Of a stretch of DNA of 64,000 nt, positions 1 through 64,000 are shown in pieces. How positions within the stretch are numbered: the first letter of the stretch is position 1; every line of letters starts with the position of its first letter. This DNA comes from an uncultured Thiotrichaceae bacterium (GTDB taxonomy: Bacteria > Pseudomonadota > Gammaproteobacteria > SZUA-229), in contig CAZHEA010000005.1 of the NCBI GenBank assembly GCA_964531165.1, positions 16,858-80,857 of the forward strand, given 5' to 3'. The position numbers were made by a program, and so were the translations under genes. Under the pieces are notes generated by a model that saw only the letters and a program-made list of their open reading frames with translations, had not been told where the DNA came from and did not search any database.

Positions 1-379
1 TGGTAATACATTTGCTGATATGCGCTAAATTGGCTGGGATCATATAATATGAACCCTTTGATAATAACACCGCTTTCGAAGGATCATCGCCTTCCTTTAT
101 ATGAAAAAAGGTACCCTCAAGCACGACACCAAACATATTTGATTGAGTATGCACTGGACTTTCTATGCCTGCTGGTAGCTTTACCATTGCCATATAGGAC
201 TCTTTAAAACGATCACCACTTAGTGCGGCGAATGACACACCTTGCGGCATTGTTTTCCCGTCTAAGCTTTGTGAAGGTAAATTTACTATTAAGTTACTAG
301 TAGCAATTGCACTTGTAAAGTTTAATACAGTGACAATTAGAACTACCATTGTTAGTTTATCTTTCAACTTATGATTCAT
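1..379 (-). CDS. cupin-like protein with N-terminal signal-like segment; C-terminal end of the product cut off by the window edge
   Basis: Absent from the ORF track because it runs off the left edge. Manual minus-strand translation from ATG 379..377 gives MNHKLKDKLTMVVLIVTVLNFTSAIATSNL...PVHTQSNMFGVVLEGTFFHIKEGDDPSKAVLLSKGSYYMIPANLAHISKCIT with no stop down to nt 1. It has a hydrophobic N-terminus and a cupin-like G-x-x-L-x-G...P-x-x-x-H pattern. Confidence 0.45.
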   Translation of the reverse strand, partial: MNHKLKDKLTMVVLIVTVLNFTSAIATSNLIVNLPSQSLDGKTMPQGVSFAALSGDRFKESYMAMVKLPAGIESPVHTQSNMFGVVLEGTFFHIKEGDDPSKAVLLSKGSYYMIPANLAHISKCIT

Positions 380-393
380 TGCTTTCACCTTAT

Positions 394-831
394 TTATACC
401 AGCTCAACAGCCAAAACTTGATTTAACATATCTAAAATATTACCCCAACCACCTTGATGATTACATCGGCCTTCCTCATTAAAAAACTTAATATGCGTAA
501 GCTGAATATTTGTTTGAGTTCTATTAATTTTACTAAACAATAACGTTACTGTACTGTTATCCGGCGTGAATGGAGACTGCCATGTAAAAACAATCTCTTT
601 ATAGCGATCAATAATTAAATATTTTCCGGTATGAGGAATTTTTTCATCTCCAACTGACATGATAATTGTAAAATCTCCGCCCTCTTTTGCTTCATTTTGT
701 ATTTCTGGTGCAGACATTCCCGGCATAGGCAAAATGAATTTGGATAAAATTTGTGGTTTCAACCAGGCTTCATACACTGTTTCCAGTGGCGCATTAATAA
801 TTTTATTTATATTGACCGTTAATTCAGGCAT
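394..831 (-). CDS. SRPBCC / AHSA1 (Aha1-like) domain protein
   Basis: ORF 394..861. I prefer the internal start MPELTVNINK (ATG 831..829), which has GGAG 9 nt upstream and lies 1 nt after the ArsR stop. 'INAPLETVYEAWLKPQILSKF' plus a size near 145 aa is typical of SRPBCC proteins paired with ArsR regulators. Confidence 0.7.
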   Translation of the reverse strand: MPELTVNINKIINAPLETVYEAWLKPQILSKFILPMPGMSAPEIQNEAKEGGDFTIIMSVGDEKIPHTGKYLIIDRYKEIVFTWQSPFTPDNSTVTLLFSKINRTQTNIQLTHIKFFNEEGRCNHQGGWGNILDMLNQVLAVELV

Positions 832-832
832 C

Positions 833-1171
833 TTAGCTTTCTCCGTTCTGCAATATTTCATTAAGTTTATCCAAGCGTAGCTCCCAGACAGATTTAAGAT
901 CGTTCAGCCAGTCTTCAACCATTGCTATTTTTGATAAATTGGCTTCAATAATATGAGTACGGCCTATCTTTTTTCGATGAATAAGCTGTGCTTTTTCCAG
1001 TACTTTAATATGTTTAGAAACCGCATTGAGTGACATATCATATTGATTTGCTAAATCAGTTACACGTACAGGCCCATGCTGACAAAGCCGTGTTAACAAT
1101 GAGCGACGCGTGGTATCACTCATGGCTTTTAGTATATCAGTGAGCATTTTGTCTTTTTTATATTCAACCAT
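833..1171 (-). CDS. ArsR/SmtB-family winged-helix transcriptional regulator
   Basis: 'LKAMSDTTRRSLLTRLCQHGPVRVTDLANQYDMSLNAVSKHIKVLEKAQLIHRKKIGRTHI' is a canonical ArsR HTH_20 core. It is tightly coupled to the downstream SRPBCC gene. Confidence 0.85.
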   Translation of the reverse strand: MVEYKKDKMLTDILKAMSDTTRRSLLTRLCQHGPVRVTDLANQYDMSLNAVSKHIKVLEKAQLIHRKKIGRTHIIEANLSKIAMVEDWLNDLKSVWELRLDKLNEILQNGES

Positions 1172-1389
1172 ATGGTTTATTATAGTTACCGCACGGCAAT
1201 TGTCACCATTTGGTTTAATATTTATTTATAATTAACCAGGAAAATAAACAACCTGTTGTCAGATTAGTTTATGAAGACAGGTATTAATATTACAGATGAA
1301 TAGCCGTTAAACGTTTACTTTAGTAAAGTAATTATAGATTACAGTTTATAATATTCATTCAATCTAATTCCATTACCGGAAAACAAACC

Positions 1390-1998
1390 ATGAACGACCT
1401 GTTTAAAGAAAAAGCCAACGACTGGGATATTAATGAAATGGTGCAAAAGCTTTCGACTGCGATTGGGCAATCCATTGTCAACAGCATTAAGCTAAGCCCA
1501 ACCATGCAGGTAATGGATTTTGGCGCGGGTACCGGTTTAATCACATCTCAAATAGCTCCACATGTTAATAAAGTGGTTGCTGTCGATGTATCTCAGTCTA
1601 TGCTCGAGCAATTGTTTAAAAAACTTCAGGCAGCTGACAATAAAAATATTGATATTTTATGTCAGGATATCACCCAAAAACCAACCGGTGATGTTTACGA
1701 CCTTATTGTTAGTGCGATGGCTATGCATCACGTAAAAGATACTGATAATTTGTTGAAACAATTTGCGGTGCATTTAAAACCCGGTGCAAAAATTGCCGTA
1801 GCTGATCTGGATGAAGAAGACGGCAGCTTTCACCCGGCTGATGCCCGCGGTGTTTATCATAAAGGATTTAATCGCCAGAACTTTAAACGAAAATTAAAAG
1901 AGTCCGGCTTTATTGATATTGAGATGCTAACGGTACATAGCGTATTGAAGAATCAGGAAACTTATCCAGTATTTCTATGTATCGCAACTAAAAAATAA
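1390..1998 (+). CDS. class I SAM-dependent methyltransferase
   Basis: Motif I 'VMDFGAGTGLIT', post-I 'VVAVDVSQSM' and 'DLIVSAMAMHHV' fit the Methyltransf_11/25 type. Confidence 0.8.
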   Translation: MNDLFKEKANDWDINEMVQKLSTAIGQSIVNSIKLSPTMQVMDFGAGTGLITSQIAPHVNKVVAVDVSQSMLEQLFKKLQAADNKNIDILCQDITQKPTGDVYDLIVSAMAMHHVKDTDNLLKQFAVHLKPGAKIAVADLDEEDGSFHPADARGVYHKGFNRQNFKRKLKESGFIDIEMLTVHSVLKNQETYPVFLCIATKK

Positions 1999-2347
1999 CG
2001 GCAACCCATATGCCTGCACAAATTAAAATAGTCAGTGTGACGGCAGCAGATCCCATATCTTTAGCCCTACCGGATAACTCATGATGCTCATCACCGATAC
2101 GATCAACTGTAGCCTCTATCGCCGAATTAATCAGCTCAACCACAATAACTAATAAAAGACTGCATATTAATATTATTGCCTGTGAGAGGTTATCGGTAAT
2201 ATAAAAAGCCACGGGGGTCAATAAAAGCAATGCATAAACTTCCTGTCGGAATGCTTCTTCATTAATATAAGCCGCCTTTAAACCCTTATATGAAAAAATG
2301 GCAGCGTTAATTAAACGCTTAATTCCTTTATTTCCCGTTTTCGCCAT
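1988..2347 (-). CDS. dgkA: diacylglycerol kinase
   Basis: A 119-aa three-helix membrane protein with 'AFRQEV', 'ELINSAIEATVDRIG...HELSGRAKDMGSAAV', the DgkA signature. It sits immediately downstream of the phosphoethanolamine transferase. Confidence 0.85.
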   Translation of the reverse strand: MAKTGNKGIKRLINAAIFSYKGLKAAYINEEAFRQEVYALLLLTPVAFYITDNLSQAIILICSLLLVIVVELINSAIEATVDRIGDEHHELSGRAKDMGSAAVTLTILICAGIWVAVIF

Positions 2348-2406
2348 AATACAACTTTTTTTATTAAGTAACCTTCATACTATATCGGCATCAACCGGGT
2401 TCGTCA

Positions 2407-4119
2407 TCAACTTTTATCATCATGCATGACTTCATCGTGAGTATCAGCCACATTTGAAGAATCTCTTCGACAGTTAGAAAACACATCGAGTTTATTATTA
2501 TAATTTTTAGATGTTATATCCATTAAGCCCAGTACAGAGTGCGTTAAATTATCATGAGAGTATTCATTCATAGCATTAGAGCTAAGGCAGGTTTCGCTAA
2601 TCTGCTTATTCTTTTTAATATCATCAGATAGCCAGACAATAAATGGAATATTAGTTTGCTCTGTTGGTGCCATAAAATATGGCAAGCCGTGGAGATAAAC
2701 GCCTTTTTCACCCAATGACTCACCATGATCTGACATATAAATCATCGCTGTACTTACAGTATCTGAACTCGATTTCAATATATTGATAACTTCTGATAAA
2801 ACATAATCTGTATATAAAATAGTATTATCATAAGAGTTGGTAATTTCTTCATTAGTGCATTCCTGTAACGCCTTAGACCTACATTCTGGCTTAAATACAG
2901 CAAACTTTTCTGGCACACGCTTATAATATGCCGGCCCATGACTGCCCTGCTGATGTAATACAATTACTGTATTGGCCGTTACATTTTTAATATAATCCTG
3001 CAGATTGTTTAACAGGACCTCATCGAAACAATCATCTCCATCACAAAGCTCATTATTACCTACTAGTGACATAACCTGAGTTTCACTTCTTTTACAAACA
3101 CCCTTACAGCCAGAATTGTTTTCCCGCCATTGCACATCTATATCTGCGTATTTTAATGCATCAAGCAAATTCTCCTGATGTCTAATTTTGTCGATATTAA
3201 ATTCGTTATGAGTAATATTTGAGAACATACAGGGCAAGGATTCCGCCGTGGCGGTACCGCATGACGATGTATTAGAGTAATTAATAATATTCTGGTTTTC
3301 AAGCAATGGCGTTGTCTGTCTGGCATAACCATTCAGGTTGAAACTTGCTGCTCTGGCGGTCTCACCCACTACAACGACAAGTACAGTCTTCTTATCTGCG
3401 TCAATATCATTATTAACAACAACTGAGTCACTAAACACTTCCTGTAATGGCCTATTATGACTTTTTCCTGAAAACTTAAAATATTTATAAACTGATGCGA
3501 TAGGAAAAACCGGATTAATATAAAGCCTTAAATCCCGATTTTCGCGACCAATAAAAGCTACATCCTTTAAAACAATGTATACGGAGGTAGAGGTAACAAA
3601 CAATAAAATCAGAAACACGCCTGCACGGGTCTTAATCTCGCCAACCAATGTCTGCTGTTTGATGACTGCAAAATAAACCAGTATAGAAGGTATAACACCA
3701 TATAATAAAACATGCTTAAGCAGACTCAGACTTATCAGGTCAAACGCTTCATGTGTATCTGTTTCAGCAACATTCTGAATCATTGAAACACTGAAAACCG
3801 TACCATAAACATCCATAAAATAACTTATTGCCGCTGAACTTATTAACAGGCTAATCAATACCGTTTTGGTCGTTTTTTTAATGCATAAAAATGATAGAAA
3901 TATATAAAGTATCAATACAATTAATGCGGCAAAAACCCATTGTACAAATAACTTATAAACAATAGAACCGGATACTACATCCGAGAATTGCGTCCATAAA
4001 GTTATATTATCAAAAACAATAATATAGATTGAAACAAGTAACAGTAGTAATGTAGATGTAATGCGGTAACCAGAAAAAATATTTAATTTATTCAATGAAA
4101 TTCCTACCCATGATTGCAA
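2407..4119 (-). CDS. eptA: phosphoethanolamine-lipid A transferase (EptA/MCR family)
   Basis: N-terminal multi-TM region followed by a sulfatase-like periplasmic domain. 'VVVVGETARA', 'SSCGTATAESLPCMFS' (catalytic Thr region) and 'MIYMSDHGESLGEKGVYLHG' match the EptA/MCR family. Confidence 0.85.
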   Translation of the reverse strand: MQSWVGISLNKLNIFSGYRITSTLLLLLVSIYIIVFDNITLWTQFSDVVSGSIVYKLFVQWVFAALIVLILYIFLSFLCIKKTTKTVLISLLISSAAISYFMDVYGTVFSVSMIQNVAETDTHEAFDLISLSLLKHVLLYGVIPSILVYFAVIKQQTLVGEIKTRAGVFLILLFVTSTSVYIVLKDVAFIGRENRDLRLYINPVFPIASVYKYFKFSGKSHNRPLQEVFSDSVVVNNDIDADKKTVLVVVVGETARAASFNLNGYARQTTPLLENQNIINYSNTSSCGTATAESLPCMFSNITHNEFNIDKIRHQENLLDALKYADIDVQWRENNSGCKGVCKRSETQVMSLVGNNELCDGDDCFDEVLLNNLQDYIKNVTANTVIVLHQQGSHGPAYYKRVPEKFAVFKPECRSKALQECTNEEITNSYDNTILYTDYVLSEVINILKSSSDTVSTAMIYMSDHGESLGEKGVYLHGLPYFMAPTEQTNIPFIVWLSDDIKKNKQISETCLSSNAMNEYSHDNLTHSVLGLMDITSKNYNNKLDVFSNCRRDSSNVADTHDEVMHDDKS

Positions 4120-4500
4120 AAAGTTAAAGCCGCTATCAAATCCATTTCATTTTTTAAAACATACCTGTTAACCAATGTCTCCGGTATAATAAATGCTCAT
4201 TTATTACTCAAATATAAAACCGTTTCTACGATGTTTGGAGTTTAGACATGCAAGCTTAGGATTATCTTAAGATCTATAAATAAATTAGTTTTTAGCTGAA
4301 AGTATTTTTAATAATGAATAACAGAGCATATTCAATGCTAATTTCAGCCTGCCATCAGGATTATAATCAACATAAGGTTTCTATAGTATATTGTTGATAT
4401 CATTGATATTTATAGAATTACCAATACTTATTTCTTTACATATCAATGAATTACCGGATAATGTCGCGTTTATAATTTTTGGCAATATATAATTCCAGAT

Positions 4501-7500
4501 ATGACGCCCTCTCAGACAGACTTTCAGCTATTTAAGACGCCTGTAAAAACTGAAACCCATGCCTACAGTCAGCTTTATGGCTGTGCACAATCGTTTGCAA
4601 TTGCAAACCTGGCATTACATAAAAAAAATCCTGTCGTTGTTATTGCATCTGATGTAAATCAGGCGCAGCAACTTCAACATGAATTGAATTTTTTTGTTTC
4701 TGGAAAATGTAAAATACTTGAACTTCCCGACTGGGAAACCTTACCCTACGATATTTTTTCACCCCATCAGGATATTATTTCACAACGCCTGACGACCCTT
4801 TATCAATTATCCGATATGCAGTCAGGTGATATTCTAATTTTACCTGTCTCGACATTACTGCAACGCTTACCACCGAAATCTTATATTAAGTCGCAAGTAT
4901 TAATACTGAAACAAAATCAGTCGTTAGATCTGGATAAGTTCCGCATTACCCTCGAACAAAATGGCTACAGTTGTGTATCGCAGGTTATGGAGCACGGAGA
5001 GTTTGCCATTCGCGGCTCAATTATTGATCTTTATCCTTCAGGACACGACCTGCCATTTAGAATCGATTTGTTTGATACGGATATTGACACCATCCGCTGC
5101 TTTGATCCAGAGACACAACGTTCACTGCAAACCATTAACACCATAGAAATTTTACCGGCTCGAGAGTTTCCTTTTAATAAAGAATCGATTAGTGAGTTTA
5201 GACGTCGATACCGTGAAAAACTAGCCGGCGACCCAACCACCAGCAAAATTTATCAGGAAATTTCACAGGGAATCATTCCAAATGGTATTGAATACTATCT
5301 GCCATTATTTTTTGATGAATTGTGTAGTGTATTTAATTACCTTCCACGTAACACTATCATCTGCTCAGAAATCGAACTGACTCAGACTATCGACAGTTTC
5401 AACGATGACGTTAGTCAGCGCTATGAACAACGCCGCCATGATATTGAACGACCCATACTTCCCCCTGAAAGCCTTTACTTAAGCGCAGATGAACTGCAGC
5501 AGACGTTACAGGCTTTTGCACAGATACAGACACAATCGAAAAAAAATATACCGGGACAAAGTGCAGTCGATCTGCCATTTAGCGCACCGGTTCAGTTGCT
5601 GGCACAAAAGAAGTCTGACTCTCCCCTGTCTAAGCTCATTACATTTATCAAACAGTCTACCAGCCGGGTTTTGTTAGTCGCAGAATCAACCGGGCGTAGA
5701 GAAATGCTGCTGGAAATGCTTCACGATCAAAAACAATATCCGACAGTATTTGAAAGCTGGGACCGGTTTATTGAATCAAACGCACACCTGGGTGTAATCG
5801 TTGCGCCTATAGATAGAGGCCTGAATCAGACTGAGCCAGCAATCTGTGTGTTAACAGAATCACAGGTGTTTGGCGAGCGGACACAGCAGCAACGACGAAA
5901 AAGAAAACGCACCCGTGATGCCGATGCCATTATTGGTAACTTGACCGATTTAAGTATTGGCTCGCCGGTGGTACATGAAGTACATGGCATTGGCCGCTAT
6001 CTAGGGTTACAAAAATTAAATATTGGTGATATTGAAACTGAAGTGCTGAGTATTGAATATGCCGGCGGCGATAAACTTTATGTACCGGTGGCTTCACTAG
6101 ACTTAATCAGTCGTTATACCGGTGCCGATGAAGATCATGCACCTAAACATAAACTGGGTAGTGAAACCTGGTCTAAAGCACGTAAAAAAGCCGCGAAAAA
6201 AATACATGATATTGCAGTTGAAATTTTAGACATTCATGCTCGACGTGCAGCTAAAGGTGGCCATGCCTATGCGATTAATATTGACGAATACAACCAGTTT
6301 GCGGCGGCCTTTCCATTTGAAGAAACAGAAGACCAGCAAACCGCCATTGATATGGTGATTAAAGATCTAACCGAAGCCAAAGCCATGGACAGAGTTGTTT
6401 GTGGTGACGTCGGCTTTGGTAAAACCGAGGTTGCTATGCGTGCGGCTTTTGTTGCCGCGAATGCCAATAAACAGGTTGCGATTTTAGTTCCCACAACATT
6501 ATTAGCACAGCAGCACTTTCAGAATTTTAAAGATCGCTTTGCCGACTGGCCACTTAAAATTGAGTGTCTGTCTCGATTTAATTCAAAAAAGCAACAGGAT
6601 CAGGTAATCAGTGAATTAAAGGCCGGTAAAGTTGATATTATTATCGGCACACATAAATTACTGCAGAAAGATATTAGCTTCGACAATCTCGGTTTGCTGA
6701 TTATCGATGAAGAACATCGCTTTGGTGTAAAGCATAAAGAACAGTTTAAAAACCTGCGGGCCGAAGTCGATATTCTGACCTTAACCGCCACACCAATTCC
6801 GCGCACCCTAAATATGTCACTAGCGGGTATGCGCGACTTATCAATTATTGCTTCTCCCCCAACTCAGCGTCATGCAATAAAAACCTTTGTTTCTGAGTGG
6901 AATGACCAGCAGGTTCATGAAGCCTGTTTGCGTGAGATTAAACGTGGCGGACAGGTATACGTTTTACACAATGAAGTTAAAACCATTGAAAAAATGTGCC
7001 GGACGTTAGAAGAGCTCATTCCGGAAGCCAATGTACAGTTTGCCCATGGACAGATGCGTGAAAGAGATCTTGAACGCATAATGCTCGACTTTGTACATCA
7101 GCGATTCAATATTTTAGTCAGCACCACCATTATCGAAAGTGGCATTGATGTACCGAGTGCAAATACCATTATTATAAATCGTGCCGATAAACTCGGGTTG
7201 GCACAACTACATCAGATTCGCGGTCGTGTTGGACGCTCTCATCACCGGGCATTTGCCTACTTAATCACACCGCCGAAAAGCCTTATGACAAAAGATGCGA
7301 TAAAACGTCTTGAAGCGATAGAGTCACTGGAAGACTTAGGTGTTGGCTTTACCCTGGCTACCCATGACCTGGAAATACGCGGTGCAGGAGAGCTGCTTGG
7401 TGATGATCAGAGTGGCCAAATTCAGGAAATTGGCTTTAGCCTCTATACTGAATTACTCGATCGGGCGGTTAAGGCACTTAAGTCCGGCAAAACGGTTGAC

Positions 7501-7968
7501 CTCAACACTCCCATTCATCAAGGCACTGAAATTGAACTGGGCGTACCGGCGTTGCTACCCGATGACTATATATATGACATTCATACACGCTTAATTATGT
7601 ATAAACGTATTTCAAACGCGTCAGACCAGCAGGCGCTGGATGAAATACGGATTGAATTAATTGATCGTTTCGGGTTATTACCTGAAATAGCGAAAAACCT
7701 GTTTGAAGTAACCTCCCTCAAACTGCTAACCCATAATATTGGTGTCGAAAAAATAACCGCCGTAGATTCACTGGTGCGTATTATTTTTGATTTAAATGCG
7801 AATATTGATCCTGCCAGGCTCATTACACTGATACAATCTGAACCACAAGTTTACAAACTCAATGGCAGCAACACCTTAATTATTTATAAAGAAACCAGCG
7901 AATGCGAACAGCGTGTAAAAATATTAAGAGAACTACTCAAATCTCTCATGCTTCAGGAAGCGGCTTAA
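4501..7968 (+). CDS. mfd: transcription-repair coupling factor
   Basis: 1155 aa with a UvrB-homology N-terminus, the CarD/RID 'GSPVVHEVHGIGRYLGL', helicase motifs 'GDVGFGKTEVAMRAAF', 'LIIDEEHRFG', 'LTLTATPIPRTL', 'QLHQIRGRVGRS' and the TRG motif. Confidence 0.97.
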   Translation: MTPSQTDFQLFKTPVKTETHAYSQLYGCAQSFAIANLALHKKNPVVVIASDVNQAQQLQHELNFFVSGKCKILELPDWETLPYDIFSPHQDIISQRLTTLYQLSDMQSGDILILPVSTLLQRLPPKSYIKSQVLILKQNQSLDLDKFRITLEQNGYSCVSQVMEHGEFAIRGSIIDLYPSGHDLPFRIDLFDTDIDTIRCFDPETQRSLQTINTIEILPAREFPFNKESISEFRRRYREKLAGDPTTSKIYQEISQGIIPNGIEYYLPLFFDELCSVFNYLPRNTIICSEIELTQTIDSFNDDVSQRYEQRRHDIERPILPPESLYLSADELQQTLQAFAQIQTQSKKNIPGQSAVDLPFSAPVQLLAQKKSDSPLSKLITFIKQSTSRVLLVAESTGRREMLLEMLHDQKQYPTVFESWDRFIESNAHLGVIVAPIDRGLNQTEPAICVLTESQVFGERTQQQRRKRKRTRDADAIIGNLTDLSIGSPVVHEVHGIGRYLGLQKLNIGDIETEVLSIEYAGGDKLYVPVASLDLISRYTGADEDHAPKHKLGSETWSKARKKAAKKIHDIAVEILDIHARRAAKGGHAYAINIDEYNQFAAAFPFEETEDQQTAIDMVIKDLTEAKAMDRVVCGDVGFGKTEVAMRAAFVAANANKQVAILVPTTLLAQQHFQNFKDRFADWPLKIECLSRFNSKKQQDQVISELKAGKVDIIIGTHKLLQKDISFDNLGLLIIDEEHRFGVKHKEQFKNLRAEVDILTLTATPIPRTLNMSLAGMRDLSIIASPPTQRHAIKTFVSEWNDQQVHEACLREIKRGGQVYVLHNEVKTIEKMCRTLEELIPEANVQFAHGQMRERDLERIMLDFVHQRFNILVSTTIIESGIDVPSANTIIINRADKLGLAQLHQIRGRVGRSHHRAFAYLITPPKSLMTKDAIKRLEAIESLEDLGVGFTLATHDLEIRGAGELLGDDQSGQIQEIGFSLYTELLDRAVKALKSGKTVDLNTPIHQGTEIELGVPALLPDDYIYDIHTRLIMYKRISNASDQQALDEIRIELIDRFGLLPEIAKNLFEVTSLKLLTHNIGVEKITAVDSLVRIIFDLNANIDPARLITLIQSEPQVYKLNGSNTLIIYKETSECEQRVKILRELLKSLMLQEAA

Positions 7969-8675
7969 TGAAATTTACAACAATCAGGCAATTTGCTTTT
8001 ATCATGACATGGTTTTTTGCATTAACACTGCAAGCAGCTGAAACCGGTTACGAAGTTGAGTTAATTATTTTCGAAGACACCACGGCTCGCTATTTAAGCT
8101 CTGAAGACTGGAGCTATAATGACATGCTTAATAATAAACAGAATGAGCCGGCTAAACCGGTTAAAAAAGACCCCGAGTATCGACAGCTAAACTGGGATGG
8201 CGCCAAATTATCAAGTAATCTGAAGCGTTTGAAAAAAAACTCTAATTTCAGAGTTCTTATCACCCGCCGCTGGAAACAGACAGGACTCGACCGAGCACAC
8301 GCATTTAACATACCTCTAACTACAGACAAAACCACCAATACGGATTCTGAGCCAAATGCACCAGCTCAAAATACACCATCCATTGAACAGCCTGAAGCCA
8401 ATCTGAAGAACGCGTCATACATTACCGGCAGTGTAAAACTCATTATGAGTCGCTACTTACACTTCAATGTAGACATGCGATATTTCAAGCCTAAATACAC
8501 TGAAAATGGGGGGCTTCAAAATATCTCTTTTCCCGTTGTTAATGAACGACGCATGCGTAGCCGCGAAATTCACTATATTGACCACCCATTGGTCGGCGTA
8601 GTCGTTTTAGCCACTCCTTATAAAATAGAGTCACAGAATGATGATACTCAACCGGGTGAATATAAAACCATGTAG
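7968..8675 (+). CDS. CsiV-like (DUF2803-type) periplasmic protein
   Basis: The track ORF starts at 7902 inside mfd. The in-frame ATG at 7968 overlaps the mfd stop (TAATG) and gives MKFTTIRQFAFIMTWFFALTLQAAE, a signal peptide. The 'YEVELIIFE' N-terminus, the 'IHYIDHPLVGVVV' C-terminus and the position after mfd match the V. cholerae mfd-csiV arrangement as I recall it. Confidence 0.55.
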   Translation: MKFTTIRQFAFIMTWFFALTLQAAETGYEVELIIFEDTTARYLSSEDWSYNDMLNNKQNEPAKPVKKDPEYRQLNWDGAKLSSNLKRLKKNSNFRVLITRRWKQTGLDRAHAFNIPLTTDKTTNTDSEPNAPAQNTPSIEQPEANLKNASYITGSVKLIMSRYLHFNVDMRYFKPKYTENGGLQNISFPVVNERRMRSREIHYIDHPLVGVVVLATPYKIESQNDDTQPGEYKTM

Positions 8676-8925
8676 CGCTGTCGACAAACCTTACAAGTTT
8701 GCCGAAATTTTTGTCACTTATACCTGTTAATTCAGTTTATTTAAAAAAACATATTACCTATCTTACTGATTTTATAGAAATAATTAGTATATGGCTCTAA
8801 TAATGCTACTGATTTATTAAATAATGTATATAAACCACCCTTAAGGGGGATTTTATATATTTAGTTATCCAGATATACTTCACTTAGAATAAAAATTAGC
8901 CAATAGTTTATAAGGAATTAAAAAG

Positions 8926-9501
8926 ATGAAAAACGATCGGATTAAGTCAGTTAGTAACTACGCTTTATGTTTATTTTTGCTTGTCACTGGCTCGGCACAG
9001 GCTGCAATTGTAAACTTTACCATTTCTGGCAATGTAGAAATCGCTGAACCCAATAATCCATTTGCTTTATTAGCTAACTCAACGATATCTGCATCTGGTA
9101 CTTATGATGACAGTGTAATCGGTGCTGGCTTATCGTTTATCGACTTTTCAACAATCACTAACAGTATGCAAATAACGGTTGGAAACACAATATTTACTGA
9201 TGACATGTCAACTATCCCTGATAATGGTCTGTTTTTTCAAGATGGTATGTTTGACGGGCTGAGCTATCGCTCTATACAGACTAATATCTCATTTTCATCA
9301 TCTGGCTTTGCCGATATGATTTTCAATGGCGGTGTGCCTGATAGTTTTGATAACACGTTAATCGCAGAGTCAACGTACATTAAAGGAAAATGGGATGCAG
9401 CTAGCTTTGAAGTTACGCCTGTTCCTGTTCCTGCCGCTTTATGGTTATTTGGCTCAGGCCTGATATTTTTAAGCGGAATAAGCCGTCGCAGAAAAAGCTA
9501 A
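8926..9501 (+). CDS. secreted protein with PEP-CTERM-type (VPVPAA variant) C-terminal sorting signal
   Basis: N-terminal signal peptide (LLVTGSAQA). The C-terminus 'TPVPVPAALWLFGSGLIFLSGISRRRKS' has the Pro motif, a TM helix and an Arg cluster, the tripartite exosortase sorting-signal architecture. Confidence 0.7.
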   Translation: MKNDRIKSVSNYALCLFLLVTGSAQAAIVNFTISGNVEIAEPNNPFALLANSTISASGTYDDSVIGAGLSFIDFSTITNSMQITVGNTIFTDDMSTIPDNGLFFQDGMFDGLSYRSIQTNISFSSSGFADMIFNGGVPDSFDNTLIAESTYIKGKWDAASFEVTPVPVPAALWLFGSGLIFLSGISRRRKS

Positions 9502-9582
9502 TTTTTGCAAAACTGTAAATTAGGACTATACTAATTTATAATATTAAGTGAAGTTTAATGGACAATATCTTGAGAGGATATC

Positions 9583-9783
9583 ATGGATAAACCCAATAAA
9601 GAGCAAAGCATCGATCAGAACCGTCGTGATTTTGTAAAGAAAACCGCATATACAGCACCTGCTATTGTGACTATGGCTGCTATCCCATCATTTGCATCTG
9701 CTGGCTCTTCAAATAGCCACAAACTGGTTGGTAACAGACCACGCCCTGGTACACCGCCATCACAACAGCCAACCCCAAGATAA
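9583..9783 (+). CDS. 66-aa micro-protein with twin-arginine (Tat)-like leader; candidate modified-peptide precursor
   Basis: GAGAGGA Shine-Dalgarno 5 nt before the ATG. 'NRRDFVKK' matches the Tat consensus S/T-R-R-x-F-L-K. The h-region is TAYTAPAIVTMAAIPSFASA with A-x-A before G. The remaining 26 aa are GSSNSHKLVGNRPRPGTPPSQQPTPR. A hairpin follows. Confidence 0.5.
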   Translation: MDKPNKEQSIDQNRRDFVKKTAYTAPAIVTMAAIPSFASAGSSNSHKLVGNRPRPGTPPSQQPTPR

Positions 9784-9795
9784 AAATTTTATATC

Positions 9796-9820
9796 ACCCA
9801 TCCGCTTTCTGCGGGTGGGT
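9796..9820. terminator. hairpin between convergent genes (possible bidirectional terminator)
   Basis: ACCCATCCGC (9796-9805), loop TTTCT, GCGGGTGGGT (9811-9820). This is a 10-bp stem with one G-T pair. A/T-rich runs flank both sides but there is no tight T-tract. Confidence 0.45.
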
Positions 9821-9856
9821 AGTACTACATTCCCATTTTTTAAACTTGATTAAATC

Positions 9857-10696
9857 TCAACTGTTTTTATTTAACAGACGCTTTACCTGTTCGCAGGTTT
9901 TATCCAGATGGTTTGATTTAAGAACATAACTGTTAACGCCTCTAACGATAGATATTGCAGCTTGCATCCCACTATCGCCTTTATCATGAGCCAGTATATT
10001 GAGACTATTAATAAATAGTTTAGCCGAGGCTTCAGCCGTACTGATTGAGTGTATTTCTGGTTCCTTTATTTCACTATCATATTCAAGGTAAAAAATATGC
10101 TGTAACTTAACAGACTCAAAACGCCCTGAATTTTCTGACTTTACGGGTACATGAATAGTACAACGTGTATGCAAACTATCATCCGGTAGCTCAAACAGCG
10201 GAGGTATCGCCTTTAAACACAATGCATGTGGATAGGGCTCAACATGCATTGTATTCATATCAATCGGAGCCAGTTCATCACTTAAGTAATTAAAGCCGGA
10301 ATTTAGCATTGCCCAGCTGGTCGTTGACTTGCCAGTACCCGAAGGCGCAACTAACAGTAAGCCCTGCCCCTGATACTCTAATGCAGCAGAATGAATAAAC
10401 ACTAAGTCAGAACGAATTTTCTGTAATTCAATCGTCATATCTTTTTCGAAAAAAAAGATAAACTCGCCAATTTCTTTAGTGAAATATTGCGGACCACTCT
10501 CTCTGGAGACACATATTTCATTATCCGCATCATTTCTGCTAATGGTATAAGTTAAGTCAGCAACTTGTTTAGATGTAGGCACTAACATAGCACCATAAAC
10601 AAGCACTAATATCTCTGATAATTCAGTACTACTGACATTAACCTCAATGATACAATTAAAAACTGATAGCGTTAGAAATTGACTATTTTTTTTCAT
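9857..10696 (-). CDS. HPr-kinase-related P-loop kinase (HprK-related kinase A-like)
   Basis: 'IHSAALEYQGQGLLLVAPSGTGKSTTSWAMLNSGFNYLSDELAPID' has the HprK C-terminal-domain pattern: a His/Ala-rich strand, Walker A GxGKS[TS], then LSDE. The start overlaps the PqqD-like gene by 14 nt. Confidence 0.75.
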   Translation of the reverse strand: MKKNSQFLTLSVFNCIIEVNVSSTELSEILVLVYGAMLVPTSKQVADLTYTISRNDADNEICVSRESGPQYFTKEIGEFIFFFEKDMTIELQKIRSDLVFIHSAALEYQGQGLLLVAPSGTGKSTTSWAMLNSGFNYLSDELAPIDMNTMHVEPYPHALCLKAIPPLFELPDDSLHTRCTIHVPVKSENSGRFESVKLQHIFYLEYDSEIKEPEIHSISTAEASAKLFINSLNILAHDKGDSGMQAAISIVRGVNSYVLKSNHLDKTCEQVKRLLNKNS

Positions 10697-10967
10697 TTAA
10701 CAAATTTAAACCCATAAATTGCTTAATAACACCTGAGACATCATCCCTTGCATTGGCTTCAGAAATATCATAATGCTCAACAACCAATGATGTTATATCT
10801 GATACATTATTTTTACCATCGCATTGATGCAAGATAAACGTAGCCGTATCATTTAACTGATGTATAGACTCTTCACTGGTATCAAGGATGAGCGACTCAC
10901 CATCCACATCCTGTAAAACAACATCGGTACGCATACTCGGTATATATGTATTTTCAATCATAGGCAA
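10683..10967 (-). CDS. PqqD-family protein (RiPP recognition element-like peptide chaperone)
   Basis: 94 aa. 'DGESLILDTSEESIHQLNDTATFILHQCDGKNNVSDITSLVVEHYDIS...ARDDVSGVIKQFMGLNLL' follows the PqqD/RRE pattern (beta-strands, then xLNxTAxxIWxxCDG, then a winged helix). Confidence 0.75.
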   Translation of the reverse strand: MPMIENTYIPSMRTDVVLQDVDGESLILDTSEESIHQLNDTATFILHQCDGKNNVSDITSLVVEHYDISEANARDDVSGVIKQFMGLNLLNEKK

Positions 10968-11047
10968 TAAACTTGTATTAAAACAGTTAGTTTAGTTTAT
11001 TATATTCAAAACAGGCTATTAAATATATAAATTAATATTGGTAGAAA

Positions 11048-12178
11048 ATGAAATCACTACTCCCCTTACTTAGCGCAATCAGCCACCAGCAACAAGACTT
11101 AAATATAAGTAGGACACAAGATAATTTAATTGATTTCGCAATCAATGCTGGTATGGGAGCGTATCTTAAATATAGCGCTGAAAACATCCAGCAAACTATT
11201 TCTGCAGAAAGTTATCAACGGTTACTATCAGCCGACCTTACAGCCAAAGTAATCACTTATAGTATTTTAAATTCTTTAAAAGAGGTACTCGCATTCAGTG
11301 AGCAGTGTGAAGATGACATTATATTATTAAAAGGAATCTCTCATTGCCAGCGTTACTACCCTCACCCCTGGTTCAGGATAATGAGCGATATAGATTTACT
11401 GGTATCAGAAAAAGATGTGGCTACACTTGAAAACATCCTGCTAAAGCTGGGCTATCAACAAACATCTAAAAACACACAGGAATTTTATACATCACATCAC
11501 CATAGCATGCCGTTTTATAATAAAAAAAATAATCTATGGATTGAAGTTCACAGCCATTTATTTTCAAAAAGTACGCCGGCTAAGCATGATGAGTTGTTTA
11601 CCCTGGAAAACATTCAAACAAACACTGTTGCAATGTATGACCCCGAATACAATTGTAATATAAAACAGCTATCTACAGAGTTGCATTTAATTTACACCTG
11701 TGTTCATTGGGCCGATGATTTCAATACACACAAAAGCTGTATTCAGTTAACCGATATTGTACTGATGATATTGAATAACAACACCCCGCTAAACTGGGAG
11801 AAAATGAGCAACTGGCTTACAAATACAGCATCAGCATCCAGTGTTTTTTTAGCGTTAAGTTATTTAAATAAATCGAGCATTATAAAAATACCAGATACCT
11901 ATTTTAATCGTGTAAAACTAAAGCATAGTAATATGGCTACTATTAACAGATTAATCTTATATAAAATTATTGACGACTATTTTTCAGGTAAAAAAGATTA
12001 CGGGCGTTTTTTAACAGAAAACAACCTGCTTATAATATGGACAACACTGCTTCAGCCACGATCATCTCTGAATAATATTTTACGACTCCCGGTAAATATC
12101 TTATTTCCACCGGACAATGATGAACGTTTTAAAATAAGTTTAATTGCAAAGAGAATTATAGGCCTTTTTAGAATATAG
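11048..12178 (+). CDS. nucleotidyltransferase-family protein (PF14907 / NTP_transf_5-like)
   Basis: 376 aa. 'LLKGISHCQRYYPHPWFRIMSDIDLLVSEKD' carries the G/S...R..sDiDlLv motif of the uncharacterised nucleotidyltransferase family. It is divergent from the PqqD/kinase pair across an 80-bp spacer. Confidence 0.65.
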   Translation: MKSLLPLLSAISHQQQDLNISRTQDNLIDFAINAGMGAYLKYSAENIQQTISAESYQRLLSADLTAKVITYSILNSLKEVLAFSEQCEDDIILLKGISHCQRYYPHPWFRIMSDIDLLVSEKDVATLENILLKLGYQQTSKNTQEFYTSHHHSMPFYNKKNNLWIEVHSHLFSKSTPAKHDELFTLENIQTNTVAMYDPEYNCNIKQLSTELHLIYTCVHWADDFNTHKSCIQLTDIVLMILNNNTPLNWEKMSNWLTNTASASSVFLALSYLNKSSIIKIPDTYFNRVKLKHSNMATINRLILYKIIDDYFSGKKDYGRFLTENNLLIIWTTLLQPRSSLNNILRLPVNILFPPDNDERFKISLIAKRIIGLFRI

Positions 12179-12209
12179 GCTGAAGCGTTTAATCAATCGT
12201 TCAGATAGA

Positions 12210-12611
12210 TTACTTTTTAGATTTTGTATTATAGTTGCCTTTATTAGCATGATCTTTCTTTAAAAGATTTAAAAATAACACATAGTGAATATTCACTGCG
12301 GGGAAGCCTTTTCCACAATCAGGCTCAGCACCATAACCTACCCTGACAGGCTTAGAGGTCAACTGTGCCATGCGCAACATTTCAAACATGGCATCAGAGT
12401 GTGGCTGATTTAAATCCAGTTTGTAATCCCAGTCCACATTATTAGCGCATTTAGGACGTTGATTTACCGGGTTATCTAAACGAAACAATACAAGCCCTTG
12501 CTGACTCACATAAATATCTTTTAAATAACCTGTACTTTCATTGGCGAAGGCACTGTGAATAAATAAAGGCAGAATCAGAACACTTAACACAAATACTTTA
12601 AAATTTTTCAT
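12210..12611 (-). CDS. small secreted protein, unknown function (two Cys)
   Basis: Signal peptide MKNFKVFVLSVLILPLFIHSAFA. The start ATG overlaps the stop of the giant upstream gene (TAATG at 12613..12609). No recognisable family. Confidence 0.6.
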   Translation of the reverse strand: MKNFKVFVLSVLILPLFIHSAFANESTGYLKDIYVSQQGLVLFRLDNPVNQRPKCANNVDWDYKLDLNQPHSDAMFEMLRMAQLTSKPVRVGYGAEPDCGKGFPAVNIHYVLFLNLLKKDHANKGNYNTKSKK

Positions 12612-15600
12612 TATGGTACCGCCACAAAACGTGCTGCATCCGCACCCATATAGGTAGTAGAGGGTGGAACAATACCTTCATCTGTAATTTCCAGATAACC
12701 TGCACTGCCCGCGGCAAAATTAAAGGTACCCAGTAAATTCCACTGTCCGAACACACCGGTATCACAATCCTGATCGACTTCAAGCGTTGTTAAGCCAATT
12801 GTCGATTGAATAATATGTTTCACATTCACTGCCCGATTGTAGTAACACGAATTCCATACATACACTTCATAGTTACCAGCTTGCGGTAAATCAGGCGTGA
12901 AACGATAACGATCTACTGCGCCACCAACCGTTGCATAAAGTGAACCTGCACCATAGTGGTCTGAACCACCCGAGCTTACCCAGCTTCCGGATTGTGACGT
13001 ACCCGCCTCATCTGTATCTATTATAAACTCAGAAACAGGTGCCTGCTGTGGATTGGTACCGGCAAGATACTCATCAAGATTAGACACGCCATCATTATCT
13101 GCATCAAGGAATGCATCATTAGGATCTAATGGATCAAGCCCATTGTTGACCTCAAAAAAGTCATCCATCGTATCGCCATCGGTATCCGCACTTAGTGGGT
13201 TAGTGTTCCAGGTTAAAACCTCTGCACCATCCTGTAACCCGTCTGAATCTGAATCAGGATTAAGTGGATCGGTACCTGCAGCTGTCTCGCCATCATTATT
13301 CAAGCCATCACTATCATCATCCAGCAAACCCTGGGACAACACCACAGTAATGGTTGACGTTGCACTGGCACTGCCATTTTCACTGTCTGTTACTGTTGCT
13401 GTGACGCTATGAACACCTACTCCCGGCACAAATGTAAAGCTGTTGCCATTCGTACCGGTACCACTTAAGTCATCAAGCCAGTTGATCATGGCACTTAAAT
13501 CACCGTCTTCTGCATCGGTTGCCGTTGCACTAATGGTAATCTGATCACCATCTGTTAATCCTGCACTGGTAGTGGACAGAGTAATCACAGGTAAACTGTT
13601 AACCGCTCCAACCTGAACGAATCGCGCGGCATCTGCACCCATATAGGTAGTTGCCGGAGGGGTTATACCTTCATCTGTAATCTCCAGATAGCCACTGTTG
13701 CCCGCATTAAAGCTAAAGGTGCCAAGCAGGTTCCACTGACCAAATACGCCGGTGTCGCAATCCTGATCAACTTCGATTGTTGTAATGCCGCTCGCATGCT
13801 GAATAATATGCTTCACATTAACTGCGCGATTGCTGTAGCAGGAGTTCCACACATACACTGCATAACTGCTGGTCTGTGGTAAGTCTGGAGTGAAGCGGTA
13901 GCGATCAATAGCTCCACCCACCGTTGCATATAACGAGCCCGCACCATAGTGATCAGAGCCACCCGAGCTATTCCAGTTTCCAGACTGAGATGTTCCCACT
14001 TCATCGGTATCAATAATAAACTCAACAACCGGCGCAGCCGGTGCCTGATTCGGATCAGTGCCTGCCAGGAATTCGTCTAAATTACTTACACCGTCGTTAT
14101 CTGAATCCAGAGCAGCATCACTTGCATCCAATGGGTTCAGACTATTATTCAGTTCAAAGAAATCATCAATGCCATCGCCATCCGTATCGCTACTTAACGG
14201 GTTAGTATTATGTGTCAACACTTCTTCCCCATCAAACAGGCCATCACCATCTGAATCTGGATTAAGTGGATCCGTACCTGCTGCGATTTCAGCATCGGTA
14301 TTCAATCCATCATTATCTTCATCAAGTAAACCTGTGGATAGAACGACTGTAATCGTTGATGTAATGCTACTGCTAGCGTTGCTACTATCGACAACACTTG
14401 CTGTTAGCGTATGCACGCCAAGACCCGGTACAAAGGTAAAACTATTACCCGTTGCCGTCAGGCCACTCAGGTCATCCTGCCAGCTAATGAGCGCACTTAT
14501 GTTACCGTCTTCAACATCATTGGCTGTTGCCGTTAATGTAATCTGGTCACCATCGGTCAGGTTGGCGGCTGTACTAGAGATTGTCATTACCGGTGAATTA
14601 TTCACTTCACCTACACGAATAAAGCGAGCCGCATCAGCCCCCATATACGTTGTAGCTGGAGGCACAATACCCTCATCGGTAATTTCAAGATAGCCGGTGC
14701 TTCCGGCATTAAAGCCGTATGTACCCAACAGATTCCATTGTCCGAATACACCGGTATCACAATCCTGATCAACTTCAACTGTAGTAATACCCGCCGCATG
14801 CTGAATAATATGTTTTACATTAACCGCACGGTTGGCATAACAGGAATTCCACACATAAACTTCATAATTACTGGATAACGCAATAGCCGGTGTAAAGCGA
14901 TAGCGATCAACTGCACCACCAACGGTTGCATACAATGAACCCGCACCGTAATGATCTGATCCGCCGGAATTATTCCAGCTTCCCACCTGCGATGTTCCGA
15001 CCTCATCCGTATCAATAACAATGATATCGCCCGGTGCAGGATCGGCTACATTCGGATTTGTACCACTTAAGTATTCTTCAAGATTACTGCGCCCATCACC
15101 ATCATTATCCAGTGCTGCATCCGCCGCATCAATTGGTGTTAAATTATTGGCAATTTCGTAACCATCCGGTATTCCATCACCATCTGTGTCAGCTATCAGT
15201 GGATTGGTAAAATACAAATTCACTTCATTGCCATCATTTAATGCATCCGCATCGGTATCCGGGTTATTTATATCTGTGCCCAGTGCCATTTCTTCTTCAT
15301 CATAAAGACCATCACCGTCCGTATCGACTAAGGTTGGATCTATCACCGTTACCACAATGCTTGCGGTTGATGTAAGGCCACCGCTATCCGTTACCTGAGC
15401 CGTAATCTGATGCACGCCCAAAGTCGGTACAAACGAGAAGTTTAATCCCGTAGCCGTATTAGAGCTGTTATTGTCAGACCAGCTAACAGATGCGCTCAAA
15501 TCACCGTCGATCACATCTGAAACCGTTGCACTGACCGATAGAGTTGCACTGATATCCAGACTGAAATCCTGTTGAACAATAGCCAGATTCGGTGCGGCAT

Positions 15601-18600
15601 TAATAATGCCCGTACCCGCCAGATACTCGTCCAGATTACTGATACCATCTGCGTCTATATCTGCTGCCGCATCATTAACCAGAGGATCCAGTCCCGCCTG
15701 AATTTCATAAGCATCAGGCATTCCATCATTATCAGTATCGGCTGAAACAGCCGATGTATTCAGAGTATAAATCTCATAACCATCCAGCAAGCCATCACCA
15801 TCCGTGTCTGCATTTAGTGGATCGGTTCCATAAATAATTTCATCACTATCACGTAAATTATCTGAATCCGAATCCTTATTCACATCACCCCATCCGGATA
15901 CAAAATCTGTTGAGTCAATACCGGCACGATCCATTGCCGCTTTTGGATTAAACTTAAACGGTGTGGCACCAAAATTAATGCGATTAGTTAACACACCCTG
16001 GCCCTGTGTATTGCCATAAAGCATTGGATGCAACGGTGTAAAGACATCCGGTAACACCATTGTGTGAATGATTTCGTCAAATAAGATGACGTGTATCACC
16101 GGCCGTGCTGCACGATAATCAACTACAAAACCGTAGTAGTACGCGCTGAGATCAAAATCAGTTATAAAATTAAGGTTACGCCATATGCCGATCATAGAGT
16201 TTAACGACATGGAAGGCTGTTCCGGATCAAATGGATATGGGTTAGTTCGGCCATATTGAGTTGTAACACCTTGACCCGCACCATACGAAGAATTGCTACC
16301 GGCAACCAGACGATCCAGTAAACGGTGAGCTTCAAAATAACGGAATTCGCCAATCATGCCCTGGTTAGCACGAATCGCCATTTTTTCATCAATGGCATAA
16401 GCCGCTGATAAGTTATCTGCACTTAAAGTAATTCCATCGCCTTCGCTACCGTCTTTTAATAAAGTCACTTCACTGAACTGCTTAACCGTCGGACGACCTG
16501 TATAAGTATGCACACCACCCCAGCCCATACCCATAAACTCGGCACCTGCATTACCCGCATTAAACATCAGGTAGTTAGCCGGGAAATTAAACGGCGCATT
16601 ATTAGGATCATCACCCGCATTAAGGGTAATTTGTGCCGTGGAACCTGCAGTACCTGTACCAAAGGCCATTACGTATAAGTCACCGGTTATGTTTGGAAGT
16701 GCAACAGAATTTAGTAATAACTCAAAACCATCCGTGCCGGTGACAATAGGATAAACCACCGGACTCGTACCGGTATAATCGACCGCCAGGCCATAATACT
16801 GATTGATGGATAGCTGGGTAAATGTTTGCTGAACGGTGCCGTTATATAAAATACGACCATCAGTTGTCAGCCCCATACTTTCCAGATCAGTACCCGCCGC
16901 TGCGTTCAGCGGTGCATTGGCAGACGCAACTCCAATACCATAATCACCCTGTGCAACCTGTCGTTGCGCTTCAATGTAATACCAGCCCGAACCCGCACTT
17001 ATTATTTGAGTACCCCTGACGGCTCGAGATGTTGCTTCAGTAAAGGTTGCCGATAACCCTGTGGCATCGATAACAACCGATGCATACTTATCAGCGTCAT
17101 TTAACTGGGTTTCAGTCGGTCCACCCGGATAAGAATTAGGGTTATTTGAATTGGTACCATTTACAAACTCATCCAGATTAGTAAAGCCATCGCCATCCGT
17201 ATCCAGTGAACTGTCATTTACCAATGGATCTGAAGCATGGCTAACTTCATAGCCATCACTGATACCATCTGAATCTGAATCAATGTTTAGAGGATCGGTC
17301 AGTGTTTGATTAACTTCAACACCGTCACTCAGGCCATCAAGATCTGTATCACTTATTAATGGGTCTGTACCTAATAGTGCTTCTATATCATCCGTCAGCC
17401 CATCATTGTCAGTATCAACAGCGGTAAAGTTAACAATTGTTACCGCTTTAACAGCAAAGCCCTGCTCATTTAGTACTTCAGCTGTAATGGTGTGGCTTGC
17501 AATCGTACTGGATGTAACACTAAAGTTGCTGCCGGTTGCCGTTAAAGCAGAAGCTGAATCACTCCAGTTAATCGTGCTGGATATATCATTACCCTGCCGA
17601 TCTTTTGCCACAGCAGTCAGAGTTAAACTCGTACCGACATTGGCACTTAAGTTGGCGGATGTAATGGCGACGGTTGTCTGTGCAACCCAGCCGTTATAAA
17701 TCTGAGCGGTTCCCGCAACACCTGTACTTGAAAGAATAGTCTTTACATCATAAACAAAAGGCTGGACGACTAAATCCTGCGCGCTATTAATAGTTTGCTG
17801 CACGCCGGTTGTAGTTTGATTACCATAAACCAGAATGTGCAAGGGCCCGGTTACCTGATCCATTAACTGGGTGAACATCAGAGTATCGCCGGCAATCAGA
17901 TAAACTACCGGGTTGGCTCCTGTGTAATCCACCGCCACTCCGAAAGTCGCAGCTGATGAAATAATCGTATTGTTAGAACCTAATTGACTAGTATTGTTGT
18001 AATACACCAACCCCAGTGAGTTCATACCTATACTCTGGTCACTATCTCCACCAAAGTTCGCTAGCGTTGCAGCCGCTGTTGCGACTCCGAAACCCATATT
18101 TCCCGAAGCAACCTGACGTGTACCTTCGAAATAATAGAAGCCACTACCCGGTTGTATCGCTACATTTGAACGCACGGCTCGATGAGTACTACCGGCAGTG
18201 TAGGTTACGCCAAACCGGTCAGCGGTTAAATTAATACTCGGATCTTTATCCGTTGCACTCAGGCGTGCCGGCGAATTAGGGTAAGAGAAAATATCATTAG
18301 GGTCAGTGCCCTGTTGAAACTCATCGAAATTACTGTAACCATCATTATCCGCATCATTCGCCGCATCAACAGCATCCAGCGGGTTCAGTAAGTTATTCAC
18401 TTCATATAAATCAGATAACCCATCGCCATCGGTATCTGCTGATAATGGGTTTGTACCGTAGAGATTAACTTCATCGCCATCATTAATACCATCCGCATCG
18501 GTGTCAGCTACCAGTGGGTCCGTACCCAGTATACTTTCCTGGCTATCTGACAGGCCGTCACTATCTGTATCAATGTCTACAAACTGAATGGTAACGCTGA

Positions 18601-20686
18601 TTGAAACAGGTTGTGCCTGCTCATCATTTACCTGTGCGCTAACGATGTAACTTGCTACCAGAGAATCCGTTAACGTAAAACTTGCTCCACTTCCACTCAA
18701 GCCAGTATCCGTACTCCAGCTAACCGTAGAAGATATGTCATCACCCGCGGCGTTCGTCGCAACGGCATTAAGCGTTATGCTCTGCCCGACTGTCACCGAC
18801 TGATCACCACCATTAATGGCTACGCGGGTAACCGGAATCGACTCCTGCCAGCCATCAATAATAGAAGCTGCTCCACTAATTCCCGCTGCACTTAAGATTG
18901 ATCGAACATCATAGGTGAATGGGCTAGCCGCTAAATCAAGTGCTGTATTAACAGTCTGTTGAACACCTGTTGTATTTTGATAACCATAAACCAGTATATG
19001 CAAAGGCGTAGTCACCTGATCCATCACCTGAGTAAACATCAGCGTGTTACTGGCAATAATGTAAACAATCGGGTTAACGCCACGATAGTCTACTGCTATA
19101 CCGTAAGTATCTGTTCCACTGATACTGGTGTTAGCCGAACCCAGTTGGTTGGTCTGGTTGTAATAAATATATCCCAGCGCATTAATACCAATACTTTGAG
19201 CTGAATAACCACCATAGTTAACCAGACTGGCGGATGCCGTTGCAACTCCGAAGCCCATATTATCTGTGGCAATTTCACGACGCCCTTCAAAATAATAAAA
19301 ACCACTACCCGCGGCAATGGACTGGTCAGTACGCACTGCACGGTGTGTTGAGCCCGCTGAGTAAATCACCCCAAAACGATCAGCTGTTAAACTGATACTC
19401 GGATCTTTATCGGTAGTGCTCAGTCTCGCCGGCGCATTAGGATAAGAAAAGCTATCATTAGGGTTAGTGCCAAACTGATATTCACTTAAACTGGAGTAGC
19501 TGTCCGCATCCGGGTCTAACAGTGCATCACCTGCAGCTAACGGATCTAACCCATTATTCACCTCATAGGCATCCGGCAGACCATCGTTGTCCGTATCCGC
19601 ATTTAATGGGTCGGTCAGTGTCGTATTCACTTCTACACCGTCAGTCAATCCATCAGCATCCGAATCAGGATTATTCGGATCAGTACCCAGTCCGGCTTCC
19701 ACGATATCAGATAAGCCATCCGCATCTGCATCCGCATCGATAAAGTTAACGTTAACCGTTGAGGTAACAGGCTGGTTATTAATATCTAAAACCTGCGCTG
19801 TAACCACATGAGTCGCAAGCTGACTATCGGTAATCGTAATTGAAGAACCGGTTGCACTGGCGCCCTTATCTGTACTCCAGCTTATGCTGGAAGAAACATC
19901 GATGCCGTTTTCATCAGTGGCAAGCGCACTGATAGTGACAGACTGGCCCAATGAAACATTACGATCACCATTAACAATACTGACCTGCGCATTAGCCGAC
20001 CAGCCATTAATAATTCCTGCTGTACCCGTTACACCCGCTGCACTTAATATGCCACTAACATCATAGGTAAATGGAGCATTCACAAGATCAGCCGCCGCAT
20101 TTATGGTTTGCTGAACGCCAGTCGTATTTTGATAGCCATAAGCCAGAATGTGTAATGGTGTAGTTACCTGATCCATTACCTGAGTGAACATTAATGTATT
20201 GCTGGCAATTAGATAAACAACCGGATTAACACCGCGATAGTCCACCGCAATACCAAATGTATCAGTACCGGTAATACTGCTATTAGCCGAGCCTAACTGG
20301 TTAGTCTGATTGTAATAAATATAACCCAGTGCATTGATGCCAATACTATCTGTGCCGAAGCCACCATAGTTAGTTAGACTGGCAGTTGAAGTTGCGACAC
20401 CAAAGCCTAAGTTGGCTACTGCAATTTCACGACGGCCTTCATAATAATAAAAACCACTAGCCGGTTGAATGGATATATCGGAACGTACACCACGGTGCGT
20501 ATTACCTGCAGAAAATATGACGCCCAGACTATCTGCACTGAGAGTAATACTGGAATCTTTATCAGTAGAGCTGAGTACAGCCGGGGCTGCATAAATTATT
20601 GATGGGAAGACAAGAATACAAAAAACGAACAGTATGCGTGTAAACTGATTGATAAACACGCCGGACTTTAAACCTTTCATTAACAC
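12611..20686 (-). CDS. 2691-aa modular secreted protein: SP-[SPRY-like/Ig-like/TSP3-type Ca-binding]x3-SPRY-like x2-TSP3-[Ig-like/TSP3/golvesin-C-like]x3
   Basis: Uninterrupted 8.1 kb ORF with a Sec signal (FPSIIYA|AP). There are five roughly 200-aa modules with 'SGFYYYEGRREI / SGWYYIEAQRQV / GEFRYFEAHRLL' and 'GIAVDYRG..PVVY' (SPRY/B30.2-like). Seven blocks of four D-x-D-x-D-G-x-x-D motifs give 28 by my count. There are six roughly 85-aa Ig/PKD-like modules. Three roughly 135-aa modules read 'GSW.SSGGSDHYGAGSLYATVGGA.DRYRFTP....Y.VYVWNSCY.NRAVNVKHIIQ...G.TT.EVDQDCDTGVFGQWNLLGTF.F.AG..GYLEITDEG..PP.TTYMGADAARF', resembling golvesin C-terminal-like CBM-type domains. Confidence 0.9.
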   Translation of the reverse strand: MLMKGLKSGVFINQFTRILFVFCILVFPSIIYAAPAVLSSTDKDSSITLSADSLGVIFSAGNTHRGVRSDISIQPASGFYYYEGRREIAVANLGFGVATSTASLTNYGGFGTDSIGINALGYIYYNQTNQLGSANSSITGTDTFGIAVDYRGVNPVVYLIASNTLMFTQVMDQVTTPLHILAYGYQNTTGVQQTINAAADLVNAPFTYDVSGILSAAGVTGTAGIINGWSANAQVSIVNGDRNVSLGQSVTISALATDENGIDVSSSISWSTDKGASATGSSITITDSQLATHVVTAQVLDINNQPVTSTVNVNFIDADADADGLSDIVEAGLGTDPNNPDSDADGLTDGVEVNTTLTDPLNADTDNDGLPDAYEVNNGLDPLAAGDALLDPDADSYSSLSEYQFGTNPNDSFSYPNAPARLSTTDKDPSISLTADRFGVIYSAGSTHRAVRTDQSIAAGSGFYYFEGRREIATDNMGFGVATASASLVNYGGYSAQSIGINALGYIYYNQTNQLGSANTSISGTDTYGIAVDYRGVNPIVYIIASNTLMFTQVMDQVTTPLHILVYGYQNTTGVQQTVNTALDLAASPFTYDVRSILSAAGISGAASIIDGWQESIPVTRVAINGGDQSVTVGQSITLNAVATNAAGDDISSTVSWSTDTGLSGSGASFTLTDSLVASYIVSAQVNDEQAQPVSISVTIQFVDIDTDSDGLSDSQESILGTDPLVADTDADGINDGDEVNLYGTNPLSADTDGDGLSDLYEVNNLLNPLDAVDAANDADNDGYSNFDEFQQGTDPNDIFSYPNSPARLSATDKDPSINLTADRFGVTYTAGSTHRAVRSNVAIQPGSGFYYFEGTRQVASGNMGFGVATAAATLANFGGDSDQSIGMNSLGLVYYNNTSQLGSNNTIISSAATFGVAVDYTGANPVVYLIAGDTLMFTQLMDQVTGPLHILVYGNQTTTGVQQTINSAQDLVVQPFVYDVKTILSSTGVAGTAQIYNGWVAQTTVAITSANLSANVGTSLTLTAVAKDRQGNDISSTINWSDSASALTATGSNFSVTSSTIASHTITAEVLNEQGFAVKAVTIVNFTAVDTDNDGLTDDIEALLGTDPLISDTDLDGLSDGVEVNQTLTDPLNIDSDSDGISDGYEVSHASDPLVNDSSLDTDGDGFTNLDEFVNGTNSNNPNSYPGGPTETQLNDADKYASVVIDATGLSATFTEATSRAVRGTQIISAGSGWYYIEAQRQVAQGDYGIGVASANAPLNAAAGTDLESMGLTTDGRILYNGTVQQTFTQLSINQYYGLAVDYTGTSPVVYPIVTGTDGFELLLNSVALPNITGDLYVMAFGTGTAGSTAQITLNAGDDPNNAPFNFPANYLMFNAGNAGAEFMGMGWGGVHTYTGRPTVKQFSEVTLLKDGSEGDGITLSADNLSAAYAIDEKMAIRANQGMIGEFRYFEAHRLLDRLVAGSNSSYGAGQGVTTQYGRTNPYPFDPEQPSMSLNSMIGIWRNLNFITDFDLSAYYYGFVVDYRAARPVIHVILFDEIIHTMVLPDVFTPLHPMLYGNTQGQGVLTNRINFGATPFKFNPKAAMDRAGIDSTDFVSGWGDVNKDSDSDNLRDSDEIIYGTDPLNADTDGDGLLDGYEIYTLNTSAVSADTDNDGMPDAYEIQAGLDPLVNDAAADIDADGISNLDEYLAGTGIINAAPNLAIVQQDFSLDISATLSVSATVSDVIDGDLSASVSWSDNNSSNTATGLNFSFVPTLGVHQITAQVTDSGGLTSTASIVVTVIDPTLVDTDGDGLYDEEEMALGTDINNPDTDADALNDGNEVNLYFTNPLIADTDGDGIPDGYEIANNLTPIDAADAALDNDGDGRSNLEEYLSGTNPNVADPAPGDIIVIDTDEVGTSQVGSWNNSGGSDHYGAGSLYATVGGAVDRYRFTPAIALSSNYEVYVWNSCYANRAVNVKHIIQHAAGITTVEVDQDCDTGVFGQWNLLGTYGFNAGSTGYLEITDEGIVPPATTYMGADAARFIRVGEVNNSPVMTISSTAANLTDGDQITLTATANDVEDGNISALISWQDDLSGLTATGNSFTFVPGLGVHTLTASVVDSSNASSSITSTITVVLSTGLLDEDNDGLNTDAEIAAGTDPLNPDSDGDGLFDGEEVLTHNTNPLSSDTDGDGIDDFFELNNSLNPLDASDAALDSDNDGVSNLDEFLAGTDPNQAPAAPVVEFIIDTDEVGTSQSGNWNSSGGSDHYGAGSLYATVGGAIDRYRFTPDLPQTSSYAVYVWNSCYSNRAVNVKHIIQHASGITTIEVDQDCDTGVFGQWNLLGTFSFNAGNSGYLEITDEGITPPATTYMGADAARFVQVGAVNSLPVITLSTTSAGLTDGDQITISATATDAEDGDLSAMINWLDDLSGTGTNGNSFTFVPGVGVHSVTATVTDSENGSASATSTITVVLSQGLLDDDSDGLNNDGETAAGTDPLNPDSDSDGLQDGAEVLTWNTNPLSADTDGDTMDDFFEVNNGLDPLDPNDAFLDADNDGVSNLDEYLAGTNPQQAPVSEFIIDTDEAGTSQSGSWVSSGGSDHYGAGSLYATVGGAVDRYRFTPDLPQAGNYEVYVWNSCYYNRAVNVKHIIQSTIGLTTLEVDQDCDTGVFGQWNLLGTFNFAAGSAGYLEITDEGIVPPSTTYMGADAARFVAVP
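12614..15598 (-). repeat. three tandem ~1.0 kb coding repeats (aa ~1697-2691 of the giant protein)
   Basis: Units are roughly 14615-15598, 13616-14614 and 12614-13615, each Ig-like + 4x TSP3-type + golvesin-C-like. By eye about three-quarters or more nucleotide identity over the stretches I compared (not computed). Confidence 0.85.
17117..20587 (-). repeat. three tandem ~1.15 kb coding repeats (aa 34-1190 of the giant protein)
   Basis: Unit boundaries fall near 19438/19439 and 18280/18281 ('PNAPARLSTTDKDPSI' and 'PNSPARLSATDKDPSI' restart the unit). The units are clearly homologous at protein level and diverged at the DNA level. Confidence 0.85.
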
Positions 20687-21026
20687 TTCCCTAAAAAATA
20701 TTATTCATTTAGTCGCTAATTCAACTATTACCACATTTTACTGGATGTTATTGGGATAACAATCACCTAAACGTAGTACTAATATTTGAATTGAATAATA
20801 TAGTATAAGCACGTTTCAGGCCTATTTTGTATCTAATTGATTTTTAAAGAATTAATTATTATAAATCGGTTTAATTTGACTTTAACTGTAAAATTTATCG
20901 ACATAATATTTAAGATAGGCGGGAACTTTTTATTCACTGATAAAACACAGTATACGTAGAAAAATAAACATGCCGGATCACCCTTGATGCATATTTTCTG
21001 GTAAATTCAAACACAGGTAAAGTAGA

Positions 21027-21857
21027 TTAAAAGCGCTTAATCCAGTTAGTCATTGCCAAAAAAGCTTTATTGCGCTGCTCAAGCAATGCATAAATATGAT
21101 CTGAATAGGCAAAATACTCCACTTCAACATCACTACAGAATGCATGAGAGTTGAACGTATCTACAAATTGCTGTGCGTAGTTATAATACTCACGCACACC
21201 ACTTGTATAAATGTATAAATGCTTATTACCTTTATTGTGCAAGCTTTCCATATCATCAATATAATCCTGCTTGTCTGGCAGCTCCCAGTAATACGCATCA
21301 GCTCCGCTTTCACCTGAACCGGATTTCCTGCCGACCGGCAAAAACTTCATCATAATACGGCCTATTAAACCTAACATACGTTTCGGGCTAGCCAGTATCG
21401 GCGCATAACGCTTAATATAAAAACGCCTGGTGGGGTAACCGTAACCATCGAGTAAAATTGAACCGGTAATATCCTCATATTTTACCGCCGCACGATGAGC
21501 TAAATCAGCTCCCGTACATAAGCCCATTACAATAATTTTTGCTGGTGCTACTTTTTCTTTAATAAATTCAATGGCCTCTCCTACATCCTGTAAGTTTCGA
21601 TCTTTGAATGACTGACTATTTGACGCTAATTTTTCACTATCGCCAATACCAGATAAATCAAAACGAAATGAAGCGAAACCCGCCTCCGCTAAATATAGAG
21701 AAAACTCTTTATTCATACGTAACGGTCCAGGACGATGCACCAGACCTGAATTTAAGATCAGAACCAAAGGCCTATCCTGATTTTGTTGCTCACTCTCGGG
21801 CTCAGATAAAATCCCAACCAGATTTTGTTTCTCACCAAATAGAAATGCCTTATCCAT
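21027..21857 (-). CDS. alpha/beta-fold protein resembling exosortase-A-system-associated hydrolase 1; Cys at nucleophile elbow
   Basis: 'FLFGEKQNLVGILSEP...PLVLILNSGLVHRPGPLRMNKEFSLYLAEAGFASFRFDLSGIGDS' fits the hydr1_PEP N-terminal pattern as I recall it. The nucleophile elbow reads 'IIVMGLCTGADLA' (G-L-C114-T-G). Confidence 0.6.
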   Translation of the reverse strand: MDKAFLFGEKQNLVGILSEPESEQQNQDRPLVLILNSGLVHRPGPLRMNKEFSLYLAEAGFASFRFDLSGIGDSEKLASNSQSFKDRNLQDVGEAIEFIKEKVAPAKIIVMGLCTGADLAHRAAVKYEDITGSILLDGYGYPTRRFYIKRYAPILASPKRMLGLIGRIMMKFLPVGRKSGSGESGADAYYWELPDKQDYIDDMESLHNKGNKHLYIYTSGVREYYNYAQQFVDTFNSHAFCSDVEVEYFAYSDHIYALLEQRNKAFLAMTNWIKRF

Positions 21858-21861
21858 TATC

Positions 21862-22647
21862 CTACCCTATTACTTCTATAATTTTATCAATTGACGAGTT
21901 TGGCAGAACTTTAGCTTCTATCTTATTCGCATTTTTCCATTCTGACTCTGTATCGAAATTATGCAGCGTCGCTTTTTTTAAAAAAGTATCATCACTTATT
22001 AAGTGCTCTGCATTATAACTATCGGCATAACTAAAAATATCAATCCTTTTAGTTTTAATTTTTTCTAAATCAGATAATTTTAACGACCCGACTTTATCTC
22101 TGAAACTAAGCGGAAAATCATGGCCAACGAGCTCTGTAGAAGAATCAGTGTTTGACAAAAAGTCCAGATCAAAACGATTAGGATCAACCAGCATCTGATT
22201 ATGTATGGTTTGCAGATCCTTTAAATAAGCTTCGCCATCTACTACCGGATCCCATAAGACCAAACGACTGAACTTATAAGACTCCGAAGCAAATGAGGCT
22301 AACAAAGCTCCATAGCGATAACCCACTACACTGACTTTTCGAGTTGCCGATATTGTTTTAATTTCATCGCATGACAGGGTTATATCTTTGATAAACTGCT
22401 CAACAGAAACCTCATGACTCTGCCCTGATGAATCACCTGTTGCAAAATAATCAAAACGTAAAACATGATAACCGTTAGCCGCTAATTTTTTTGCCAGAAC
22501 GCGCATTACACTGTGCGTTCTACCATATTCAAAACCAATAGGATTACATAATACAATTGATGTATCCTGTAATTGCGAGGTTGCAGAAGGCTGGTGATGA
22601 ATACCAAACAAAGGCTTTTCCGCATCACCAAAAAACAAGGGTATCAC
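21862..22647 (-). CDS. alpha/beta-fold protein resembling exosortase-A-system-associated hydrolase 2; no nucleophile at elbow
   Basis: 'PLFGIHHQP...IVLCNPIGFEYGRTHSVMRVLAKKLAANGYHVLRFDYFATGDSSG' fits the hydr2_PEP-like pattern. The elbow reads 'VSVVGYRYGALLA' (G-Y-R111-Y-G). Confidence 0.6.
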   Translation of the reverse strand: MIPLFFGDAEKPLFGIHHQPSATSQLQDTSIVLCNPIGFEYGRTHSVMRVLAKKLAANGYHVLRFDYFATGDSSGQSHEVSVEQFIKDITLSCDEIKTISATRKVSVVGYRYGALLASFASESYKFSRLVLWDPVVDGEAYLKDLQTIHNQMLVDPNRFDLDFLSNTDSSTELVGHDFPLSFRDKVGSLKLSDLEKIKTKRIDIFSYADSYNAEHLISDDTFLKKATLHNFDTESEWKNANKIEAKVLPNSSIDKIIEVIG

Positions 22648-22701
22648 TCAACTACTCCTTAAAAGAACACACATGCGTATATCCTGATATTAAAATTTAA
22701 A

Positions 22702-25700
22702 TTATTTAAAAACCTTTTTAAATATTGAATTAATCATGGATTTCTTTTTCGTATCTGTTTGCTGAACTTCGTTAGAAGAACTATCATCTTCAGCAAACCC
22801 GCACTGCTCTGCCATATGCTCTAACGAATCAAGTATAATAACCCGCGGATTTATTTTTATTCCAGTTATATCTTTTACCTTCATTATCACCTGCATAGAA
22901 AGCAATGAGTGCCCACCGATATCAAAAAAGTTATCATGCACACTAATGTTTTCAATCGCTGTATCGAGTACTTCAGCCCATATTTTTGCAAGTTGTTTAC
23001 CCGCATAGGTTTCAGGTAAAACTTTTTCATCGTTATCCGCACTATTATCTGCAAATGCATCGGGTAACGCTTTACGATCAACCTTACCGTTTGGTGTTAG
23101 AGGCAACTCCTCTAATTCGACAAAATGTTGTGGCAACATATAATCAGGCAAATCATTTTTAATTAAATCACGCAGTGAAGTTGGCGTAACAGTAACGCCT
23201 TCTGCCACCACAATATAGGCAACCAACCTGGGGTCACCGGCTCTGATTTCATTAACAACCACAACAGCCTGTTCAATCTCGCTCTGTTGTGCAAGTACCG
23301 CTTCTATCTCACCCAGTTCAATTCGAAAACCCCGCACCTTAACCTGATTATCAATTCTCTGGCTATATTCAAGGTCACCACTTTGATGGAACTTAACCGC
23401 ATCACCGGTTCGATACAAACGTTCATCACCTGTACTAAACGGGCTTAAAACATAACGCTCCTCGGTCAGATCATCACGATTTAAATACCCCTTGGTTACT
23501 CCGTCGCCACCAATATATAACTCACCCGGCACACCAACCGGAAGTGGACGTAAATGCTCATCGAGTACATAAAATTGCGTATTATTGATTGGCTTACCTA
23601 TGAGTATAGGGGCATTTGCATCGGTTATTTTATAACAACTTGACCAGACCGTGGTTTCAGTCGGCCCATACATGTTCCATACTTCTTTAACTCGCGGCAA
23701 TAATTCAACCAGCAGATCACGAGGCATGGCTTCACCCCCACAAAGCACTTTAAGCGACGCATCACCCTTCCACTGACAGGCCAGTAAAAGTCGCCAGGTT
23801 GCCGGAGTTGCCTGCATTATAGAAACATCATGCTCTTCCATTAAATCAACCAGGTCATCACCATCGATCGCTTCATCCGTAGTCGCTATCACAACTGTCG
23901 CACCCTGACTCAATGGTAAATACAGTTCTAAAACTGCAATATCAAATGATAATGTCGTCACCGCTAACAAAGTATCATCTGCGGAAAGACCGGGTTTTTT
24001 TGCCATGCTTAAAATAAAATTACCCGCAGCATTATGATGAACCATTACACCTTTAGGCTTACCCGTAGAGCCGGAAGTGTAAATAATATAGGCCAGGTCA
24101 TCAGCACTAATTTTTATATTCGGGTCAGTCACCGGCTGTGAGTTTATCGATTCTTTCTCTACATCAACCTGCACCGGTTTTGTAATATCGGGTAACTGAA
24201 TGCGCTTTAATACACTGGACTGAGTTACCACAAGCTCTGCATTGGAATTTTCCAGCATGTATTGAATACGATCCTGCGGATACTCAGGATCAAGAGGAAT
24301 ATAACAGGCGCCCGCTTTTAAAATACCCAGTGTCGCTATGATCATGTCCAGCGAACGCTCAAGACATACACCAATTAGTGCATTATCTTTCACACCCTGA
24401 TTAATCAGGTAATGAGCAAGCTGGTTGGCTTTATCATTTAATTCTTTATATGTTAGTTCCTCATCGTCACAAATCACCGCTACTTTATCTGCGTTATCTT
24501 CACACTGAGCCTCAAATAGCTGATGAATTATTTTTGGTTGACTAAATGAAGCGACCGTTTTATTCCAGTCTTTAGTAACTTTTTCATACTCTGTATCTGA
24601 TAGAATATTTAAATCGGAAATTGGTGCATCTGGATTACTGACAGCATTTTCCAGTAAAATCTGAAAATGCTCTGCAAATCGTTGCAATGTATCATCTTCA
24701 AATATTTCAGAATTGTATTCGAGTAAGCCGCGAATACCATCCTCCGCCTCCCATAGCCAGGCCAGCATATCAAATTTGGCAGACTGATTATGTAGTTTTT
24801 GAGATTTTACATTACAGGCCTCAAGGTTGATTTCCATAGGGGGTTCCTGAAATGTGAAACCAACCTGAAATAACGGATTATAACTGGTATCACGTTTAGG
24901 CTGCAGACCTTCCACGATCATTTCAAAGGGAAAGTCCTGATTGGCATTCGCACTAAATACCATTTTCCGTACACGTTTTAACACCTCATTAAAACTGGGA
25001 TTACCCGATAAGTCGGTAAAAATTGGAATGGTATTTATAAAGCATCCCATGATTTTTTCCAGCTCAGGCTGATGACTTCGATTTGCAAAAGGTGTCCCGA
25101 CTGACACTTCACTCTGCTTCGAATAAATACCCAGTAAAACAGCATAACCTGCCATCAACGTAATAAACATTGACACACTTTGCTGACGTGAAAGTGCTTT
25201 TAAGTTATTTTTTAATGATAGCGGAAACCATAAGTGATATTCCCTGCCGATCATTGCTTGCATCGGCGGTCTTTGACTATCCAGTGGCAAGTCCAGATAC
25301 TCAGCTTTGCCCTGCAACTGTTGTAACCAGAAATCCAGCTTAGGCGCTAATTGCTCATGCGTCTGATGTTGATTCTGCCAAACGGAATAATCCGCATATT
25401 GTAATTCAGGGTCAACTAAAGATGACGACTGATTATTCAGATATGTTTTATAAAGTAGCGTCAACTCTTCCGCAAACTGCACAATAGAGATATGGTCTAA
25501 AATAATATGATGGAAATTTAAAAACAAGATACATGAAGATTCAGAGCGTTTTATTACACTTGCACGAATCAGCGGGCCTTCTGATAGGTCAAACAGGCGC
25601 ACGGTTTCTTTCTCAATATATTCTTTAACACTTTGTTCAGAATTTAAATCGTCGATCAATGGCAGATCTATCGTCATTTGTGGGCGAACAATTTGAACCA

Positions 25701-25923
25701 GCCCATCATCAGTATCCATAAAAAATGTTCGGAAAGTTTCATGCCTATCAATAATTTCATTAATAGCTTTATGTATTGCTGCTACATTTAACTGCCCTTC
25801 AATATCATATGCAAACGGAATATTATAGGCGGGACTTTCCTGATTTAACTGATTTAAAAACCAGATTTGCTTTTGCGGATATGTTGTTGGAAATACATAA
25901 ACGTCTTCATTATTACTAGTCAC
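22702..25923 (-). CDS. NRPS module C-A-T, A domain predicted glycine-specific
   Basis: C domain 'HHIILD' (aa 138-143). A-domain cores are 'YTSGSTGKPKGV', 'SFDIAVLE', 'NMYGPTETT', 'YRTGD', 'VKVRGFRIELGEIE' and 'PNGKVDR'. T domain 'FFDIGGHSLL'. The hand-extracted specificity code is D-I-L-Q-L-G-M-V-W-K. There is no TE, R or terminal C domain. Confidence 0.95.
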   Translation of the reverse strand: MTSNNEDVYVFPTTYPQKQIWFLNQLNQESPAYNIPFAYDIEGQLNVAAIHKAINEIIDRHETFRTFFMDTDDGLVQIVRPQMTIDLPLIDDLNSEQSVKEYIEKETVRLFDLSEGPLIRASVIKRSESSCILFLNFHHIILDHISIVQFAEELTLLYKTYLNNQSSSLVDPELQYADYSVWQNQHQTHEQLAPKLDFWLQQLQGKAEYLDLPLDSQRPPMQAMIGREYHLWFPLSLKNNLKALSRQQSVSMFITLMAGYAVLLGIYSKQSEVSVGTPFANRSHQPELEKIMGCFINTIPIFTDLSGNPSFNEVLKRVRKMVFSANANQDFPFEMIVEGLQPKRDTSYNPLFQVGFTFQEPPMEINLEACNVKSQKLHNQSAKFDMLAWLWEAEDGIRGLLEYNSEIFEDDTLQRFAEHFQILLENAVSNPDAPISDLNILSDTEYEKVTKDWNKTVASFSQPKIIHQLFEAQCEDNADKVAVICDDEELTYKELNDKANQLAHYLINQGVKDNALIGVCLERSLDMIIATLGILKAGACYIPLDPEYPQDRIQYMLENSNAELVVTQSSVLKRIQLPDITKPVQVDVEKESINSQPVTDPNIKISADDLAYIIYTSGSTGKPKGVMVHHNAAGNFILSMAKKPGLSADDTLLAVTTLSFDIAVLELYLPLSQGATVVIATTDEAIDGDDLVDLMEEHDVSIMQATPATWRLLLACQWKGDASLKVLCGGEAMPRDLLVELLPRVKEVWNMYGPTETTVWSSCYKITDANAPILIGKPINNTQFYVLDEHLRPLPVGVPGELYIGGDGVTKGYLNRDDLTEERYVLSPFSTGDERLYRTGDAVKFHQSGDLEYSQRIDNQVKVRGFRIELGEIEAVLAQQSEIEQAVVVVNEIRAGDPRLVAYIVVAEGVTVTPTSLRDLIKNDLPDYMLPQHFVELEELPLTPNGKVDRKALPDAFADNSADNDEKVLPETYAGKQLAKIWAEVLDTAIENISVHDNFFDIGGHSLLSMQVIMKVKDITGIKINPRVIILDSLEHMAEQCGFAEDDSSSNEVQQTDTKKKSMINSIFKKVFK

Positions 25924-25956
25924 TTTTAGTCCTGTTTACTTAGGTCAATGTTTAAA

Positions 25957-28900
25957 TTACATTGATGCCATTAATTCTGAATACTTAACTGCATAATCAT
26001 TTCTATCCAGTGCTTCTACCAGAGGAATCTGTTCGCCCTGTAAATGCTCATTTTCAGAAATAACTTTAGCCCATTGTTCAATTGTTGGCGATTCAAACAA
26101 ACTGCTAATCGGTAAATCAATTGATAAATACTTTTTAAGTCTTGAAACAACTTGTGTCAGCAGCAATGAATGCCCGCCTAGTTCGAAAAAGTCATCGGAT
26201 ATACCGACATCGGAAATACCCAAAGCTGGTTTCCAGATTTTGGCTATGCTAATTTCCATTTCAGATTCAGGTGCAATATATTCAGTTGACAAATTCGGGC
26301 GTTCCAGACCCTCAAAAGAATCATCATCAAGATCATCTCCAAACTCATCCAGCTTACGCAGCTTACGGGCTTCATTTTTGTATTCTATAAACTCAAGCGG
26401 GCTAACAATAACCTGCGGCGAATGAAAGCTCGATAGCAAAGTTTCGATTGCGCGTAAACCTTCAGCATTTGTCATGCCGGCTTTAAGTCCCATCTCAAAA
26501 AACAGATCACTGGCTGTTTTTTCTGCCTGTACTACTTCAGTTCTATTCGACTTCAAAGATAACAGAACACCGGGATCTACACGTTTCATAATAAACTGAT
26601 TAACCACAACAAGCACTTCACCTGTTGCATTTGTAATCACTACATCAAATATTGAAGTCTGACTACCCTGCCCCTCTGCAGCCGAATACACCACATGTGA
26701 AAACATTTTTTTAGTTAACATCTTAAAAACTGTAATGTGTGAATATGAAATCGGAATATATAAGTCTTTAACCGGATCATAATCCGGGTTCAACGACTGT
26801 GCGGTACCGGTTGCCATATCCATAATCGCTGGATGCAATACATAATCACTAAGTTCATCAATATACTTATCGGCAATTTCCATTTCAACAATGGCTTCTT
26901 TTTTACCGAAATAAATAGCATTCATACAGCGCCATCTATCGCCAAATATCAGGTGATTATGCTCAGCCGAACCTTTCAGTTCAACTTTATCCTTATTGCA
27001 ACGCTCAATTATATTTTCTATATGGATATTTTCTGGCGCAGCTGAATCAATGTATTCCACCACCCCTCTAACATTCTCTTCACCAAACTCACTTTCAATT
27101 AAAAACTCGGTATTATTAACCGTACGTGTTAACTCAATCTTAATGCGCTTTTCTTCATCACCTTCTACAACAAACGGTGACACAAAAAACACATCTGATA
27201 AACGTACGGCTTTGACACCGGGGTTTTCTAAAGTGAATGCAGCGCGAGCCAGCTCTAAATATGCTGTTCCTGGTATTAATGAAACTTTATTTTTAGATCT
27301 ATGTTCATCAATAATCCAATGAGTTTTTGCGCTCAAATTAGCTGAATATTCGACTGTTTCAGCCTTCAGCTTTTGCTTGCGGGTATAAAAGTAATGATCA
27401 GTTAACTCTTCAGCACTATCGGTAGCTCCACCTAGCTGCGAAGCCATGCCAGTTTCAGCCCATACCCCCCAGTTAGCTGCAACCACATTTATTCCATCAG
27501 TATCTTTTTTATACTGGGCATAGGCATTTAAAAACGCATTCGCTGCAGTGTAATCTACCTGACCACTTAAGCCTAGCTCGGTACTGATTGATGAGAACAG
27601 GAATATAAAATCAGGTTTATGCTGCGCCAGTGCTTTATCAAGATTAATTAAACCATCAACCTTCGGCGACAGAACCTTTCGAGCATCCTCTAATGTTTTA
27701 AAAGCAATTAAATTATCGTCAACAATACCGGCCGTATGGAATACACCATTTAGATCACCTAACTCATTAACAGATGAATCAACTGCTGATTGCAATGCAT
27801 CACAATCACTGACATCTACATTAAATGAAAGTATTTTTACATTATTAATTTCAAGGCTTTTTAACTTTTCAATTCTTTGCGCAATAGCCGCATCAAAAGA
27901 CTGAGCATTTCCCCATTGTGATTTATCAGGTAATGGCGTTCTATTTAATATCACCAGATTTGCATCGTAGGTTTTAACCAGGTATTCCGCCAGCTTAAAA
28001 CCAATACCCCCTATGCCACCGGTGATTAGATAATTACCACCTTTTTGTAATGCCGGGGAGACATTCTCTGCTTCACTTACACTTAAATGCTTATATGACT
28101 TAACAAATCGATGTGTACCTCGATAGGCAATATCTTCATCATCTGTGTGCTGCAATACATCTGCACAAATCAGATCCAGCTGCTCCTGCTGTTTCCACTG
28201 TTGTTCTATCTGAAAATCAACATCAATCATTTTGCATGACACATTATTAATTTCCTGTGTCATTACCTTTACCGGCCCCAGCATCGTTGCTTTGAGCGGA
28301 CTCTTAATTGTCTCTGCTGATACCTGTTGACTATAATTAGTAACCGCACTTAGCTGAACTTCGTTATCCGGTTCATTAGCAGCAAAATATCGTGCAATAA
28401 ACAGCAGGCTATTAAAGCCTTTAACAAGATCTTCATTTGCTGCTGTCAAACCGGAGTCACCATTATCAATAGTCCAACCATGTAAAATATGACTGATTTT
28501 ATGTGCCGCTGTTTTATTTATAGATTTAAATGCGCTTGCATAATCCTGCTCGGATTGCGGATTGATCTGATATTCAAATTCAGATATTTTATTATAACTA
28601 TCACCGGCAATTATTGAATAACAGTTTAAATTCCAGTCTGTCAGTTTCTCGATAAGAGATTTTGCATTCTCATTCTCGCTAACAAAGCAGACTATACTCA
28701 GCGCCGCATCATCTTCCTTTGCGACATAATTAATCGCAGGAGAGGTGTCCCAGCCAGGTTGATAAAACCAGTCTGAATAATTTTGTTTCTGTAAGTTTGT
28801 TTCTGCATTTAATTCAAGCCCGCCAAACCCTGGCTCAATCCAGTAGTACTGATGCTCAAACGGATAAGTGGGTAATGGAATACGCCGGCGACTTAAGTCA

Positions 28901-31494
28901 CCATGTGCCAAATTCCAGTTAATATCAATTCCTGCAAGCCACAATTTACCGAATGCAGATAACGCCATACGGCTATCATTATCGGGCTTTTTAGGATGAC
29001 GAATGGTTTGTATAATACTGTGGCCTTGCTGCTTATCTGAACTTGAACGCGCAAAGGTCGATAACGTATTACCCGGACCACACTCAATAAACACGGCATC
29101 AGCTGTTTGCATCAGCGTTGACATACCCGCCGCGAATCGAACCGTGCCACGTAAATGACCAGCCCAGTAATCAGCGTTAGAAACCAGCTCAGGATCAGCC
29201 ATTTCACCTGTTGTATTTGAAACAAACGGTATTGTCATTTCACCGAAGGTAACATCAGCAAACAGTGATTTAAATTCGTCTAAAATAGGATCCATCATTG
29301 ATGAGTGGAAAGCATGCGATGTGTGCAATATTGTTGTATCAATATTTTTCTGTTTAAGATCATCAACCAGTTTATTAACCGCATCATCGGTACCGGAAAT
29401 CACACTGAGGCCAGGTGCATTAATTCCCGCAATCGACAGGTCTTTATTTAAATACACTGTTACCTGATCTTCATCTAATGGCACTACCAGCATCGAGCCC
29501 TTTTCCAGGCCCTGCATTAAGCGTCCACGCGCAGCTACCAGTTTCAGCGCATCTTCTAAACTGAATAAGCCAGCAATACATGCGGCAACATATTCGCCAA
29601 TACTGTGACCAATCATGGCATCTGCATTAATGCCCCATGATTGCAATAGTCTGGTCATCGCATATTCAATAGTGAACAATGCGGGTTGAGTAATTTGTGT
29701 TTCTGCCAGCTTTGCTGATGCTGTATCCAGCTCACTGTCCTGCGGATACAACAAACCTGTAATATTTAGACCCAAACTTGCATTTAACAATGAAGCACAT
29801 TGATCAACCGCATCTTTGAAAACACTTTCATTTTCATACAGGCCTTTGCACATATTGGCATATTGTGAGCCCTGACCGGTGAACATGAAATAAACAGACT
29901 GTTTATTGGGGTTACTCTTCTGACTTATCTGCCGGCTAATATCTTCACCAGACAATGCATGTTTTAAATCTTCTACAGAATTTGCAACCACAATACGTCT
30001 TGATAACTGAGCCTGCCGCCCGACTTTTAAAGTATGCGCTGCATCTGATAAATTAGTCTCCGGATGCTCAGTAAAAAATGTCTGCAGATTTGTGGTGACA
30101 TTATCCAGAGCCGGTGTCGTGCGTGCCGACAGACAGAATAAATGATAACCATCATATTGAGTTGTAGCGGGTAATTCTGGCGCTTCTTCTAAAATAACAT
30201 GCGCATTAGTACCACCCACACCTAAAGAATTAATCGCTGCTCGGCGTTTACCATCTACGTTCCAGTCCTGTAAACTGCTATTAATATAAAACGGGCTGTC
30301 ATCTAAATCTAAAACCGGATTGGGTTTATTAAAATGCAAACTGGCGGGCAATTGTTTATGCTTCATTGATTGCACAATTTTAATTAAACCCACACCACCG
30401 GCTGCAGTATCTAAATGACCGATATTGGTTTTCACCGAACCGATTGCACAATAGTCACTTTTATCGGTCTGGGTTCGATACGCCTGATTTAATGCGGTCA
30501 CTTCAATCGGGTCACCCACCGGTGTGCCGGTACCATGCGTTTCGATATAAGTAATCGACTCTGCATCCACATCGGCAATCATTAATGCTTCAGTAATGGC
30601 AGCGGCCTGACCGTCAACACTCGGTGCCAGATAACCAACCTTACTTGAACCATCATTATTAATTGCTGAGCCTTTAATCAGCGCATGAATTGTATCGCCA
30701 TCATTAATCGCGTCTTCCATGCGCTTTAAAACAACCTGCACTGCACCACTGCCAAAAACCGTACCCATGGATTTCTCATCAAAGGCACGACAGTGACCAT
30801 CAGGCGATTGAATCTCACCTTCTTCATACATGTAACCAACACGGTGTGGCATTTCGATGGTAACACCACCCGCCAGTGCCATATCACATTCACCACTCAG
30901 CAATGACTGAGAGGCTAAATGCAGTGCAACCAGTGATGTTGAGCAGGCGGTTTGTACATTGATACTCGGGCCCTGCAAATTTAAACAGTAGGACACACGG
31001 GTGGTTAAAAAATCTTTATCGTTAGACGTATGACGCGCTAAAAATAACCCCAGAGATTTCATTAAATCCGGATTAGTAAACAAGTTATACGGCATGTATG
31101 CATTATGACCTGATCCACCAAATACACCGATGGAACCAGTATATTGCCGAGGATCATAACCCGCATGCTCTAATGCTTCCCATGACACTTCTAAAAAATG
31201 CCGATGTTGCGGATCCATAATCGACGCATCTTTTGGACTAAAGCCAAATAACGACGCGTCAAACATTTCCATGTTATCTAATGGCCGACCAATTTTCTGG
31301 TAATTAGGGTTATCTAATGTGCTTTGAGGCACACCTCTTTGCAAAAGTTCTTCGTCACTAAATTCCGTATAAGACTCAATGCTATTTTTTAAGTTATACC
31401 AGAAATCATCAACATTATTTGCACCGGGCAAGCGTGCTGCCATCCCGACAATTGCAATATCCGTATCTTCAAATTCAACTTCGTGATCACTCAT
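25957..31494 (-). CDS. type I PKS module KS-AT(malonyl)-KR-DH-ACP
   Basis: KS has 'QTACSTSLVALH', 'ETHGTGT' and 'NIGH'. AT has 'GHSIGEYVAACIAG' and 'HAFHS' (malonyl-type). KR has 'ITGGIGGIG' and 'VDYTAANAF'. The PS-DH-like region has 'IIDEHRSKNKVSLIPGTAYLE' and 'LHPAIMDMA'. The carrier motif is 'FFELGGHSLL'. Confidence 0.95.
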   Translation of the reverse strand: MSDHEVEFEDTDIAIVGMAARLPGANNVDDFWYNLKNSIESYTEFSDEELLQRGVPQSTLDNPNYQKIGRPLDNMEMFDASLFGFSPKDASIMDPQHRHFLEVSWEALEHAGYDPRQYTGSIGVFGGSGHNAYMPYNLFTNPDLMKSLGLFLARHTSNDKDFLTTRVSYCLNLQGPSINVQTACSTSLVALHLASQSLLSGECDMALAGGVTIEMPHRVGYMYEEGEIQSPDGHCRAFDEKSMGTVFGSGAVQVVLKRMEDAINDGDTIHALIKGSAINNDGSSKVGYLAPSVDGQAAAITEALMIADVDAESITYIETHGTGTPVGDPIEVTALNQAYRTQTDKSDYCAIGSVKTNIGHLDTAAGGVGLIKIVQSMKHKQLPASLHFNKPNPVLDLDDSPFYINSSLQDWNVDGKRRAAINSLGVGGTNAHVILEEAPELPATTQYDGYHLFCLSARTTPALDNVTTNLQTFFTEHPETNLSDAAHTLKVGRQAQLSRRIVVANSVEDLKHALSGEDISRQISQKSNPNKQSVYFMFTGQGSQYANMCKGLYENESVFKDAVDQCASLLNASLGLNITGLLYPQDSELDTASAKLAETQITQPALFTIEYAMTRLLQSWGINADAMIGHSIGEYVAACIAGLFSLEDALKLVAARGRLMQGLEKGSMLVVPLDEDQVTVYLNKDLSIAGINAPGLSVISGTDDAVNKLVDDLKQKNIDTTILHTSHAFHSSMMDPILDEFKSLFADVTFGEMTIPFVSNTTGEMADPELVSNADYWAGHLRGTVRFAAGMSTLMQTADAVFIECGPGNTLSTFARSSSDKQQGHSIIQTIRHPKKPDNDSRMALSAFGKLWLAGIDINWNLAHGDLSRRRIPLPTYPFEHQYYWIEPGFGGLELNAETNLQKQNYSDWFYQPGWDTSPAINYVAKEDDAALSIVCFVSENENAKSLIEKLTDWNLNCYSIIAGDSYNKISEFEYQINPQSEQDYASAFKSINKTAAHKISHILHGWTIDNGDSGLTAANEDLVKGFNSLLFIARYFAANEPDNEVQLSAVTNYSQQVSAETIKSPLKATMLGPVKVMTQEINNVSCKMIDVDFQIEQQWKQQEQLDLICADVLQHTDDEDIAYRGTHRFVKSYKHLSVSEAENVSPALQKGGNYLITGGIGGIGFKLAEYLVKTYDANLVILNRTPLPDKSQWGNAQSFDAAIAQRIEKLKSLEINNVKILSFNVDVSDCDALQSAVDSSVNELGDLNGVFHTAGIVDDNLIAFKTLEDARKVLSPKVDGLINLDKALAQHKPDFIFLFSSISTELGLSGQVDYTAANAFLNAYAQYKKDTDGINVVAANWGVWAETGMASQLGGATDSAEELTDHYFYTRKQKLKAETVEYSANLSAKTHWIIDEHRSKNKVSLIPGTAYLELARAAFTLENPGVKAVRLSDVFFVSPFVVEGDEEKRIKIELTRTVNNTEFLIESEFGEENVRGVVEYIDSAAPENIHIENIIERCNKDKVELKGSAEHNHLIFGDRWRCMNAIYFGKKEAIVEMEIADKYIDELSDYVLHPAIMDMATGTAQSLNPDYDPVKDLYIPISYSHITVFKMLTKKMFSHVVYSAAEGQGSQTSIFDVVITNATGEVLVVVNQFIMKRVDPGVLLSLKSNRTEVVQAEKTASDLFFEMGLKAGMTNAEGLRAIETLLSSFHSPQVIVSPLEFIEYKNEARKLRKLDEFGDDLDDDSFEGLERPNLSTEYIAPESEMEISIAKIWKPALGISDVGISDDFFELGGHSLLLTQVVSRLKKYLSIDLPISSLFESPTIEQWAKVISENEHLQGEQIPLVEALDRNDYAVKYSELMASM

Positions 31495-31578
31495 TATGTT
31501 TTCTTTAATCCTGATTAACGGGTCTATCTATTCACACGTCTATTATCTGACCTGCTTAGCCACTGTATTTCTGTCATG

Positions 31579-34500
31579 CTACTTCTGTCTAGCCCGGCGA
31601 CGATTCAATGTATTTTTACGCGCATCTTTACGTGCTTTTGCGCGGTCTTCACTTTCCGATAGTTTGGAATTAGTGTCAGTATCCGCAGATAGATAATCAC
31701 TAAACTGACGAATCGTTGGAAAGCGAAACATATCTATCATTTTTACCGGCTGGTCAATTGCTTCGCGCAACTTACTTAACACTTCAACCACGAGTAATGA
31801 GTGGCCACCAATATCAAAGAAGTTATCATCCAGCCCTATTTTTTCTAAATTCAACACTGCCTGCCAGCAGGCAACAATGGATTCCTGCAAAGCACTTTCC
31901 GGCTTAACAAAACTTGCACGACTGGCTGTCTGTTTTTTCTGCTCCGGCGCAGGCAATGCATTTCTGTCAGTTTTTCCATTTGGCGTTAATGGCAACGCTT
32001 TAAGTTCAACAAAAATACTCGGCACCATAAACTCGGGCAGGTCAGCAGCCAGTACTTTTTTCAAAGCAACGGCATCAATTGTCTGAGCCGGATTTGCAAC
32101 CACATAAGCAACCAGCCGCTTATCATTAGGCGTGTCTTCGCGTAAAACTACCACCGCGTCTGAAACCGTATCATCATTTGACAATAATGATTCTATCTCA
32201 CCCAGCTCAATCCGGTAGCCGCGAATTTTTATCTGATGATCGATACGCCCCAGACATTCCAGAACTCCGTCATCGTTATACTGAACCAGATCTCCAGTGC
32301 TGTACATGCGACTACTTGAATCATCAACAAAGGGATTATTAATAAATTTTTCAGCGGATAAATCTGCTCGCTGGTGATAACCGCGTACCACCCCGTCACC
32401 GGCAATATAAAGTTCACCCGGCGTATTCACCGGCACCGGTTGTTTAAATTTATCCAGCACATAAAGCTGTGTATTGGCGATAGGTTTTCCGATTAATATT
32501 TTTTGATCACTGGCATTTATATTTTGTGTTGTTGACCAGATAGTTGTCTCGGTCGGCCCATACATATTGGTTACCGTATTCTGAACTCTGGACGTTAACT
32601 GTTTAGCCAGATTCATCGGAAACGCTTCACCGCCAATCATAATATGTTTTATTTTATTTAACTTATCAGCACTATCGCTATCCGCAACCAGCATACTTGC
32701 CATTGAAGGCGTACACTGTAAATGAGTCACACTTCGTGACTCAATAATATCTGCAACGCTTAAGTCATGTTCAGCTTCACTCACTGCCTGCTTAATGCTC
32801 AATTTTCGTAAGTTATTCAGCGGCGGCAAATGTTTTAAAACATTTTCTGTATCCAGGCCATAATCAATCAAGCAGCCAATTTCATTGACGCCAATTTCCT
32901 TAACCCGGTCAACCATTGCCAGACAACGTTCAGGTGTACCGAATAAGCCACTGGTTTCGTAATAACGTAAAAATGCAAATTCCAGAATACCATCAAAATC
33001 CTCATCCGTAATATTTTCAAAAAATTCGTCAAGTGTCTGACCGGTCTCTTCTGATAAGGCTTTGAATGTTGGAAAATTCCAGGCGGCTGCTTTAACCAGA
33101 AACATCGCACTTTTAAGATATTTTTTCATCGGCGCGCGAGCCAGATTTTTTACTTTTTCATCATCATCACCGACTAAAGTATGCAGCAATAATGTGACAT
33201 GACCTTCACCCGCATAACCGGCTTTTTTATAGGCTTCGCGATAAATTTCAATATTCACTGCCACCTCATCAACCGTTTGCCCTAGCAAATGGGTTAGAAT
33301 ATTTGCACCTGTTTCACCTGCCTGTCTAAAGGTTTCCGGATTGCCAGCCGTAGTCACCCATATTGGTAACTTTTTCTGTACCGGACGCGGTAAGGTTCTG
33401 ACTTTGACATCTTTACCATCGTGACCAGTAAATTCAAGTGTCTCTCCACTCCAGAGTTTCTGAACCGTCTTCGCCGATTCAAACATAACATTTTTAGCAT
33501 CTGCAAAATTTTGCGGCATAATAACAAAATCATTCGGCTGCCAGCCTGCTGCAATAGCAAGGCCGGCACGACCTTTTGAGATATTATCAATCATTGACCA
33601 GTCTTCGGCAATGCGAATAGGGTGATGCAACGGCACCACACAACTGCCCGCACGAATGTGAATATTTTCAGTAATCGCGGCTAATGCTGCACTGGTGACT
33701 GACGGATTTGGATATAGCCCACCAAATGAATGAAAATGCCGCTCCGGTGTCCATACCGCTTTAAAATTATTTTTATCACCAAACTTGGCGCTTTCCATTA
33801 ACAGGCGATACGGATCATCATCGTATTCAGATTCATCGTCTGCCACATTCCAGTAAAACAAACTAAATTCGATATCCTGATCTGGATAAGCCGTACGCGT
33901 TTTTTTAGATGATTTACGTTGCGCGTCAGAAAACAGGGCCAGCTCATATCCGCTGGCCAGCGTCCAGAAAATTTCCAGTACGGATATATCAAAAGAAATA
34001 CTGGTCACTGCCAGCCACACACCATGCGGGTCTGTAATAACACTGTTCATACCATGGAAAAAGTTCGCCACATTTGCATGCTCAACCATCACACCTTTAG
34101 GCTTGCCGGTTGAACCCGACGTATAAATGGTATAAGCCAGATGATGGCTGGTGACAGATGTAACTGGATTGGTCTGCGCAAACGAAGCGAGTGAACTTTG
34201 AGCGGTGTCAATAAATAACACATTAACAGTCAGGTTATGAAGGTAATCTACATGATCATTTTGAGTAATCACTGCAGCAACCTGTGCATCTTCCAGCATA
34301 TACTCAATACGATCTTTAGGGTAAGTCGGATCAAGAGGCAAATAAGCCGCACCGGATTTTAACACCCCCAGCATACATACGATCATATCGATTGAACGAT
34401 CTAATAATACACCGACCAGTTGATCGGGTTTTAAGTTTTTAGAGATAAGATAATGTGCAACCTGATTAGCACGTTGATTTAACTCTTTATAGCTAATCTC

Positions 34501-36234
34501 AGTACCTGAAAAAGACAGGGCTGTAGCCGCAGGTGTTTTTTCAACCTGTTTTTCAAACAGCTGATGAATACATTGGCTATTGTCATAGTTACTTTCTGTT
34601 TGATTCCATTGGTTAATTAATTTTTCGTAATCAGCAGTGGATAATAATGAGGTATCTGCAAGACTTGCCTGTGAATTACTCACTGTATTGTCTAAAAACG
34701 AAATAAATAATTTTTGCAGCTGGGCTATTTTATTTGCACTATAACTATGTTCATTAAAATGCCAGACAACTTCCGCAGTCTGAGTATTAATCGCTAAAAC
34801 CAGATCCGCATCGGTGCAGGAATCTATTTGCTGATTGCTTTGTACTTCAGTAATGACTAGCGTTTTATTAATTGAGTTAAGCTTTAGTTCCGGATGCCGG
34901 CTAATTAAATCTTTACAGTAACGCCCATCTTCTGAACTCCGGGCAAGTTTTTGTTCGGTTGAGTCTAAAATATCAGCAACTGCAGCAGCAAAATCAATAT
35001 CGAATTTAAGCGGTACACATGTCTCTATCATCAGTTTGTTAATTGCATTTTTTTCAGGCTGATAAAAAAACAGATTGAACTCAGACTGACAGGTAAGACG
35101 CGCAAAAAACAATGTTAAGTAACTCTGCATTGTTTGCAGACTTTCACCTGATAACTGCGGCGTATTTTGCGATGACGATACATAAGACGACTTGCCTGCA
35201 CTCTGTGCCTTTTCAGATTCAGTGGATGGCACTAACTGGTTTAATGCTTGTAACTGCTGCAACCAGTTATCTTCATGTTTACAGAAGCTTTCATTAAATT
35301 GTGTTAATTCAGCTGCTTTAGCCTGATCAATTACAGGTAATACATCACCTACTTTTATAGATGTTTGCTTTACCAGTTCATTAACACTTATGTTATTTCC
35401 CTGACTATCCATAATGCTGGAACATGAGATCACTGCATCTTTAGCGGAAATATCCAACGTAGAATCCAGAGATATAATCTGCCCTGGTTGAGCTGCTGCT
35501 GTATTGCAGACAGTTGCCTCATGAATATAAAAAACATTATCGTTTAGTAAAATTTTAGGTAACGAAACAGGATTGGAATAAGGACCGAAGTGTAACGCAC
35601 GTATGGTTGCATCAATTTTATCAGCATCACATTGCCAGTCTAAAATAGCCATTGCCGGAATACGCTGACAACCGCGGTAAAAAACCGATTCACCGGCATC
35701 TTGCGCAAGCCTGGTTAATTTATTATTTGACAAATCCAGCATTAAATCACTAAAACTGGTTAATGCGGCTTCATAACATTTTGCATTTAAAGTGAATGCG
35801 GTTTCATTTGATTCAAGTTCAAATTTAACCTGCTTTAATACATGTCCTTCATCTACCGCTTCAGTCATTTCATGCCAGGTAATACCGTGCTCGGTTTCCT
35901 GATTGTATATCGCCCATGTCGTGACGTTTAAGCCGGCATAGCCGGGCAGTAAGCCATCATGAAAATTGATTGCGGTATTTTTTGCGAGTTTTAAAACCAC
36001 AGAGGGTATAATTTTAAGGTGTGTAATACTGAAAATGTAATCAACAGAGCCTAAAGCTATAAGCTGCTTCTGATCGGCAACACTGAATACGCTAAAACCA
36101 GAATTATTTGCCCAGTTAATAATTGAAGCATCATCACTAACAACCGCTTTAACTTCTATATTCTGGTCTTTAATAACCTGATAACACTGTATTAATAGTG
36201 ACTTTCCGCCAAACAGATAACATGTTTTACTCAT
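31579..36234 (-). CDS. NRPS initiation-type module: formyltransferase-like domain, partial C-like region, A domain (Gly code) split by a luciferase-like monooxygenase, T domain
   Basis: aa 1-300 carry 'INFHDGLLPGYAGLNVTTWAI...GITWHEMTEAVDEGHVL' (Fmt-type N/H/D residues). aa ~370-545 resemble the C-terminal half of a condensation domain and lack HHxxxD. The A domain has 'YTSGSTGKPKGV', 'SFDISVLE', an insert, then 'HLQCTPS', 'NMYGPTETT', 'YSTGD', 'IKIRGYRIELGEIE' and 'PNGKTDR'. T domain 'FFDIGGHSLL'. The C-terminal tail KARKDARKNTLNRRRARQK is basic. Confidence 0.9.
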   Translation of the reverse strand: MSKTCYLFGGKSLLIQCYQVIKDQNIEVKAVVSDDASIINWANNSGFSVFSVADQKQLIALGSVDYIFSITHLKIIPSVVLKLAKNTAINFHDGLLPGYAGLNVTTWAIYNQETEHGITWHEMTEAVDEGHVLKQVKFELESNETAFTLNAKCYEAALTSFSDLMLDLSNNKLTRLAQDAGESVFYRGCQRIPAMAILDWQCDADKIDATIRALHFGPYSNPVSLPKILLNDNVFYIHEATVCNTAAAQPGQIISLDSTLDISAKDAVISCSSIMDSQGNNISVNELVKQTSIKVGDVLPVIDQAKAAELTQFNESFCKHEDNWLQQLQALNQLVPSTESEKAQSAGKSSYVSSSQNTPQLSGESLQTMQSYLTLFFARLTCQSEFNLFFYQPEKNAINKLMIETCVPLKFDIDFAAAVADILDSTEQKLARSSEDGRYCKDLISRHPELKLNSINKTLVITEVQSNQQIDSCTDADLVLAINTQTAEVVWHFNEHSYSANKIAQLQKLFISFLDNTVSNSQASLADTSLLSTADYEKLINQWNQTESNYDNSQCIHQLFEKQVEKTPAATALSFSGTEISYKELNQRANQVAHYLISKNLKPDQLVGVLLDRSIDMIVCMLGVLKSGAAYLPLDPTYPKDRIEYMLEDAQVAAVITQNDHVDYLHNLTVNVLFIDTAQSSLASFAQTNPVTSVTSHHLAYTIYTSGSTGKPKGVMVEHANVANFFHGMNSVITDPHGVWLAVTSISFDISVLEIFWTLASGYELALFSDAQRKSSKKTRTAYPDQDIEFSLFYWNVADDESEYDDDPYRLLMESAKFGDKNNFKAVWTPERHFHSFGGLYPNPSVTSAALAAITENIHIRAGSCVVPLHHPIRIAEDWSMIDNISKGRAGLAIAAGWQPNDFVIMPQNFADAKNVMFESAKTVQKLWSGETLEFTGHDGKDVKVRTLPRPVQKKLPIWVTTAGNPETFRQAGETGANILTHLLGQTVDEVAVNIEIYREAYKKAGYAGEGHVTLLLHTLVGDDDEKVKNLARAPMKKYLKSAMFLVKAAAWNFPTFKALSEETGQTLDEFFENITDEDFDGILEFAFLRYYETSGLFGTPERCLAMVDRVKEIGVNEIGCLIDYGLDTENVLKHLPPLNNLRKLSIKQAVSEAEHDLSVADIIESRSVTHLQCTPSMASMLVADSDSADKLNKIKHIMIGGEAFPMNLAKQLTSRVQNTVTNMYGPTETTIWSTTQNINASDQKILIGKPIANTQLYVLDKFKQPVPVNTPGELYIAGDGVVRGYHQRADLSAEKFINNPFVDDSSSRMYSTGDLVQYNDDGVLECLGRIDHQIKIRGYRIELGEIESLLSNDDTVSDAVVVLREDTPNDKRLVAYVVANPAQTIDAVALKKVLAADLPEFMVPSIFVELKALPLTPNGKTDRNALPAPEQKKQTASRASFVKPESALQESIVACWQAVLNLEKIGLDDNFFDIGGHSLLVVEVLSKLREAIDQPVKMIDMFRFPTIRQFSDYLSADTDTNSKLSESEDRAKARKDARKNTLNRRRARQK
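32830..33879 (-). other. luciferase-like monooxygenase (MupA/Atu3671-type, TIGR04020-like) domain inserted between A-domain cores A4 and A5
   Basis: aa ~786-1135: 'FSLFYWNVADDE...AKFGDKNNFKAVWTPERHFHSFGGLYPNPSVTSAALAAITENIHIRAGSCVVPLHHPIRIAEDWSMIDNISKGRAGLAIAAGWQPNDF'. It is flanked by 'SFDISVLE' (A4) and 'NMYGPTE' (A5). Confidence 0.8.
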
Positions 36235-36728
36235 TTTGATTTCCTATACCACTTTTTATTTTTTAAAGCGCCATTAACTAATATGCCGACACTTTAGTAT
36301 TTATTATTAATTACTCATCCATTGAACAATTCAGACTGACACAAGCCCTTATTTGCATCAACTTTTTTAGACATAAAACTAAACAAAAGCCAGACATTCC
36401 TGAGTAGACCGGCGATATATTCAATGATCTATAACAAATGTGACTTATAGTACTGTATTTTATGAACTTTTTAAACTAATGAACGATTATCATGACGCAT
36501 AAATTTATCCCTTATGTAGCCCGATTAATGTAAAAATTAGCCGATAAACACATTAGATACAATTTATAATTTAGACTAGATATGAATGATTTTACGTGAT
36601 TTGCTGGAAAACACAGCGATAAACCAGAGAAGTCACAACAACATTGAGACAAATCAATCGCCCCTGATACTCGCTTTACAAGGGCAATTGAAGAGTGGAA
36701 TTAAGATGAAACTGAATATGGCCAGCGC

Positions 36729-39224
36729 TTACTGAATTATTTCAAAACTATCCGCGGTGCCTACAAAAGGCAAATTAGACACGCTTTGAGCATAGGTAAT
36801 CAGGCCAACATAGACAGAAGCCCCATAACTGGGCGCCCCACCAGGCAACGCACCACCACCTCGAGAATAACCCTCATAAAGCTGCCAGTTATCAGATTGA
36901 CTGACACCTACAGGTGATTGCCAGTATACCGTCAGAGATCTATTCGAGTTGCCGACAATTCTCAGATCAACCCTGCCTGATGACGCAACGCCCTGACCTG
37001 CATCATCAACACTGGAAGACCCATCGACGGTGTTCTTACCTTCAACTGTGAATGATGTACTTCCACGATGACCAACAACAATGTGAGATGAATTTTTACT
37101 TGCTAAATCAAGCACGTGCACCTGCACACCAGCAAAGATAAACTGATAGCCATTGGGGGTCGGCGCTGTCTGCGAATCAGACTGAGTACCTATACCGATA
37201 TTTCTCACAATAACTTCAAATGGAAAACTGACTAATTTAGCGTCAAGACGTCCCTGCACATTATTGTAATGCAGGGTTTTATCACCACTATTATCAACCA
37301 GATTCGCTCGATAACGACCATTCACTCTAGCAACATCAGGCAAATCTGTCGCATTGTTTACCGTATAACCAATTAATGCACCGTCACCATCAAACAGGTC
37401 AATGTCACTGGCCGCCTGTGTTGCACTTTGTACTAGTAGTGAATCAGCCCGACTAAAGAGAAAACCATCACTTACAGTCAGCGACACAAGGTATTCCCCG
37501 TCTTTATCAGCGGTAAACGACGGTGTGGCGATATTAGGATCATCTAACACAGCAATACTGTCGGCCGGTACACTTAACGACCAATCGTAACTCAGGTTAT
37601 CATTGTTCGGGTCATCACTCGCCCGACCATCTAGATTAACCTTTGCACCTGTCGTTACATTTTGATTTGCACCGGCATCGGCTACTGGTGGACTATTACT
37701 TGTCGTTGCGCTAATGACTACAGAATCAAGCTCACTGTTTAACTGACCATCATTAACGATTAAATTAACCACATAATCACCGTCAACATCAGCCGTAAAA
37801 TTTGTTATTTGAGTGTTTGCTGGTACCAGAGCTGCACCACTAGTCATAGGCCTGGTTGCTAGTACCCAGCTATATGACAGATCATCACCATTCACATCCA
37901 TACTGCCAATTGCGTTAAGCTCAACATTAGTGCCCGTCGATACACTTTGATTAGCCCCTGCGTCTGCCGTGGGAGCGACATTAGCGGCGCTACTGGTAAT
38001 TAAGACCGTATCGACCTGACTCATCAGAACACCATCACTAACCGTTAAACTGACCAGATAACTGCCGTCGCTGTCCGCATTAAATGTTGGCGACACCGCA
38101 CTAGTTGAGCTCAAAACCGCCTGGCTATTTGCAGGCTTCGACAGAACCCAGCTAAAGGTTAAGTTATCTTTATCTGCATCATCACTTTTGCTACCATCCA
38201 GCTTAACCTGCGAGCCCGTATTCACCGACTGTGCGGGGCCTGCATCAGCAATTGGCGCGCTATTAGCTGTTGAACTCGTAATAACGACCGTATCACTCGG
38301 GCTGGTAAGCAACCCGTCATTAACCGTTAAGGTTGCCACGAATCTGCCATCAACATCAGCCATAAACTCAGGCATAACCGCAGATGAAGAACTTAACGAA
38401 GCCTGACTCCCCTCAGGCACAGTCAGCACCCAGTTGAAGCTTAAGTTGTCGACATCCGCATCACTGCTATCACTACCGTCGAGCATAACCGGCACTAATG
38501 AGCCGGTAGAAACATTTTGATTAATACCGGCATTTGCTACCGGTGCACTATTTGCTGTTGAACTCACAATAATAACGTTGTCAGCCTCACTTGAAAACTC
38601 ACCATCATTTACCGTTAAGCTAACAACATAGCGACCATCGCGATCGGCTATAAAAGTGGGTGCTACAGCATTAAGCGAACTCAGAACCGCATTACTACCC
38701 TGTGGCTTTTCAAGCAGCCAGCTAAAACTGAGTGTATCCTTATCCGCATCAGTGCTTTCGCTACCATCAAGACGAATCAGGGCCGTAGTAAAGACATTTT
38801 GATTAGCCCCGGCATTTGCAACCGGCGCGCTGTTAGCGACAGAACTCACCACGGTAACATAAGATATTGAACTCAATACTCCGTCACTCACTGTCACACT
38901 CAACACATATTCGCCACTGACATCAGCGATAAATTCCGGGGTTATTGTTTCATCATTGCGTAAAACTGTGTTGCTGCTTGCAGGGCTTGTAACGAAAACC
39001 CAGCGATAAGTTAACCCACTTTGTTTTGGATCTTGACTGTCACTTGCATCGAGTTGAACCAGGGAACCGGTTTTAATGTTTTGGTTACTACCTGCATCTG
39101 CCTCAGGCTTCGGGCTCGAAGTAACAGGATCAGTCTCCAACTGCCCTTCACAAGACCAAAGTACAGCAACAAACATCAACAGGAATATTTTATTCCCGAT
39201 ATAAAAAGTAGATTTGAAAGACAT
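36729..39224 (-). CDS. lipoprotein with six PKD/Ig-like repeats and an unrecognised ~225-aa C-terminal domain
   Basis: Signal with Cys (LMFVAVLWSC). Six roughly 95-aa repeats read 'ANSAPVA[ND]AG.NQNV.TG..V.LDGS.S.DAD.D.L.F.W.L..P..S.A.LSS..AV.P.F.AD.DG.Y.V.LTV.DG'. The C-terminal domain is homologous to almost all of ORF 39330..40133. Confidence 0.8.
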   Translation of the reverse strand: MSFKSTFYIGNKIFLLMFVAVLWSCEGQLETDPVTSSPKPEADAGSNQNIKTGSLVQLDASDSQDPKQSGLTYRWVFVTSPASSNTVLRNDETITPEFIADVSGEYVLSVTVSDGVLSSISYVTVVSSVANSAPVANAGANQNVFTTALIRLDGSESTDADKDTLSFSWLLEKPQGSNAVLSSLNAVAPTFIADRDGRYVVSLTVNDGEFSSEADNVIIVSSTANSAPVANAGINQNVSTGSLVPVMLDGSDSSDADVDNLSFNWVLTVPEGSQASLSSSSAVMPEFMADVDGRFVATLTVNDGLLTSPSDTVVITSSTANSAPIADAGPAQSVNTGSQVKLDGSKSDDADKDNLTFSWVLSKPANSQAVLSSTSAVSPTFNADSDGSYLVSLTVSDGVLMSQVDTVLITSSAANVAPTADAGANQSVSTGTNVELNAIGSMDVNGDDLSYSWVLATRPMTSGAALVPANTQITNFTADVDGDYVVNLIVNDGQLNSELDSVVISATTSNSPPVADAGANQNVTTGAKVNLDGRASDDPNNDNLSYDWSLSVPADSIAVLDDPNIATPSFTADKDGEYLVSLTVSDGFLFSRADSLLVQSATQAASDIDLFDGDGALIGYTVNNATDLPDVARVNGRYRANLVDNSGDKTLHYNNVQGRLDAKLVSFPFEVIVRNIGIGTQSDSQTAPTPNGYQFIFAGVQVHVLDLASKNSSHIVVGHRGSTSFTVEGKNTVDGSSSVDDAGQGVASSGRVDLRIVGNSNRSLTVYWQSPVGVSQSDNWQLYEGYSRGGGALPGGAPSYGASVYVGLITYAQSVSNLPFVGTADSFEIIQ
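37425..39107 (-). repeat. six tandem ~285-nt coding repeats (PKD/Ig-like modules)
   Basis: Protein aa ~40-600, with the period marked by the recurring 'S[ST][AT]ANSAP[VI]A[ND]AG' junctions. Confidence 0.8.
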
Positions 39225-39329
39225 AATGATAGATTTTTCGCAGAATTAATGGACAGGAGTAATAACTTTAGTAAAGAACCAGCACTAATAATCAGGTCTG
39301 GTTCATTGTTTTGGTGCATTTAGAAAATA

Positions 39330-40133
39330 TCATTCAAAAATCTCTATTGCATCACAAGTACCTACAAATGGCAGATCCTGACTTCCCTGAGCATAAGTAA
39401 TGAGGCCAACATAAACGGTCGCCCCATAAGTAGGAGCAATTCCCGGCAATCGTCCTCCACCTCTTTTATAGCCTTCATAAAGAACCCAGTTATCTTCACT
39501 TTGATCCGGTTGTTGCCAGTATATAGTTATCGTTCTATCAGAATTACCGACAACACGAATATCAGCTCGCCCTAAGGGCACAACATTAGAACCGATATCA
39601 TCAACCGATGAAGAGCCATTCAAGGTATTTTTACCTTCGATAGTAAATGGCGTACCGCCTCTATGACCGACAACGATATGCGATGAATTACGCGATTCAA
39701 GGTCAGGAACATGTATTTGAACACCAGCAAAAATATAACTACTGCCATTGGAGCTATGAGGTATCTGTGAATCCAGCTGTGTCCCTATACCTATATTTCT
39801 AGCAATAAATATAAAGGGAAAAGACAGCAGTTTAGCGTCCAGACGACCCTGATCATTTTGATAATGTAAGGTAATATCGTTTGAGTTATCCGTTAAATTA
39901 GCCCGATACCGGCCCGAAACTACAGTCACATCGGGCAAACTACTTTCATTGTTAGTAATAAAGCCGAGCAGATTTCCATTAACCGAAAAATCATCGCTTT
40001 TTATCGATAATTCAGTTGAATTTGTGCCTCCTCCAGAAACAGAAGGATCGTTATTGTTAACAGACGCATCATCTGAAGAGCCACATGCAACCGAACCCAG
40101 AAGATACAATAACAATAGAGAGAATTTTTTCAT
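39330..40133 (-). CDS. lipoprotein consisting of the same unrecognised domain (paralog of the 831-aa protein C-terminus)
   Basis: 'LLGSVACGSS' lipobox-like. 'LPDVTVVSGRYRANLTDNSNDITLHYQNDQGRLDAKLLSFPF...IGIGTQLDSQ...IFAGVQIHVPDLESRNSSHIVVGHRGGTPFTIEGKNT.NGSSSVDD...YWQQP...NWVLYEGYKRGGGRLPG.APTYGATVYVGLITYAQ...LPFVGT' aligns colinearly with aa ~615-831 of ORF 36729..39224. Confidence 0.7.
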   Translation of the reverse strand: MKKFSLLLLYLLGSVACGSSDDASVNNNDPSVSGGGTNSTELSIKSDDFSVNGNLLGFITNNESSLPDVTVVSGRYRANLTDNSNDITLHYQNDQGRLDAKLLSFPFIFIARNIGIGTQLDSQIPHSSNGSSYIFAGVQIHVPDLESRNSSHIVVGHRGGTPFTIEGKNTLNGSSSVDDIGSNVVPLGRADIRVVGNSDRTITIYWQQPDQSEDNWVLYEGYKRGGGRLPGIAPTYGATVYVGLITYAQGSQDLPFVGTCDAIEIFE

Positions 40134-40586
40134 TTATTGATCTCGTCTTTTCATACATTATTAATATAATTATAACATTCTAAATGACTATCATGCGAAG
40201 AATTAAGCATAAGCAACCATCGAAAAAACACACTCATTAAACAAAATGACGATATATTAACTCAATGAATTACATATTCTTCGGCTGTTCATTAATTAAG
40301 AGTACAAAAATATCAAAATCAAGCTGCCATCTCTTAACATTTACAAAATCTGCATCTCACCCGTTAATTTAATATAACGGCAAAAATGACTAGTAATTCA
40401 CATTAGTCATATTTAGAATCCCGGTCTGGCTAGTGGTTCACGTAAATTTGAACCAGCACACAGTTTAACTGGCATTTTAAAACGATAATCCAATCCAGAA
40501 TTTAAATACATCAAATGACCAACTAAAAAGCATCAAATGAAAATATTTGTAACTAACTCCTTTTTATTAGGTATGGGAAATCTTTC

Positions 40587-43430
40587 ATGAATGCTTTTAT
40601 ATACAAATCCAGGATTTTATTATTAATCGTGTCTTTTCAACTCGTATCATGTGCGGGTGAAGTAGACGATATCCCTGAAGCTGCTGCCAGTCCGGGACAA
40701 AGTAATAACAACCCTGCTGATACAATCGCACCAAGCAAACCTTCCAGTCTGACGGTTACCGACAATCAGATTTCCAGCATTCAAATTAGCTGGCAGGCGT
40801 CAACAGACAATGCAGGTATAGCAACTTATTCTATCTACCGTAATGGTAGTTTTTACGCAACATCTAATAACACTGTTTTCACGGATAACAATATTTCTGG
40901 CAATACAGCTTATCAATATTACGTTGAAGCTTATGACACTTCCGGTAACAAGTCTGCTGTATCCAGCACCCTGAACATCACCTCTATAGAAAGCCCGACA
41001 AGTGGTAACACACCACCAACCGGAGGTGGCACACCATCCAATAATGATACGGTCTCACCAACCACACCATCCAGCCTGGTCGCGGGTAATGTACTAAGCT
41101 CTAGTGTTAGTTTTAGCTGGAATGCATCAACTGACGATACAGCAGTAATTGGATACAATATATACAGAAATGGCAATTCTATTGGTATCGCAATAACTAA
41201 CACATTTGTCGATAATGCCGTTGCCAGTTCAAGCAACTATGTCTACAGCGTTCAGGCTTATGATGCAGCAAACAATCGCTCATCATTATCTTCACAGATA
41301 AATATTTCAACACCTGCCGCCCCTCCGATTAATAACAATAATACCGTTAGTCGTGATTACATTTTATTTTTAAATGATGCCAAGTTAGCTGCAATTACAG
41401 CAGATTCAGGCAATGCAAATAGTCCATGGCCGACCATGCGTCAGTTTTGTACTGACCGAGACGGATTGAATCCACCATGGGATTATCAGGGAAGCCAGTA
41501 CTATCGTTATGCCGTTAATTTCGCATTATGCTATCGGGTTGAGAGTTATTTAGGTAATGCGACTGCAGCGGTTACTCATGCAGAAAACGCTTTACGAATT
41601 TTAAATAACAACCTGATCAGTTTTTCAAGCTTTTCAAATGATAGTGGCTATGGTATCCGTAATTACGGTCCCGGCCTTGCAATCACCTATAGCTGGTTAA
41701 GTGACTATTCAGGATTTACTGCCGGACAAAGAGCCGCAGCCCGCTCACGTATGAAAGAGTGGACTGACTGGTTTGCAGTAAGTGGTTACTCAAGAAATGA
41801 GCCTATCGCAAATTACCATGCCGGTTATATGGAAGCTGCCGTACTCTCGAGTATTGCCATTTATAATGATGACCCCGATGGCGACACATATTTACAAACT
41901 GCTATTTCTTTATTTAATGATGGGCGAACACTGTTTGATGCAACAATGCCAGGCGGTCACTGGCCTGAAGGCTGGAGTTACGGTGCTGGTGTGTATGCCT
42001 CATACGCCATGGCTACAGCAGCTCTCGTTGAAGCAACTAATGATGCAACCTATAAGCAGTTTAGCTGGTTGGAAAAGAATATCGATCTTAAATTAGCGGC
42101 ACTAAGCCCTGATGGAAAATATTTTTATGATGACGGGCTGTGGAGCTTAAATCGTAATGGAGTACCATTAATTCAGGACATGTACTCTATTGGGTACTTA
42201 TATGGCTGGGATACACCAAATGGGCAAAAGACTCAACGTTACATAGAAAACACCGGGCTTAAAAACTCATCTAACGAATGGCGTGACTTTTTATTCTATA
42301 GTGATAGCGCTGCGGCAGGCTCAGTTGCAGACAACAACGTGAGTAACTCATACCATGCCACTGGAACAGGCCTGGTCACCATGCGCGGCAAACGTTCTGA
42401 CCCGAATGCGACCTGGGGAAGCTTTATAGCCGGTCCTTACCTGTCTTATGAAAATGAACAGGATTTTGATCAGGGCCATATGATTATCTATAAAACAGCA
42501 CCTCTTTTAGTGGATGCCGGACATGGTTTATACAATCCAGATAATTTAACTGCTACACAACATCACAATACATACACATTAGAAAACAGAACTGATGTTT
42601 CTTTCAATGGGCAACGTAATAACGCACAAACTGAAGGATGCCCAAATGATCCTATTGGAATAGAAAAGTATCTTGATAACACGTCAAGTGTATTTACTAG
42701 AGGTGAGTTTTCAAACGCATACAAACCCAAGCCATTATATGACGGAACATGCTATAGCCCCGGCATAAAGAGCCTTACGCGTAATGTCTTTTATTTAAGA
42801 CCTAATCTGTTTTTTGTTTACGATCAGATCGAAAAAATAGCCTCTCAGGCAACTGTATTACCACACATGCGTCTACACTTCCCTACTCAACCTTCTGGCG
42901 TAAACTCTAATCGCGACGTAACAGTCAATAATGGAACCGGTAGATTACACGTATCAACCGTCTTCCCCGTCAACTCAGTAAATACTATTGTTAATAACTC
43001 CTCAACAGGAGCTGCTAAAGCAGGCTGGACAATGGACATCGCTCACTCTGATAACTCATTAATGTATTATAATTACCTTAATGTATTAAGAGCTGGACTC
43101 AATCAAAGCAACTATGCAGCACCGGTAACGACAGCTATCAGTGGCAACAACTCATATGGTGTATTTGTTAGCAATTTAAATACTGACGAGCTTACAAATG
43201 GATCCGTCACTGTTATTTTTATTGACTCTGCCGGTAACGGTATCCCCTCAAACGCGTCATATACTTTACCTGGCGCAGCATCACAATCAAAAAATTACAT
43301 CCTCAACTTAAAAGCAAATACGCAATATAGTGTCGATATAAGCACAAATGGTAATACTTCAATTACGATAACAGAAGGTGCAGGAAGCTATACCTCTGAC
43401 CAGTCAGGCATGATTGAAATAAATTTATAA
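40587..43430 (+). CDS. lipoprotein: 2x FN3 + heparinase II/III-like (polysaccharide lyase-like) region
   Basis: 'FQLVSCAG' lipobox. Two FN3-like modules read 'PS.PSSL.V......S.I..SW.AS.D...I..Y.IYRNG......N..F.D......N..Y.Y.V.AYD..GN.S..S'. Then come 'WDYQGSQYYRYAVNFALCY', 'GGHWPEGWSYGAGVY', 'DQGHMIIYK..PLLVDAGHGLYN' and 'HHNTYTL', a heparinase II/III-type pattern. Confidence 0.55.
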   Translation: MNAFIYKSRILLLIVSFQLVSCAGEVDDIPEAAASPGQSNNNPADTIAPSKPSSLTVTDNQISSIQISWQASTDNAGIATYSIYRNGSFYATSNNTVFTDNNISGNTAYQYYVEAYDTSGNKSAVSSTLNITSIESPTSGNTPPTGGGTPSNNDTVSPTTPSSLVAGNVLSSSVSFSWNASTDDTAVIGYNIYRNGNSIGIAITNTFVDNAVASSSNYVYSVQAYDAANNRSSLSSQINISTPAAPPINNNNTVSRDYILFLNDAKLAAITADSGNANSPWPTMRQFCTDRDGLNPPWDYQGSQYYRYAVNFALCYRVESYLGNATAAVTHAENALRILNNNLISFSSFSNDSGYGIRNYGPGLAITYSWLSDYSGFTAGQRAAARSRMKEWTDWFAVSGYSRNEPIANYHAGYMEAAVLSSIAIYNDDPDGDTYLQTAISLFNDGRTLFDATMPGGHWPEGWSYGAGVYASYAMATAALVEATNDATYKQFSWLEKNIDLKLAALSPDGKYFYDDGLWSLNRNGVPLIQDMYSIGYLYGWDTPNGQKTQRYIENTGLKNSSNEWRDFLFYSDSAAAGSVADNNVSNSYHATGTGLVTMRGKRSDPNATWGSFIAGPYLSYENEQDFDQGHMIIYKTAPLLVDAGHGLYNPDNLTATQHHNTYTLENRTDVSFNGQRNNAQTEGCPNDPIGIEKYLDNTSSVFTRGEFSNAYKPKPLYDGTCYSPGIKSLTRNVFYLRPNLFFVYDQIEKIASQATVLPHMRLHFPTQPSGVNSNRDVTVNNGTGRLHVSTVFPVNSVNTIVNNSSTGAAKAGWTMDIAHSDNSLMYYNYLNVLRAGLNQSNYAAPVTTAISGNNSYGVFVSNLNTDELTNGSVTVIFIDSAGNGIPSNASYTLPGAASQSKNYILNLKANTQYSVDISTNGNTSITITEGAGSYTSDQSGMIEINL

Positions 43431-43510
43431 AACTATCTGTATGCTTTACTTAAAGCATACAGATACAATCTGAATATAAAACCATTTATATATGTACAGG
43501 CAACGATGAC

Positions 43511-45124
<1,614 letters not shown>

Positions 45125-45153
45125 TTATTGATAATTACTCATTCAGAAACACA

Positions 45154-47361
45154 CTAAAATTTAAGCACACCCTGTGGGTTACTGAGTATACCTACAGGGC
45201 CGTGTTTGATTGAAACAGTCGATATATTGTTATCGGACTTTTCTACCTCAACTTTATATCGGGTATCAGGCTGCAAATTAAAGACATAAGTAACTCTACT
45301 TTTTAAAGCTTTAGCTAGTTTATAAGATAACTTTAAATTAGATTTTTTTGCCTTAACATCAGCAAATAGTACTACAACCTCTGCATTATTTTTTAACTCA
45401 GAAGATATAAGCCCTCCTAACAAAACACCCAATATATTCTCACCTTTTATTGAAATTGTAACAGGTGGTTTATAATTACTATTATTTAGTCCAGCCCTTA
45501 TCACATGCAAGAAACTATAGGCCATTAACGTATTGTCTGGATTAGACACGTCTAGGTGCCAGGATTCAATTAATGCCCCTGACTTAGCGCCTGACTGTAA
45601 AATACTAACCGATTTTTCTGGAAAAATAGTTTCAACATGCAATCGCCCTGTAAGGTTATTAACTTCAAGTTTGCGACTGTCAGACGATAGCTTATCTGGC
45701 ATTGTCGGAAAGTTAAGATTAAAATGAGGAACAACCTTAGACTGGCTGGAAGTTTTGACTATATGATCAAATATAAAAAATAAATTCGGTCTTAAATAAA
45801 ATATAGTTCTAGTCAATTTTTTCAATGGTGCTATTTTACACTTTTCATCCCAGGCAGGAGCGGCTCGATAAGCATTAGAAAATTCACCACTTATTAATAG
45901 ACCATCGTCCATCTCTGAGTACTGCTTAATACCTATATCTCTTTTTTTACAATCCTTTATATTTGCAAAGCTTCTTTGGGCATCATAATCAACATCTGTG
46001 CGCCCAGTTAATGTATAAGTATTATGTAACTTCGTAGCCTTTAAATTATCGGGATTATACAAACCATGCCCTGCATCAATCAATAGCGGTGCTGACTTAT
46101 AAATTTCCATATGTCCCTGATCCAGGTCCTGCTCTCTTTGGTATGAAAGATATGGTCCACTGATAAAACTACCCCAAGTTGATGACTCGCCATCACTACT
46201 ATCCCTCATTAAGACGAGACCGAGACCGGTAGCCATATAAGAACTAGCTGATTGTGAATGAATACCTGATTTTTTACTGTCTTTATCCAAATTAGAAAAA
46301 ATAAATGATTTCCATTCACTAACTTTTTCATTTGTTTTGGCATCATGTAAATATTGCCTGGCACGCAACCCAACAACAGACGTCCAGTTATACAAATAAC
46401 CAGCTGTGTACATATCTGTAACAGTTGGCACGCCATGACGATTTAAACTCCACAGCCCGTCATCATAAAAATACTTACCATCAGGTGTCAGGGCAGCAGA
46501 TTTTAAATAAATATTATTTTTTAACCATTTAAAATCCTTAAAACCAGACATATTAGTTGCTTCAGTCAATGCCAAAGTAGACAATGCATAAGCATCATAT
46601 ACCCCAACACCATAACTCCAGCCTTCAGGCCAGTGCCCCCCAGGCATTATTGCATCAAACAACTTCTTGCTGTTATTAAAAAGTAAAACAGTATTTTTAA
46701 AAGCCTCAGCACCATTATTGTTATCATGATACGTTGCAACACCGATAAGGGTTGAAGCCAGAACATAGCCAGCATGATAATTCGCAACTGGCTGATTATT
46801 AGAATAACCCTTCTCAGAGAACCAGCTCAACCACTCACTCATTCTTATTCTTGTACTTTTTTTAACTTCAGGTAAGAAACCGGGATAACTATGCAACCAG
46901 CTATAAACTAGCGCCAGAGCCGGGCCATAGTTTCGGATACCATAACCACTATCATTTTTATAATTGATAAATGGCAGAAGATTATTATTTAAAATATGGA
47001 GTGATTTTTCAGCATATACATAGGCATCATCCTGCATACCTAAAGACATTTTTACCTGATAGCAAAGCGCAAAGTTAACAGCGTAACGATACGACTCACT
47101 ACCCTGATAATCCCAGTCAGGATTATTATTATGATCACAGAAATAGAAAAGCCTGCTCCACTGTGAACTGGTCTGTAACTTGTTGCTTTTAAAATTAAAT
47201 GACTTTAAAAATAGCGGATAAGGCGAATTGCTGTTAATTGAATAATTTTTATGTTGAGCAGCGTTAGCCTGAACGTTCTCCAAAACAAACCAAAAAATAA
47301 AAATCAGTAAAAAGTTCTGTAAGAGCCATATAAATGTATTTTTAAATCTTAAATCAGACAA
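45154..47361 (-). CDS. heparinase II/III-like protein (paralog of the 947-aa lipoprotein catalytic region); last gene of the EPS operon
   Basis: 'WDYQGSESYRYAVNFALCYQV', 'GGHWPEGWSYGVGVY', 'DDGLWSLNRHGVP', 'DQGHMEIYKSAPLLIDAGHGLYNPDN' and 'LHNTYTL' are colinear with aa ~270-947 of ORF 40587..43430. The N-terminus has a hydrophobic anchor/signal. Confidence 0.55.
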   Translation of the reverse strand: MSDLRFKNTFIWLLQNFLLIFIFWFVLENVQANAAQHKNYSINSNSPYPLFLKSFNFKSNKLQTSSQWSRLFYFCDHNNNPDWDYQGSESYRYAVNFALCYQVKMSLGMQDDAYVYAEKSLHILNNNLLPFINYKNDSGYGIRNYGPALALVYSWLHSYPGFLPEVKKSTRIRMSEWLSWFSEKGYSNNQPVANYHAGYVLASTLIGVATYHDNNNGAEAFKNTVLLFNNSKKLFDAIMPGGHWPEGWSYGVGVYDAYALSTLALTEATNMSGFKDFKWLKNNIYLKSAALTPDGKYFYDDGLWSLNRHGVPTVTDMYTAGYLYNWTSVVGLRARQYLHDAKTNEKVSEWKSFIFSNLDKDSKKSGIHSQSASSYMATGLGLVLMRDSSDGESSTWGSFISGPYLSYQREQDLDQGHMEIYKSAPLLIDAGHGLYNPDNLKATKLHNTYTLTGRTDVDYDAQRSFANIKDCKKRDIGIKQYSEMDDGLLISGEFSNAYRAAPAWDEKCKIAPLKKLTRTIFYLRPNLFFIFDHIVKTSSQSKVVPHFNLNFPTMPDKLSSDSRKLEVNNLTGRLHVETIFPEKSVSILQSGAKSGALIESWHLDVSNPDNTLMAYSFLHVIRAGLNNSNYKPPVTISIKGENILGVLLGGLISSELKNNAEVVVLFADVKAKKSNLKLSYKLAKALKSRVTYVFNLQPDTRYKVEVEKSDNNISTVSIKHGPVGILSNPQGVLKF

Positions 47362-47387
47362 CTTTATTTATCCACTAACATGCATGA

Positions 47388-48533
47388 TTAATACGATATT
47401 GTATATTTATAGTCACGATATAAATTAGGATTTTCATCTTTACCGTCACGAGCAGCATGAACAATATTAATCATTTCACGAGCAGAAACATAATGCAAAA
47501 CATAGTTTTCACCATCGTTATACTTTGATTCCAAGTAATCGTGCATATCACTCATTTTATCACACAATAACGTATCCATATCAGAGTCCTGAGTTCCATG
47601 AGTATGGATTTTAATAAATACCCAGTCTTCACGACCTTTGACATGAATGTGTCTATTTACCCAGTTATCAACCCGATGATTAGTAGGAGGCTGAGTTTTT
47701 CTAATATCACCATTTTCAATTCGAGGCATCAAACCCCATTTTGCGTTATAGAAATCAAATCCCAGGGGTCCCTCAACCATAAGAGTATCACCAACCATAT
47801 CTACACCAACCTGAACATCAATACCGCTATTAAATGATTTTGGTTTATGAGCGTCATCAACTGCCATATAAATAGAGTTAACTTTACTAGGTTGCGTGGG
47901 GTGTGGCGCAGAAGGGTATGTCATATCACCAATACAACCTGTTTCATTTAGCAGTATAAGCTCATTATTAATACCACAATTATTACCGGTTGGGTCTGAA
48001 TTATCTAACGCCCAGTTGCCGTGTATAAAAACATATTTTATATCCCCTGCACTATCTTTTGATAACATTCCATGTTTATCATTCAACGTATCTTTAAAAG
48101 AATTTATGGTATCTCTAAAGTTGGTTTCTGTATCATCATGATGATGAAGGTGTATTTCAACCTCACCATAACCACGCTCACATAAATCAGATATTTTACT
48201 TAAATGTTCTTCTCGATATTCTTCCTCTGGATAAAAGAAAGTATGCTTAGGAAAGCACCCATCAGCATCTTTATGGCCATCTGCCATTTTCGGGTATCCG
48301 TCATGCCACCTATCGACTCTTTGCCTTTCAACCTCAATATCTTTTGTTCTCCAGGCCGGCTCAAAATGATCTACAAAACAGAACATAATATGTACAGGCT
48401 TACCTTTGACTGTCGGCCGCGATAGAACACCCATTATATAGCTTGGTAACCACCAAATTATATTTTTTTTATAGGTGACAACCAAAAACAATACACTTAA
48501 CAAAACAAACAAAAAAACAAAATATATAAACAT
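47388..48533 (-). CDS. membrane-anchored protein of unknown family, His-rich motifs (possible metal-dependent polysaccharide-modifying hydrolase)
   Basis: N-terminal TM helix (MFIYFVFLFVLLSVLFLVV), then 'FCFVDHFEP', 'GEVEIHLHHHDD', 'VFIHGNWALDN' and 'FIKIHTHGT'. I recognise no confident family. It is embedded in the EPS operon with 14-26 nt spacers. Confidence 0.55.
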   Translation of the reverse strand: MFIYFVFLFVLLSVLFLVVTYKKNIIWWLPSYIMGVLSRPTVKGKPVHIMFCFVDHFEPAWRTKDIEVERQRVDRWHDGYPKMADGHKDADGCFPKHTFFYPEEEYREEHLSKISDLCERGYGEVEIHLHHHDDTETNFRDTINSFKDTLNDKHGMLSKDSAGDIKYVFIHGNWALDNSDPTGNNCGINNELILLNETGCIGDMTYPSAPHPTQPSKVNSIYMAVDDAHKPKSFNSGIDVQVGVDMVGDTLMVEGPLGFDFYNAKWGLMPRIENGDIRKTQPPTNHRVDNWVNRHIHVKGREDWVFIKIHTHGTQDSDMDTLLCDKMSDMHDYLESKYNDGENYVLHYVSAREMINIVHAARDGKDENPNLYRDYKYTISY

Positions 48534-48547
48534 TTTATTGCACCAAT

Positions 48548-49723
48548 TTACCTACTTGTCCTGTTCCAAACACCGGATGAGGTAGAAAAAAATAATTTAA
48601 AAAATGAAACTGCAAAAGCAGCATTTAGTGATGCAATGAACACCGGCAATTTCATCAGCGAATAAAGAGGCATTCTTTCTTTCCAGAAAAAAGCCATGAA
48701 AGCATAAATATAAAACAATAATTGAGCTATAAACAGTAACATAAATAATTCATTGCCTATTAACAGCAATGAACTGACAAACGCCAAAACCATGAAGTGT
48801 GGAACAAACCAGCGGAAAACTTTATGTGAAATATACGCGAAAAACCTTAAAGTCAGTCTGGGCATTATTGATTTCTTAAGCCGGGCTAAAGCCTGATAAT
48901 TCCCAAGGCCGATTCGAATCCTTCTCTTAAACTCATCCTCTACATTTGGTGCGACTTCTTCAATTGATATTGCTTCAGGCTCATACACAACAGTATGATT
49001 ATTTTCAGCAAGATTCATTACTATAGTAAAATCATCAACTATAGTATCTGTCGGTATTGCAGTGTAAAATGACTTCCTAATCGCATAGTTGGCACCATTT
49101 GCACCTAAGAGAGCACCTATCCTTCCTTCATAAAACTTAAGTACATTTTCAATTTTCCAATACATACCATCAGCATTATCACCATTAACATCAATTAACT
49201 TTAGCTTTCCACAGACAGCACCAACATTTTCATCCACAAAATGTCTGACCAACTTATTAACCACCTGATCATCAAACATGGTATTCGCATCAGATAAAAT
49301 GATGATTTCCTCTGAAACAGAATCAATTATTTCATTTATAACCGATACTTTACCGCGCCTTTCTTTAAAATCAAAAAACACCAATCTATCATTTTTAATA
49401 GCATGCAATATTTCGTTAGTACCATCATCACTCGCATCAGAGCCGATATATATTTTATATTTATCCTCGGGATAATCGATAGTCAGTAGATTTTCAACTC
49501 TTTCAGCAATATGTTTTTCTTCATTAAATGCTGCAATAACAATTGCGACTTGTGGATTGTCTATAGTGTTGTTAATCCGGCGTTCAATATTTTTATTAAC
49601 GTACTTGATATCACGAATAGCTTGTAAAATCATATTTATAAACACAAGCAATACTGGATACAACAAATACGTATAAATAATTAAAAAAACCGACATAAAA
49701 AAAACAAGTTGTAAAATACCCAT
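48548..49723 (-). CDS. family 2 glycosyltransferase with N- and C-terminal TM segments
   Basis: 'VAIVIAAFNEEKHI', 'IYIGSDASDDGT', 'IIILSDANTMF' (DxD-like) and 'EFKRRIRIGLG', plus a hydrophobic C-terminal third. Confidence 0.8.
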   Translation of the reverse strand: MGILQLVFFMSVFLIIYTYLLYPVLLVFINMILQAIRDIKYVNKNIERRINNTIDNPQVAIVIAAFNEEKHIAERVENLLTIDYPEDKYKIYIGSDASDDGTNEILHAIKNDRLVFFDFKERRGKVSVINEIIDSVSEEIIILSDANTMFDDQVVNKLVRHFVDENVGAVCGKLKLIDVNGDNADGMYWKIENVLKFYEGRIGALLGANGANYAIRKSFYTAIPTDTIVDDFTIVMNLAENNHTVVYEPEAISIEEVAPNVEDEFKRRIRIGLGNYQALARLKKSIMPRLTLRFFAYISHKVFRWFVPHFMVLAFVSSLLLIGNELFMLLFIAQLLFYIYAFMAFFWKERMPLYSLMKLPVFIASLNAAFAVSFFKLFFSTSSGVWNRTSR

Positions 49724-50238
49724 TACTTTTCCTTAGCTGCTCGCAGAACTCGTGCGGGAACGCCAACAACTGTGACATCATTAGGTATACTTTTCACGAC
49801 CACTGCATTAGCACCGACTTTCACATTATTGCCTATCGTTAAATCACCAATTATTTTAGCGCCTGAGCCCACAAAAATATTATCACCTAATTCAGGGAAA
49901 CCAGATTTTTCTTCTCCGATGACAACCCCGCTTTCAATAGCAATATTTTTACCGCCCTTAACGCTTGAGTTGATTATAACACCTGTAGGGTGTAACAAAA
50001 CGAAACCCTCATCAAAATCAGCACTGATACCGATTACACAATGATTTAAAAGCTTATTCAAATATTGAAAAAAATAGGCGAATAATTTTAAATTATGACT
50101 TTCGAACCAACGCATAGTTCTATAAAGAATAACGGCAGATGTACCATCAGATAAAAATATTTTATATATTGAAACATTTCTACCAACTGAATCCTCATAT
50201 ATTTTTTGTTTATATGACAAATCTTGCTGTAATATCAT
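49723..50238 (-). CDS. hexapeptide-repeat O-acetyltransferase (serine acetyltransferase-like)
   Basis: 'GVIINSSVKGGKNIAIESGVVIGEE...LGDNIFVGSGAKIIGDLTIGNNVKVGANAVVVKSIPNDVTVVGVPARV' is left-handed beta-helix hexapeptide repeats. Confidence 0.8.
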   Translation of the reverse strand: MILQQDLSYKQKIYEDSVGRNVSIYKIFLSDGTSAVILYRTMRWFESHNLKLFAYFFQYLNKLLNHCVIGISADFDEGFVLLHPTGVIINSSVKGGKNIAIESGVVIGEEKSGFPELGDNIFVGSGAKIIGDLTIGNNVKVGANAVVVKSIPNDVTVVGVPARVLRAAKEK

Positions 50239-51419
50239 TTGACGCCTTCATATAATTGAATAATGTCTTCTGCATTATGTCCCCAGGTTCTGCTTGAATT
50301 TATATAGTGCAGAGCGGAACTACCAACTTTTTTTCTTTCTTCATTATTATTAAAAACATCAATTGTTTTTCTAACGGCTTGTGCATAATTATTTTTCTCA
50401 AATATCCAACCTGTTTTACCGTCATCAATGACTTCGACGATTGGTGGATAATCAGGTGAAATAACAGGGACGCTCATAGACATAAATTCAAATATTTTCA
50501 TTGGTGAACCATACATATTTGAATTAGGTAATATTGAAAAATCCATTACATTTATTAACTCAGGCACAGACTCATGATTAACACGACCAGTCAGTATCAC
50601 ACTTTTTTCCAAATTTTGATCTTTAACAAAACAGTCTATCTCTTCATAACACACACCATCACCCACCAATAAAAGTATCAGCTCTGGATTAGACTTAAGC
50701 TCGGAAGCAATTTCTTTAACAAAAGTATGAATACCATGCCACTCTACAAACGCACCAACATAGCCGCAAACCACTTTACCTTTCAAATCATATCTGGCAA
50801 CTAAATCAGAAGAATCAAACAACTCACTGTTAAATGTTTTAATATTAGCAGCATTTGGTAAAATTATAGTATCAGACACATCGTCATAATTAGACAATAC
50901 AGTTTGTAGAAACTCATTTGATATAAACACAAGGCCTGAGCAATATTTGAATATAAATCTTTCAAAACGCTTTGCGACACCTTTAAAGTGCAACGGCCTT
51001 ACACGCTGAACAATAGCAGAATCATTCACTTCAATTATAATTGGTATACCAAATACTTTTGAGGCCAGAACACCAGAGATCATAAAAAGAGAATATCTTT
51101 CGTAAATAAAATCAGGTTTAAACTTTAAAATGTTATAACATAAGTATATAAATGAAAAAACATTATACAGCATTTCAAGCATCTCAAATGCAAACTCAGG
51201 AATATTCTTAGAGATAAACTTTAGTATGACAGTACTAAAACCATCTTTTCTAACCTTTTGCTGCACATTATCCGATGTTTTATCAGTGGAAACATTACCC
51301 TTTAATAATGAAACAACACTCACACTATGCCCTAGATCTTCAAGTGCATTTACAGTCTCGTTTATATGAACACCTTCAGCGCCTTTTGCCTGTGTTCTAT
51401 GATGATAAATTATTTTCAC
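50235..51419 (-). CDS. family 4 (GT-B) glycosyltransferase
   Basis: The C-terminal 'GSPMKIFEFMSMSVPVISPDYPPIVEVIDDGKTGWIF' is the GT4 E-x7-E region. Confidence 0.8.
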   Translation of the reverse strand: MKIIYHHRTQAKGAEGVHINETVNALEDLGHSVSVVSLLKGNVSTDKTSDNVQQKVRKDGFSTVILKFISKNIPEFAFEMLEMLYNVFSFIYLCYNILKFKPDFIYERYSLFMISGVLASKVFGIPIIIEVNDSAIVQRVRPLHFKGVAKRFERFIFKYCSGLVFISNEFLQTVLSNYDDVSDTIILPNAANIKTFNSELFDSSDLVARYDLKGKVVCGYVGAFVEWHGIHTFVKEIASELKSNPELILLLVGDGVCYEEIDCFVKDQNLEKSVILTGRVNHESVPELINVMDFSILPNSNMYGSPMKIFEFMSMSVPVISPDYPPIVEVIDDGKTGWIFEKNNYAQAVRKTIDVFNNNEERKKVGSSALHYINSSRTWGHNAEDIIQLYEGVK

Positions 51420-52066
51420 TACAAAGCCCTCTTCAATGTATCAAACTGGTAGCCTCTTTCTATCCAATATGGCAATAGTAATTTTAAAGCATCCAGTGAG
51501 TTATTATTGTCATCATGAAATAGAATAACATCACCATTACTGACAGTTGATAGTTCAAATTTCCTGAATATCTCCTCACCACATAAGCCTTGATAATCCA
51601 GGCTATCACGTGACCACATAGCAATTGGTACTTTTATCTTCAACATTTTTGCTATAAAAGAAAACGTCATCTCACCTCTTGGCGGACGGAAATGTCTAAT
51701 CGCTACACCATCAATTGAGTTAAGAATAGAATTTAGCTTCATTACAGATTTTATTTGATCGACAGAACTAAGTTTTGAAAAATCATTATGCTCCATCGTA
51801 TGGTTACAAATATAATGACCTTTATCACTTATTGACTTAGCAATGTCAAAATTTTCATTTACACATTCACCGACCAAAAAAAACGTAGCTTTTACAGAAA
51901 ATTTATCAAGCAAAGCTAAAAAACTAGATGTATATCCAACATTCGGACCATCATCAAATGTTAAATATATTACTTTTTTATCAGTGTTTTCTTTAAATAT
52001 AACCTTAGTATTGGGAAGAAGCAGAAGAGTCATTCTTCTCAAAATTCTATATATTTTACCGTTCAT
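51419..52066 (-). CDS. polysaccharide deacetylase (CE4 / NodB homology)
   Basis: 'IYLTFDDGPN', 'ATFFLVGE', 'ICNHTMEHND', 'FRPPRGE' and 'ILFHD' are the five CE4 motifs, in order. Confidence 0.85.
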   Translation of the reverse strand: MNGKIYRILRRMTLLLLPNTKVIFKENTDKKVIYLTFDDGPNVGYTSSFLALLDKFSVKATFFLVGECVNENFDIAKSISDKGHYICNHTMEHNDFSKLSSVDQIKSVMKLNSILNSIDGVAIRHFRPPRGEMTFSFIAKMLKIKVPIAMWSRDSLDYQGLCGEEIFRKFELSTVSNGDVILFHDDNNNSLDALKLLLPYWIERGYQFDTLKRAL

Positions 52067-53220
52067 ACATCCAACTCAATTACTTTATTTATAGCGGCTG
52101 CATTTTCATCCCATGTAGAAAACTTTATAGACTCATTAACTAACACCCTATCCCATGTAGTAGAAATAACATCTGAAACACTCTCTTTAAGAGAAACAAT
52201 GTCTCCAGCATCAACAAGCCTACCATTTTTATCATTTATGATTTCAGGTATACCACCAACTTTTGATGCGACTACTGGTGTACCACAAGCCACAGACTCT
52301 AATAGAACATTTGGCAACCCCTCATGATAACTTGGTAAACAGGTAAAATCTGAAAATTTATACCAGTGGGAAATTTTTTCGGGTGACAGTTTAGATAAAA
52401 TGAGAACATGTTCCGTTAATTTTTTAGTGGCTATCAAATCAGACATTGTTTGTAACTCAGCACCACCTCCAATTAAAACAACTTTAAGTGAATGCTTTAT
52501 ACAATAATCCGCATCAAAAATACTCAAAAAGTCTAAAACGCCTTTCTCCTTTTTGAAATTACCTACAAACAAGCCTACTTTACCTACATACCCTCTCAAC
52601 TCCTGAGGACGATCAGCCTGATCAACAGAAGTATTAAACAGCTCTTTATCAATACCATTATAGATAGTAAATATTTTTGTAGCCGGGCAAAGAGAGCTTA
52701 AAATAGTTTTAAGGTATTCACTTACGGAAACAACAGCATCAACATTTTGTAAAACTTTAATTGATTGCTTCTTTTTCGAATCAGAGCTTACTGCTTCTTC
52801 TACATCGGTACCATGAACCTTAACAAAACAGTTAGCACTTAGCTTATTAGCCAACAACATCGTAGAAAATGCATCTGGATAGAGCCAGGTAGCTAAAAAA
52901 GTAGCTTTATCTACATTATGTATTTTCATAACCGTTCTATAGATTGAAAAAAACATAAAATAACCATTTAAATATCTCAACATACCTGGGAAATAGTAGT
53001 ATGTTGGATAACGTACTTCTATGTTTTGATATTTCGATATTTTATATAGAGATAAACTTTTAAATTTAATTGCATTTTTAATTTTTGAAACCCAGGACAC
53101 AGGGGAAACAACAGTCACATCATGATTATTCGCAAGAGCTCTAATTTGTTTTAAATTAAAAGGAGAACGATGAGGCTCCAGTGGATTAGGGAATAAATTT
53201 GTTATCACAATTAAATTCAT
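52063..53220 (-). CDS. family 4 glycosyltransferase
   Basis: 'LPSYHEGLPNVLLESVACGTPVVASKVGGIPEII'. Confidence 0.85.
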   Translation of the reverse strand: MNLIVITNLFPNPLEPHRSPFNLKQIRALANNHDVTVVSPVSWVSKIKNAIKFKSLSLYKISKYQNIEVRYPTYYYFPGMLRYLNGYFMFFSIYRTVMKIHNVDKATFLATWLYPDAFSTMLLANKLSANCFVKVHGTDVEEAVSSDSKKKQSIKVLQNVDAVVSVSEYLKTILSSLCPATKIFTIYNGIDKELFNTSVDQADRPQELRGYVGKVGLFVGNFKKEKGVLDFLSIFDADYCIKHSLKVVLIGGGAELQTMSDLIATKKLTEHVLILSKLSPEKISHWYKFSDFTCLPSYHEGLPNVLLESVACGTPVVASKVGGIPEIINDKNGRLVDAGDIVSLKESVSDVISTTWDRVLVNESIKFSTWDENAAAINKVIELDV

Positions 53221-53221
53221 T

Positions 53222-54328
53222 TTAGCAACCTAATTCTCTATATACCTTCCGATATTTATCAATCATGCTAGACAAATTATACTTATTAATCGCAGTGTTT
53301 CTTGCATTCTCACCCATAACTTTAAGTAACTCTACATCTGCTGCAAGCTTTAACCATGCATCACAAATATCTGAAGCATCACGGCCCTCAATCAAAAAAC
53401 CGTTTTCTCCATTAGTTATCATTTCGCTTAACCCACCAACATCAGTCGATATAATTGGCAAAGATGAAGCTAAAGCCTCTATAACAGCAATTGGCATTCC
53501 TTCTGTATGCGAAGTTAAAGCAAACCAATCTGCCTGTTTAAGCAATAGAGACACATCAGACCTGTTACCATAAAACTTTACTGCTTCGCTGAGGTTTAAT
53601 TCCTGACTTATTTTTTCAAGGCTTTGTCTCTCAGGGCCATCGCCAACTATATGCAATTTGCTTGTAGGGTATTTATTTAAAAACAGGTACATCGTATTTA
53701 GAAGCGTGTCCTGACCTTTTTCCTGTGACAACCGGCCAACGTGAATTATATTGATTGAATCGGAATTAAACTCGGGAAAACTACATTCAGCTGCACTTAG
53801 ATAAGGTTCTAAATCAACCCCATTTTCTATCATGACAGTTTTATTCGCAGGGGACTTTTCAAACTCAACTGCTAATTTTCTGGCATCTTCAGAAACGGTT
53901 ACAACTCTATCCGACAAAATTGAAGCTATTCGATTTAATAAAACCCTACCTTTATCATCAGGTTTATTACGACCATGCTTTGTATGAACAAGTTTACAGC
54001 CTGGCATTACAAAAGAAGATAATGCACCATAAAAATGTGGCCCGGAGTTATGTGTATGCACAATGCTGATATTGTACTTTATTATGATTTTAGCTATTTT
54101 TAAAACCAGCCCTAATTGAATACCGGGCTTTTTGTCTAAAACGATTAAATCTGAGATGTACTCGTCCATCTCATTAATCAAGCTGCCTTTGTTTTCAAGA
54201 CAACACAAGACAATATCATAGTGCTTTGACATTCCTTTAGCCAAATCTATAACCATCTTTTCGAGACCACCAACTTCCAGACTTAAAACCAAAAATAGTA
54301 TTTTTTTCTTTTTCATATCATTTATCAC
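53222..54328 (-). CDS. family 4 glycosyltransferase
   Basis: 'LTSHTEGMPIAVIEALASSLPIISTDVGGLSEMI' with N-terminal 'KILFLVLSLEVGGLEKMV'. Confidence 0.85.
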   Translation of the reverse strand: MINDMKKKKILFLVLSLEVGGLEKMVIDLAKGMSKHYDIVLCCLENKGSLINEMDEYISDLIVLDKKPGIQLGLVLKIAKIIIKYNISIVHTHNSGPHFYGALSSFVMPGCKLVHTKHGRNKPDDKGRVLLNRIASILSDRVVTVSEDARKLAVEFEKSPANKTVMIENGVDLEPYLSAAECSFPEFNSDSINIIHVGRLSQEKGQDTLLNTMYLFLNKYPTSKLHIVGDGPERQSLEKISQELNLSEAVKFYGNRSDVSLLLKQADWFALTSHTEGMPIAVIEALASSLPIISTDVGGLSEMITNGENGFLIEGRDASDICDAWLKLAADVELLKVMGENARNTAINKYNLSSMIDKYRKVYRELGC

Positions 54329-55871
54329 GACTATTACTTTTTACTTGCAAATACATGTTTTTATCTATTGCATAATCTACAATTTTTGTGAAATAGTTTA
54401 TTTCTGATCGCGTAATGCGCTCAATTAAATATCTCACTAATTTCAAATCATCTAAATTCCAGCATTTGAACAAAACAGTAATGACTAGATAAAAAACACC
54501 AAAAAACACCGTGCCAACTGCAACCGATAATAATGGAGACATAACATTGCTCAATAACACTGGAATAACCAATGAAAGTAAACCCGCCAATAATATGCGA
54601 CTTATTACCGCTAGCTGTAAATTCACTGTCAAATATGTGGATGCTGTATAAATTATTAGAACTGACACACTAAATGTCGATATAAGAGCAGCATAAAGCG
54701 CCCCCTCCAACCCAAAGGATTTAATCAAAAAATAATCTAATATAATATTAAGTATAGCTGCAAAAATCATAATTTTTAGCATCAGCTTCTGTCTATCCGA
54801 GCTCATATGAAAGCTTATAGCAGCTGTCGCTATGCTATACATAGAAGCGTTTATCAGACAAATTTTAAGTGGAAAAACGGCTTCACTGTAATCACTACCA
54901 TACATTACAAATATTATTTCACTAGAATACAATATACCTAATAAGGTAACAGGTATTGTCAGTGCAAACAGATAACGCGAGGAAGAGACCAGAACATCTG
55001 CCAAATCGCCTTTATTATTAACGCCTATTTTTGACATCAACGGCAGAAGCACAGCACTATAAACTCCTGGAACTAACAATACCATGGCTCCAGCAAGTGC
55101 ATGTCCAATATTATAATATGCAACATTTTCTTTTGTTGACATAAAATTAAGAAATGCAATTTCAGATTGCTTGAATACTAAAAAACCTAAAATCACATTT
55201 GCAGAGACCACTTTCAAATGATGTACAGTTCTTATTTTAATTGCATCTGGCAGCTCATATATCTCACCAGTGAACAAACTAGATATATAACGTCTGGCTA
55301 GTAAAAAGTAAATCAAACTGATAAATATATATAACAATAAAAACTCATTAATACCTTTACCAGTAAAAAACAAAACTATAACTACTAACAAATTAATAGG
55401 GCTTACAATTGTTACCAGCTTAGCTATTAAGCTAAATTTATCAATTCCTTTAGCTGCTGATATATAGAACATATATGACGCTTTAAAATAAACAGCAACT
55501 AAAAAAGGAACAAGAAAATATATTGAAATGTTTCTAAATAAAGAGTCCCAGTAGAAATATCCTAAAGCAAAAAACATAGTTATAAGAACAATAGCTTTGA
55601 AATTCTGGATTTTTCTAAAATAGACAAAGATACTTCTAGTGTTACCAACTACCTGCTTACCTCGTTCTTCAGCCAAAAACTTAATAACAGCTGTAGTCAC
55701 ACCGCCATTCATTAGTACAATAAGTAACGAGCAGACCCAAATAATGAAAGCGTAATCACCGTATGCAGTAGCACCTAATGACCTCGCCACCAATATAGAA
55801 ATTAATAGACCTAGAAAGTACTCAACATAAATTGATATTGATGAGTAGAATGTTTGATTGATTACTGACAT
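54318..55871 (-). CDS. Wzx-type oligosaccharide flippase (MOP superfamily)
   Basis: 517 aa, hydrophobic throughout with about 12-14 predicted helices. Its position lies between the ligase/polymerase-like gene and the GTs. Confidence 0.7.
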   Translation of the reverse strand: MSVINQTFYSSISIYVEYFLGLLISILVARSLGATAYGDYAFIIWVCSLLIVLMNGGVTTAVIKFLAEERGKQVVGNTRSIFVYFRKIQNFKAIVLITMFFALGYFYWDSLFRNISIYFLVPFLVAVYFKASYMFYISAAKGIDKFSLIAKLVTIVSPINLLVVIVLFFTGKGINEFLLLYIFISLIYFLLARRYISSLFTGEIYELPDAIKIRTVHHLKVVSANVILGFLVFKQSEIAFLNFMSTKENVAYYNIGHALAGAMVLLVPGVYSAVLLPLMSKIGVNNKGDLADVLVSSSRYLFALTIPVTLLGILYSSEIIFVMYGSDYSEAVFPLKICLINASMYSIATAAISFHMSSDRQKLMLKIMIFAAILNIILDYFLIKSFGLEGALYAALISTFSVSVLIIYTASTYLTVNLQLAVISRILLAGLLSLVIPVLLSNVMSPLLSVAVGTVFFGVFYLVITVLFKCWNLDDLKLVRYLIERITRSEINYFTKIVDYAIDKNMYLQVKSNSRDK

Positions 55872-55884
55872 AAATAATTCACAT

Positions 55885-57210
55885 TTACGATATAGCTAAT
55901 AGGACTTTAACAACAAAATATAACCCTATAATACTAGCAAAAGCATACGCCATAATTTTATTTGTATAAGTTGACGGCATAAAGTCATCATTTATGATAT
56001 TTGGAAATTTTATTCTTAAATTAATATAGTTAGCAACACTGGCTGCGCATAGAATATATAATAAAATATTGTAACTTCTACTGAGAAAAAATGCGGGTAT
56101 CAAAAAGCCCAAAATTGAAAAAGCAAGTGCATATGTTATCTCAAAATCTTTCTTATAAATACTTTCATTATCACCGTTATCCTCTTCGAGACTTTTCTTC
56201 TCTAATGCTGATCCAATATTAAGCATCATATTCAATGTTATCCCCCAGAACAACACCCATATGACATACCCTATTACACCCAACTCAGCCATGACCAGCA
56301 CATATGAATTATGAGCAGTAAGATAATTATGTTCGGTGAAATTTCCCGGCCCAACTCCAGTTAGCGGGTGATAGATCAGCATTTGATAGCCTTCATACCA
56401 CGCTTCAACCCTTCCCTGTGCAGATTCTTCACTTGCATCAATTTCAGATACTCGGCTTGGCATACTTAAAAGACCAACAATAAACACCAGTCCCGCTATA
56501 AGGGTGTATAGCTTTCCGTATTTTTTAAGCGCATAAACTCCTCCCATTGCACCAACAGCAAGCATAGCTCCCCTTGAAGTTGTAAGCACAATTGCATATA
56601 CAACTGTCAAAATGCCTAAAATATATATTAAACGTGCAAATTTCCCTTCTGAATTTTTTATAAAATATAGGTATGACGGGATTGATATTACAAAAAACAT
56701 ACCTAAATCATTAGGGTCATTCAATATCCCAATATAACTAATTCTGCCTTGTACCAATCCAGCTCCAGTCCAGCCAAAACCATTTTGAGCTTGCTGAATT
56801 CCGTGTAGAGCCAATACAAATGCACATATTGCTAATAGCCTCATTAGTTTAGAAAGCTTTTCAGACGAATCGAATGCATCGACAATAAAAAAGTACAAAA
56901 GTACAATGGGTAAAAATTTTTTAATTATTTCCTCTACACCACCAAGCCAGCCTGACAAAGTTATTGATACAAACATAAATAAAATAAACATTATGATCAA
57001 TTTATTTTGTATTACTTTGCTTCTATCATGCCGTGCAAATGGAAACATGAGTATACCTGCTATCATCAGTACAGGCATAAAAGGTATATCCATCAATTCT
57101 GGAATATACTCATGTGGACGAACTACAGTGAACATTATATAAAGCAAAGAAATATTGACGAGAAAGTTTCTTCTTTTGTTTGCCTCAATATCAACTTTAT
57201 CAAGCATCAA
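55885..57210 (-). CDS. O-antigen ligase/polymerase-like (Wzy_C) membrane protein
   Basis: Multi-TM protein. The 'TSRGAMLAV' loop and 'TAHNSYVLVMAELGVIGYVIW' match the Wzy_C signature. Its position matches the exosortase-A-associated O-glycosylation-ligase-like gene. Confidence 0.7.
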   Translation of the reverse strand: MMLDKVDIEANKRRNFLVNISLLYIMFTVVRPHEYIPELMDIPFMPVLMIAGILMFPFARHDRSKVIQNKLIIMFILFMFVSITLSGWLGGVEEIIKKFLPIVLLYFFIVDAFDSSEKLSKLMRLLAICAFVLALHGIQQAQNGFGWTGAGLVQGRISYIGILNDPNDLGMFFVISIPSYLYFIKNSEGKFARLIYILGILTVVYAIVLTTSRGAMLAVGAMGGVYALKKYGKLYTLIAGLVFIVGLLSMPSRVSEIDASEESAQGRVEAWYEGYQMLIYHPLTGVGPGNFTEHNYLTAHNSYVLVMAELGVIGYVIWVLFWGITLNMMLNIGSALEKKSLEEDNGDNESIYKKDFEITYALAFSILGFLIPAFFLSRSYNILLYILCAASVANYINLRIKFPNIINDDFMPSTYTNKIMAYAFASIIGLYFVVKVLLAIS

Positions 57211-58226
57211 AAAAACCAGGGAGCTTTAAGCTGTATTGAAAAACATTTTTTTGATGTGTATCTTTCAACACAAAGTCTTTTTATAGAAAAGGAATTCATA
57301 GTACTTCTATAATTAACACCCTGCATATATGCAAAGCCTAATTTATAACCCATGCTTTTTGCCATATCCTGAACAACGAGACTAAATGTACCTTCTTTAC
57401 CAGATGGATAAGCCAGACTTTCACAATGTGTATTTAATTTTTTTTCAATGATCGCTTTGGAGTCAAAAAGCTCGTCATGCAGTTCACTGTTGCTGACTTT
57501 AGAGAGTATAGGATGTGTTACAGAATGCGAACCAAAACTCATTCCATTGTTATTCATTTCTATAACGTTTTCCCAGGTCATAGGATAGTTCGAGGACACA
57601 GTTTCAACAGAGTCATTAAAACCTAGTTTTTCCTGAATTTCATTAATTAACACAAGCCTGTCATCATTATCAACCTGTTTCAATTTAGATAAAACCTGCT
57701 TAATTAATTCATCACGTCCATTTAAGTCTGGAGAGATAGATACTTTCTCATCAAGCCATGAGAAACAGACCTCACAATGTGAGGTTGCCTTAATAATATA
57801 TGCAACTTTATCAAACCAGAACAAGCATTTTTGATTTATGTAATCGGTGCTAATAAAAAAAGTAGCAGGAGTTACATGTTTTTTTAAAACAGGGAAAGCA
57901 TTATAGTAATTATCTGAAAAACCATCATCAAATGTAATTAAAACGGATTTTTTCTTGATTTTTGCATTGTTATTTACAATATCTGAAAACTCATCTAACG
58001 ATATAACATTGTAATTTTTTTTAATATATCTAATTTGCCAATCAAAATCTTCACATGTCGCACTTATTAGCTCTTTATCAAATAAGCAATCATCATCATT
58101 ATAATCAAAAATTCTATGATATGCTAAAACTATCACTTTCTCTTTGTTAAAAAAAATGAAATTTAAAACATCGAAAAACCCAAGCATGTCCAGTAAACCA
58201 GCAACTATTTCTCTTTTACTTTTCAT
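57207..58226 (-). CDS. polysaccharide deacetylase family protein (CE4), PEP-CTERM-locus type by position
   Basis: 'VLITFDDGFSDNYYNAFPVLKKHVTPATFFIST' and 'GSHSVTHPIL'. It overlaps the downstream gene by 4 nt. Confidence 0.8.
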   Translation of the reverse strand: MKSKREIVAGLLDMLGFFDVLNFIFFNKEKVIVLAYHRIFDYNDDDCLFDKELISATCEDFDWQIRYIKKNYNVISLDEFSDIVNNNAKIKKKSVLITFDDGFSDNYYNAFPVLKKHVTPATFFISTDYINQKCLFWFDKVAYIIKATSHCEVCFSWLDEKVSISPDLNGRDELIKQVLSKLKQVDNDDRLVLINEIQEKLGFNDSVETVSSNYPMTWENVIEMNNNGMSFGSHSVTHPILSKVSNSELHDELFDSKAIIEKKLNTHCESLAYPSGKEGTFSLVVQDMAKSMGYKLGFAYMQGVNYRSTMNSFSIKRLCVERYTSKKCFSIQLKAPWFF

Positions 58227-58281
58227 TCCACTCTTACGCTCAAAATTTCACACTATTAAAGGCTCTGCTTGAGGATATATT

Positions 58282-59280
58282 CTAGCTATTTTTAAGCTCA
58301 ATGCTATCTGCAATTCTTTTTAACTGTCTGGATATCTCAACTAGTGCTCGTGATGAGATAGGTCCATATGCTTCCTGAATCAAATCCCGAACATCAGCCA
58401 CATCTAAATCCTCATCAATAGCATTCACTTCATATAGCGATGTATCATCATGCGAACTGTTATAGTTGGTCTTTTCTTCACCCCACTGCAATTCACTGAT
58501 TGCACTAACTATTTCTTCGTCACTAATTACACTGCGGTCGCTAGCAAATGCACAGGTTAAAGCCGTATCACAAAGCGTGTTAATTAGTCTGGGTGTACCT
58601 TTGGTATGCTCATAAATAGTTTTATAAAGCTCGGTTGGAAACAACACTCCTTCAGACCCTGCAACTTTTAGACGATGAACAATGTACTCACCTGTTTCTT
58701 CTTCTGATAAAGTTCTAACATGATATTTCAGACTTATCCGCTGCCTTAACTGTTCCATATCTGGTGCTTCAAGCTTGTAATTTAGCTCAGGCTGGCCAAC
58801 AAGTATTACATGTAGTATTTTTTCTTTTTGTGTTTCAACACTAGAGAGCATTGTAATTTCTTCTAACACTCTTTTACTTAGATTCTGAGCATCATCTATG
58901 ATCAGTAGTATCTGTTTTCCGTCAAGATAGCTATTTACTAAAAACTGATTAAGCATGCTTAACAACTCGACTTTCTTTGCTGCAAATGGATTCAAACCAA
59001 ATTCAACCAGGATAGCCTGAAGCAGCTCAACTTCATCAAGCTGTGTTTGAAATATTTTTGCCACAAGAACATTCTTATCTAATTCTATAAGTAGCTTTTT
59101 TATGAGGGTAGTTTTGCCTGAACCAATCTCGCCTGTAATAACCACAAATCCCTCGCGATTAAAAATAGCATATTCCATATATGCCTTTGCTCTTGAGTGA
59201 GCTGAACTCATATACAGGTAATCGGTATCTGGTGTAATACGGAATGGATAATCTTTTAATCCAAAATACTCCATATACAT
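58282..59280 (-). CDS. ExeA-like AAA ATPase (PEP-CTERM-locus secretion ATPase type)
   Basis: 'FGLKDYPFRITPDTDYLYMSSAHSRA', Walker A 'GEIGSGKTTL', Walker B 'LLIIDDAQNL' and 'LHVILVGQPEL'. Confidence 0.8.
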   Translation of the reverse strand: MYMEYFGLKDYPFRITPDTDYLYMSSAHSRAKAYMEYAIFNREGFVVITGEIGSGKTTLIKKLLIELDKNVLVAKIFQTQLDEVELLQAILVEFGLNPFAAKKVELLSMLNQFLVNSYLDGKQILLIIDDAQNLSKRVLEEITMLSSVETQKEKILHVILVGQPELNYKLEAPDMEQLRQRISLKYHVRTLSEEETGEYIVHRLKVAGSEGVLFPTELYKTIYEHTKGTPRLINTLCDTALTCAFASDRSVISDEEIVSAISELQWGEEKTNYNSSHDDTSLYEVNAIDEDLDVADVRDLIQEAYGPISSRALVEISRQLKRIADSIELKNS

Positions 59281-59293
59281 AGCATGGTGTCCT

Positions 59294-60583
59294 TTATAAT
59301 AAAGTATAATTTAGAGATATGATAAATCTTAAGTCTTCATAATTCTCACTTTCCACTGTACTCACTCGCTCAAGAGATAGCACATCAAGTGCAACATTCA
59401 TATTACGTCGAAGTGAATGCGTATAAGATATTGAATATAGATAATCATCATCTTCACGATTTTCGGCAGGATCCTGGTATTCAGAATTTGTATAGCTCAG
59501 ACTATACGTAATATAATTACGCCCCTTTAGGACCCATCGCCCTCTTATAAAGGCCGACAAATTAATCACATCAAGATTGTCCTGTCTTTTATAGTCTCTT
59601 TCCAGCCCATCAAGTTGAAATGTAACTGTACTACTCGATAATGTTTTTATATATTGAAGGCTTAATAATTCATTAGTAAATACATCATTAGCAGCTGTAT
59701 TATTAGTTGAATCATCGACACTATCACTCAGTGCACTGCCTGTAATTTGTCGACCTGTATCAGATGTTACATTTTCATAAAAAAAACGTAACAAAGAAGT
59801 GCGTGTTCTGGCATTTGTAAATGAAAATAAATATCGACCTTCATCTATGTCAGCAATATTATCGTTAACTATTAAAGTCGAGCCATACTCAGCAGAAAAA
59901 GTATTAACCCCTTTAATATAATCAAAACTTAAGAAAACATCATTTCGATTGAAATCAGCATTCACTATAGTATCTTTAAATCGAGTTGTCTCCGCCTCAT
60001 CATTTATTGCTACAGTTAACGCCGAATTAAACCTAAATTGCCAGCGAGCAGCTAACGTCGCTCTATTGTTATCCAGATTTTCTTCATACGTGAAGCTTTC
60101 TGCCCGTGCTTCTAGTGAAATGCTATTCCTTGCATTAATTCTTATATTGTAATTAGGCCCCGTAGAAAATACATTTATATTTTGTCTGTTAGTCGGAGTG
60201 TTGCTTGCCTGCGTATCAATAGCCGTTTGTGTAAAGATATCGTCTAAGAACCATTCAAATCTTCCTGGCATTATTCGCCATATAATATTTGCATTTAAAC
60301 CGCCGATATTCTCATCAGGTATAATATCATTTTTATAATTGATTGATCTAATCGATGCAGCAATATTTGTATAGAATTCGGCATTATCTTCTAAAACTGA
60401 AATCCCACCATTTAAGGCTATAGATGTCTCACCACTAACTGGCACAGGCACAAGATCCACGTTGTCATAACTTGCAAATGCAACACCCGCTGTATAACCC
60501 ACCTTAGCAGCAGATAGATTAAAAGGTAGCATTAACAAAAATATCATGCTCAAATTCTTAATAGGTCTAGTCATTGCAATCAT
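59294..60583 (-). CDS. putative outer-membrane beta-barrel protein (PEP-CTERM-locus associated type by position)
   Basis: Signal peptide (LPFNLSAA) and an alternating-hydrophobicity, Tyr/Asn/Ser-rich sequence. It sits between the ATPase and kinase-like genes. No motif-level confirmation. Confidence 0.5.
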   Translation of the reverse strand: MIAMTRPIKNLSMIFLLMLPFNLSAAKVGYTAGVAFASYDNVDLVPVPVSGETSIALNGGISVLEDNAEFYTNIAASIRSINYKNDIIPDENIGGLNANIIWRIMPGRFEWFLDDIFTQTAIDTQASNTPTNRQNINVFSTGPNYNIRINARNSISLEARAESFTYEENLDNNRATLAARWQFRFNSALTVAINDEAETTRFKDTIVNADFNRNDVFLSFDYIKGVNTFSAEYGSTLIVNDNIADIDEGRYLFSFTNARTRTSLLRFFYENVTSDTGRQITGSALSDSVDDSTNNTAANDVFTNELLSLQYIKTLSSSTVTFQLDGLERDYKRQDNLDVINLSAFIRGRWVLKGRNYITYSLSYTNSEYQDPAENREDDDYLYSISYTHSLRRNMNVALDVLSLERVSTVESENYEDLRFIISLNYTLL

Positions 60584-60599
60584 TATCTATGACTATTAT

Positions 60600-61481
60600 T
60601 TAGAACTTAAATAATTTTGGTAGCCTGAACTTTGGTAATTTAGGCTTATCATTGAATACCACGCCTAGAAGTTTATCTTTACCGATTGCTTCCGCTGCTT
60701 CTTTTACTTTACCCGCTGTTGCTGCACCATATGGAACAACAAGTATTACAAAGTCACACAATTCAACTAAAATTCTTGTATCAGCTGATTCTGTAATTGG
60801 CGCTGCATCTAAAAATATATAACGATCAGAATATCTAGCTAATAAACCACTCATTAATTCACGCATTCGTAATGAAGTAAAGTACTCTGTAGCTGTCTCC
60901 CTTGCTGTGCCTGCAGGAATTATTTTTAAGCGCTTAATTCCCGTTTTATGCATTATAGTGTCGACCTGTATCGATTCATTTTCAAGATAATCGGTTAATC
61001 CTTTGTCGGCATCCATATGTAAAACTGAATCCAGTTTTGGATTATTCAAATTACAATCAATTAATAATGAAGTTTTACTTTCATCAAATGAAAATGCTGT
61101 TGCGATATTAAGAGACGTTGACGAACTATCTATATCAGGTACACATGAAGTGACGAGCACAATAAAGTTTTTTCCCTGATTTTTTTGAATAAGCTTAGTT
61201 CTTAAGTCCCTGAATGTATTTGCAGTCTTATTATCAGTCATTTCAGAGTAGATGATTTTTAAATCTGATAATTTTGAATTATCAAATATTTCTCCACTCT
61301 CCATTAATGCAATTTCTTTGATTGACGGCTCATGCCGCAACTCTCTGGTTCCTGCATTAATAGAAACTAAATCTTTTTTATCGGACGGCTTCGCATGGTT
61401 ACCATGAAGAGCTTTTATACCTGTATCGTCTCTGCTCAGGTTACGTTTGGCCTTATTAAGAGCATCCTCTATTTTACTCAT
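60600..61481 (-). CDS. BY-kinase-like (MinD/ParA-fold) protein with degenerate Walker A
   Basis: N-terminal 'MSKIEDALNKAKR', 'SLLIDCNLNNPKL' (A-prime-like) and 'IFLDAAPI' (Walker B-like) fit PEP-CTERM-locus tyrosine autokinases. The P-loop position reads 'VTSCVPDIDSSSTSLNIA' instead of VTSxxPGEGKSxxxxNLA, and the C-terminal tail has no Tyr. Confidence 0.65.
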   Translation of the reverse strand: MSKIEDALNKAKRNLSRDDTGIKALHGNHAKPSDKKDLVSINAGTRELRHEPSIKEIALMESGEIFDNSKLSDLKIIYSEMTDNKTANTFRDLRTKLIQKNQGKNFIVLVTSCVPDIDSSSTSLNIATAFSFDESKTSLLIDCNLNNPKLDSVLHMDADKGLTDYLENESIQVDTIMHKTGIKRLKIIPAGTARETATEYFTSLRMRELMSGLLARYSDRYIFLDAAPITESADTRILVELCDFVILVVPYGAATAGKVKEAAEAIGKDKLLGVVFNDKPKLPKFRLPKLFKF

Positions 61482-63034
61482 CAGATCTGCCCCACATATT
61501 TAAACCAGCCTATAATTCCATATATAGATATGACAATTAAGATTCCACCTGCTAAATACAGTAAGCTTCTTGATGCCCTTGCATCTTCAACGCTACTTGT
61601 TAACACCTTAATTTCAGCTAATACTGGGATATTTAGCTCATCGTTGATTATTTGTGCGTACCTTATTCTCGGGTCCAGTTGCAACATTAAATAAATTATC
61701 CCTATTGGTATTGCTAAGCCAATTATTAGCCCTGCCAATGCAAAGTGAATAAACCTTAACCCTGTTGGTATAAGTGGTATTTTAGCGGGTTCCTGAATTT
61801 TGAAAGTTAACCCCTGATTCTCTTTATCCAGATTTCGTGATACTCGTGCACGCTCCATGCGCTTTAACAAATCCTGATAAATATCCTGATTCACCTGATA
61901 ATCACGAGTCAATTTTGCAAGTGTAACCTCACCACTATGTATACGCCGAGCTCTTTCATATTCATTCTCTAGCATAATATTCATTTCAGCCATTCGGGCA
62001 TTTAGAGTGGCGATCTTCGTCTGAGTATTCGAAGCATCACTGCGCAATTTCTGATATAGAGGGTTCAATATAATGGCTTCATCAATATAGCTAACACCCG
62101 TTGTTCTAGCTTTATTTTTTGCTTCCTGACGCCTGAGTCTCTCATTTCTCATCGAATTTTTAAGATCATTAATCTGGTGCTTTAATCTCACAATATCAGG
62201 GTAAGTTTCTTTATAATCCAGCCTTAATGTTTCAAGGCTTTGTTGTAAATCAGAAATTTTTGAACGATACTGACCTTCTTTTGACTGACTAATCGTTATA
62301 GCCGCCTCACCGGACAATTGCAGCTGTAATGAATCTCTGCGAATTTCTGTTTCACGTAATTCAAGCTGTGTTCTAGAGATATCAGATGTAAGGCTAGCAA
62401 TTCTATCTGAAACTTCTGACTCAAGCCCGGCCCTTGCATCTGGATTATTTGACCTGAATTCACTTAATTGTTCTTCAACCTGAGTCAATTTACTTAAGTA
62501 CTCATTTACCTGCTTTTCAATAAAATTGTATGCAGCCTGACTTTCATTTATTTTAGATTTTTCACCTTCTTCAATAAACAACTCAGCCATTCTTTTTGCA
62601 GTAGTATAAGCACGTACCGCATCACTATCACGATACTCTATCTTGATTAAATTATTACCAATGCTATTTATCTTTACATTATCTCTGATATCTTTTTTGA
62701 TCTGTTCTTTTTCAACTTCAGAACGTTCTTCCTTAAGCCAGCCAGCATCTTCAATTACCTGTAGCATTATTTTTTCACCAAAAATAATCTCACGAGCATT
62801 GCCAACGTAATCTGTTGTTTGTGTGGTCTCAGCAGAACCTTCCATAAGAGGTTGAAGAATATTGCTATCATCAGCGAGAATGATGCCGAATGAGGTGTAA
62901 CGCTTTGGCCAGATAGTACCGACACCCAGAATTAAAAGACTAAAAATAACAAAAGCAGTAAAGACAGCTTTACGTCGATCAACCACCTCTACTATCAAAG
63001 TGTGTAAAATATCCTCAAAGGGTAAGTGAATCAT
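61481..63034 (-). CDS. polysaccharide chain-length determinant (Wzz/GumC-like, PCP family)
   Basis: It has an N-terminal TM, a long coiled-coil periplasmic region ('LSEFRSNNPDA', 'RDYQVNQDIYQDLLKRMERARVS') and a C-terminal TM. Its stop overlaps the next start (TGATG at 61483..61479). Confidence 0.8.
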   Translation of the reverse strand: MIHLPFEDILHTLIVEVVDRRKAVFTAFVIFSLLILGVGTIWPKRYTSFGIILADDSNILQPLMEGSAETTQTTDYVGNAREIIFGEKIMLQVIEDAGWLKEERSEVEKEQIKKDIRDNVKINSIGNNLIKIEYRDSDAVRAYTTAKRMAELFIEEGEKSKINESQAAYNFIEKQVNEYLSKLTQVEEQLSEFRSNNPDARAGLESEVSDRIASLTSDISRTQLELRETEIRRDSLQLQLSGEAAITISQSKEGQYRSKISDLQQSLETLRLDYKETYPDIVRLKHQINDLKNSMRNERLRRQEAKNKARTTGVSYIDEAIILNPLYQKLRSDASNTQTKIATLNARMAEMNIMLENEYERARRIHSGEVTLAKLTRDYQVNQDIYQDLLKRMERARVSRNLDKENQGLTFKIQEPAKIPLIPTGLRFIHFALAGLIIGLAIPIGIIYLMLQLDPRIRYAQIINDELNIPVLAEIKVLTSSVEDARASRSLLYLAGGILIVISIYGIIGWFKYVGQI

Positions 63035-63049
63035 ATTAAACCCGAATCC

Positions 63050-63685
63050 TTAAAACAAACGTTCTGGTACGGTTAAAATATCACCTGGCCGAAGCTCGAT
63101 ATTGGTTAGCAGCTCACCTTTATAAAGGATATCTCCTAAATAGATATCAATTACCCTGGTTTTACCCTTAATTTTTCGATAAAGTTTTGTGCTGTTTGGT
63201 GCTGCAAAATCAGTAACACTACCCGCAGATAAAATTGCATCAAGTACGGTCATACCCTGACGATAGTTAATTGATGCCGGACTTGCAACTGCACCGGTAA
63301 TTCGAAGCCGTGTCAGATACTCATTACTTTGCAGGCCTGTCACCATTAATGTGACATTTGGCTCACGCACAAAGTTACTAAGCTTCTTTTGAATAATAGC
63401 AGCAACAGCTTCTGGTTTTTTACCCGCAGCATGAACGTCACCTATCAGTGGCATAGATATTTTGCCATCAGGCCTAACAGGAACCGTCACTGACAGTTCA
63501 GGGTTACGCCAAACATTAATATCAATCGTGTCATCAACGCCTATATGATATTCAAGAATAGTCTCAGAACTATTATGATCGACCAGTACATTTGAGTTTG
63601 CCGAAAGATAAGCATCTGATGCACACCCGGCTAATAGCAGTATCAAAAACAGGGCCGTTAAGCGAATCAGTAAAGCATGTATCAT
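63050..63685 (-). CDS. polysaccharide export lipoprotein (Wza-like Poly_export + SLBB)
   Basis: 'LLLAGCAS' lipobox. 'YHIGVDDTIDINVWRNPELSVTVPVRPDGKISMPLIGDVHAAGKKPEAVAAII' is the Poly_export signature. It is the first gene of the minus-strand EPS operon in this window. Confidence 0.85.
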   Translation of the reverse strand: MIHALLIRLTALFLILLLAGCASDAYLSANSNVLVDHNSSETILEYHIGVDDTIDINVWRNPELSVTVPVRPDGKISMPLIGDVHAAGKKPEAVAAIIQKKLSNFVREPNVTLMVTGLQSNEYLTRLRITGAVASPASINYRQGMTVLDAILSAGSVTDFAAPNSTKLYRKIKGKTRVIDIYLGDILYKGELLTNIELRPGDILTVPERLF

Positions 63686-64000
63686 TTATTTCTCCGTTGA
63701 AGTTCCATTATCAGCAAATCATGATGTTGTAAAAAGCCAGCCCCACCTAGACAATCCACATGAAGCATTCTGTGCAACATTATTATTATAAAAATAAAAT
63801 GTATTTTACGAATTTATGCTTCACAAATCCACTTATAAATGATGTTAAATCAGTCACTTCGCGCTTTTACATCAGTTGGTGCTTAGATCAAGCCGACATA
63901 TAACTACTTTATCGTCAATCCCCTGTATCAGCGGCTTCCCACTGACACCAAAAGCACCAAACCTAAGCGTTTAATATGGTTTGTTCGTATTATTAGAAAA

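Follow-up and report, generated by a model that had tools for sequence, protein, structure and literature searches.

A four-gene locus of an uncultured Thiotrichaceae bacterium likely encodes a modified-peptide pathway distantly homologous to LPP clusters

We analysed a stretch of 64,000 nucleotides from an uncultured Thiotrichaceae bacterium (hereafter the window), in which three enzyme genes lie beside a short peptide gene. A kinase-like ORF of 279 aa (9857..10696, (-) strand) contains the motifs APSGTGKSTT and YLSDE. It overlaps by 14 nt a PqqD-like ORF on the same strand (10683..10967, 94 aa with a TTG start), and this overlap translationally couples the PqqD-family gene to the kinase gene; an ATG at 10961, giving 92 aa, is probably the start of the PqqD-family gene. 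Across an 80-bp spacer (10968..11047) lies a divergent PF14907 ORF on the (+) strand (11048..12178), whose 376 aa contain RIMSDIDLLV. The ORFs, the overlap, the spacer and both motifs were all re-found as the initial annotation had described them. The peptide gene (9583..9783, (+) strand) encodes 66 aa (SNSHKLVGNRPRPGTPPSQQPTPR), a Tat-like leader with an RRE motif followed by a hypervariable tail, and the sequence GAGAGGA forms a ribosome-binding site 6 nt 5' of its ATG. Between the convergent peptide and kinase genes, a GC-rich hairpin (9792..9824; dG -20.2 kcal/mol, z = -5.1 versus shuffles, ViennaRNA) is probably a bidirectional terminator; it escaped a consensus terminator scan, as its T-run is set apart from the stem.

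Pfam and NCBIfam scans covered nearly all window ORFs of at least 110 aa; ORFs of 112 and 119 aa and two larger NRPS ORFs lay outside the Pfam scan, as did a giant protein, which was searched with NCBIfam only. Among the ORFs scanned, none encodes an Asn-synthetase-like, transglutaminase-like or ABC-exporter protein, in agreement with the earlier claim that the lasso enzymes and exporter are absent, and an MsbA-type profile had no match anywhere in the 64 kb.

Judged by its profile matches, 10683..10967 encodes a discrete PqqD-family RiPP recognition element (RRE). Its product scored 52.1 bits against PF05402 (cut-off 23.4), in NCBIfam it matches the lasso PqqD chaperone NF033530 best (E 1.7e-9), and among solved structures the lasso B1 protein TfuB1 (6jx3, E 8e-4) comes closest. 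The product of 11048..12178 scored 110.6 bits against PF14907 (NTP_transf_5; cut-off 31.2). Its AlphaFold2 model (pLDDT 90.8) has only remote fold matches, the ANT(2'')-Ia and LnuA-type NMP transferases (E ~5e-3), and its invariant residues include K95-G96, D114xD116, E166 and H168; with its invariant G-S...DxD...E set, the enzyme looks active. The kinase falls below every curated cut-off. Its best curated match is TIGR04352 (70.8 bits, cut-off 200, E 1e-19), it scored 17.3 bits against PF07475 (cut-off 33.3), and PF27840 'ScmC' is the precomputed Pfam label of its homologs. Profile searches thus bore out the PqqD and PF14907 assignments made initially, while the kinase remained below cut-off with TIGR04352 and PF07475, and TIGR04353 did not match the PqqD protein. 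At the fold level, the AlphaFold2 model of the kinase (pLDDT 92.2) supports an HprK-like enzyme, with Foldseek matches to PEP carboxykinases (E 1e-7, TMq ~0.6) and HprK/P (E 1e-4). The modelled fold and the family's invariant P-loop and SDE residues (H102, G120xGKSTT126 and Y137xSDE141 are among those conserved) suggest that the kinase, too, is active.

The three enzyme genes and the 66-codon gene recur together beyond chance as a conserved four-gene unit and are not orphans. Among 52 full-flank loci, defined by at least 3 kb on both sides of the kinase gene, the PqqD gene is present in 52/52, the peptide family adjoins the kinase gene in 51/52, across many phyla, and the PF14907 gene is present in 41/52; since it is absent from the remaining 11/52, the PF14907 enzyme is dispensable. 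The genes usually run in the order pqqD, peptide, kinase along a single strand. Over all 84 loci, the peptide family was found in 73, nine of which carry 2–3 peptide genes; loci L016 and L083 have the PqqD and kinase genes, with the peptide gene absent from the contig. The loci span Gamma-, Beta- and Deltaproteobacteria, Binatia, Acidobacteriota, Acidimicrobiia, Planctomycetales, Methylomirabilota and Verrucomicrobia. Members of the peptide module come almost entirely from uncultured MAGs.

The peptide family combines a near-invariant N-terminal block, SRRxFvKKaAYxAPxIlTLxAxPsFAxxGS, with a hypervariable tail. A database of 5.8 billion proteins contains at least 349 cluster representatives; none has a Pfam domain and, two stray JGI labels aside, they are either unnamed or called 'hypothetical'. 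The leader block is under purifying selection: over 29 codons, the window gene and its counterpart in locus L001 differ by 13 synonymous and 3 non-synonymous codons. The tails are 5–76 aa long and rich in G, P, K, R and N, and tail types are conserved across phyla. Ser and Thr are both missing from 10/80 tails, and a C-terminal Ser, found in 7/80, is not conserved. Some tails comprise just 5–7 aa and, as Tat cargo, would be very small.

The closest known system is that of the linear polyphosphorylated peptides (LPPs), encoded by lppA-K-B-S-D-N clusters of Bacillota (Popov et al., Nat Commun 2026, PMC13381572). Published in May 2026, this cyclase-less RiPP class combines an RRE, an HprK-like kinase and an NTP-transferase, and its source paper describes it as 'restricted to the Bacillota' (PMC13381572). 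LppB was found by experiment to bind a YxxP motif and LppK to polyphosphorylate the LPP core Ser, a proven phosphosite three residues past the leader cleavage site (core S3); a SipW-like (archaeal-type) signal peptidase I, LppS, is the marker used to define the family (PMC13381572). The initial description of the triad as an orphan therefore fails: a conserved precursor gene lies alongside it, and a class with the same enzyme types and no cyclase had already been published. The same description of a stand-alone module for recognition and phosphotransfer or nucleotidyltransfer, without lasso cyclase, B2 protease or dedicated exporter, does apply, and as a pattern common to homologous loci, so that lasso genes are not simply located elsewhere.

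We gathered 48 genuine LPP loci with the published precursor motif. Profiles of the window family matched the LPP proteins for the kinase (LppK, 4e-12), the RRE (2e-16) and the NTP-transferase (6e-44), and in reverse the LppN profile matched 59 loci and the LppK profile 24 loci of the window family. Against the window proteins themselves, LppN matched the nucleotidyltransferase at E 1.8e-15 and LppK matched the kinase at E 6e-3 only; LppK reached 30 bits with TIGR04352, below the window kinase's 70.8. The product of 11048..12178 is thus classed as an LppN-like nucleotidyltransferase of Pol-beta fold, and we infer that 9857..10696 encodes an LppK-like P-loop kinase of HprK/PEPCK fold, predicted to phosphorylate a peptide. 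Thirty-one genuine LPP loci yielded an LppS profile, which was validated as TIGR02228 sigpep_I_arch and had 0 matches in the 84 loci and the whole window. The profile of the MsbA-like exporter LppD matched nothing in the window and 10/84 loci, where some matches were importer ATPases.

The leader carries a twin-arginine box, R14-R15-D-F-V-K-K (9622..9642, (+) strand; family consensus S-R-R-x-F-[VLI]-K-K), with logo counts of 82/82 for R5 and for R/K4, 72/82 for F7 and 67/82 for K9. Counted independently, RR occurs in 70/82 peptides and KR in 13/82, and the strict box in 38/82. A predicted RRE-binding motif follows, Y23-x-x-P26-x-I28-V-T30 (9649..9672, (+) strand; family Y-x-x-P-x-[IV]-L-T), with Y in 81/82 and P, I/V and T/S each in 82/82; lasso and LPP RREs bind the same [Y/W]xxPx[L/V/I] motif (PMC13381572; PMC10368454). 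The predicted processing and modification junction, S36-F37-A38 / S39-A40-G41-S42 (9688..9708, (+) strand), comprises a signal-peptidase-I-type (-3,-1) site, with small residues at both positions in 70/81 peptides, and then an invariant Gly-Ser (G31 and S32 each 80/82 in the logo). Ser42 (9706..9708, (+) strand), the predicted phospho-acceptor, is somewhat favoured as the phosphosite; T20 and Y13 are further invariant hydroxyl residues, and either could be the kinase target instead.

Leader positions of the window family correspond to those of LPP precursors at Y0, P3, [VI]5, L6, F13/14 and S18/19, and the Tyr-to-Ser distance is 19 residues versus 18 in LPP. The full published LPP motif, YxxPxVLxHQxIxFETxxS, is unmatched by window-family leaders. 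A leader profile did not cross-match LPP precursors, and leader homology is therefore carried by the short motif and its spacing. A median of 20 residues precedes the motif Tyr, versus 6 in LPP, and an 18-aa leader segment has a mean Kyte-Doolittle hydropathy of +1.39, versus -0.45 for the equivalent LPP segment; a Lys falls within the hydrophobic stretch in 17/82 peptides. The only NCBIfam matches of the peptide are weak ones to Tat-signal models: TIGR01409 gave the window peptide 14.0 bits (cut-off 16.7) and matched 13/55 members at E < 0.1.

We propose, with a probability of roughly 70%, that the locus encodes, in four genes, a pathway to a linear peptide that is made on ribosomes and modified after translation, and that it is a distant homolog of the LPP clusters. 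Its substrate is very probably the 66-aa product of 9583..9783, which comparative genomics places with the PqqD and kinase genes in essentially every related locus. By homology with lasso B1 and LppB, the PqqD-family RRE would bind the Y-x-x-P-x-[IV] motif of the leader. The HprK/PEPCK-fold kinase would then phosphorylate the invariant 'G-S' Ser, possibly several times; in the window this is Ser42, 19 residues past the Tyr and equivalent to Ser3 of the LPP core. The weakest step is the fourth, in which the PF14907 enzyme might add to the phosphate a group supplied in nucleotide-activated form, for example a hexose. In phosphorylated lasso peptides the kinase adds one or more phosphates to a Ser, and in pseudomycoidin a PF14907-type enzyme adds hexoses to that phosphate (PMC8498205; PMC10368454). 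LppN was inactive in the sole LPP experiment (PMC13381572), which makes the PF14907 role putative even in the reference system, and in the window module we regard phosphate extension as a rather doubtful assignment.

Export would not call for further genes of the module. Read from its sequence, the leader may double as a Tat signal peptide, with the S-R-R-x-F-[VLI]-K-K box, a hydrophobic core and the [SA]-F-A site. Given these features, the housekeeping Tat system would export the peptide after its modification in the cytoplasm, and the general signal peptidase I would cut it; that both would take over these steps may explain why the module has neither a SipW-like peptidase nor an MsbA-like pump. 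We put Tat/LepB processing at just under an even chance. Tentatively, one leader would do two jobs, RRE recognition and service as a working Tat signal: the PqqD protein would keep the precursor cytoplasmic, much as Tat proofreading chaperones do, until the kinase, and the nucleotidyltransferase where there is one, had modified the Ser beside the cleavage site; Tat export and release by signal peptidase I would follow. If such a dual-role leader is real, this would be the first class of natural RiPPs to rely on Tat rather than on a protease and pump of its own, and LPP-type phosphopeptides would reach beyond Bacillota into Proteobacteria and at least six further phyla.

The same leader features admit a different reading, in which the peptide is a micro-protein of the ordinary Tat-exported or membrane-anchored kind, the PqqD protein serves chiefly as a signal-peptide-binding 'hold-back' chaperone (TorD/DmsD-like), and the kinase and nucleotidyltransferase regulate export or anchoring with no natural product made. 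The conserved N-terminal block would then be the functional part and the tail a spacer. That block does have every sequence feature of a Tat signal and, in NCBIfam, matches Tat-signal models exclusively; the tails are unconstrained, down to 5 aa, and a dedicated protease or exporter is lacking. Y, P, T, G and S fixed in place from phylum to phylum are, however, not a property of generic Tat signals, and a proven RiPP pathway has homologs of both the YxxPx[IV] motif and the enzyme set. Several precursor genes with different tails in one locus, and tail types kept across phyla, also fit a RiPP core better. We consider the micro-protein reading unlikely.

Another possibility is that the enzymes have a target other than the 66-aa peptide, which could be the PEP-CTERM protein, the giant adhesin-like protein, or an intermediate, polysaccharide or lipid, of the exosortase/EPS system. 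The window module is bordered by a PEP-CTERM protein and a 2691-aa surface protein, with an XrtA EPS locus at a distance of 35 kb; polysaccharide or nucleotide-sugar genes occur within 8 kb in at least 18/44 loci (for example L085), and LPP clusters are likewise located in capsule loci (PMC13381572). Yet the PEP-CTERM and giant proteins are syntenic with the module in its closest relatives only, a PEP-CTERM-type protein lies within 8 kb in just 8/84 loci, and many loci sit in unrelated contexts (L003, L086). A discrete RRE, moreover, implies a peptide substrate with a recognition motif, which the micro-ORF family alone has. Such other substrates are thus very improbable, and of the three candidates initially proposed in cis, the Tat-leader micro-ORF stands as the conserved fourth gene of the module, while the PEP-CTERM and giant proteins do not. 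With these neighbour counts, an accessory role in PEP-CTERM/exosortase sorting was rejected, and the suggested link to that system was dropped. The recurrent sigma-54 regulator is not of the PEP-CTERM type either, scoring 368 bits against TIGR02915 (cut-off 502). The trend in context is towards polysaccharide and nucleotide-sugar genes generally, with no sign of a specific exosortase tie.

That the genes are orphan tailoring genes of a lasso pathway (paeninodin/pseudomycoidin or Bsf type), with cyclase, B2 and precursor elsewhere in the genome, is highly improbable, even though lasso clusters with a kinase contain these three protein types (PMC8498205) and the best curated and structural matches of the RRE are lasso B1 proteins. 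A lasso cyclase or B2 protease was found neither among the recurrent neighbours in 84 loci, where the ten recurrent clusters scanned with Pfam comprised sugar, regulatory or dehydrogenase genes or genes with no domain, nor among the window ORFs scanned, and the module has its own precursor. Only 6–11 of 81 peptides, depending on the core start assumed, are compatible with a lasso ring (Gly/Ala/Ser/Cys at core position 1, Asp/Glu at 7–9). With these results, and a C-terminal Ser as rare as noted above, a lasso biosynthetic cluster was rejected. An anti-phage defence or toxin-antitoxin-like module built from the nucleotidyltransferase and kinase has a very small chance of being correct: such pairs are common in defence islands and the LPP phyletic pattern is patchy, as is typical of conflict systems (PMC13381572), but none of the four proteins matches a PADLOC model, the PqqD protein and leader-bearing peptide point to peptide maturation, and a phage or mobile-element context was not seen.

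Set beside known systems, the proposed four-gene peptide pathway shares with the HPr-rel-A system (TIGR04352 + TIGR04353) the pairing of a PqqD-family protein with an HprK-related kinase, and TIGR04352 is the kinase's best curated match. Membership, considered initially, was rejected: the kinase lies below the TIGR04352 cut-off and TIGR04353 (cut-off 35 bits) had no match to the window PqqD protein at E <= 0.1, which makes the module a sibling family. TIGR04353 does match an LPP RRE, at 22.9 bits.

Precursors of the DUF2282/bufferin type resemble the window peptide in pairing a general export signal at the N-terminus of a RiPP precursor with an RRE-containing partner. Those systems use MNIO-type oxidation, whereas phosphotransfer or nucleotidyltransfer is predicted for the window module. 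The general signal there is a Sec signal, which makes a dedicated exporter or protease unnecessary (PMC12710340). It is followed by a separate leader region, whereas the window signal would be of Tat type with the RRE motif inside it.

Phosphorylated and phosphoglycosylated lasso peptides (paeninodin, pseudomycoidin, Bsf type) share the three accessory protein types and an RRE that recognises a [Y/W]xxP leader motif. They differ in having a cyclase, B2 protease and ABC exporter, and in that lasso kinases target a C-terminal Ser, whereas the likely phosphosite of the window peptide lies beside the leader junction; nor are the peptides of the window family lasso-compatible.

With LPP clusters the module shares most: a discrete PqqD-type RRE, an HprK-like kinase and a PF14907 NTP-transferase with reciprocal profile matches for all three, no macrolactam cyclase, an N-terminal YxxPx[VIL] precursor motif with an invariant Ser 18–19 residues downstream, hypervariable G/N/P/K-rich C-termini, 1–3 precursor genes per cluster and frequent siting in polysaccharide loci. 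Unlike LPP clusters, it lacks a SipW-like LppS and a conserved MsbA-like LppD, and its tails are without homology to LPP cores beyond composition. Its leader is about 14 residues longer, hydrophobic and bears a twin-arginine box, and its junction reads P-[SA]-F-A-x-x-G-S rather than F-E-T-x-x-S. The window family occurs in Proteobacteria and at least six other phyla, whereas LPP occurs in Bacillota. Taken from sequence, the locus is most likely a distant homolog, a Gram-negative cousin, of the LPP clusters that would make a phosphorylated linear peptide.

The kinase ORF (279 aa, 9857–10696, minus strand), which contains APSGTGKSTT and YLSDE, overlaps by 14 nt a PqqD-like ORF of 94 aa (10683–10967, minus strand). 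The latter is listed with a TTG start, and the ATG at 10961, two codons further in, is the likelier one. Across an 80-bp spacer lies the divergent nucleotidyltransferase ORF (376 aa, 11048–12178, plus strand), containing RIMSDIDLLV. The ORFs, overlap, spacer and motifs are as the initial annotation had described them. Of the family memberships it had proposed to check, the PqqD ORF (PF05402, 52.1 bits) and the 376-aa ORF (PF14907, 110.6 bits) scored above the gathering scores, whereas the kinase fell short of both TIGR04352 (70.8 bits against a cut-off of 200, yet with E 1e-19) and PF07475 (17.3 bits against 33.3). A PDB profile search with the kinase gave P-loop-level matches only, with ABC-transporter P-loops scoring as well as HprK. 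Since sequence comparison was this weak, we used a structure model (pLDDT 92.2) and a fold search. Foldseek matched the model to PEP carboxykinases across both domains (E 1e-7, TMq ~0.6) and to HprK/P across the catalytic domain (E 1e-4); judged by its model, the window kinase is a PEPCK/HprK kinase fold. Across 23 homologs, H102, the P-loop G120xGKSTT and Y137xSDE141 do not vary. Close homologs of the kinase number more than 450, and its family comprises about 339 clusters at 50% identity (exhaustive profile search; representatives at E ≤ 1e-30).

We then examined 80 kinase loci from reference genomes, almost all MAGs, and six further contexts from assemblies, with ORF calling and an iterated profile search. 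The loci derive from Gamma-, Beta- and Deltaproteobacteria, Binatia, Acidobacteriota, Acidimicrobiia, Planctomycetales, Methylomirabilota and Verrucomicrobia. In most of them a gap of 250–600 bp between the PqqD and kinase genes holds a small ORF of the same family as the window micro-ORF at 9583–9783 (plus strand). In the window and its closest relatives (L001, L002, L005 and L084), the peptide gene has been relocated across the kinase and the two genes converge. Between the convergent genes, a GC-rich hairpin at 9792–9824 (dG -20.2 kcal/mol, z -5.1) is likely a bidirectional terminator; a consensus terminator scan did not call it, and a promoter scan found promoter-like sites no commoner than in shuffled sequence. 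The profile search located the peptide gene in 73 of 84 loci, and for nine of the 11 loci lacking it the relevant flank is cut by a contig end. In L016 and L083, where the PqqD gene adjoins the kinase, no peptide gene was found on the contig, a loose motif search included. The full-flank set, 52 loci with 3 kb or more to either side of the kinase, has the PqqD gene in 52, the small peptide gene in 51 and the PF14907 gene in 41. The micro-ORF had been named beforehand as a candidate substrate, a choice that its family's presence at 51 of these 52 loci bears out.

The peptide gene is a real gene. It has a good RBS and is predicted by public gene callers, and of the codon differences from L001 in its conserved block 13 are synonymous and 3 non-synonymous. 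At least 349 cluster representatives of the peptide are present in a large protein database, none with a Pfam domain and all unnamed or labelled "hypothetical" bar two stray JGI labels; the locus tag of one member, IT488_13685, adjoins that of a kinase homolog, IT488_13690. Nine loci carry the peptide gene in two or three tandem copies. Such precursor arrays share a leader and differ in their tails, as at 8709–9941 of L013 and also in L019, L034, L045, L055, L057 and L067.

The logo of 82 members reads S-R-R-x-F-[VLI]-K-K-A-A-Y-x-A-P-x-[IV]-L-T-L-x-A-x-P-[SA]-F-A-x-x-G-S. Its near-invariant positions (window residue in brackets) are R5 in 82/82 (R15), Y13 in 81/82 (Y23), P16 in 82/82 (P26), T/S20 in 82/82 (T30), G31 in 80/82 (G41) and S32 in 80/82 (S42). 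The Ser of the Gly-Ser pair is the only one common to members outside the twin-arginine box, and small residues occupy positions -3 and -1 before x-x-G-S in 70 of 81 peptides. Among NCBIfam models the peptides match Tat-signal models alone, weakly, with the window peptide below cut-off. Past Gly-Ser the sequence is hypervariable. Tail length varies from 5 to 76 aa with a median of 25; G, P, K, R and N are abundant, most tails are basic, and no C-terminal residue is conserved among 80, ten of which contain no Ser or Thr at all. Two tail types, GNNGVGNGxDPQPPGNPPxNDGPGTGPGNPGN (L009, L029, L030, L055, L067) and GNNGIGQEKRGxxDGPPPGLAxKP...FNDNG (L037, L042, L047, L059), are kept across distant phyla. 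Some tails are therefore under constraint, and the recurrence suggests discrete product subfamilies.

The PF14907 protein retains K95-G96, D114xD116, E166 and H168 as invariant residues and is therefore probably active. A PDB sequence search returned no related solved structure, and a fold search with its structure model (pLDDT 90.8) found remote relatives only, ANT(2'')-Ia, LnuA and similar (E ~5e-3), which are enzymes transferring NMP onto hydroxyl groups. The gene is missing from about a fifth of full-flank loci. Eleven loci have none within 6 kb (L011, L013, L024, L030, L036, L043, L051, L062, L065, L070 and L071), yet none of these lacks the PqqD gene or the kinase and only one lacks the peptide, so the nucleotidyltransferase is an accessory part of the module. 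In P0280, a 577-aa homolog of the window protein, PF14907 is joined in one chain with ICMT/PEMT-type methyltransferase domains (PF04140, PF04191), which hints at further chemistry linked to this family.

The module is preceded by mfd, a CsiV-family protein and, immediately before the peptide gene, a PEP-CTERM/VPLPA-CTERM protein of 191 aa (8926–9501, plus strand) with weak similarity to flocculation-associated PepA (NF033554, E 6e-8, below cut-off); this gene order is kept in the closest relatives only. Downstream are a 133-aa ORF (12210–12611) and a 2691-aa secreted protein (12611–20686, minus strand) with internal repeats, thrombospondin-type-3 repeats and Golvesin_C-type domains. Synteny of the latter's gene with the module extends to L001 and L084, where GDSL lipase, Acyl_transf_3 and Wzy_C genes, all three absent from the window, separate it from the PF14907 gene. 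Three NRPS ORFs (1073, 1845 and 1551 aa; 21027–36234, minus strand; the first C-A-T), downstream of two alpha/beta-hydrolase genes, make up a distinct non-ribosomal peptide cluster some 10 kb away. An XrtA/PEP-CTERM-type exopolysaccharide locus follows at 45154–63685 (minus strand). In it a chain-length determinant (TIGR03007, 332 bits, cut-off 279) and an export protein (TIGR03027, 199 bits, cut-off 180) score above their family cut-offs; it also has a system ATPase, a tyrosine autokinase, glycosyltransferases, Wzy, a flippase and deacetylases. Two large ORFs in this locus (735 and 381 aa) belong to no family, and no exosortase gene was recognised in the window.

Across loci, nucleotide-sugar and polysaccharide genes (epimerase/dehydratase, UDP-glucose dehydrogenase, WcaJ-type transferase, DegT and GFO-type oxidoreductase) figure among the recurrent neighbours identified. 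Of the 44 loci whose flanks reach 6 kb or more, at least 18 have one or more of them inside 8 kb, L085 being a clear example. A generic sigma-54 response regulator with a PAS/HisKA kinase, a short-chain dehydrogenase and two clusters without a Pfam domain also recur; in some loci, unrelated transport and amidohydrolase genes surround the module.

The closest described system is that of the Linear Polyphosphorylated Peptides (LPPs), stated to be restricted to Bacillota (Popov et al. 2026, PMC13381572). The class is defined through its SipW-like signal peptidase LppS, which is joined in the core by a discrete RRE (LppB), an HprK-like kinase (LppK), an uncharacterised NTP transferase (LppN) and an MsbA-like exporter (LppD). 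LPP clusters are embedded in capsule loci and encode 1–3 precursors with a conserved N-terminus, YxxPxVLxHQxIxFETxxS, and variable C-termini. A crystal structure and mutagenesis established the YxxP motif as what LppB binds; LppS cuts behind T(-1), core Ser3 receives several phosphates from LppK, LppN showed no activity in the heterologous host, and LPPs have no known function (all PMC13381572). Using the published motif as a degenerate DNA pattern, we gathered 48 genuine LPP loci, all from Bacillota, among which LppK was found in 35, LppD in 33, LppS in 31 and LppN in 30. The NCBIfam class of the LppS representative is archaeal-type signal peptidase I; a back-translated FETAQSNWK pattern from the P. 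alginolyticus lppA junction gave no match. Profiles of the present family detected LppK (4e-12), the LPP RREs (2e-16) and LppN (6e-44). In reverse, the LppN profile matched 59 loci of the present family (window, 1.8e-15) and the LppK profile 24 (window, just 6e-3). The leaders of the two families align by position, not by profile: counting from Tyr, Pro is at 3, Val/Ile at 5 and Leu at 6 in both, with Phe at 13 in LPP and 14 in the present family and Ser at 18 and 19. The invariant Ser of the present family is therefore the counterpart of the proven LPP phosphosite. Homology of the tails to LPP cores was rejected: the shared G/N/P-rich composition had seemed suggestive, but shuffled tails score as well as real ones against an LPP-core profile.

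The description that best fits the module is a four-gene LPP-like phosphopeptide pathway. Beyond gene content, we infer its mechanistic steps. Tyr23 and Pro26 are the predicted recognition residues and Ser42 the predicted phosphosite; the putative RRE-binding motif would sit inside the hydrophobic region of the signal. By analogy with pseudomycoidin, which carries hexoses on phosphate (PMC8498205), the PF14907 enzyme may add hexoses to the phosphate, the least secure step. From the sequence of the leader, the general Tat pathway and signal peptidase I would replace LppD and LppS. Tat is able to carry cargo already modified in the cytoplasm. We propose, in a form open to testing, that the module has no protease or exporter because its leader resembles a Tat signal. 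In a live alternative, the PqqD protein and the enzymes control the export of a peptide that is simply a small Tat-targeted or membrane-anchored protein; this reading overlaps the phosphopeptide pathway and differs from it mainly in which part of the peptide matters.

Other identities fared worse. A lasso pathway with missing parts is rejected: ring-compatible peptides number just 6–11 of 81, a C-terminal Ser occurs in 7 of 80, and neither a cyclase nor a B2 protease was found in the window ORFs scanned or among recurrent neighbours, as the initial annotation had held for at least 10 kb on either side. The scan of window ORFs found no Asn-synthetase-like cyclase, transglutaminase-like protease or ABC exporter, and the initial annotation's core inference, a stand-alone peptide-tailoring module, is upheld. 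The suggested link to exosortase sorting did not survive: just 8 of 84 loci have a PEP-CTERM-type neighbour, and the sigma-54 regulator and histidine kinase that recur are not PrsR/PrsK. The pointer to the HPr-rel-A system fails as well, with the kinase and PqqD protein below both model cut-offs, and a defence system is dismissed for want of any PADLOC match.

LPP is the only described cyclase-less peptide class that combines an RRE, an HprK-type kinase and a nucleotidyltransferase. Gram-negative and other phyla, mostly uncultured, widely carry that enzymatic core together with a precursor family of its own, and mining guided by the peptidase would miss it. In the literature searched, twin-arginine leaders were not reported for any natural RiPP. 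Sec-type signals do occur on DUF2282-type precursors (PMC12710340), two RRE-mining papers make no mention of kinase-associated or Tat-type precursors, and nothing relevant was found on SynChlorMet, ScmC, HprK-related or TIGR04352. If the leader does work as a Tat signal, it ties RiPP leader recognition to general protein export, a link not found in the literature searched. The module offers experimenters a minimal four-gene system. The two families share a tendency to lie near polysaccharide loci (capsule loci for LPP), which hints at a common role at the cell envelope or in biofilms. They differ in the leader, where the present family has a median of 20 residues before Tyr against 6 in LPP, a twin-arginine box (RR in 70 and KR in 13 of 82) of a kind that is not reported for LPP, and a hydropathy of +1.39 against -0.45 over the 18 residues around and after Tyr. 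They differ also in their dedicated machinery: the LppS profile matched nothing in the 84 loci or the window, ABC-type matches to the LppD profile arose in 10 of 84 loci, some being importer ATPases, and an MsbA-type profile had no match anywhere in the 64 kb. What is new relative to LPP is a Tat-like leader, a module without a dedicated peptidase or exporter, and a distribution far outside Bacillota.

Follow-up and report, generated by a model that had tools for sequence, protein, structure and literature searches.

What two small alpha/beta-hydrolase-like proteins do at the end of an NRPS-PKS operon without a release domain is the question raised by this locus. The window, that is, the whole stretch of 64,000 nucleotides analysed here, encodes on its minus strand a 261-aa protein with a GTG start (hydr2-like, 21862..22647) followed by a 276-aa protein with an ATG start (hydr1-like, 21027..21857), both described from the ORF list, HMM searches and AF2 models. 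The upstream NRPS gene is separated from hydr2-like by 54 nt (22648-22701) and hydr2-like from hydr1-like by 4 nt (21858-21861). An earlier note on this DNA had given the same two spacings, which are reproduced from the minus-strand ORF list, and the N-terminal strings that it quoted, HVLRFDYFATGDSSG and ASFRFDLSGIGDSEK, are found in the proteins. Given that homologues reach 79% identity and that the families are large, with 421 and 121 word-indexed matches, 4574 cluster representatives at E<=1e-3 in an exhaustive search and, for the Cys half, 2320 at E<=1e-10, the two ORFs are real genes rather than chance. A plus-strand ORF at 21608-22018 is antisense to both genes and was dismissed as spurious. 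Nothing convincing was found as a terminator or promoter between hydr1-like and the giant gene downstream.

Both proteins have an alpha/beta-hydrolase-like fold in AF2 models (pLDDT 94.0 for hydr2-like, 89.3 for hydr1-like), with Foldseek TM-scores of 0.6-0.74 against lipases and esterases; the structural matches include the LuxD acyl-ACP thioesterase (1tht) and the trans-acting TE DcsB. The nucleophile elbow reads G-Y-R111-Y-G in hydr2-like and G-L-C114-T-G in hydr1-like. In profile searches R111 and C114 align exactly with the nucleophile Ser of solved Ser hydrolases, indicating that the elbows are correctly placed. Thus the Arg and the Cys that the earlier note had put at the nucleophile position are borne out, and neither protein has a normal Ser elbow elsewhere. 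The two families are paralogues (hhalign probability 99.3%); in their alignment R111 shares a column with C114, and H254 of hydr1-like stands opposite E236 of hydr2-like. Besides Cys114 at the elbow, hydr1-like has His254 after strand beta8, aligned with the catalytic His of solved Ser hydrolases, and Asp137 after strand beta6, a candidate catalytic acid on the strength of its conservation and the secondary structure. In hydr1-like homologues C114, H254 and D137 are each kept in 108/109 sequences. A putative nucleophile-His-acid triad of hydr1-like, taken from alignment (C114, H254) and conservation, would consist of C114, H254 and the candidate acid D137; hydr1-like is likely the catalyst of the pair. 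No such triad exists in hydr2-like, because it carries Arg at the elbow and lacks the catalytic His, with E236/W237 in its place. The Arg is present in 115/115 hydr2-like homologues, and C34, one of a conserved set with E40, H45, H61 and D133, in 113/115. The conserved C34 means that the label of an inactive partner may be wrong.

To which family do they belong? NCBIfam places TIGR03101 (hydr2_PEP) first for hydr2-like, at 83.7 bits and E = 1.5e-23 over residues 5-146 only, and TIGR03100 (hydr1_PEP) first for hydr1-like, at 57.4 bits and E = 1.4e-15 over residues 9-137 only. The curated cut-offs are 202.75 bits for TIGR03101 and 168.45 bits for TIGR03100, and since both proteins fall far below them, the pair belongs to a sister clade of the exosortase-A equivalogs and not among their members. 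The kinship that the earlier note had suggested is thus real and in the order proposed, but its "exosortase-A-type" membership is not. The same distance holds around the window: ten unfused hydr2-like homologues reach at most 117 bits against TIGR03101, and no member passing the cut-offs was found among these ten, six fused proteins and the Luteibacter and L086 pairs. An exhaustive search for true TIGR03100/TIGR03101 members returned sister-clade sequences throughout its best 150, and none of the plasmid or chromid records is annotated as exosortase-associated. NCBIfam itself lists both families as hypothetical equivalogs, "hydrolase 1 / hydrolase 2, exosortase A system-associated", without assigned function.

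The low scores, with HMM alignment confined to the N-terminal halves, could be taken to mean that these are ordinary, unrelated Hydrolase_4-type esterases whose resemblance to the exosortase families reflects nothing but a shared fold. Pfam would agree, as its matches for both proteins are limited to Hydrolase_4 and Abhydrolase_1, with the PF12146 gathering score of 27 exceeded by hydr2-like (33.7 bits) and hydr1-like (37.5 bits). We regard this explanation as very improbable and already largely refuted. Generic esterase families score only about 1e-4 to 1e-9 with the window proteins, so that TIGR03101 and TIGR03100 lead the next unrelated family by 14 and 6 orders of magnitude (UilS lactonase, 3e-4; EstD, 8.2e-9), and the order hydr2 then hydr1 is kept, even within fusions. 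The curated HMMs, moreover, favour exactly Arg and Cys. Point-mutant probing of these HMMs, used in place of alignment with true members, ranked residue 111 under TIGR03101 as R (83.7) > K (81.7) > S (80.4), A (80.3) and C (79.7 bits), and residue 114 under TIGR03100 as C (57.4) > A (51.6), S (51.4), R (50.3) and D (50.0 bits). Exchanging R111 for Cys in hydr2-like raised its TIGR03100 score from 35.4 to 42.4, and the Ser-esterase family EstD, probed as a control, behaved in the opposite way. Judged by residue preference and conservation, the Arg and Cys elbows are hallmarks of the whole superfamily, curated HMMs included, and not a peculiarity of this locus.

The two proteins also appear to belong together. 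Across 80 loci, hydr1 and hydr2 are adjacent in 68, with hydr1 directly downstream of hydr2 in 64; the hydr2 stop overlaps the hydr1 start in 48 of 67 loci, and in 61 of the 67 the genes lie no more than 30 nt apart. Fusions in the order hydr2 then hydr1 occur in at least six lineages, and the halves of the fused proteins match TIGR03101 and then TIGR03100. Arg, Cys and His are all kept in the fusions of Ampullimonas (4 sequences, one of them from a 3.6-Mb contig), Mycetohabitans, B. gladioli and one metagenome cluster, while Azospirillum and Rhizobium each have a single gene as long as a fusion (596 and 579 aa), recognised from the TIGR03101/TIGR03100 matches of its halves alone. Overlapping genes and natural fusions strongly support the proposal that a Cys enzyme and a non-catalytic partner form one obligate two-part unit. 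All-against-all ORF clustering of the 80 loci revealed no third universally conserved neighbour: a PPTase gene adjoins the pair in about 17 loci, and the remainder were antisense artefacts. No relationship exists between the 247-aa and 251-aa genes that lie beside the pair in two loci (L081 and L082, respectively).

Upstream of the pair, on the same strand, lies an assembly line in three genes: a terminal NRPS module C-A-T of 1073 aa (22702..25923; Condensation 12-449, AMP-binding 470-814, PP-binding 977-1037), a PKS module KS-AT-KR-DH-carrier of 1845 aa (25957..31494, from domain search and motifs) and a loading NRPS of 1551 aa (31579..36234, from domain search). The last consists of a formyltransferase-like domain, an A domain into which a luciferase-like monooxygenase is inserted, and a T domain; its homologue in L081 has an extra Condensation match between the F and A domains. 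The AT of the PKS, with GHSIG and HAFH, is of the malonyl type. The terminal NRPS has the motifs HHIILDH and GGHSL and a hand-extracted A-domain code that is Gly-like, and it stops at its T domain, both TE and R being absent. Megasynthase counts, made on 70 species-level loci with enough upstream sequence, show NRPS/PKS domains within 10 kb in 61/70 loci. The earlier note had thought that in the window a megasynthase replaces the ligase/ACP part of the exosortase-associated cassette. The pair does follow a hybrid NRPS-PKS, but as no one-off: NRPS/PKS is the commonest context of the window's clade, across many phyla. In a few loci (L017, L019, L027, L045) the pair comes before the megasynthase genes or is oriented divergently to them, and in 9/70 no megasynthase lies within 10 kb, so that the pair is not strictly dependent on a dedicated assembly line.

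In 45/70 loci the distance from the end of an A-domain match to hydr2 is 276-679 nt, enough for a T domain but too little for T plus TE. This spacing bears on a rival explanation, by which the pair is a proofreading device of the type II thioesterase kind that clears mis-primed or stalled carriers, release being non-enzymatic or encoded elsewhere. Stand-alone alpha/beta-hydrolase genes of about 250 aa beside NRPS/PKS are typically editing thioesterases, and the acyl-ACP thioesterase LuxD is among the structural matches. However, in the 45 assembly lines that directly adjoin the pair there is no space for a built-in TE, so the chain has to be set free by some other factor. Editing thioesterases are Ser enzymes and solitary, whereas here a Cys enzyme is bound to an Arg-elbow paralogue by gene overlap and fusion; neither protein matches Pfam Thioesterase (PF00975, type II TE) at E<=1, their elbows being Cys and Arg; and the pair is also found in EPS loci without a megasynthase. 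Proofreading is, in our judgement, improbable.

We propose instead that the pair is probably a two-part off-loading enzyme, which takes the product from the TE-less assembly line whose genes lie immediately upstream. The line would work in the order F-A(MOx)-T, then KS-AT-KR-DH-CP, then C-A-T, and the chain on the phosphopantetheine of the last T domain would be passed to Cys114 as a thioester acyl-enzyme, to be released to a nucleophile. The use of Cys instead of Ser, as in PHA synthase, would favour transfer to an acceptor with a hydroxyl or amine group, although the pair may simply hydrolyse the chain. The Arg-elbow partner would not be a hydrolase; it might contribute a binding site, such as one for a phosphate or carboxylate group of the acceptor or the carrier arm, or else a second thiol, C34. 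Because neither protein has a signal peptide, the step is expected to be cytoplasmic.

What might the acceptor be? The window contains, as context and in a separate operon, an XrtA-type exopolysaccharide locus recognised by HMMs (48548..63685, minus strand), with genes for export, chain-length determinant, Tyr kinase, OMP, ATPase, deacetylases, an O-antigen-ligase-like protein, flippase, glycosyltransferase and acetyltransferase. TIGR03027 (199.1 > 180) and TIGR03007 (331.9 > 278.85) score above cut-off there, TIGR03015 (302 < 324.5) and TIGR03018 (185 < 230.65) just under it. Of the exosortase setting that the earlier note had invoked this much stands; yet the EPS locus lies about 26 kb from the pair, with plus-strand glycoside-hydrolase genes between, and neither an exosortase gene nor a PEP-CTERM protein or tail was found within the 64-kb window. 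Among homologues, the pair sits in EPS loci of Xanthomonadales, Burkholderia (Bep/Bcam1334) and Variovorax, inside XrtA-type EPS loci with no megasynthase nearby in Luteibacter, Dyella and Rhodanobacter, beside LPS/GT genes in Rhizobium, and elsewhere with an ACP, an amino acid--[ACP] ligase and a fused hydrolase. Genes of the Wza, Wzc or priming-GT kind occur within 10 kb in 11/80 loci and any EPS-class gene in 21/80; by these raw counts EPS linkage looks enriched but is far from universal. Supposed PrsK/PrsR regulators beside one relative (L086) proved to be NtrB/NtrC.

The EPS loci invite a second rival, namely that the pair acts on an EPS or envelope glycan, for instance as esterase or de-acylase, independently of the NRPS-PKS, whose adjacency would be neighbourhood only. 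The megasynthase-free loci and the Rhizobium arrangement speak for it, as does the Bep-type EPS cluster of Burkholderia, which carries the pair and whose Bcam1334 has been suggested to be a quality-control hydrolase (PMC3584217). Even so it seems to us unlikely. The proteins lack signal peptides and are thus cytoplasmic, whereas EPS trimming is periplasmic; in 45/70 loci, drawn from many phyla, the pair lies close to a gene that ends in a T domain and on the same strand, which goes far beyond coincidence; and the neighbouring PPTase and amino acid--[ACP] ligase/ACP genes point to carrier-protein substrates.

Off-loading and glycan genes can be brought together. The frequent polysaccharide-gene neighbourhood makes a glycan or a lipid-linked sugar a candidate acceptor for the off-loading enzyme. 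More tentatively, and as a possibility that we hold well short of probable, the unit could be a cytoplasmic, carrier-protein-dependent acyl, aminoacyl or peptidyl transferase whose acceptor is a glycan, for instance the lipid-linked repeat unit of an EPS; this would be a Dlt-like decoration of EPS in Gram-negatives. Donors would be NRPS/PKS products, products of amino acid--[ACP] ligases or acyl-ACPs, possibly handled by a two-thiol relay of C34 in the Arg-elbow subunit and C114 in the catalytic subunit. If true, this would explain what the exosortase-A-associated hydr1/hydr2 families do, and many "orphan" TE-less NRPS/PKS clusters would make matrix modifications rather than free metabolites.

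Regardless of the acceptor, TIGR03100 and TIGR03101 emerge as a small part of a very large superfamily in which a Cys enzyme and an Arg-elbow protein form obligate pairs. The window's clade is the usual companion of NRPS/PKS lines without a release domain, and the pair recurs with amino acid--[ACP] ligases and in EPS clusters, including the Burkholderia Bep biofilm polysaccharide cluster. A Cys acyl-enzyme working with a non-hydrolytic paralogue would be a release or transfer chemistry that we did not find described for assembly lines. The question can now be tested in culturable hosts, among them Marinobacter lipolyticus, Variovorax paradoxus, Cellvibrio and Burkholderia. In the full-text literature we found no published work that studies the hydr2/hydr1 pair, its association with NRPS or the canonical cassette; the sole mention found is the TIGR03100 annotation of Bcam1334.

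How does the pair compare with known systems? With TIGR03101/TIGR03100 it shares best HMM matches, pairing, gene order, the Arg/Cys preference at the elbow and an XrtA-type EPS locus, present in the window and in relatives of the pair. It differs in its scores below cut-off, in the absence of an exosortase gene from the window and in its NRPS-PKS neighbours, the canonical cassette having an ACP together with an acyl-CoA ligase (TIGR03098) and a PLP decarboxylase (TIGR03099); no decarboxylase was found in the 64-kb window. LuxD (a myristoyl-ACP thioesterase, 1THT), fungal DcsB and the type II TEs, trans-acting enzymes that remove acyl groups from carrier proteins, have the same fold and size and figure among the structural or profile matches, and the pair, too, is a stand-alone product, encoded beside synthases that end in a carrier protein; they are Ser enzymes and solitary, whereas the pair combines Cys with an obligate Arg-elbow paralogue and has no Pfam Thioesterase match.

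PhaC, with its G-x-C-x-G lipase box, and the Cys-containing NRPS TEs ObiF and SulM are Cys-nucleophile acyl-transfer enzymes of the alpha/beta-hydrolase fold. Their thioester acyl-enzyme keeps its group-transfer potential, a property that favours cyclisation or transfer rather than hydrolysis. Like them, the pair has a G-x-C-x-G elbow together with a His and an Asp, but these enzymes have no Arg-elbow paralogous subunit, and no search detected a sequence relationship between them and the window proteins. The Dlt pathway (DltA ligase, DltC carrier protein, DltB/DltD) esterifies a cell-surface polymer in a carrier-protein-dependent manner. Its logic of adenylating enzyme, carrier protein and transfer enzyme beside glycan-polymer genes is matched by the contexts described above; its proteins are unrelated (DltB is an MBOAT, DltD SGNH-like), and glycan transfer by the pair is hypothetical. 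A further comparison is offered by the Bep EPS cluster of Burkholderia cenocepacia, where Bcam1334 is annotated as a TIGR03100-like hydrolase (PMC3584217). The structure of Bep was determined on material extracted with 0.3 M NaOH (PMC7084887), a treatment that would strip off ester-linked groups. Bcam1334 differs from the window proteins in being fused, in having no adjoining NRPS/PKS and in its identity of only about 30%, but the 617-aa hydr2-hydr1 fusion of B. gladioli, which we take from gene order alone to be its equivalent in a similarly organised EPS cluster, keeps the Arg, the Cys and the His.

The hydr2-like and hydr1-like proteins, the alpha/beta-hydrolase pair encoded downstream of the NRPS-PKS genes, probably off-load the chain of an assembly line that has no TE. 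In the ORF listing a C-A-T NRPS module of 1073 aa (22702-25923, minus strand), whose last domain is T, is followed after 54 nt by the hydr2-like gene (261 aa; 21862-22647, minus) and after another 4 nt by the hydr1-like gene (276 aa; 21027-21857, minus). The elbow motifs GYRYG and GLCTG put Arg at residue 111 of the hydr2-like protein and Cys at residue 114 of the hydr1-like protein; coordinates, spacing and motifs are as the earlier note had read them. A 136-aa ORF antisense to both genes (21608-22018, plus) showed no support and was taken as spurious. As for the assembly line, the loading protein joins a formyltransferase-like domain to an A domain interrupted by a luciferase-like monooxygenase, the PKS carries an active-site Cys, a malonyl-type AT (GHSIG, HAFH), KR, DH and carrier domains, and the C domain of the terminal C-A-T module has the motif HHIILDH. 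Specificity codes extracted by hand from two A domains, DILQMGMIWK and DILQLGMVWK, both appear Gly-like. Given the domain order and these codes, we predict a small chain, N-capped Gly-(C2 unit)-Gly, as the product.

Is the junction with NRPS-PKS genes a unique event? In GTDB species genomes a pattern scan gave at least 591 loci, and among the best 80, upstream context was counted in the 70 whose upstream sequence reaches 3 kb or more: 61 have NRPS/PKS domains within 10 kb, so the window is one case of many. In 45 of the 70 the A-domain match ends 276-679 nt before hydr2, which leaves space for a T domain only and none for a TE. The assembly lines beside the pair are highly diverse; at least 11 loci, spread over several phyla, have the window's own architecture of F-A(MOx)-T plus KS-AT-KR-DH-CP. 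A 78%-identical relative (L082) preserves the entire gene order, the giant gene downstream included, and a PPTase gene adjoins the pair in about 17 loci. A second carrier-protein system is linked to the same hydrolase unit in Mycetohabitans rhizoxinica pBRH01 (L087, 4388-13788), where a conserved cassette holds ACP, acyl-CoA-dehydrogenase-like, amino acid--[ACP] ligase, DUF1839, GH2 and fused hydr2-hydr1 genes; the cassette recurs in Azospirillum oryzae (L091, 4306-11957). Beside carrier proteins the pair could also act in proofreading, which we consider quite unlikely.

The two proteins travel together. Across the same best 80 of at least 591 loci, hydr1-like lies immediately after hydr2-like in 64 and divergently in 4 more, the remainder being mostly interrupted by contig ends; in 48 of 67 loci the hydr2-like stop overlaps the hydr1-like start, most often by 4 nt, and in 61 of 67 the two lie within 30 nt of each other. 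Natural fusions, in the order hydr2 to hydr1 with Arg, Cys and His retained, occur in Ampullimonas aquatilis (four sequences, of which one lies on a 3.6-Mb contig), one metagenome cluster, M. rhizoxinica and Burkholderia gladioli. Single genes of fusion length are found in A. oryzae (596 aa) and Rhizobium tumorigenes (579 aa), judged to be fusions from their halves rather than their elbow residues, the N-half matching TIGR03101 and the C-half TIGR03100.

The top NCBIfam matches are TIGR03101 (hydr2_PEP; E = 1.5e-23, 83.7 bits) for hydr2-like and TIGR03100 (hydr1_PEP; E = 1.4e-15, 57.4 bits) for hydr1-like, the next unrelated families standing near 1e-4 and 1e-9, respectively. Thus the label "exosortase-A-type" in the earlier note holds for the best-matching models, but not for membership: the curated cut-offs are 202.75 and 168.45, and both alignments cover N-terminal halves only. 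Pfam Hydrolase_4 is above its gathering score for both. None of 10 unfused hydr2-like homologues tested passes the cut-offs, two of them bearing the JGI name "exosortase A-associated hydrolase 2", and the Luteibacter pair, the pair of a related gammaproteobacterium (L086) and six fused proteins likewise fall below. Since all these proteins score below, we place the window pair by HMM score outside the curated equivalogs, in a clade sister to them. Elbow preference was read by scoring point mutants against the HMMs, in place of an alignment of true members. TIGR03101 favours R (83.7) over K (81.7) and S, A or C (79.7-80.4), and TIGR03100 favours C (57.4 against 50.0-51.6 for other residues); R111C raises the TIGR03100 score of hydr2-like by 7 bits, C114R raises the TIGR03101 score of hydr1-like by 4 bits, and, as a control, the Ser-esterase family EstD gains with C114S, as expected. 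These scores indicate that the curated families share the same unusual elbow residues.

In profile searches against solved structures R111 and C114 each occupy the position of the nucleophile in Ser hydrolases, and hydr1-like H254 that of the catalytic His. Profile-profile comparison identifies the two families as paralogues (probability 99.3%), with R111 and C114 in one column and H254 opposite hydr2 E236/W237. R111 is kept in 115/115 homologues, C34 in 113/115 and W237 in 109/115; in hydr1-like, C114, H254 and D137 are each kept in 108/109. Judged by this conservation and the HMM preferences, the Cys and Arg elbows are hallmarks of the families rather than a special trait of this locus. C34 lies at the oxyanion-hole "HG" motif site of Hydrolase_4 enzymes; because it is so conserved, as are E40, H45 and H61, hydr2-like may not be inert but possess its own thiol site. 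Confident AF2 models (pLDDT 94.0 for hydr2-like, 89.3 for hydr1-like) have the canonical strand-elbow-helix arrangement. Structurally they match lipases and feruloyl esterases best, and the list of matches also includes DcsB, a trans-acting TE, and the acyl-ACP thioesterase LuxD. That the pair are generic esterases is a highly improbable reading. For off-loading, the chain would move from the terminal T domain to Cys114, assisted by His254 and Asp137, and would then be released to an acceptor, hydr2-like being an obligate, non-hydrolase partner. A Cys nucleophile, as in PHA synthase and Cys-containing TE domains, argues by analogy for transfer, not hydrolysis, as the release chemistry.

Polysaccharide genes recur near the pair, which makes a glycan an attractive acceptor, as a hypothesis only. 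In Luteibacter, Dyella and Rhodanobacter the pair lies inside XrtA-type EPS loci, and in four Gammaproteobacteria near the window pair (L086, L057, L058, L064) XrtA-type EPS genes above cut-offs are 5-8 kb away. The closest NRPS-to-EPS linkage among the loci examined is in Variovorax paradoxus VAI-C (L088; CP063167.1 2393525-2419308), where NRPS-NRPS-PPTase-hydr2-hydr1-Wza-Wzc-sugar transferase-GDP-fucose synthase-GTs-flippase genes run on one strand. Burkholderia carries the hydrolase unit within a Bep-type EPS cluster, Bcam1334 (PMC3584217) being the putative counterpart in B. cenocepacia; Bep polysaccharide was purified with 0.3 M NaOH (PMC7084887), so base-labile substituents would be lost. 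In the window, XrtA-type EPS genes begin about 26 kb from the pair (48548-63685, minus; TIGR03027 and TIGR03007 above cut-offs, TIGR03015 and TIGR03018 just under), and the entire 64 kb hold no exosortase gene or PEP-CTERM-tailed ORF. Wza, Wzc or priming-GT genes lie within 10 kb in 11, and any EPS-class gene in 21, of the best 80 of at least 591 loci, raw counts that may point to enrichment. NRPS-independent glycan hydrolysis would suit such neighbours; set beside the NRPS/PKS genes of most loci, we regard it as unlikely.

Immediately downstream of the pair lies a gene (12611-20686, minus) for a secreted 2691-aa protein that contains three Golvesin_C domains besides numerous bacterial TSP3 repeats. 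This gene may form part of the same functional neighbourhood; its orthologue holds the same position in L082. Between hydr1 and the giant gene, L082 (11631-12386) and another relative, L083 (4970-5725), have, on the opposite strand, a 251-aa gene that belongs to no known family; the window has only an AT-rich spacer of 340 nt there (20687-21026). Just upstream of the NRPS-PKS genes is an 831-aa PKD/Big_9/Sde0182_C surface protein (36729-39224, minus), and between the NRPS-PKS and EPS clusters are CbhB-like glycoside hydrolase and PelZ-like pectate lyase genes (40587-45124, plus), which together suggest a polysaccharide-degrading marine gammaproteobacterium as host. Three minus-strand ORFs, 45154-47361 (735 aa), 47388-48533 (381 aa) and 39330-40133 (267 aa), matched nothing in Pfam or NCBIfam, and two of the three lie where the EPS locus ends.

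A full-text literature search found no paper on the pair, its NRPS association or the canonical ligase/ACP/decarboxylase cassette; TIGR03100 and TIGR03101 are named but uncharacterised families. The locus is neither a unique fusion nor a "first chemical hint" as the earlier note meant it: the window pair represents a variant that is widespread but undescribed, and it is still a good way into the long-standing question of the exosortase A-associated hydrolases 1 and 2.

Follow-up and report, generated by a model that had tools for sequence, protein, structure and literature searches.

A predicted formyltransferase- and monooxygenase-containing loading module in a small peptide-polyketide operon

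Introduction

Formyltransferase-like domains at the front of an assembly-line protein suggest that it starts a chain, while a flavin monooxygenase embedded in a glycine adenylation domain recalls modules that end one. A gene in the 64,000 nt stretch of DNA analysed here (the window) encodes both, which raises the question of whether its product loads or terminates. An earlier note, made from the sequence alone, regarded the arrangement as unusual, and preferred colinear use as a starter to a terminating, amide-forming role. As described below, the product of the gene is most likely the loading module with which a small peptide-polyketide assembly line begins.

Results

Domain architecture of the loading protein

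The gene and the six parts of its product are as follows, in order from the N-terminus.

31579–36234 (−): loading-module ORF, open, with an ATG start, 1551 aa, six parts
35350–36234 (−): F domain, aa 1–295; catalytic N-subdomain and OB-like C-subdomain, a complete fold; motif INFHDGLLPGYAG; N90/H92/D128
34591–35349 (−): X region, aa 296–548; C-terminal lobe of a condensation (C) domain plus C-A linker; lacks HHxxxDG and is poorly conserved
33883–34590 (−): N-terminal part of the A domain, aa 549–784; cores A1–A4, FDIS at aa 748–751; D749, I750, L753
32791–33882 (−): MOx insert, aa 785–1148; luciferase-like flavin monooxygenase, matching TIGR04020 and PDB 6KET
31915–32790 (−): C-terminal part of the A domain, aa 1149–1440; cores A5–A10, TIGR01733, AMP-binding_C; Q1173, M1199, G1201, M1224, I1232, W1233, K1421
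31675–31914 (−): T (PCP) domain; PP-binding at aa 1452–1515 (Pfam), with the GGHS serine for phosphopantetheine attachment
31582–31674 (−): basic C-terminal tail (..DRAKARKDARKNTLNRRRARQK), conserved, a candidate docking element; motif DRAxxRRxxMxxRR

By Pfam and NCBIfam, the order is F-X-A(MOx)-T followed by the basic tail. All domain calls of the earlier note were confirmed by these searches or, for the half C domain, by AlphaFold2 modelling and Foldseek.

Within the F domain, Pfam places Formyl_trans_N at aa 57–156 (4e-17) and Formyl_trans_C at aa 194–289, and the AlphaFold2 model (pLDDT 92.9) matches FMT and ArnA in Foldseek with TM scores of 0.83–0.89, normalised to target length. The strings INFHDG and AVDEGHV, previously singled out for their Asn, His and Asp residues, are both present, and N90, H92 and D128 line up with the WbkC motif. 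The triad is conserved among the 81 homologues (N90 and H92 in 81/81, D128 in 80/81), and the sequence around the catalytic His (NFHDG) is family-specific, compared to the usual N-x-H-G/P-S. A phmmer search of the PDB returned WbkC (1.8e-21), ArnA (4e-18) and LgrA (about 8e-6). The domain sits at the N-terminus, ahead of the A-T loading unit, and is predicted to formylate the glycyl amine on the T domain.

The X region gave no Pfam match over aa 296–560, and specifically none to Condensation. Its AlphaFold2 model (aa 296–560, pLDDT 91.8) resembles NRPS C domains and C-A didomains (McyB C1A1, E 1.3e-10; Txo1, LgrA and EntF), with Foldseek E-values against NRPS C domains of 1e-10 to 1e-7, and its profile is colinear with residues 187–470 of the window's own C domain, the part that follows HHxxxD. 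This agrees with the previous reading that only the C-terminal subdomain is present; a two-lobe C domain carries HHxxxDG in its N-lobe, and the X region has neither. Column conservation is low and, since the HHxxxDG motif is also missing, the region is presumably structural, and may serve as a non-catalytic scaffold that preserves the interface between C-lobe and A domain. The catalytic lobe of the C domain is absent, and the loading module therefore cannot accept an upstream chain.

The A domain is detected as AMP-binding in two stretches (Pfam, best-scoring aa 560–775), the NCBIfam A-domain model picks up again at about aa 1151, and AMP-binding_C lies at aa 1346–1421. The MOx insertion point falls between core A4 (FDIS) and core A5 (NMYGPTE, aa 1222–1228), precisely the split that had been proposed. 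The insert matches Bac_luciferase at aa 789–1117 (1e-48) and, at aa 790–1143, the full length (1–341) of TIGR04020, the MupA/Atu3671 luciferase-like monooxygenase (LLM) family, with 483.8 bits (NCBIfam curated cut-off 244.45). Its closest solved structure is the MOx domain of PuwE (PDB 6KET, puwainaphycin synthetase; 7.9e-109, roughly 50% identity over aligned positions), to which the 2-hydroxyl of a carrier-bound acyl chain, alpha to the thioester, is attributed (PMC4219810). MtaG and MelG have a MOx inserted at the same A4–A5 site (PMC10204066). In the literature up to 2026, A(MOx) units are described as rare and always within glycine-activating A domains, and their role, where one is proposed, is the formation of a terminal amide (PMC13548996, PMC11342130). 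The MOx of the loading protein would hydroxylate the alpha-carbon of glycine, both the site and the timing being predicted.

Re-derivation of the specificity code returned the same glycine-type string as the earlier note, DILQMGMIWK. The pattern DI[LF]QxGxxWK occurs in 81/81 family members, all of glycine type, with Leu at the third position in 80/81, and the A domain most likely loads glycine. The phosphopantetheine serine of the GGHS motif is likewise found in 81/81 sequences. Net charge of the C-terminal tail is positive in 50/55 homologues (median +5), and the N-termini of the homologues' PKS proteins are short and mostly acidic. In the window, the basic tail and the acidic PKS N-terminus are both as originally described, and the conservation is consistent with a putative docking pair.

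Partner proteins and operon layout

Four further genes follow on the same strand.

25957–31494 (−): PKS module KS-AT-KR-DH-CP, 1845 aa (Pfam, and motifs read from sequence)
22702–25923 (−): NRPS module C-A-T, 1073 aa (Pfam; C motif HHIILDH)
21862–22647 (−): H1, alpha/beta-hydrolase-fold protein (Pfam Hydrolase_4), with Arg at the nucleophile position (GYRYG)
21027–21857 (−): H2, alpha/beta hydrolase (Pfam), with a conserved Cys nucleophile motif (GLCTG) and a C-terminal His

The PKS has the Cys-His-His residues of a KS, a malonyl-type AT (GHSIG/HAFH), candidate active-site residues in both KR and DH, and a carrier with a PCP-like GGHSL motif; it lacks a TE. By hand assignment, its KR carries the string IVDD where B-type KRs have LDD. 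The code of the C-A-T protein, also hand-derived, is glycine-like (DILQLGMVWK), a string that recurs among the glycine A domains of the family.

The nucleophile-position and motif readings of H1 and H2 come from alignments (six homologues for H1), and suggest that H1 is probably non-catalytic while H2 is a candidate chain-release or transfer enzyme. Their best NCBIfam matches are TIGR03101 for H1 (83.7 bits, below the cut-off of 202.75) and TIGR03100 for H2 (57.4 bits, below the cut-off of 168.45) and, judged by these scores, they are only distant relatives of the exosortase-A-associated hydrolases.

The operon probably forms a three-protein NRPS-PKS-NRPS line, with the 31579–36234 product as its loading protein. 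Promoter and terminator counts in a scan of 20400–37000 were no higher than expected from shuffling, and the scan therefore gives no limits for the operon. In a homologue with 80% identity, the same five-gene operon is retained next to different upstream neighbours.

Distribution and conserved PKS pairing

Far from being unusual, as the earlier note had it, the arrangement belongs to a conserved family found in hundreds of species of at least 12 phyla. The unit of F domain and half C domain occurs in at least 1354 protein clusters and in the genomes of at least 595 species; of the best-matching clusters, roughly a quarter to a third also have the MOx insert. F-X-A-T proteins lacking MOx are commoner than those with it, and they also stand at the start of NRPS lines. 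Carriers include cultured Rhodobacteraceae, Ramlibacter, Neorhizobium, Novosphingobium and Myxococcus (among them Jhaorihella thermophila DSM 23413, Pseudophaeobacter sp. EL27, Ramlibacter rhizophilus, Neorhizobium tomejilense and a Novosphingobium sp.), and homologues are present in Agarilytica, Spongiibacteraceae and Oleiphilus. In the F domain, identity to the nearest species-level genomes is only ~46%.

The gene is usually paired with one PKS module (KS-AT-KR-DH-CP), found directly after the F gene in ~33 related loci. Nine loci have the PKS upstream on the same strand, and three have it on the opposite strand; at all of these the F gene is the sole loading-type A-T unit. Where the partners form a two-gene set, the PKS ended in a TE in both of the two that were scanned with Pfam. 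No PKS was seen within 6–10 kb at about 10 loci, which is partly an ORF-calling artefact of high-GC DNA; the naive ORF caller takes spurious opposite-strand ORFs in such loci (for example L001, L025, L068 and L072), so these counts are overestimates. All-against-all clustering of the flanking ORFs revealed no universally conserved neighbour besides the PKS. Both the conserved pairing with a one-module PKS and the absence of the catalytic half of the C domain speak for colinear use as a starter, which the earlier note had favoured. A gene placed last in homologous clusters, with a clear alternative starter, would have spoken against that reading; the gene does come after the PKS in the nine loci just mentioned, but none has an alternative starter, and so the colinear reading stands.

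PMC4062626 mentions two genes of Phaeobacter inhibens, Inhi_1972 (PKS) and Inhi_1974 (NRPS), as candidate members; they are spaced in a way that would suit the Rhodobacteraceae arrangement among the family loci. Full-text searches gave no paper describing a Roseobacter NRPS/PKS/glycosyltransferase cluster.

Association with polysaccharide and exosortase loci

The window also carries a polysaccharide locus, and the content of the window includes CAZyme, PKD and XrtA features. Taken with the homologues in Agarilytica, Spongiibacteraceae and Oleiphilus, this content points to a marine gammaproteobacterium as the probable source.

48548–63685 (−): XrtA/PEP-CTERM-type polysaccharide locus; exporter, chain-length determinant, tyrosine autokinase, ATPase, deacetylases, Wzy-like protein, Wzx, three GT4, hexapeptide acyltransferase and GT2

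Two of its proteins score above cut-off (TIGR03027, 199 bits, cut-off 180; TIGR03007, 332 bits, cut-off 279), while TIGR03015 and TIGR03018 are the best matches for theirs, yet fall below it. In many phyla the homologues sit within polysaccharide clusters, where glycosyltransferases, Wzx/Wzy and deacetylases recur beside the gene, and in Agarilytica and Oleiphilus the homologous loci lie beside an exosortase. This repeated co-location in other genomes links the NRPS-PKS operon to the polysaccharide locus, with functional coupling as a possibility. The link was visible only after family-level searches, not in the all-against-all clustering.

We tentatively consider, as a possibility on the unlikely side, that F-X-A(MOx)-T with a one-module PKS is a widespread, ancient accessory of exopolysaccharide/exosortase loci that makes a small, oxidised, glycine-derived acyl unit. 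If so, the unit would be derived from N-formyl-alpha-hydroxyglycine or be a glyoxylyl/4-oxobutenoyl electrophile, and the TE or H1/H2 would place it on the polysaccharide; alternatively, it would be the linker at which the exosortase attaches PEP-CTERM proteins. The operon of the window would then represent an elaborated replacement of the XrtA ligase/ACP/hydrolase-1/hydrolase-2 cassette.

Discussion

Proposed pathway and alternatives

The best overall explanation, to which we give a probability of roughly 0.6, is that glycine is loaded, N-formylated, alpha-hydroxylated and passed to the PKS and then to the C-A-T protein. The A domain would activate glycine and transfer it to the T domain, and the F domain would formylate the glycyl amine at the expense of N10-formyl-tetrahydrofolate, in the manner of LgrA and OzmO/CongA/PtxE. 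The FMN-dependent MOx would then hydroxylate the position alpha to the thioester, a reaction proposed for MtaG/MelG and PuwE, giving N-formyl-alpha-hydroxyglycyl-S-T. This carbinolamide may be retained, or may collapse to formamide and glyoxylyl-S-T. The KS of the following protein would then receive the unit, perhaps with the aid of the basic tail, and a single malonyl extension followed by reduction and dehydration would yield a 4-substituted but-2-enoyl thioester. To this the C-A-T protein would join a second glycine, and the Cys hydrolase H2, with its probably non-catalytic partner H1, would release or transfer the product. The scheme thus predicts, rather than shows, that Gly-S-T is the formyl acceptor, where and when hydroxylation takes place, what becomes of the carbinolamide and which product is finally made. 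Weighing against it are the family-specific sequence around the catalytic His, the closer match of the F domain to sugar N-formyltransferases than to LgrA, the roughly 10 loci where no PKS was seen nearby, and the unprecedented chemical logic of a starter glycine that is first formylated and then hydroxylated.

A possible but unlikely outcome, itself a sub-case of this pathway that differs only in the fate of the carbinolamide, is that the formyl group is a transient handle: the carbinolamide collapses, formamide leaves, and glyoxylyl-S-T is the true PKS starter, to be extended, reduced and dehydrated to an (E)-4-oxobut-2-enoyl electrophile. Amide release by MtaG/MelG has been proposed to proceed via N-acyl-alpha-hydroxyglycines, leaving T-bound glyoxylate (PMC11342130, PMC13548996, PMC11411415), and the MOx shares their A4–A5 site. 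However, collapse need not follow, since solanimycin B and spergualin retain an acyclic alpha-hydroxyglycine (PMC10204066), and the sequence is equally compatible with a retained and a collapsed carbinolamide. It is rather improbable that the F domain does not act on Gly-S-T, either modifying another amine (such as an amino sugar from the adjacent polysaccharide pathway, or the final product) or being a structural remnant, with the MOx alone tailoring the starter. A sugar substrate is conceivable because the domain is nearer in the PDB to the sugar N-formyltransferases WbkC and ArnA than to LgrA, and because the gene is often found among sugar-modifying genes. Against this, the domain is fused in front of an A-T unit, a placement shared with formylating loaders that are proven or accepted (PMC5764310), its triad is conserved across phyla, which argues against a structural remnant, and the F-X-A-T proteins without MOx, which are commoner still, also stand at the start of NRPS lines.

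The non-colinear alternative, in which the chain would be joined to glycine and, after hydroxylation, leave as a primary amide in the manner of MtaG/MelG, draws on the shared A(MOx)-Gly unit and on the nine loci where the gene follows the PKS. It is nevertheless extremely improbable, and the terminating role entertained by the earlier note can essentially be dismissed: the C domain is missing both its catalytic N-lobe and HHxxxDG, the protein carries no TE (which was found on the PKS partner in the two scanned two-gene sets), every examined locus lacks another loading module, and the homologues' only other megasynthase is a PKS that begins with a KS requiring an upstream donor. There is also almost no likelihood that the protein is an oxazole-forming loader, in which formyl-glycine is extended and cyclodehydrated to a 5-substituted oxazole. 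An F-A(Gly)-T unit feeding a malonyl-extending KS does follow the logic of oxazolomycin, conglobatin and phthoxazolin (PMC5764310), but the PP-loop ATPase (SGGKDS) of the OzmP/CongE/PtxD type is absent from the window. The pattern SGG[KVL]DS had no match in its six-frame translations, and three in ~80 related loci, one an exact SGGKDS. Furthermore, cyclisation requires the beta-keto group, which is reduced and dehydrated by the first PKS module, and a MOx has no role in oxazole chemistry.

Significance

The N-formylated and alpha-hydroxylated starter of the preferred pathway implies chemistry without a described precedent, whether as an N-formyl carbinolamide or a glyoxylyl thioester. Given that the family spans hundreds of species, characterising one member would supply an annotation for a very large orphan group whose only present name is 'MupA/Atu3671 family LLM', and would show the supposedly rare A(MOx) glycine unit to be common. 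Through its repeated siting in polysaccharide/exosortase loci, the family also provides a connection that can be tested between assembly-line enzymology and the biology of cell-surface glycans or PEP-CTERM proteins.

Comparison with known systems

Each of the three elements (F domain, glycine A domain, embedded alpha-hydroxylase) is known, but the searched literature contains no characterised loading module that combines them. As the earlier note had suspected, full-text searches yielded no characterised pathway that combines an F domain with an A-embedded MOx, nor any paper describing F, LLM and PKS together.

MtaG/MelG, FshJ, SolF and crz-like proteins carry the same LLM family (TIGR04020) within a glycine A domain (PMC10204066, PMC11342130, PMC13548996). 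MtaG/MelG (C-A(MOx)-T-TE) and FshJ are terminating modules with proposed amide release, and SolF is an internal elongation module, whereas the 31579–36234 protein is a loading module; it shares with MtaG/MelG the glycine A domain split at A4–A5, but has an F domain, only half a C domain in place of a functional one, and no terminal TE. The PuwE MOx lies outside any A domain, between a PKS and an NRPS module beside an aminotransferase, and acts on a fatty beta-amino acyl chain. LgrA of linear gramicidin likewise has a formyltransferase-fold domain with an Asn/His/Asp triad before A-T, but is distant in sequence (about 8e-6, versus 1e-21 for WbkC) and uses valine rather than glycine. The F domain of LgrA is joined directly to its A domain, while here a C-lobe remnant stands between the two.

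The exosortase-A-associated cassette (acyl-CoA ligase TIGR03098, hydrolase 1 TIGR03100, hydrolase 2 TIGR03101) resembles the operon in placing an alpha/beta-hydrolase pair beside an adenylating enzyme and a carrier, and the operon's replicon region carries an XrtA-type EPS locus. An ACP and a PLP decarboxylase also belong to this cassette. The operon differs in that a three-module NRPS-PKS replaces the simple ligase and ACP, and the hydrolases score far below the cut-offs.

The closest characterised precedent, absent from the earlier note, is the group of F-A(Gly)-PCP loaders that feed a PKS in the oxazolomycin, conglobatin, phthoxazolin and rhizopodin pathways (PMC5764310). They differ from the protein described here, which has a MOx inside its A domain, no adjacent PP-loop cyclodehydratase gene (SGGKDS), and a next PKS module that is cis-AT with KR and DH. 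In common with the loaders OzmO, CongA, PtxE and that of rhizopodin, it has an N-terminal F domain, a glycine A domain and a carrier, followed by a malonyl-extending KS (PMC5764310).

Domain organisation of the F protein

The F gene (31579–36234, minus strand) is open, begins with ATG and encodes 1551 residues. The earlier note's description of it was accurate, and profile searches reproduced every domain it had listed:

aa 57–156, Formyl_trans_N
aa 194–289, Formyl_trans_C
aa 560–775, AMP-binding, top-scoring part of two stretches; the A-domain model picks up again near aa 1151
aa 789–1117, luciferase-like monooxygenase (MOx)
AMP-binding_C and PP-binding

The MOx insertion between A4 (FDIS, aa 748) and A5 (NMYGPTE, aa 1222) was likewise confirmed, and the glycine specificity code, DILQMGMIWK, was re-derived from the core motifs. 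The glycine signature DI[LF]QxGxxWK was read in 81/81 aligned homologues, with Leu at the third position in 80 of them. The MOx insert is a member of TIGR04020 in NCBIfam, 'MupA/Atu3671 family FMN-dependent LLM' (483.8 bits, cut-off 244.45), and its closest solved structure is 'PuwE' (PDB 6KET; 7.9e-109, about half identical over 359 residues).

An AlphaFold2 model of aa 1–560 was built from 59 homologues (mean pLDDT 92.9). Residues 1–300, OB-like C-terminal subdomain included, overlay methionyl-tRNA formyltransferases and the formyltransferase domain of ArnA (TM 0.83–0.89, target-length normalised; E ~1e-23). Across the family N90 and H92 never vary and D128 hardly does, and all three align to the catalytic motif of WbkC; NFHDG-LP-YAG is a family-specific motif of this domain.

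The half C domain (X, aa 296–560) gave no match in a Pfam search and is weakly conserved, yet it is confidently folded (pLDDT 91.8). Structural matches of its model are condensation domains of NRPSs and C-A didomains (McyB C1A1, 1.3e-10, then Txo1, LgrA, EntF and RzmA), and its profile is colinear with residues 187–470 of the C domain from the third gene of the operon (22702–25923), the whole span from after HHxxxD to where the A domain begins. Since X has a C-domain-like fold and aligns only past HHxxxD, it represents the C-terminal lobe and C-A linker, and the catalytic lobe is absent. X is incapable of condensation and probably acts as a scaffold for the A domain.

Operon, direction of synthesis and proposed chemistry

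The F gene is followed by four genes on the same strand:

25957–31494 (−), PKS module, KS-AT-KR-DH-CP (domain search and motifs)
22702–25923 (−), C-A-T module, with a hand-derived, glycine-like code, DILQLGMVWK
21862–22647 (−), H1, alpha/beta-hydrolase fold
21027–21857 (−), H2, alpha/beta-hydrolase fold

The PKS has the KS Cys-His-His residues, a malonyl-type AT (HAFH), the string IVDD at the LDD position of B-type KRs (assigned by hand), and a PCP-like GGHSL carrier motif in place of the usual ACP GxDS. Its DH motif, HRSKNKVSLIP, is one residue longer than HxxxGxxxxP, and no TE was found in the window's PKS. The condensation motif of C-A-T reads HHIILDH, not HHxxxDG; its A-domain code is close to that of the F protein, a sequence likeness that suggests duplication. 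The next gene downstream of H2, at 12611–20686 (−), is on this strand too; its 2691-aa product has three Golvesin C-terminal domains and seven bacterial TSP3 repeats.

In a homologue of 80% identity, the F gene and exactly the four genes from the PKS to H2 are retained, with different upstream neighbours. Among the related loci, KS-AT-KR-DH-CP directly follows the F gene in about 33; the PKS lies upstream on the same strand in 9, and it is on the opposite strand in 3; the order in Rhodobacteraceae is PKS, GT2, F gene, PPTase. Both two-gene partners scanned with Pfam (n = 2) have a PKS ending in a thioesterase, and no further loading module was found in any of the related loci.

The earlier note had preferred a colinear starter and kept a terminating, amide-forming module as the alternative. 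The latter is the role proposed, where one is given, for the A(MOx) arrangement, which has been termed rare; in MtaG/MelG, SolF, FshJ and crz-like clusters such domains are assigned alpha-hydroxylation of glycine (PMC10204066, PMC11411415, PMC11342130, PMC13548996). A PKS that begins with a KS, its TE (in the two partners scanned) and the absence of the catalytic C lobe establish the F protein as the starter irrespective of gene order, and so essentially exclude a terminating module. The basic tail of the F protein is conserved (motif DRAxxRRxxMxxRR, net positive in 50/55 homologues) and PKS N-termini are short and mostly acidic, a charge pattern compatible with a candidate docking pair.

In the mechanism with the best support, glycine would be loaded on the T domain, N-formylated and hydroxylated at C-alpha. 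The N-formyl carbinolamide may be retained; alpha-hydroxyglycine is retained in solanimycin B and spergualin (PMC10204066). Alternatively it may break down into formamide and a glyoxylyl thioester, the fate suggested for MtaG/MelG. A single malonyl extension would follow, then reduction and dehydration, and a second glycine would be added after the PKS step. An oxazole route like that of oxazolomycin, conglobatin and phthoxazolin (PMC5764310) is unlikely: no SGGKDS-type cyclodehydratase was found in the window, a loosened SGGKDS pattern gave only three matches in about 80 related loci, and the beta-keto group required for cyclisation gets reduced. H2 has a GxCxG motif (GLCTG, Cys nucleophile) and a His, both conserved, and H1 has Arg at the nucleophile position (GYRYG; G-x-R-x-G in 6/6 homologues). 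H2 is therefore proposed to release or transfer the product, with H1 as a putative non-catalytic partner.

Family size and variants

The earlier note erred only in implying that the arrangement is rare. Searching a collection of 5.8 billion proteins gave about 90 clusters with the same full-length architecture (1450–1680 aa, 37–85% identity). Their sources are Gammaproteobacteria, Planctomycetes, Ramlibacter and Rhodobacteraceae, and the only names they carry are 'LLM class oxidoreductase' or 'MupA/Atu3671 family'. Scanning one genome per species for [IV]NFHDG[PL]LP and [ED]TA[FL][TS]LN[AT][KR]C gave at least 599 stretches, at least 595 of them confirmed relatives. The best 80 of these come from Alpha-, Beta- and Gammaproteobacteria, Myxococcota, Planctomycetota, Chloroflexota, Acidobacteriota, Gemmatimonadota, Bacteroidota/Rhodothermota, Actinomycetota, Verrucomicrobiota and Cyanobacteriota.

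Searched exhaustively with HMMER, aa 1–550 matched 1354 clusters (50% identity) at E <= 1e-30. Among the best 147 retrieved of 150 listed, the MOx insert is missing from at least 43 (F-X-A-T) and present in about 38. These counts mark the F and half-C unit as a general NRPS starter cassette, within which the glycine version interrupted by MOx forms a large sub-family. Variants include a NeuD/PglD-type hexapeptide acyltransferase fused ahead of F-X-A(MOx)-T (family member P0040), an F loader joined to a downstream module (F-X-A-T-C-A(MOx)-T), and several members with C domains ahead of F-X.

Polysaccharide and exosortase surroundings

The window also carries the following:

36729–39224 (−), PKD-repeat protein, 831 aa
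39330–40133 (−), 267-aa protein
40587–45124 (+), CbhB-like exoglucanase and PelZ-like pectate lyase genes, divergently transcribed
48548–63685 (−), XrtA/PEP-CTERM-type exopolysaccharide (EPS) locus (NCBIfam and Pfam)

The EPS locus encodes an exporter (TIGR03027, 199 bits, cut-off 180), a chain-length determinant (TIGR03007, 332 bits, cut-off 279), an XrtA-associated tyrosine autokinase and a PEP-CTERM ATPase (best matches per protein, sub-cut-off), two polysaccharide deacetylases, a Wzy-like ligase, Wzx, three GT4, a hexapeptide acyltransferase and a GT2. Its GC content is 32–36%, against 40–45% for the NRPS-PKS operon, and no exosortase gene was found within the window. The other genes in this list lie between the EPS locus and the operon; the 831-aa and 267-aa proteins have near-identical C-terminal ~45 residues (…GGG.LPG.AP.YGA.VYVGLITYAQ…LPFVGT.D..EI), and the former matches Pfam Sde0182_C at aa 150–174, outside this stretch. 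A 191-aa ORF at 8926–9501 (+) has the C-terminal end VPVPAALWLFGSGLIFLSGISRRRKS, which we take to resemble a VPLPA/PEP-CTERM-type sorting signal; if true, this would agree with the genome having an exosortase system.

On their best family matches, both far below cut-off, H1 and H2 are predicted distant relatives of exosortase-A-associated hydrolases 2 (TIGR03101) and 1 (TIGR03100), respectively. In Oleiphilus the F gene is flanked by an exosortase, H1 and H2, and in Agarilytica it lies two genes after an exosortase and a large TPR protein (taken as PrsT). In loci L028 (8151–9718) and L045 (Agarilytica) the exosortase/TPR genes are separated from the F gene by a B12-binding-domain protein and a MeaB-like GTPase. 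Genes for glycosyltransferases, Wzx/Wzy or chain-length proteins immediately precede or adjoin the F gene in Sphingobium, Novosphingobium, Neorhizobium, Rhodobacteraceae, Planctomycetota, Rhodothermales, Acidimicrobiales and Gemmatimonadota. The acyltransferase fused to the F domain in P0040 is a further instance of this link.

Among the 58 loci of at least 12 kb in one search set, at least 30 show a polysaccharide gene of this kind no more than 10 kb from the F gene, or about 37/58 with the loci of an earlier search set added; for random loci about 1/4 would be a rough expectation, in a comparison uncorrected for phylogeny, so the association is suggestive, not proven. These surroundings motivate the reading that the pathway makes a small acyl unit decorating a polysaccharide or serving the exosortase system, to which we give a probability of roughly one in four.

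Comparison with known systems

No characterised member of this very large family was found in the literature, and no characterised precedent for the combination, as the earlier note had held. The proposed starter chemistry is without described precedent, and the breadth of the family and its glycan context make it amenable to study in cultured bacteria. The solved proteins closest in sequence to the F domain are sugar N-formyltransferases (WbkC, 1.8e-21; ArnA, 4e-18), whereas the LgrA F domain matches much more weakly (~8e-6). In puwainaphycin biosynthesis the 3-amino-2-hydroxy acyl chain is attributed to the monooxygenase and aminotransferase domains of PuwE, which amounts to a hydroxylation alpha to the carrier-bound thioester (PMC4219810). 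The MOx insertion position is identical in MtaG/MelG (PMC10204066). The F gene joins features of two established types, the formylating loaders and the glycine A domains that a MOx interrupts.
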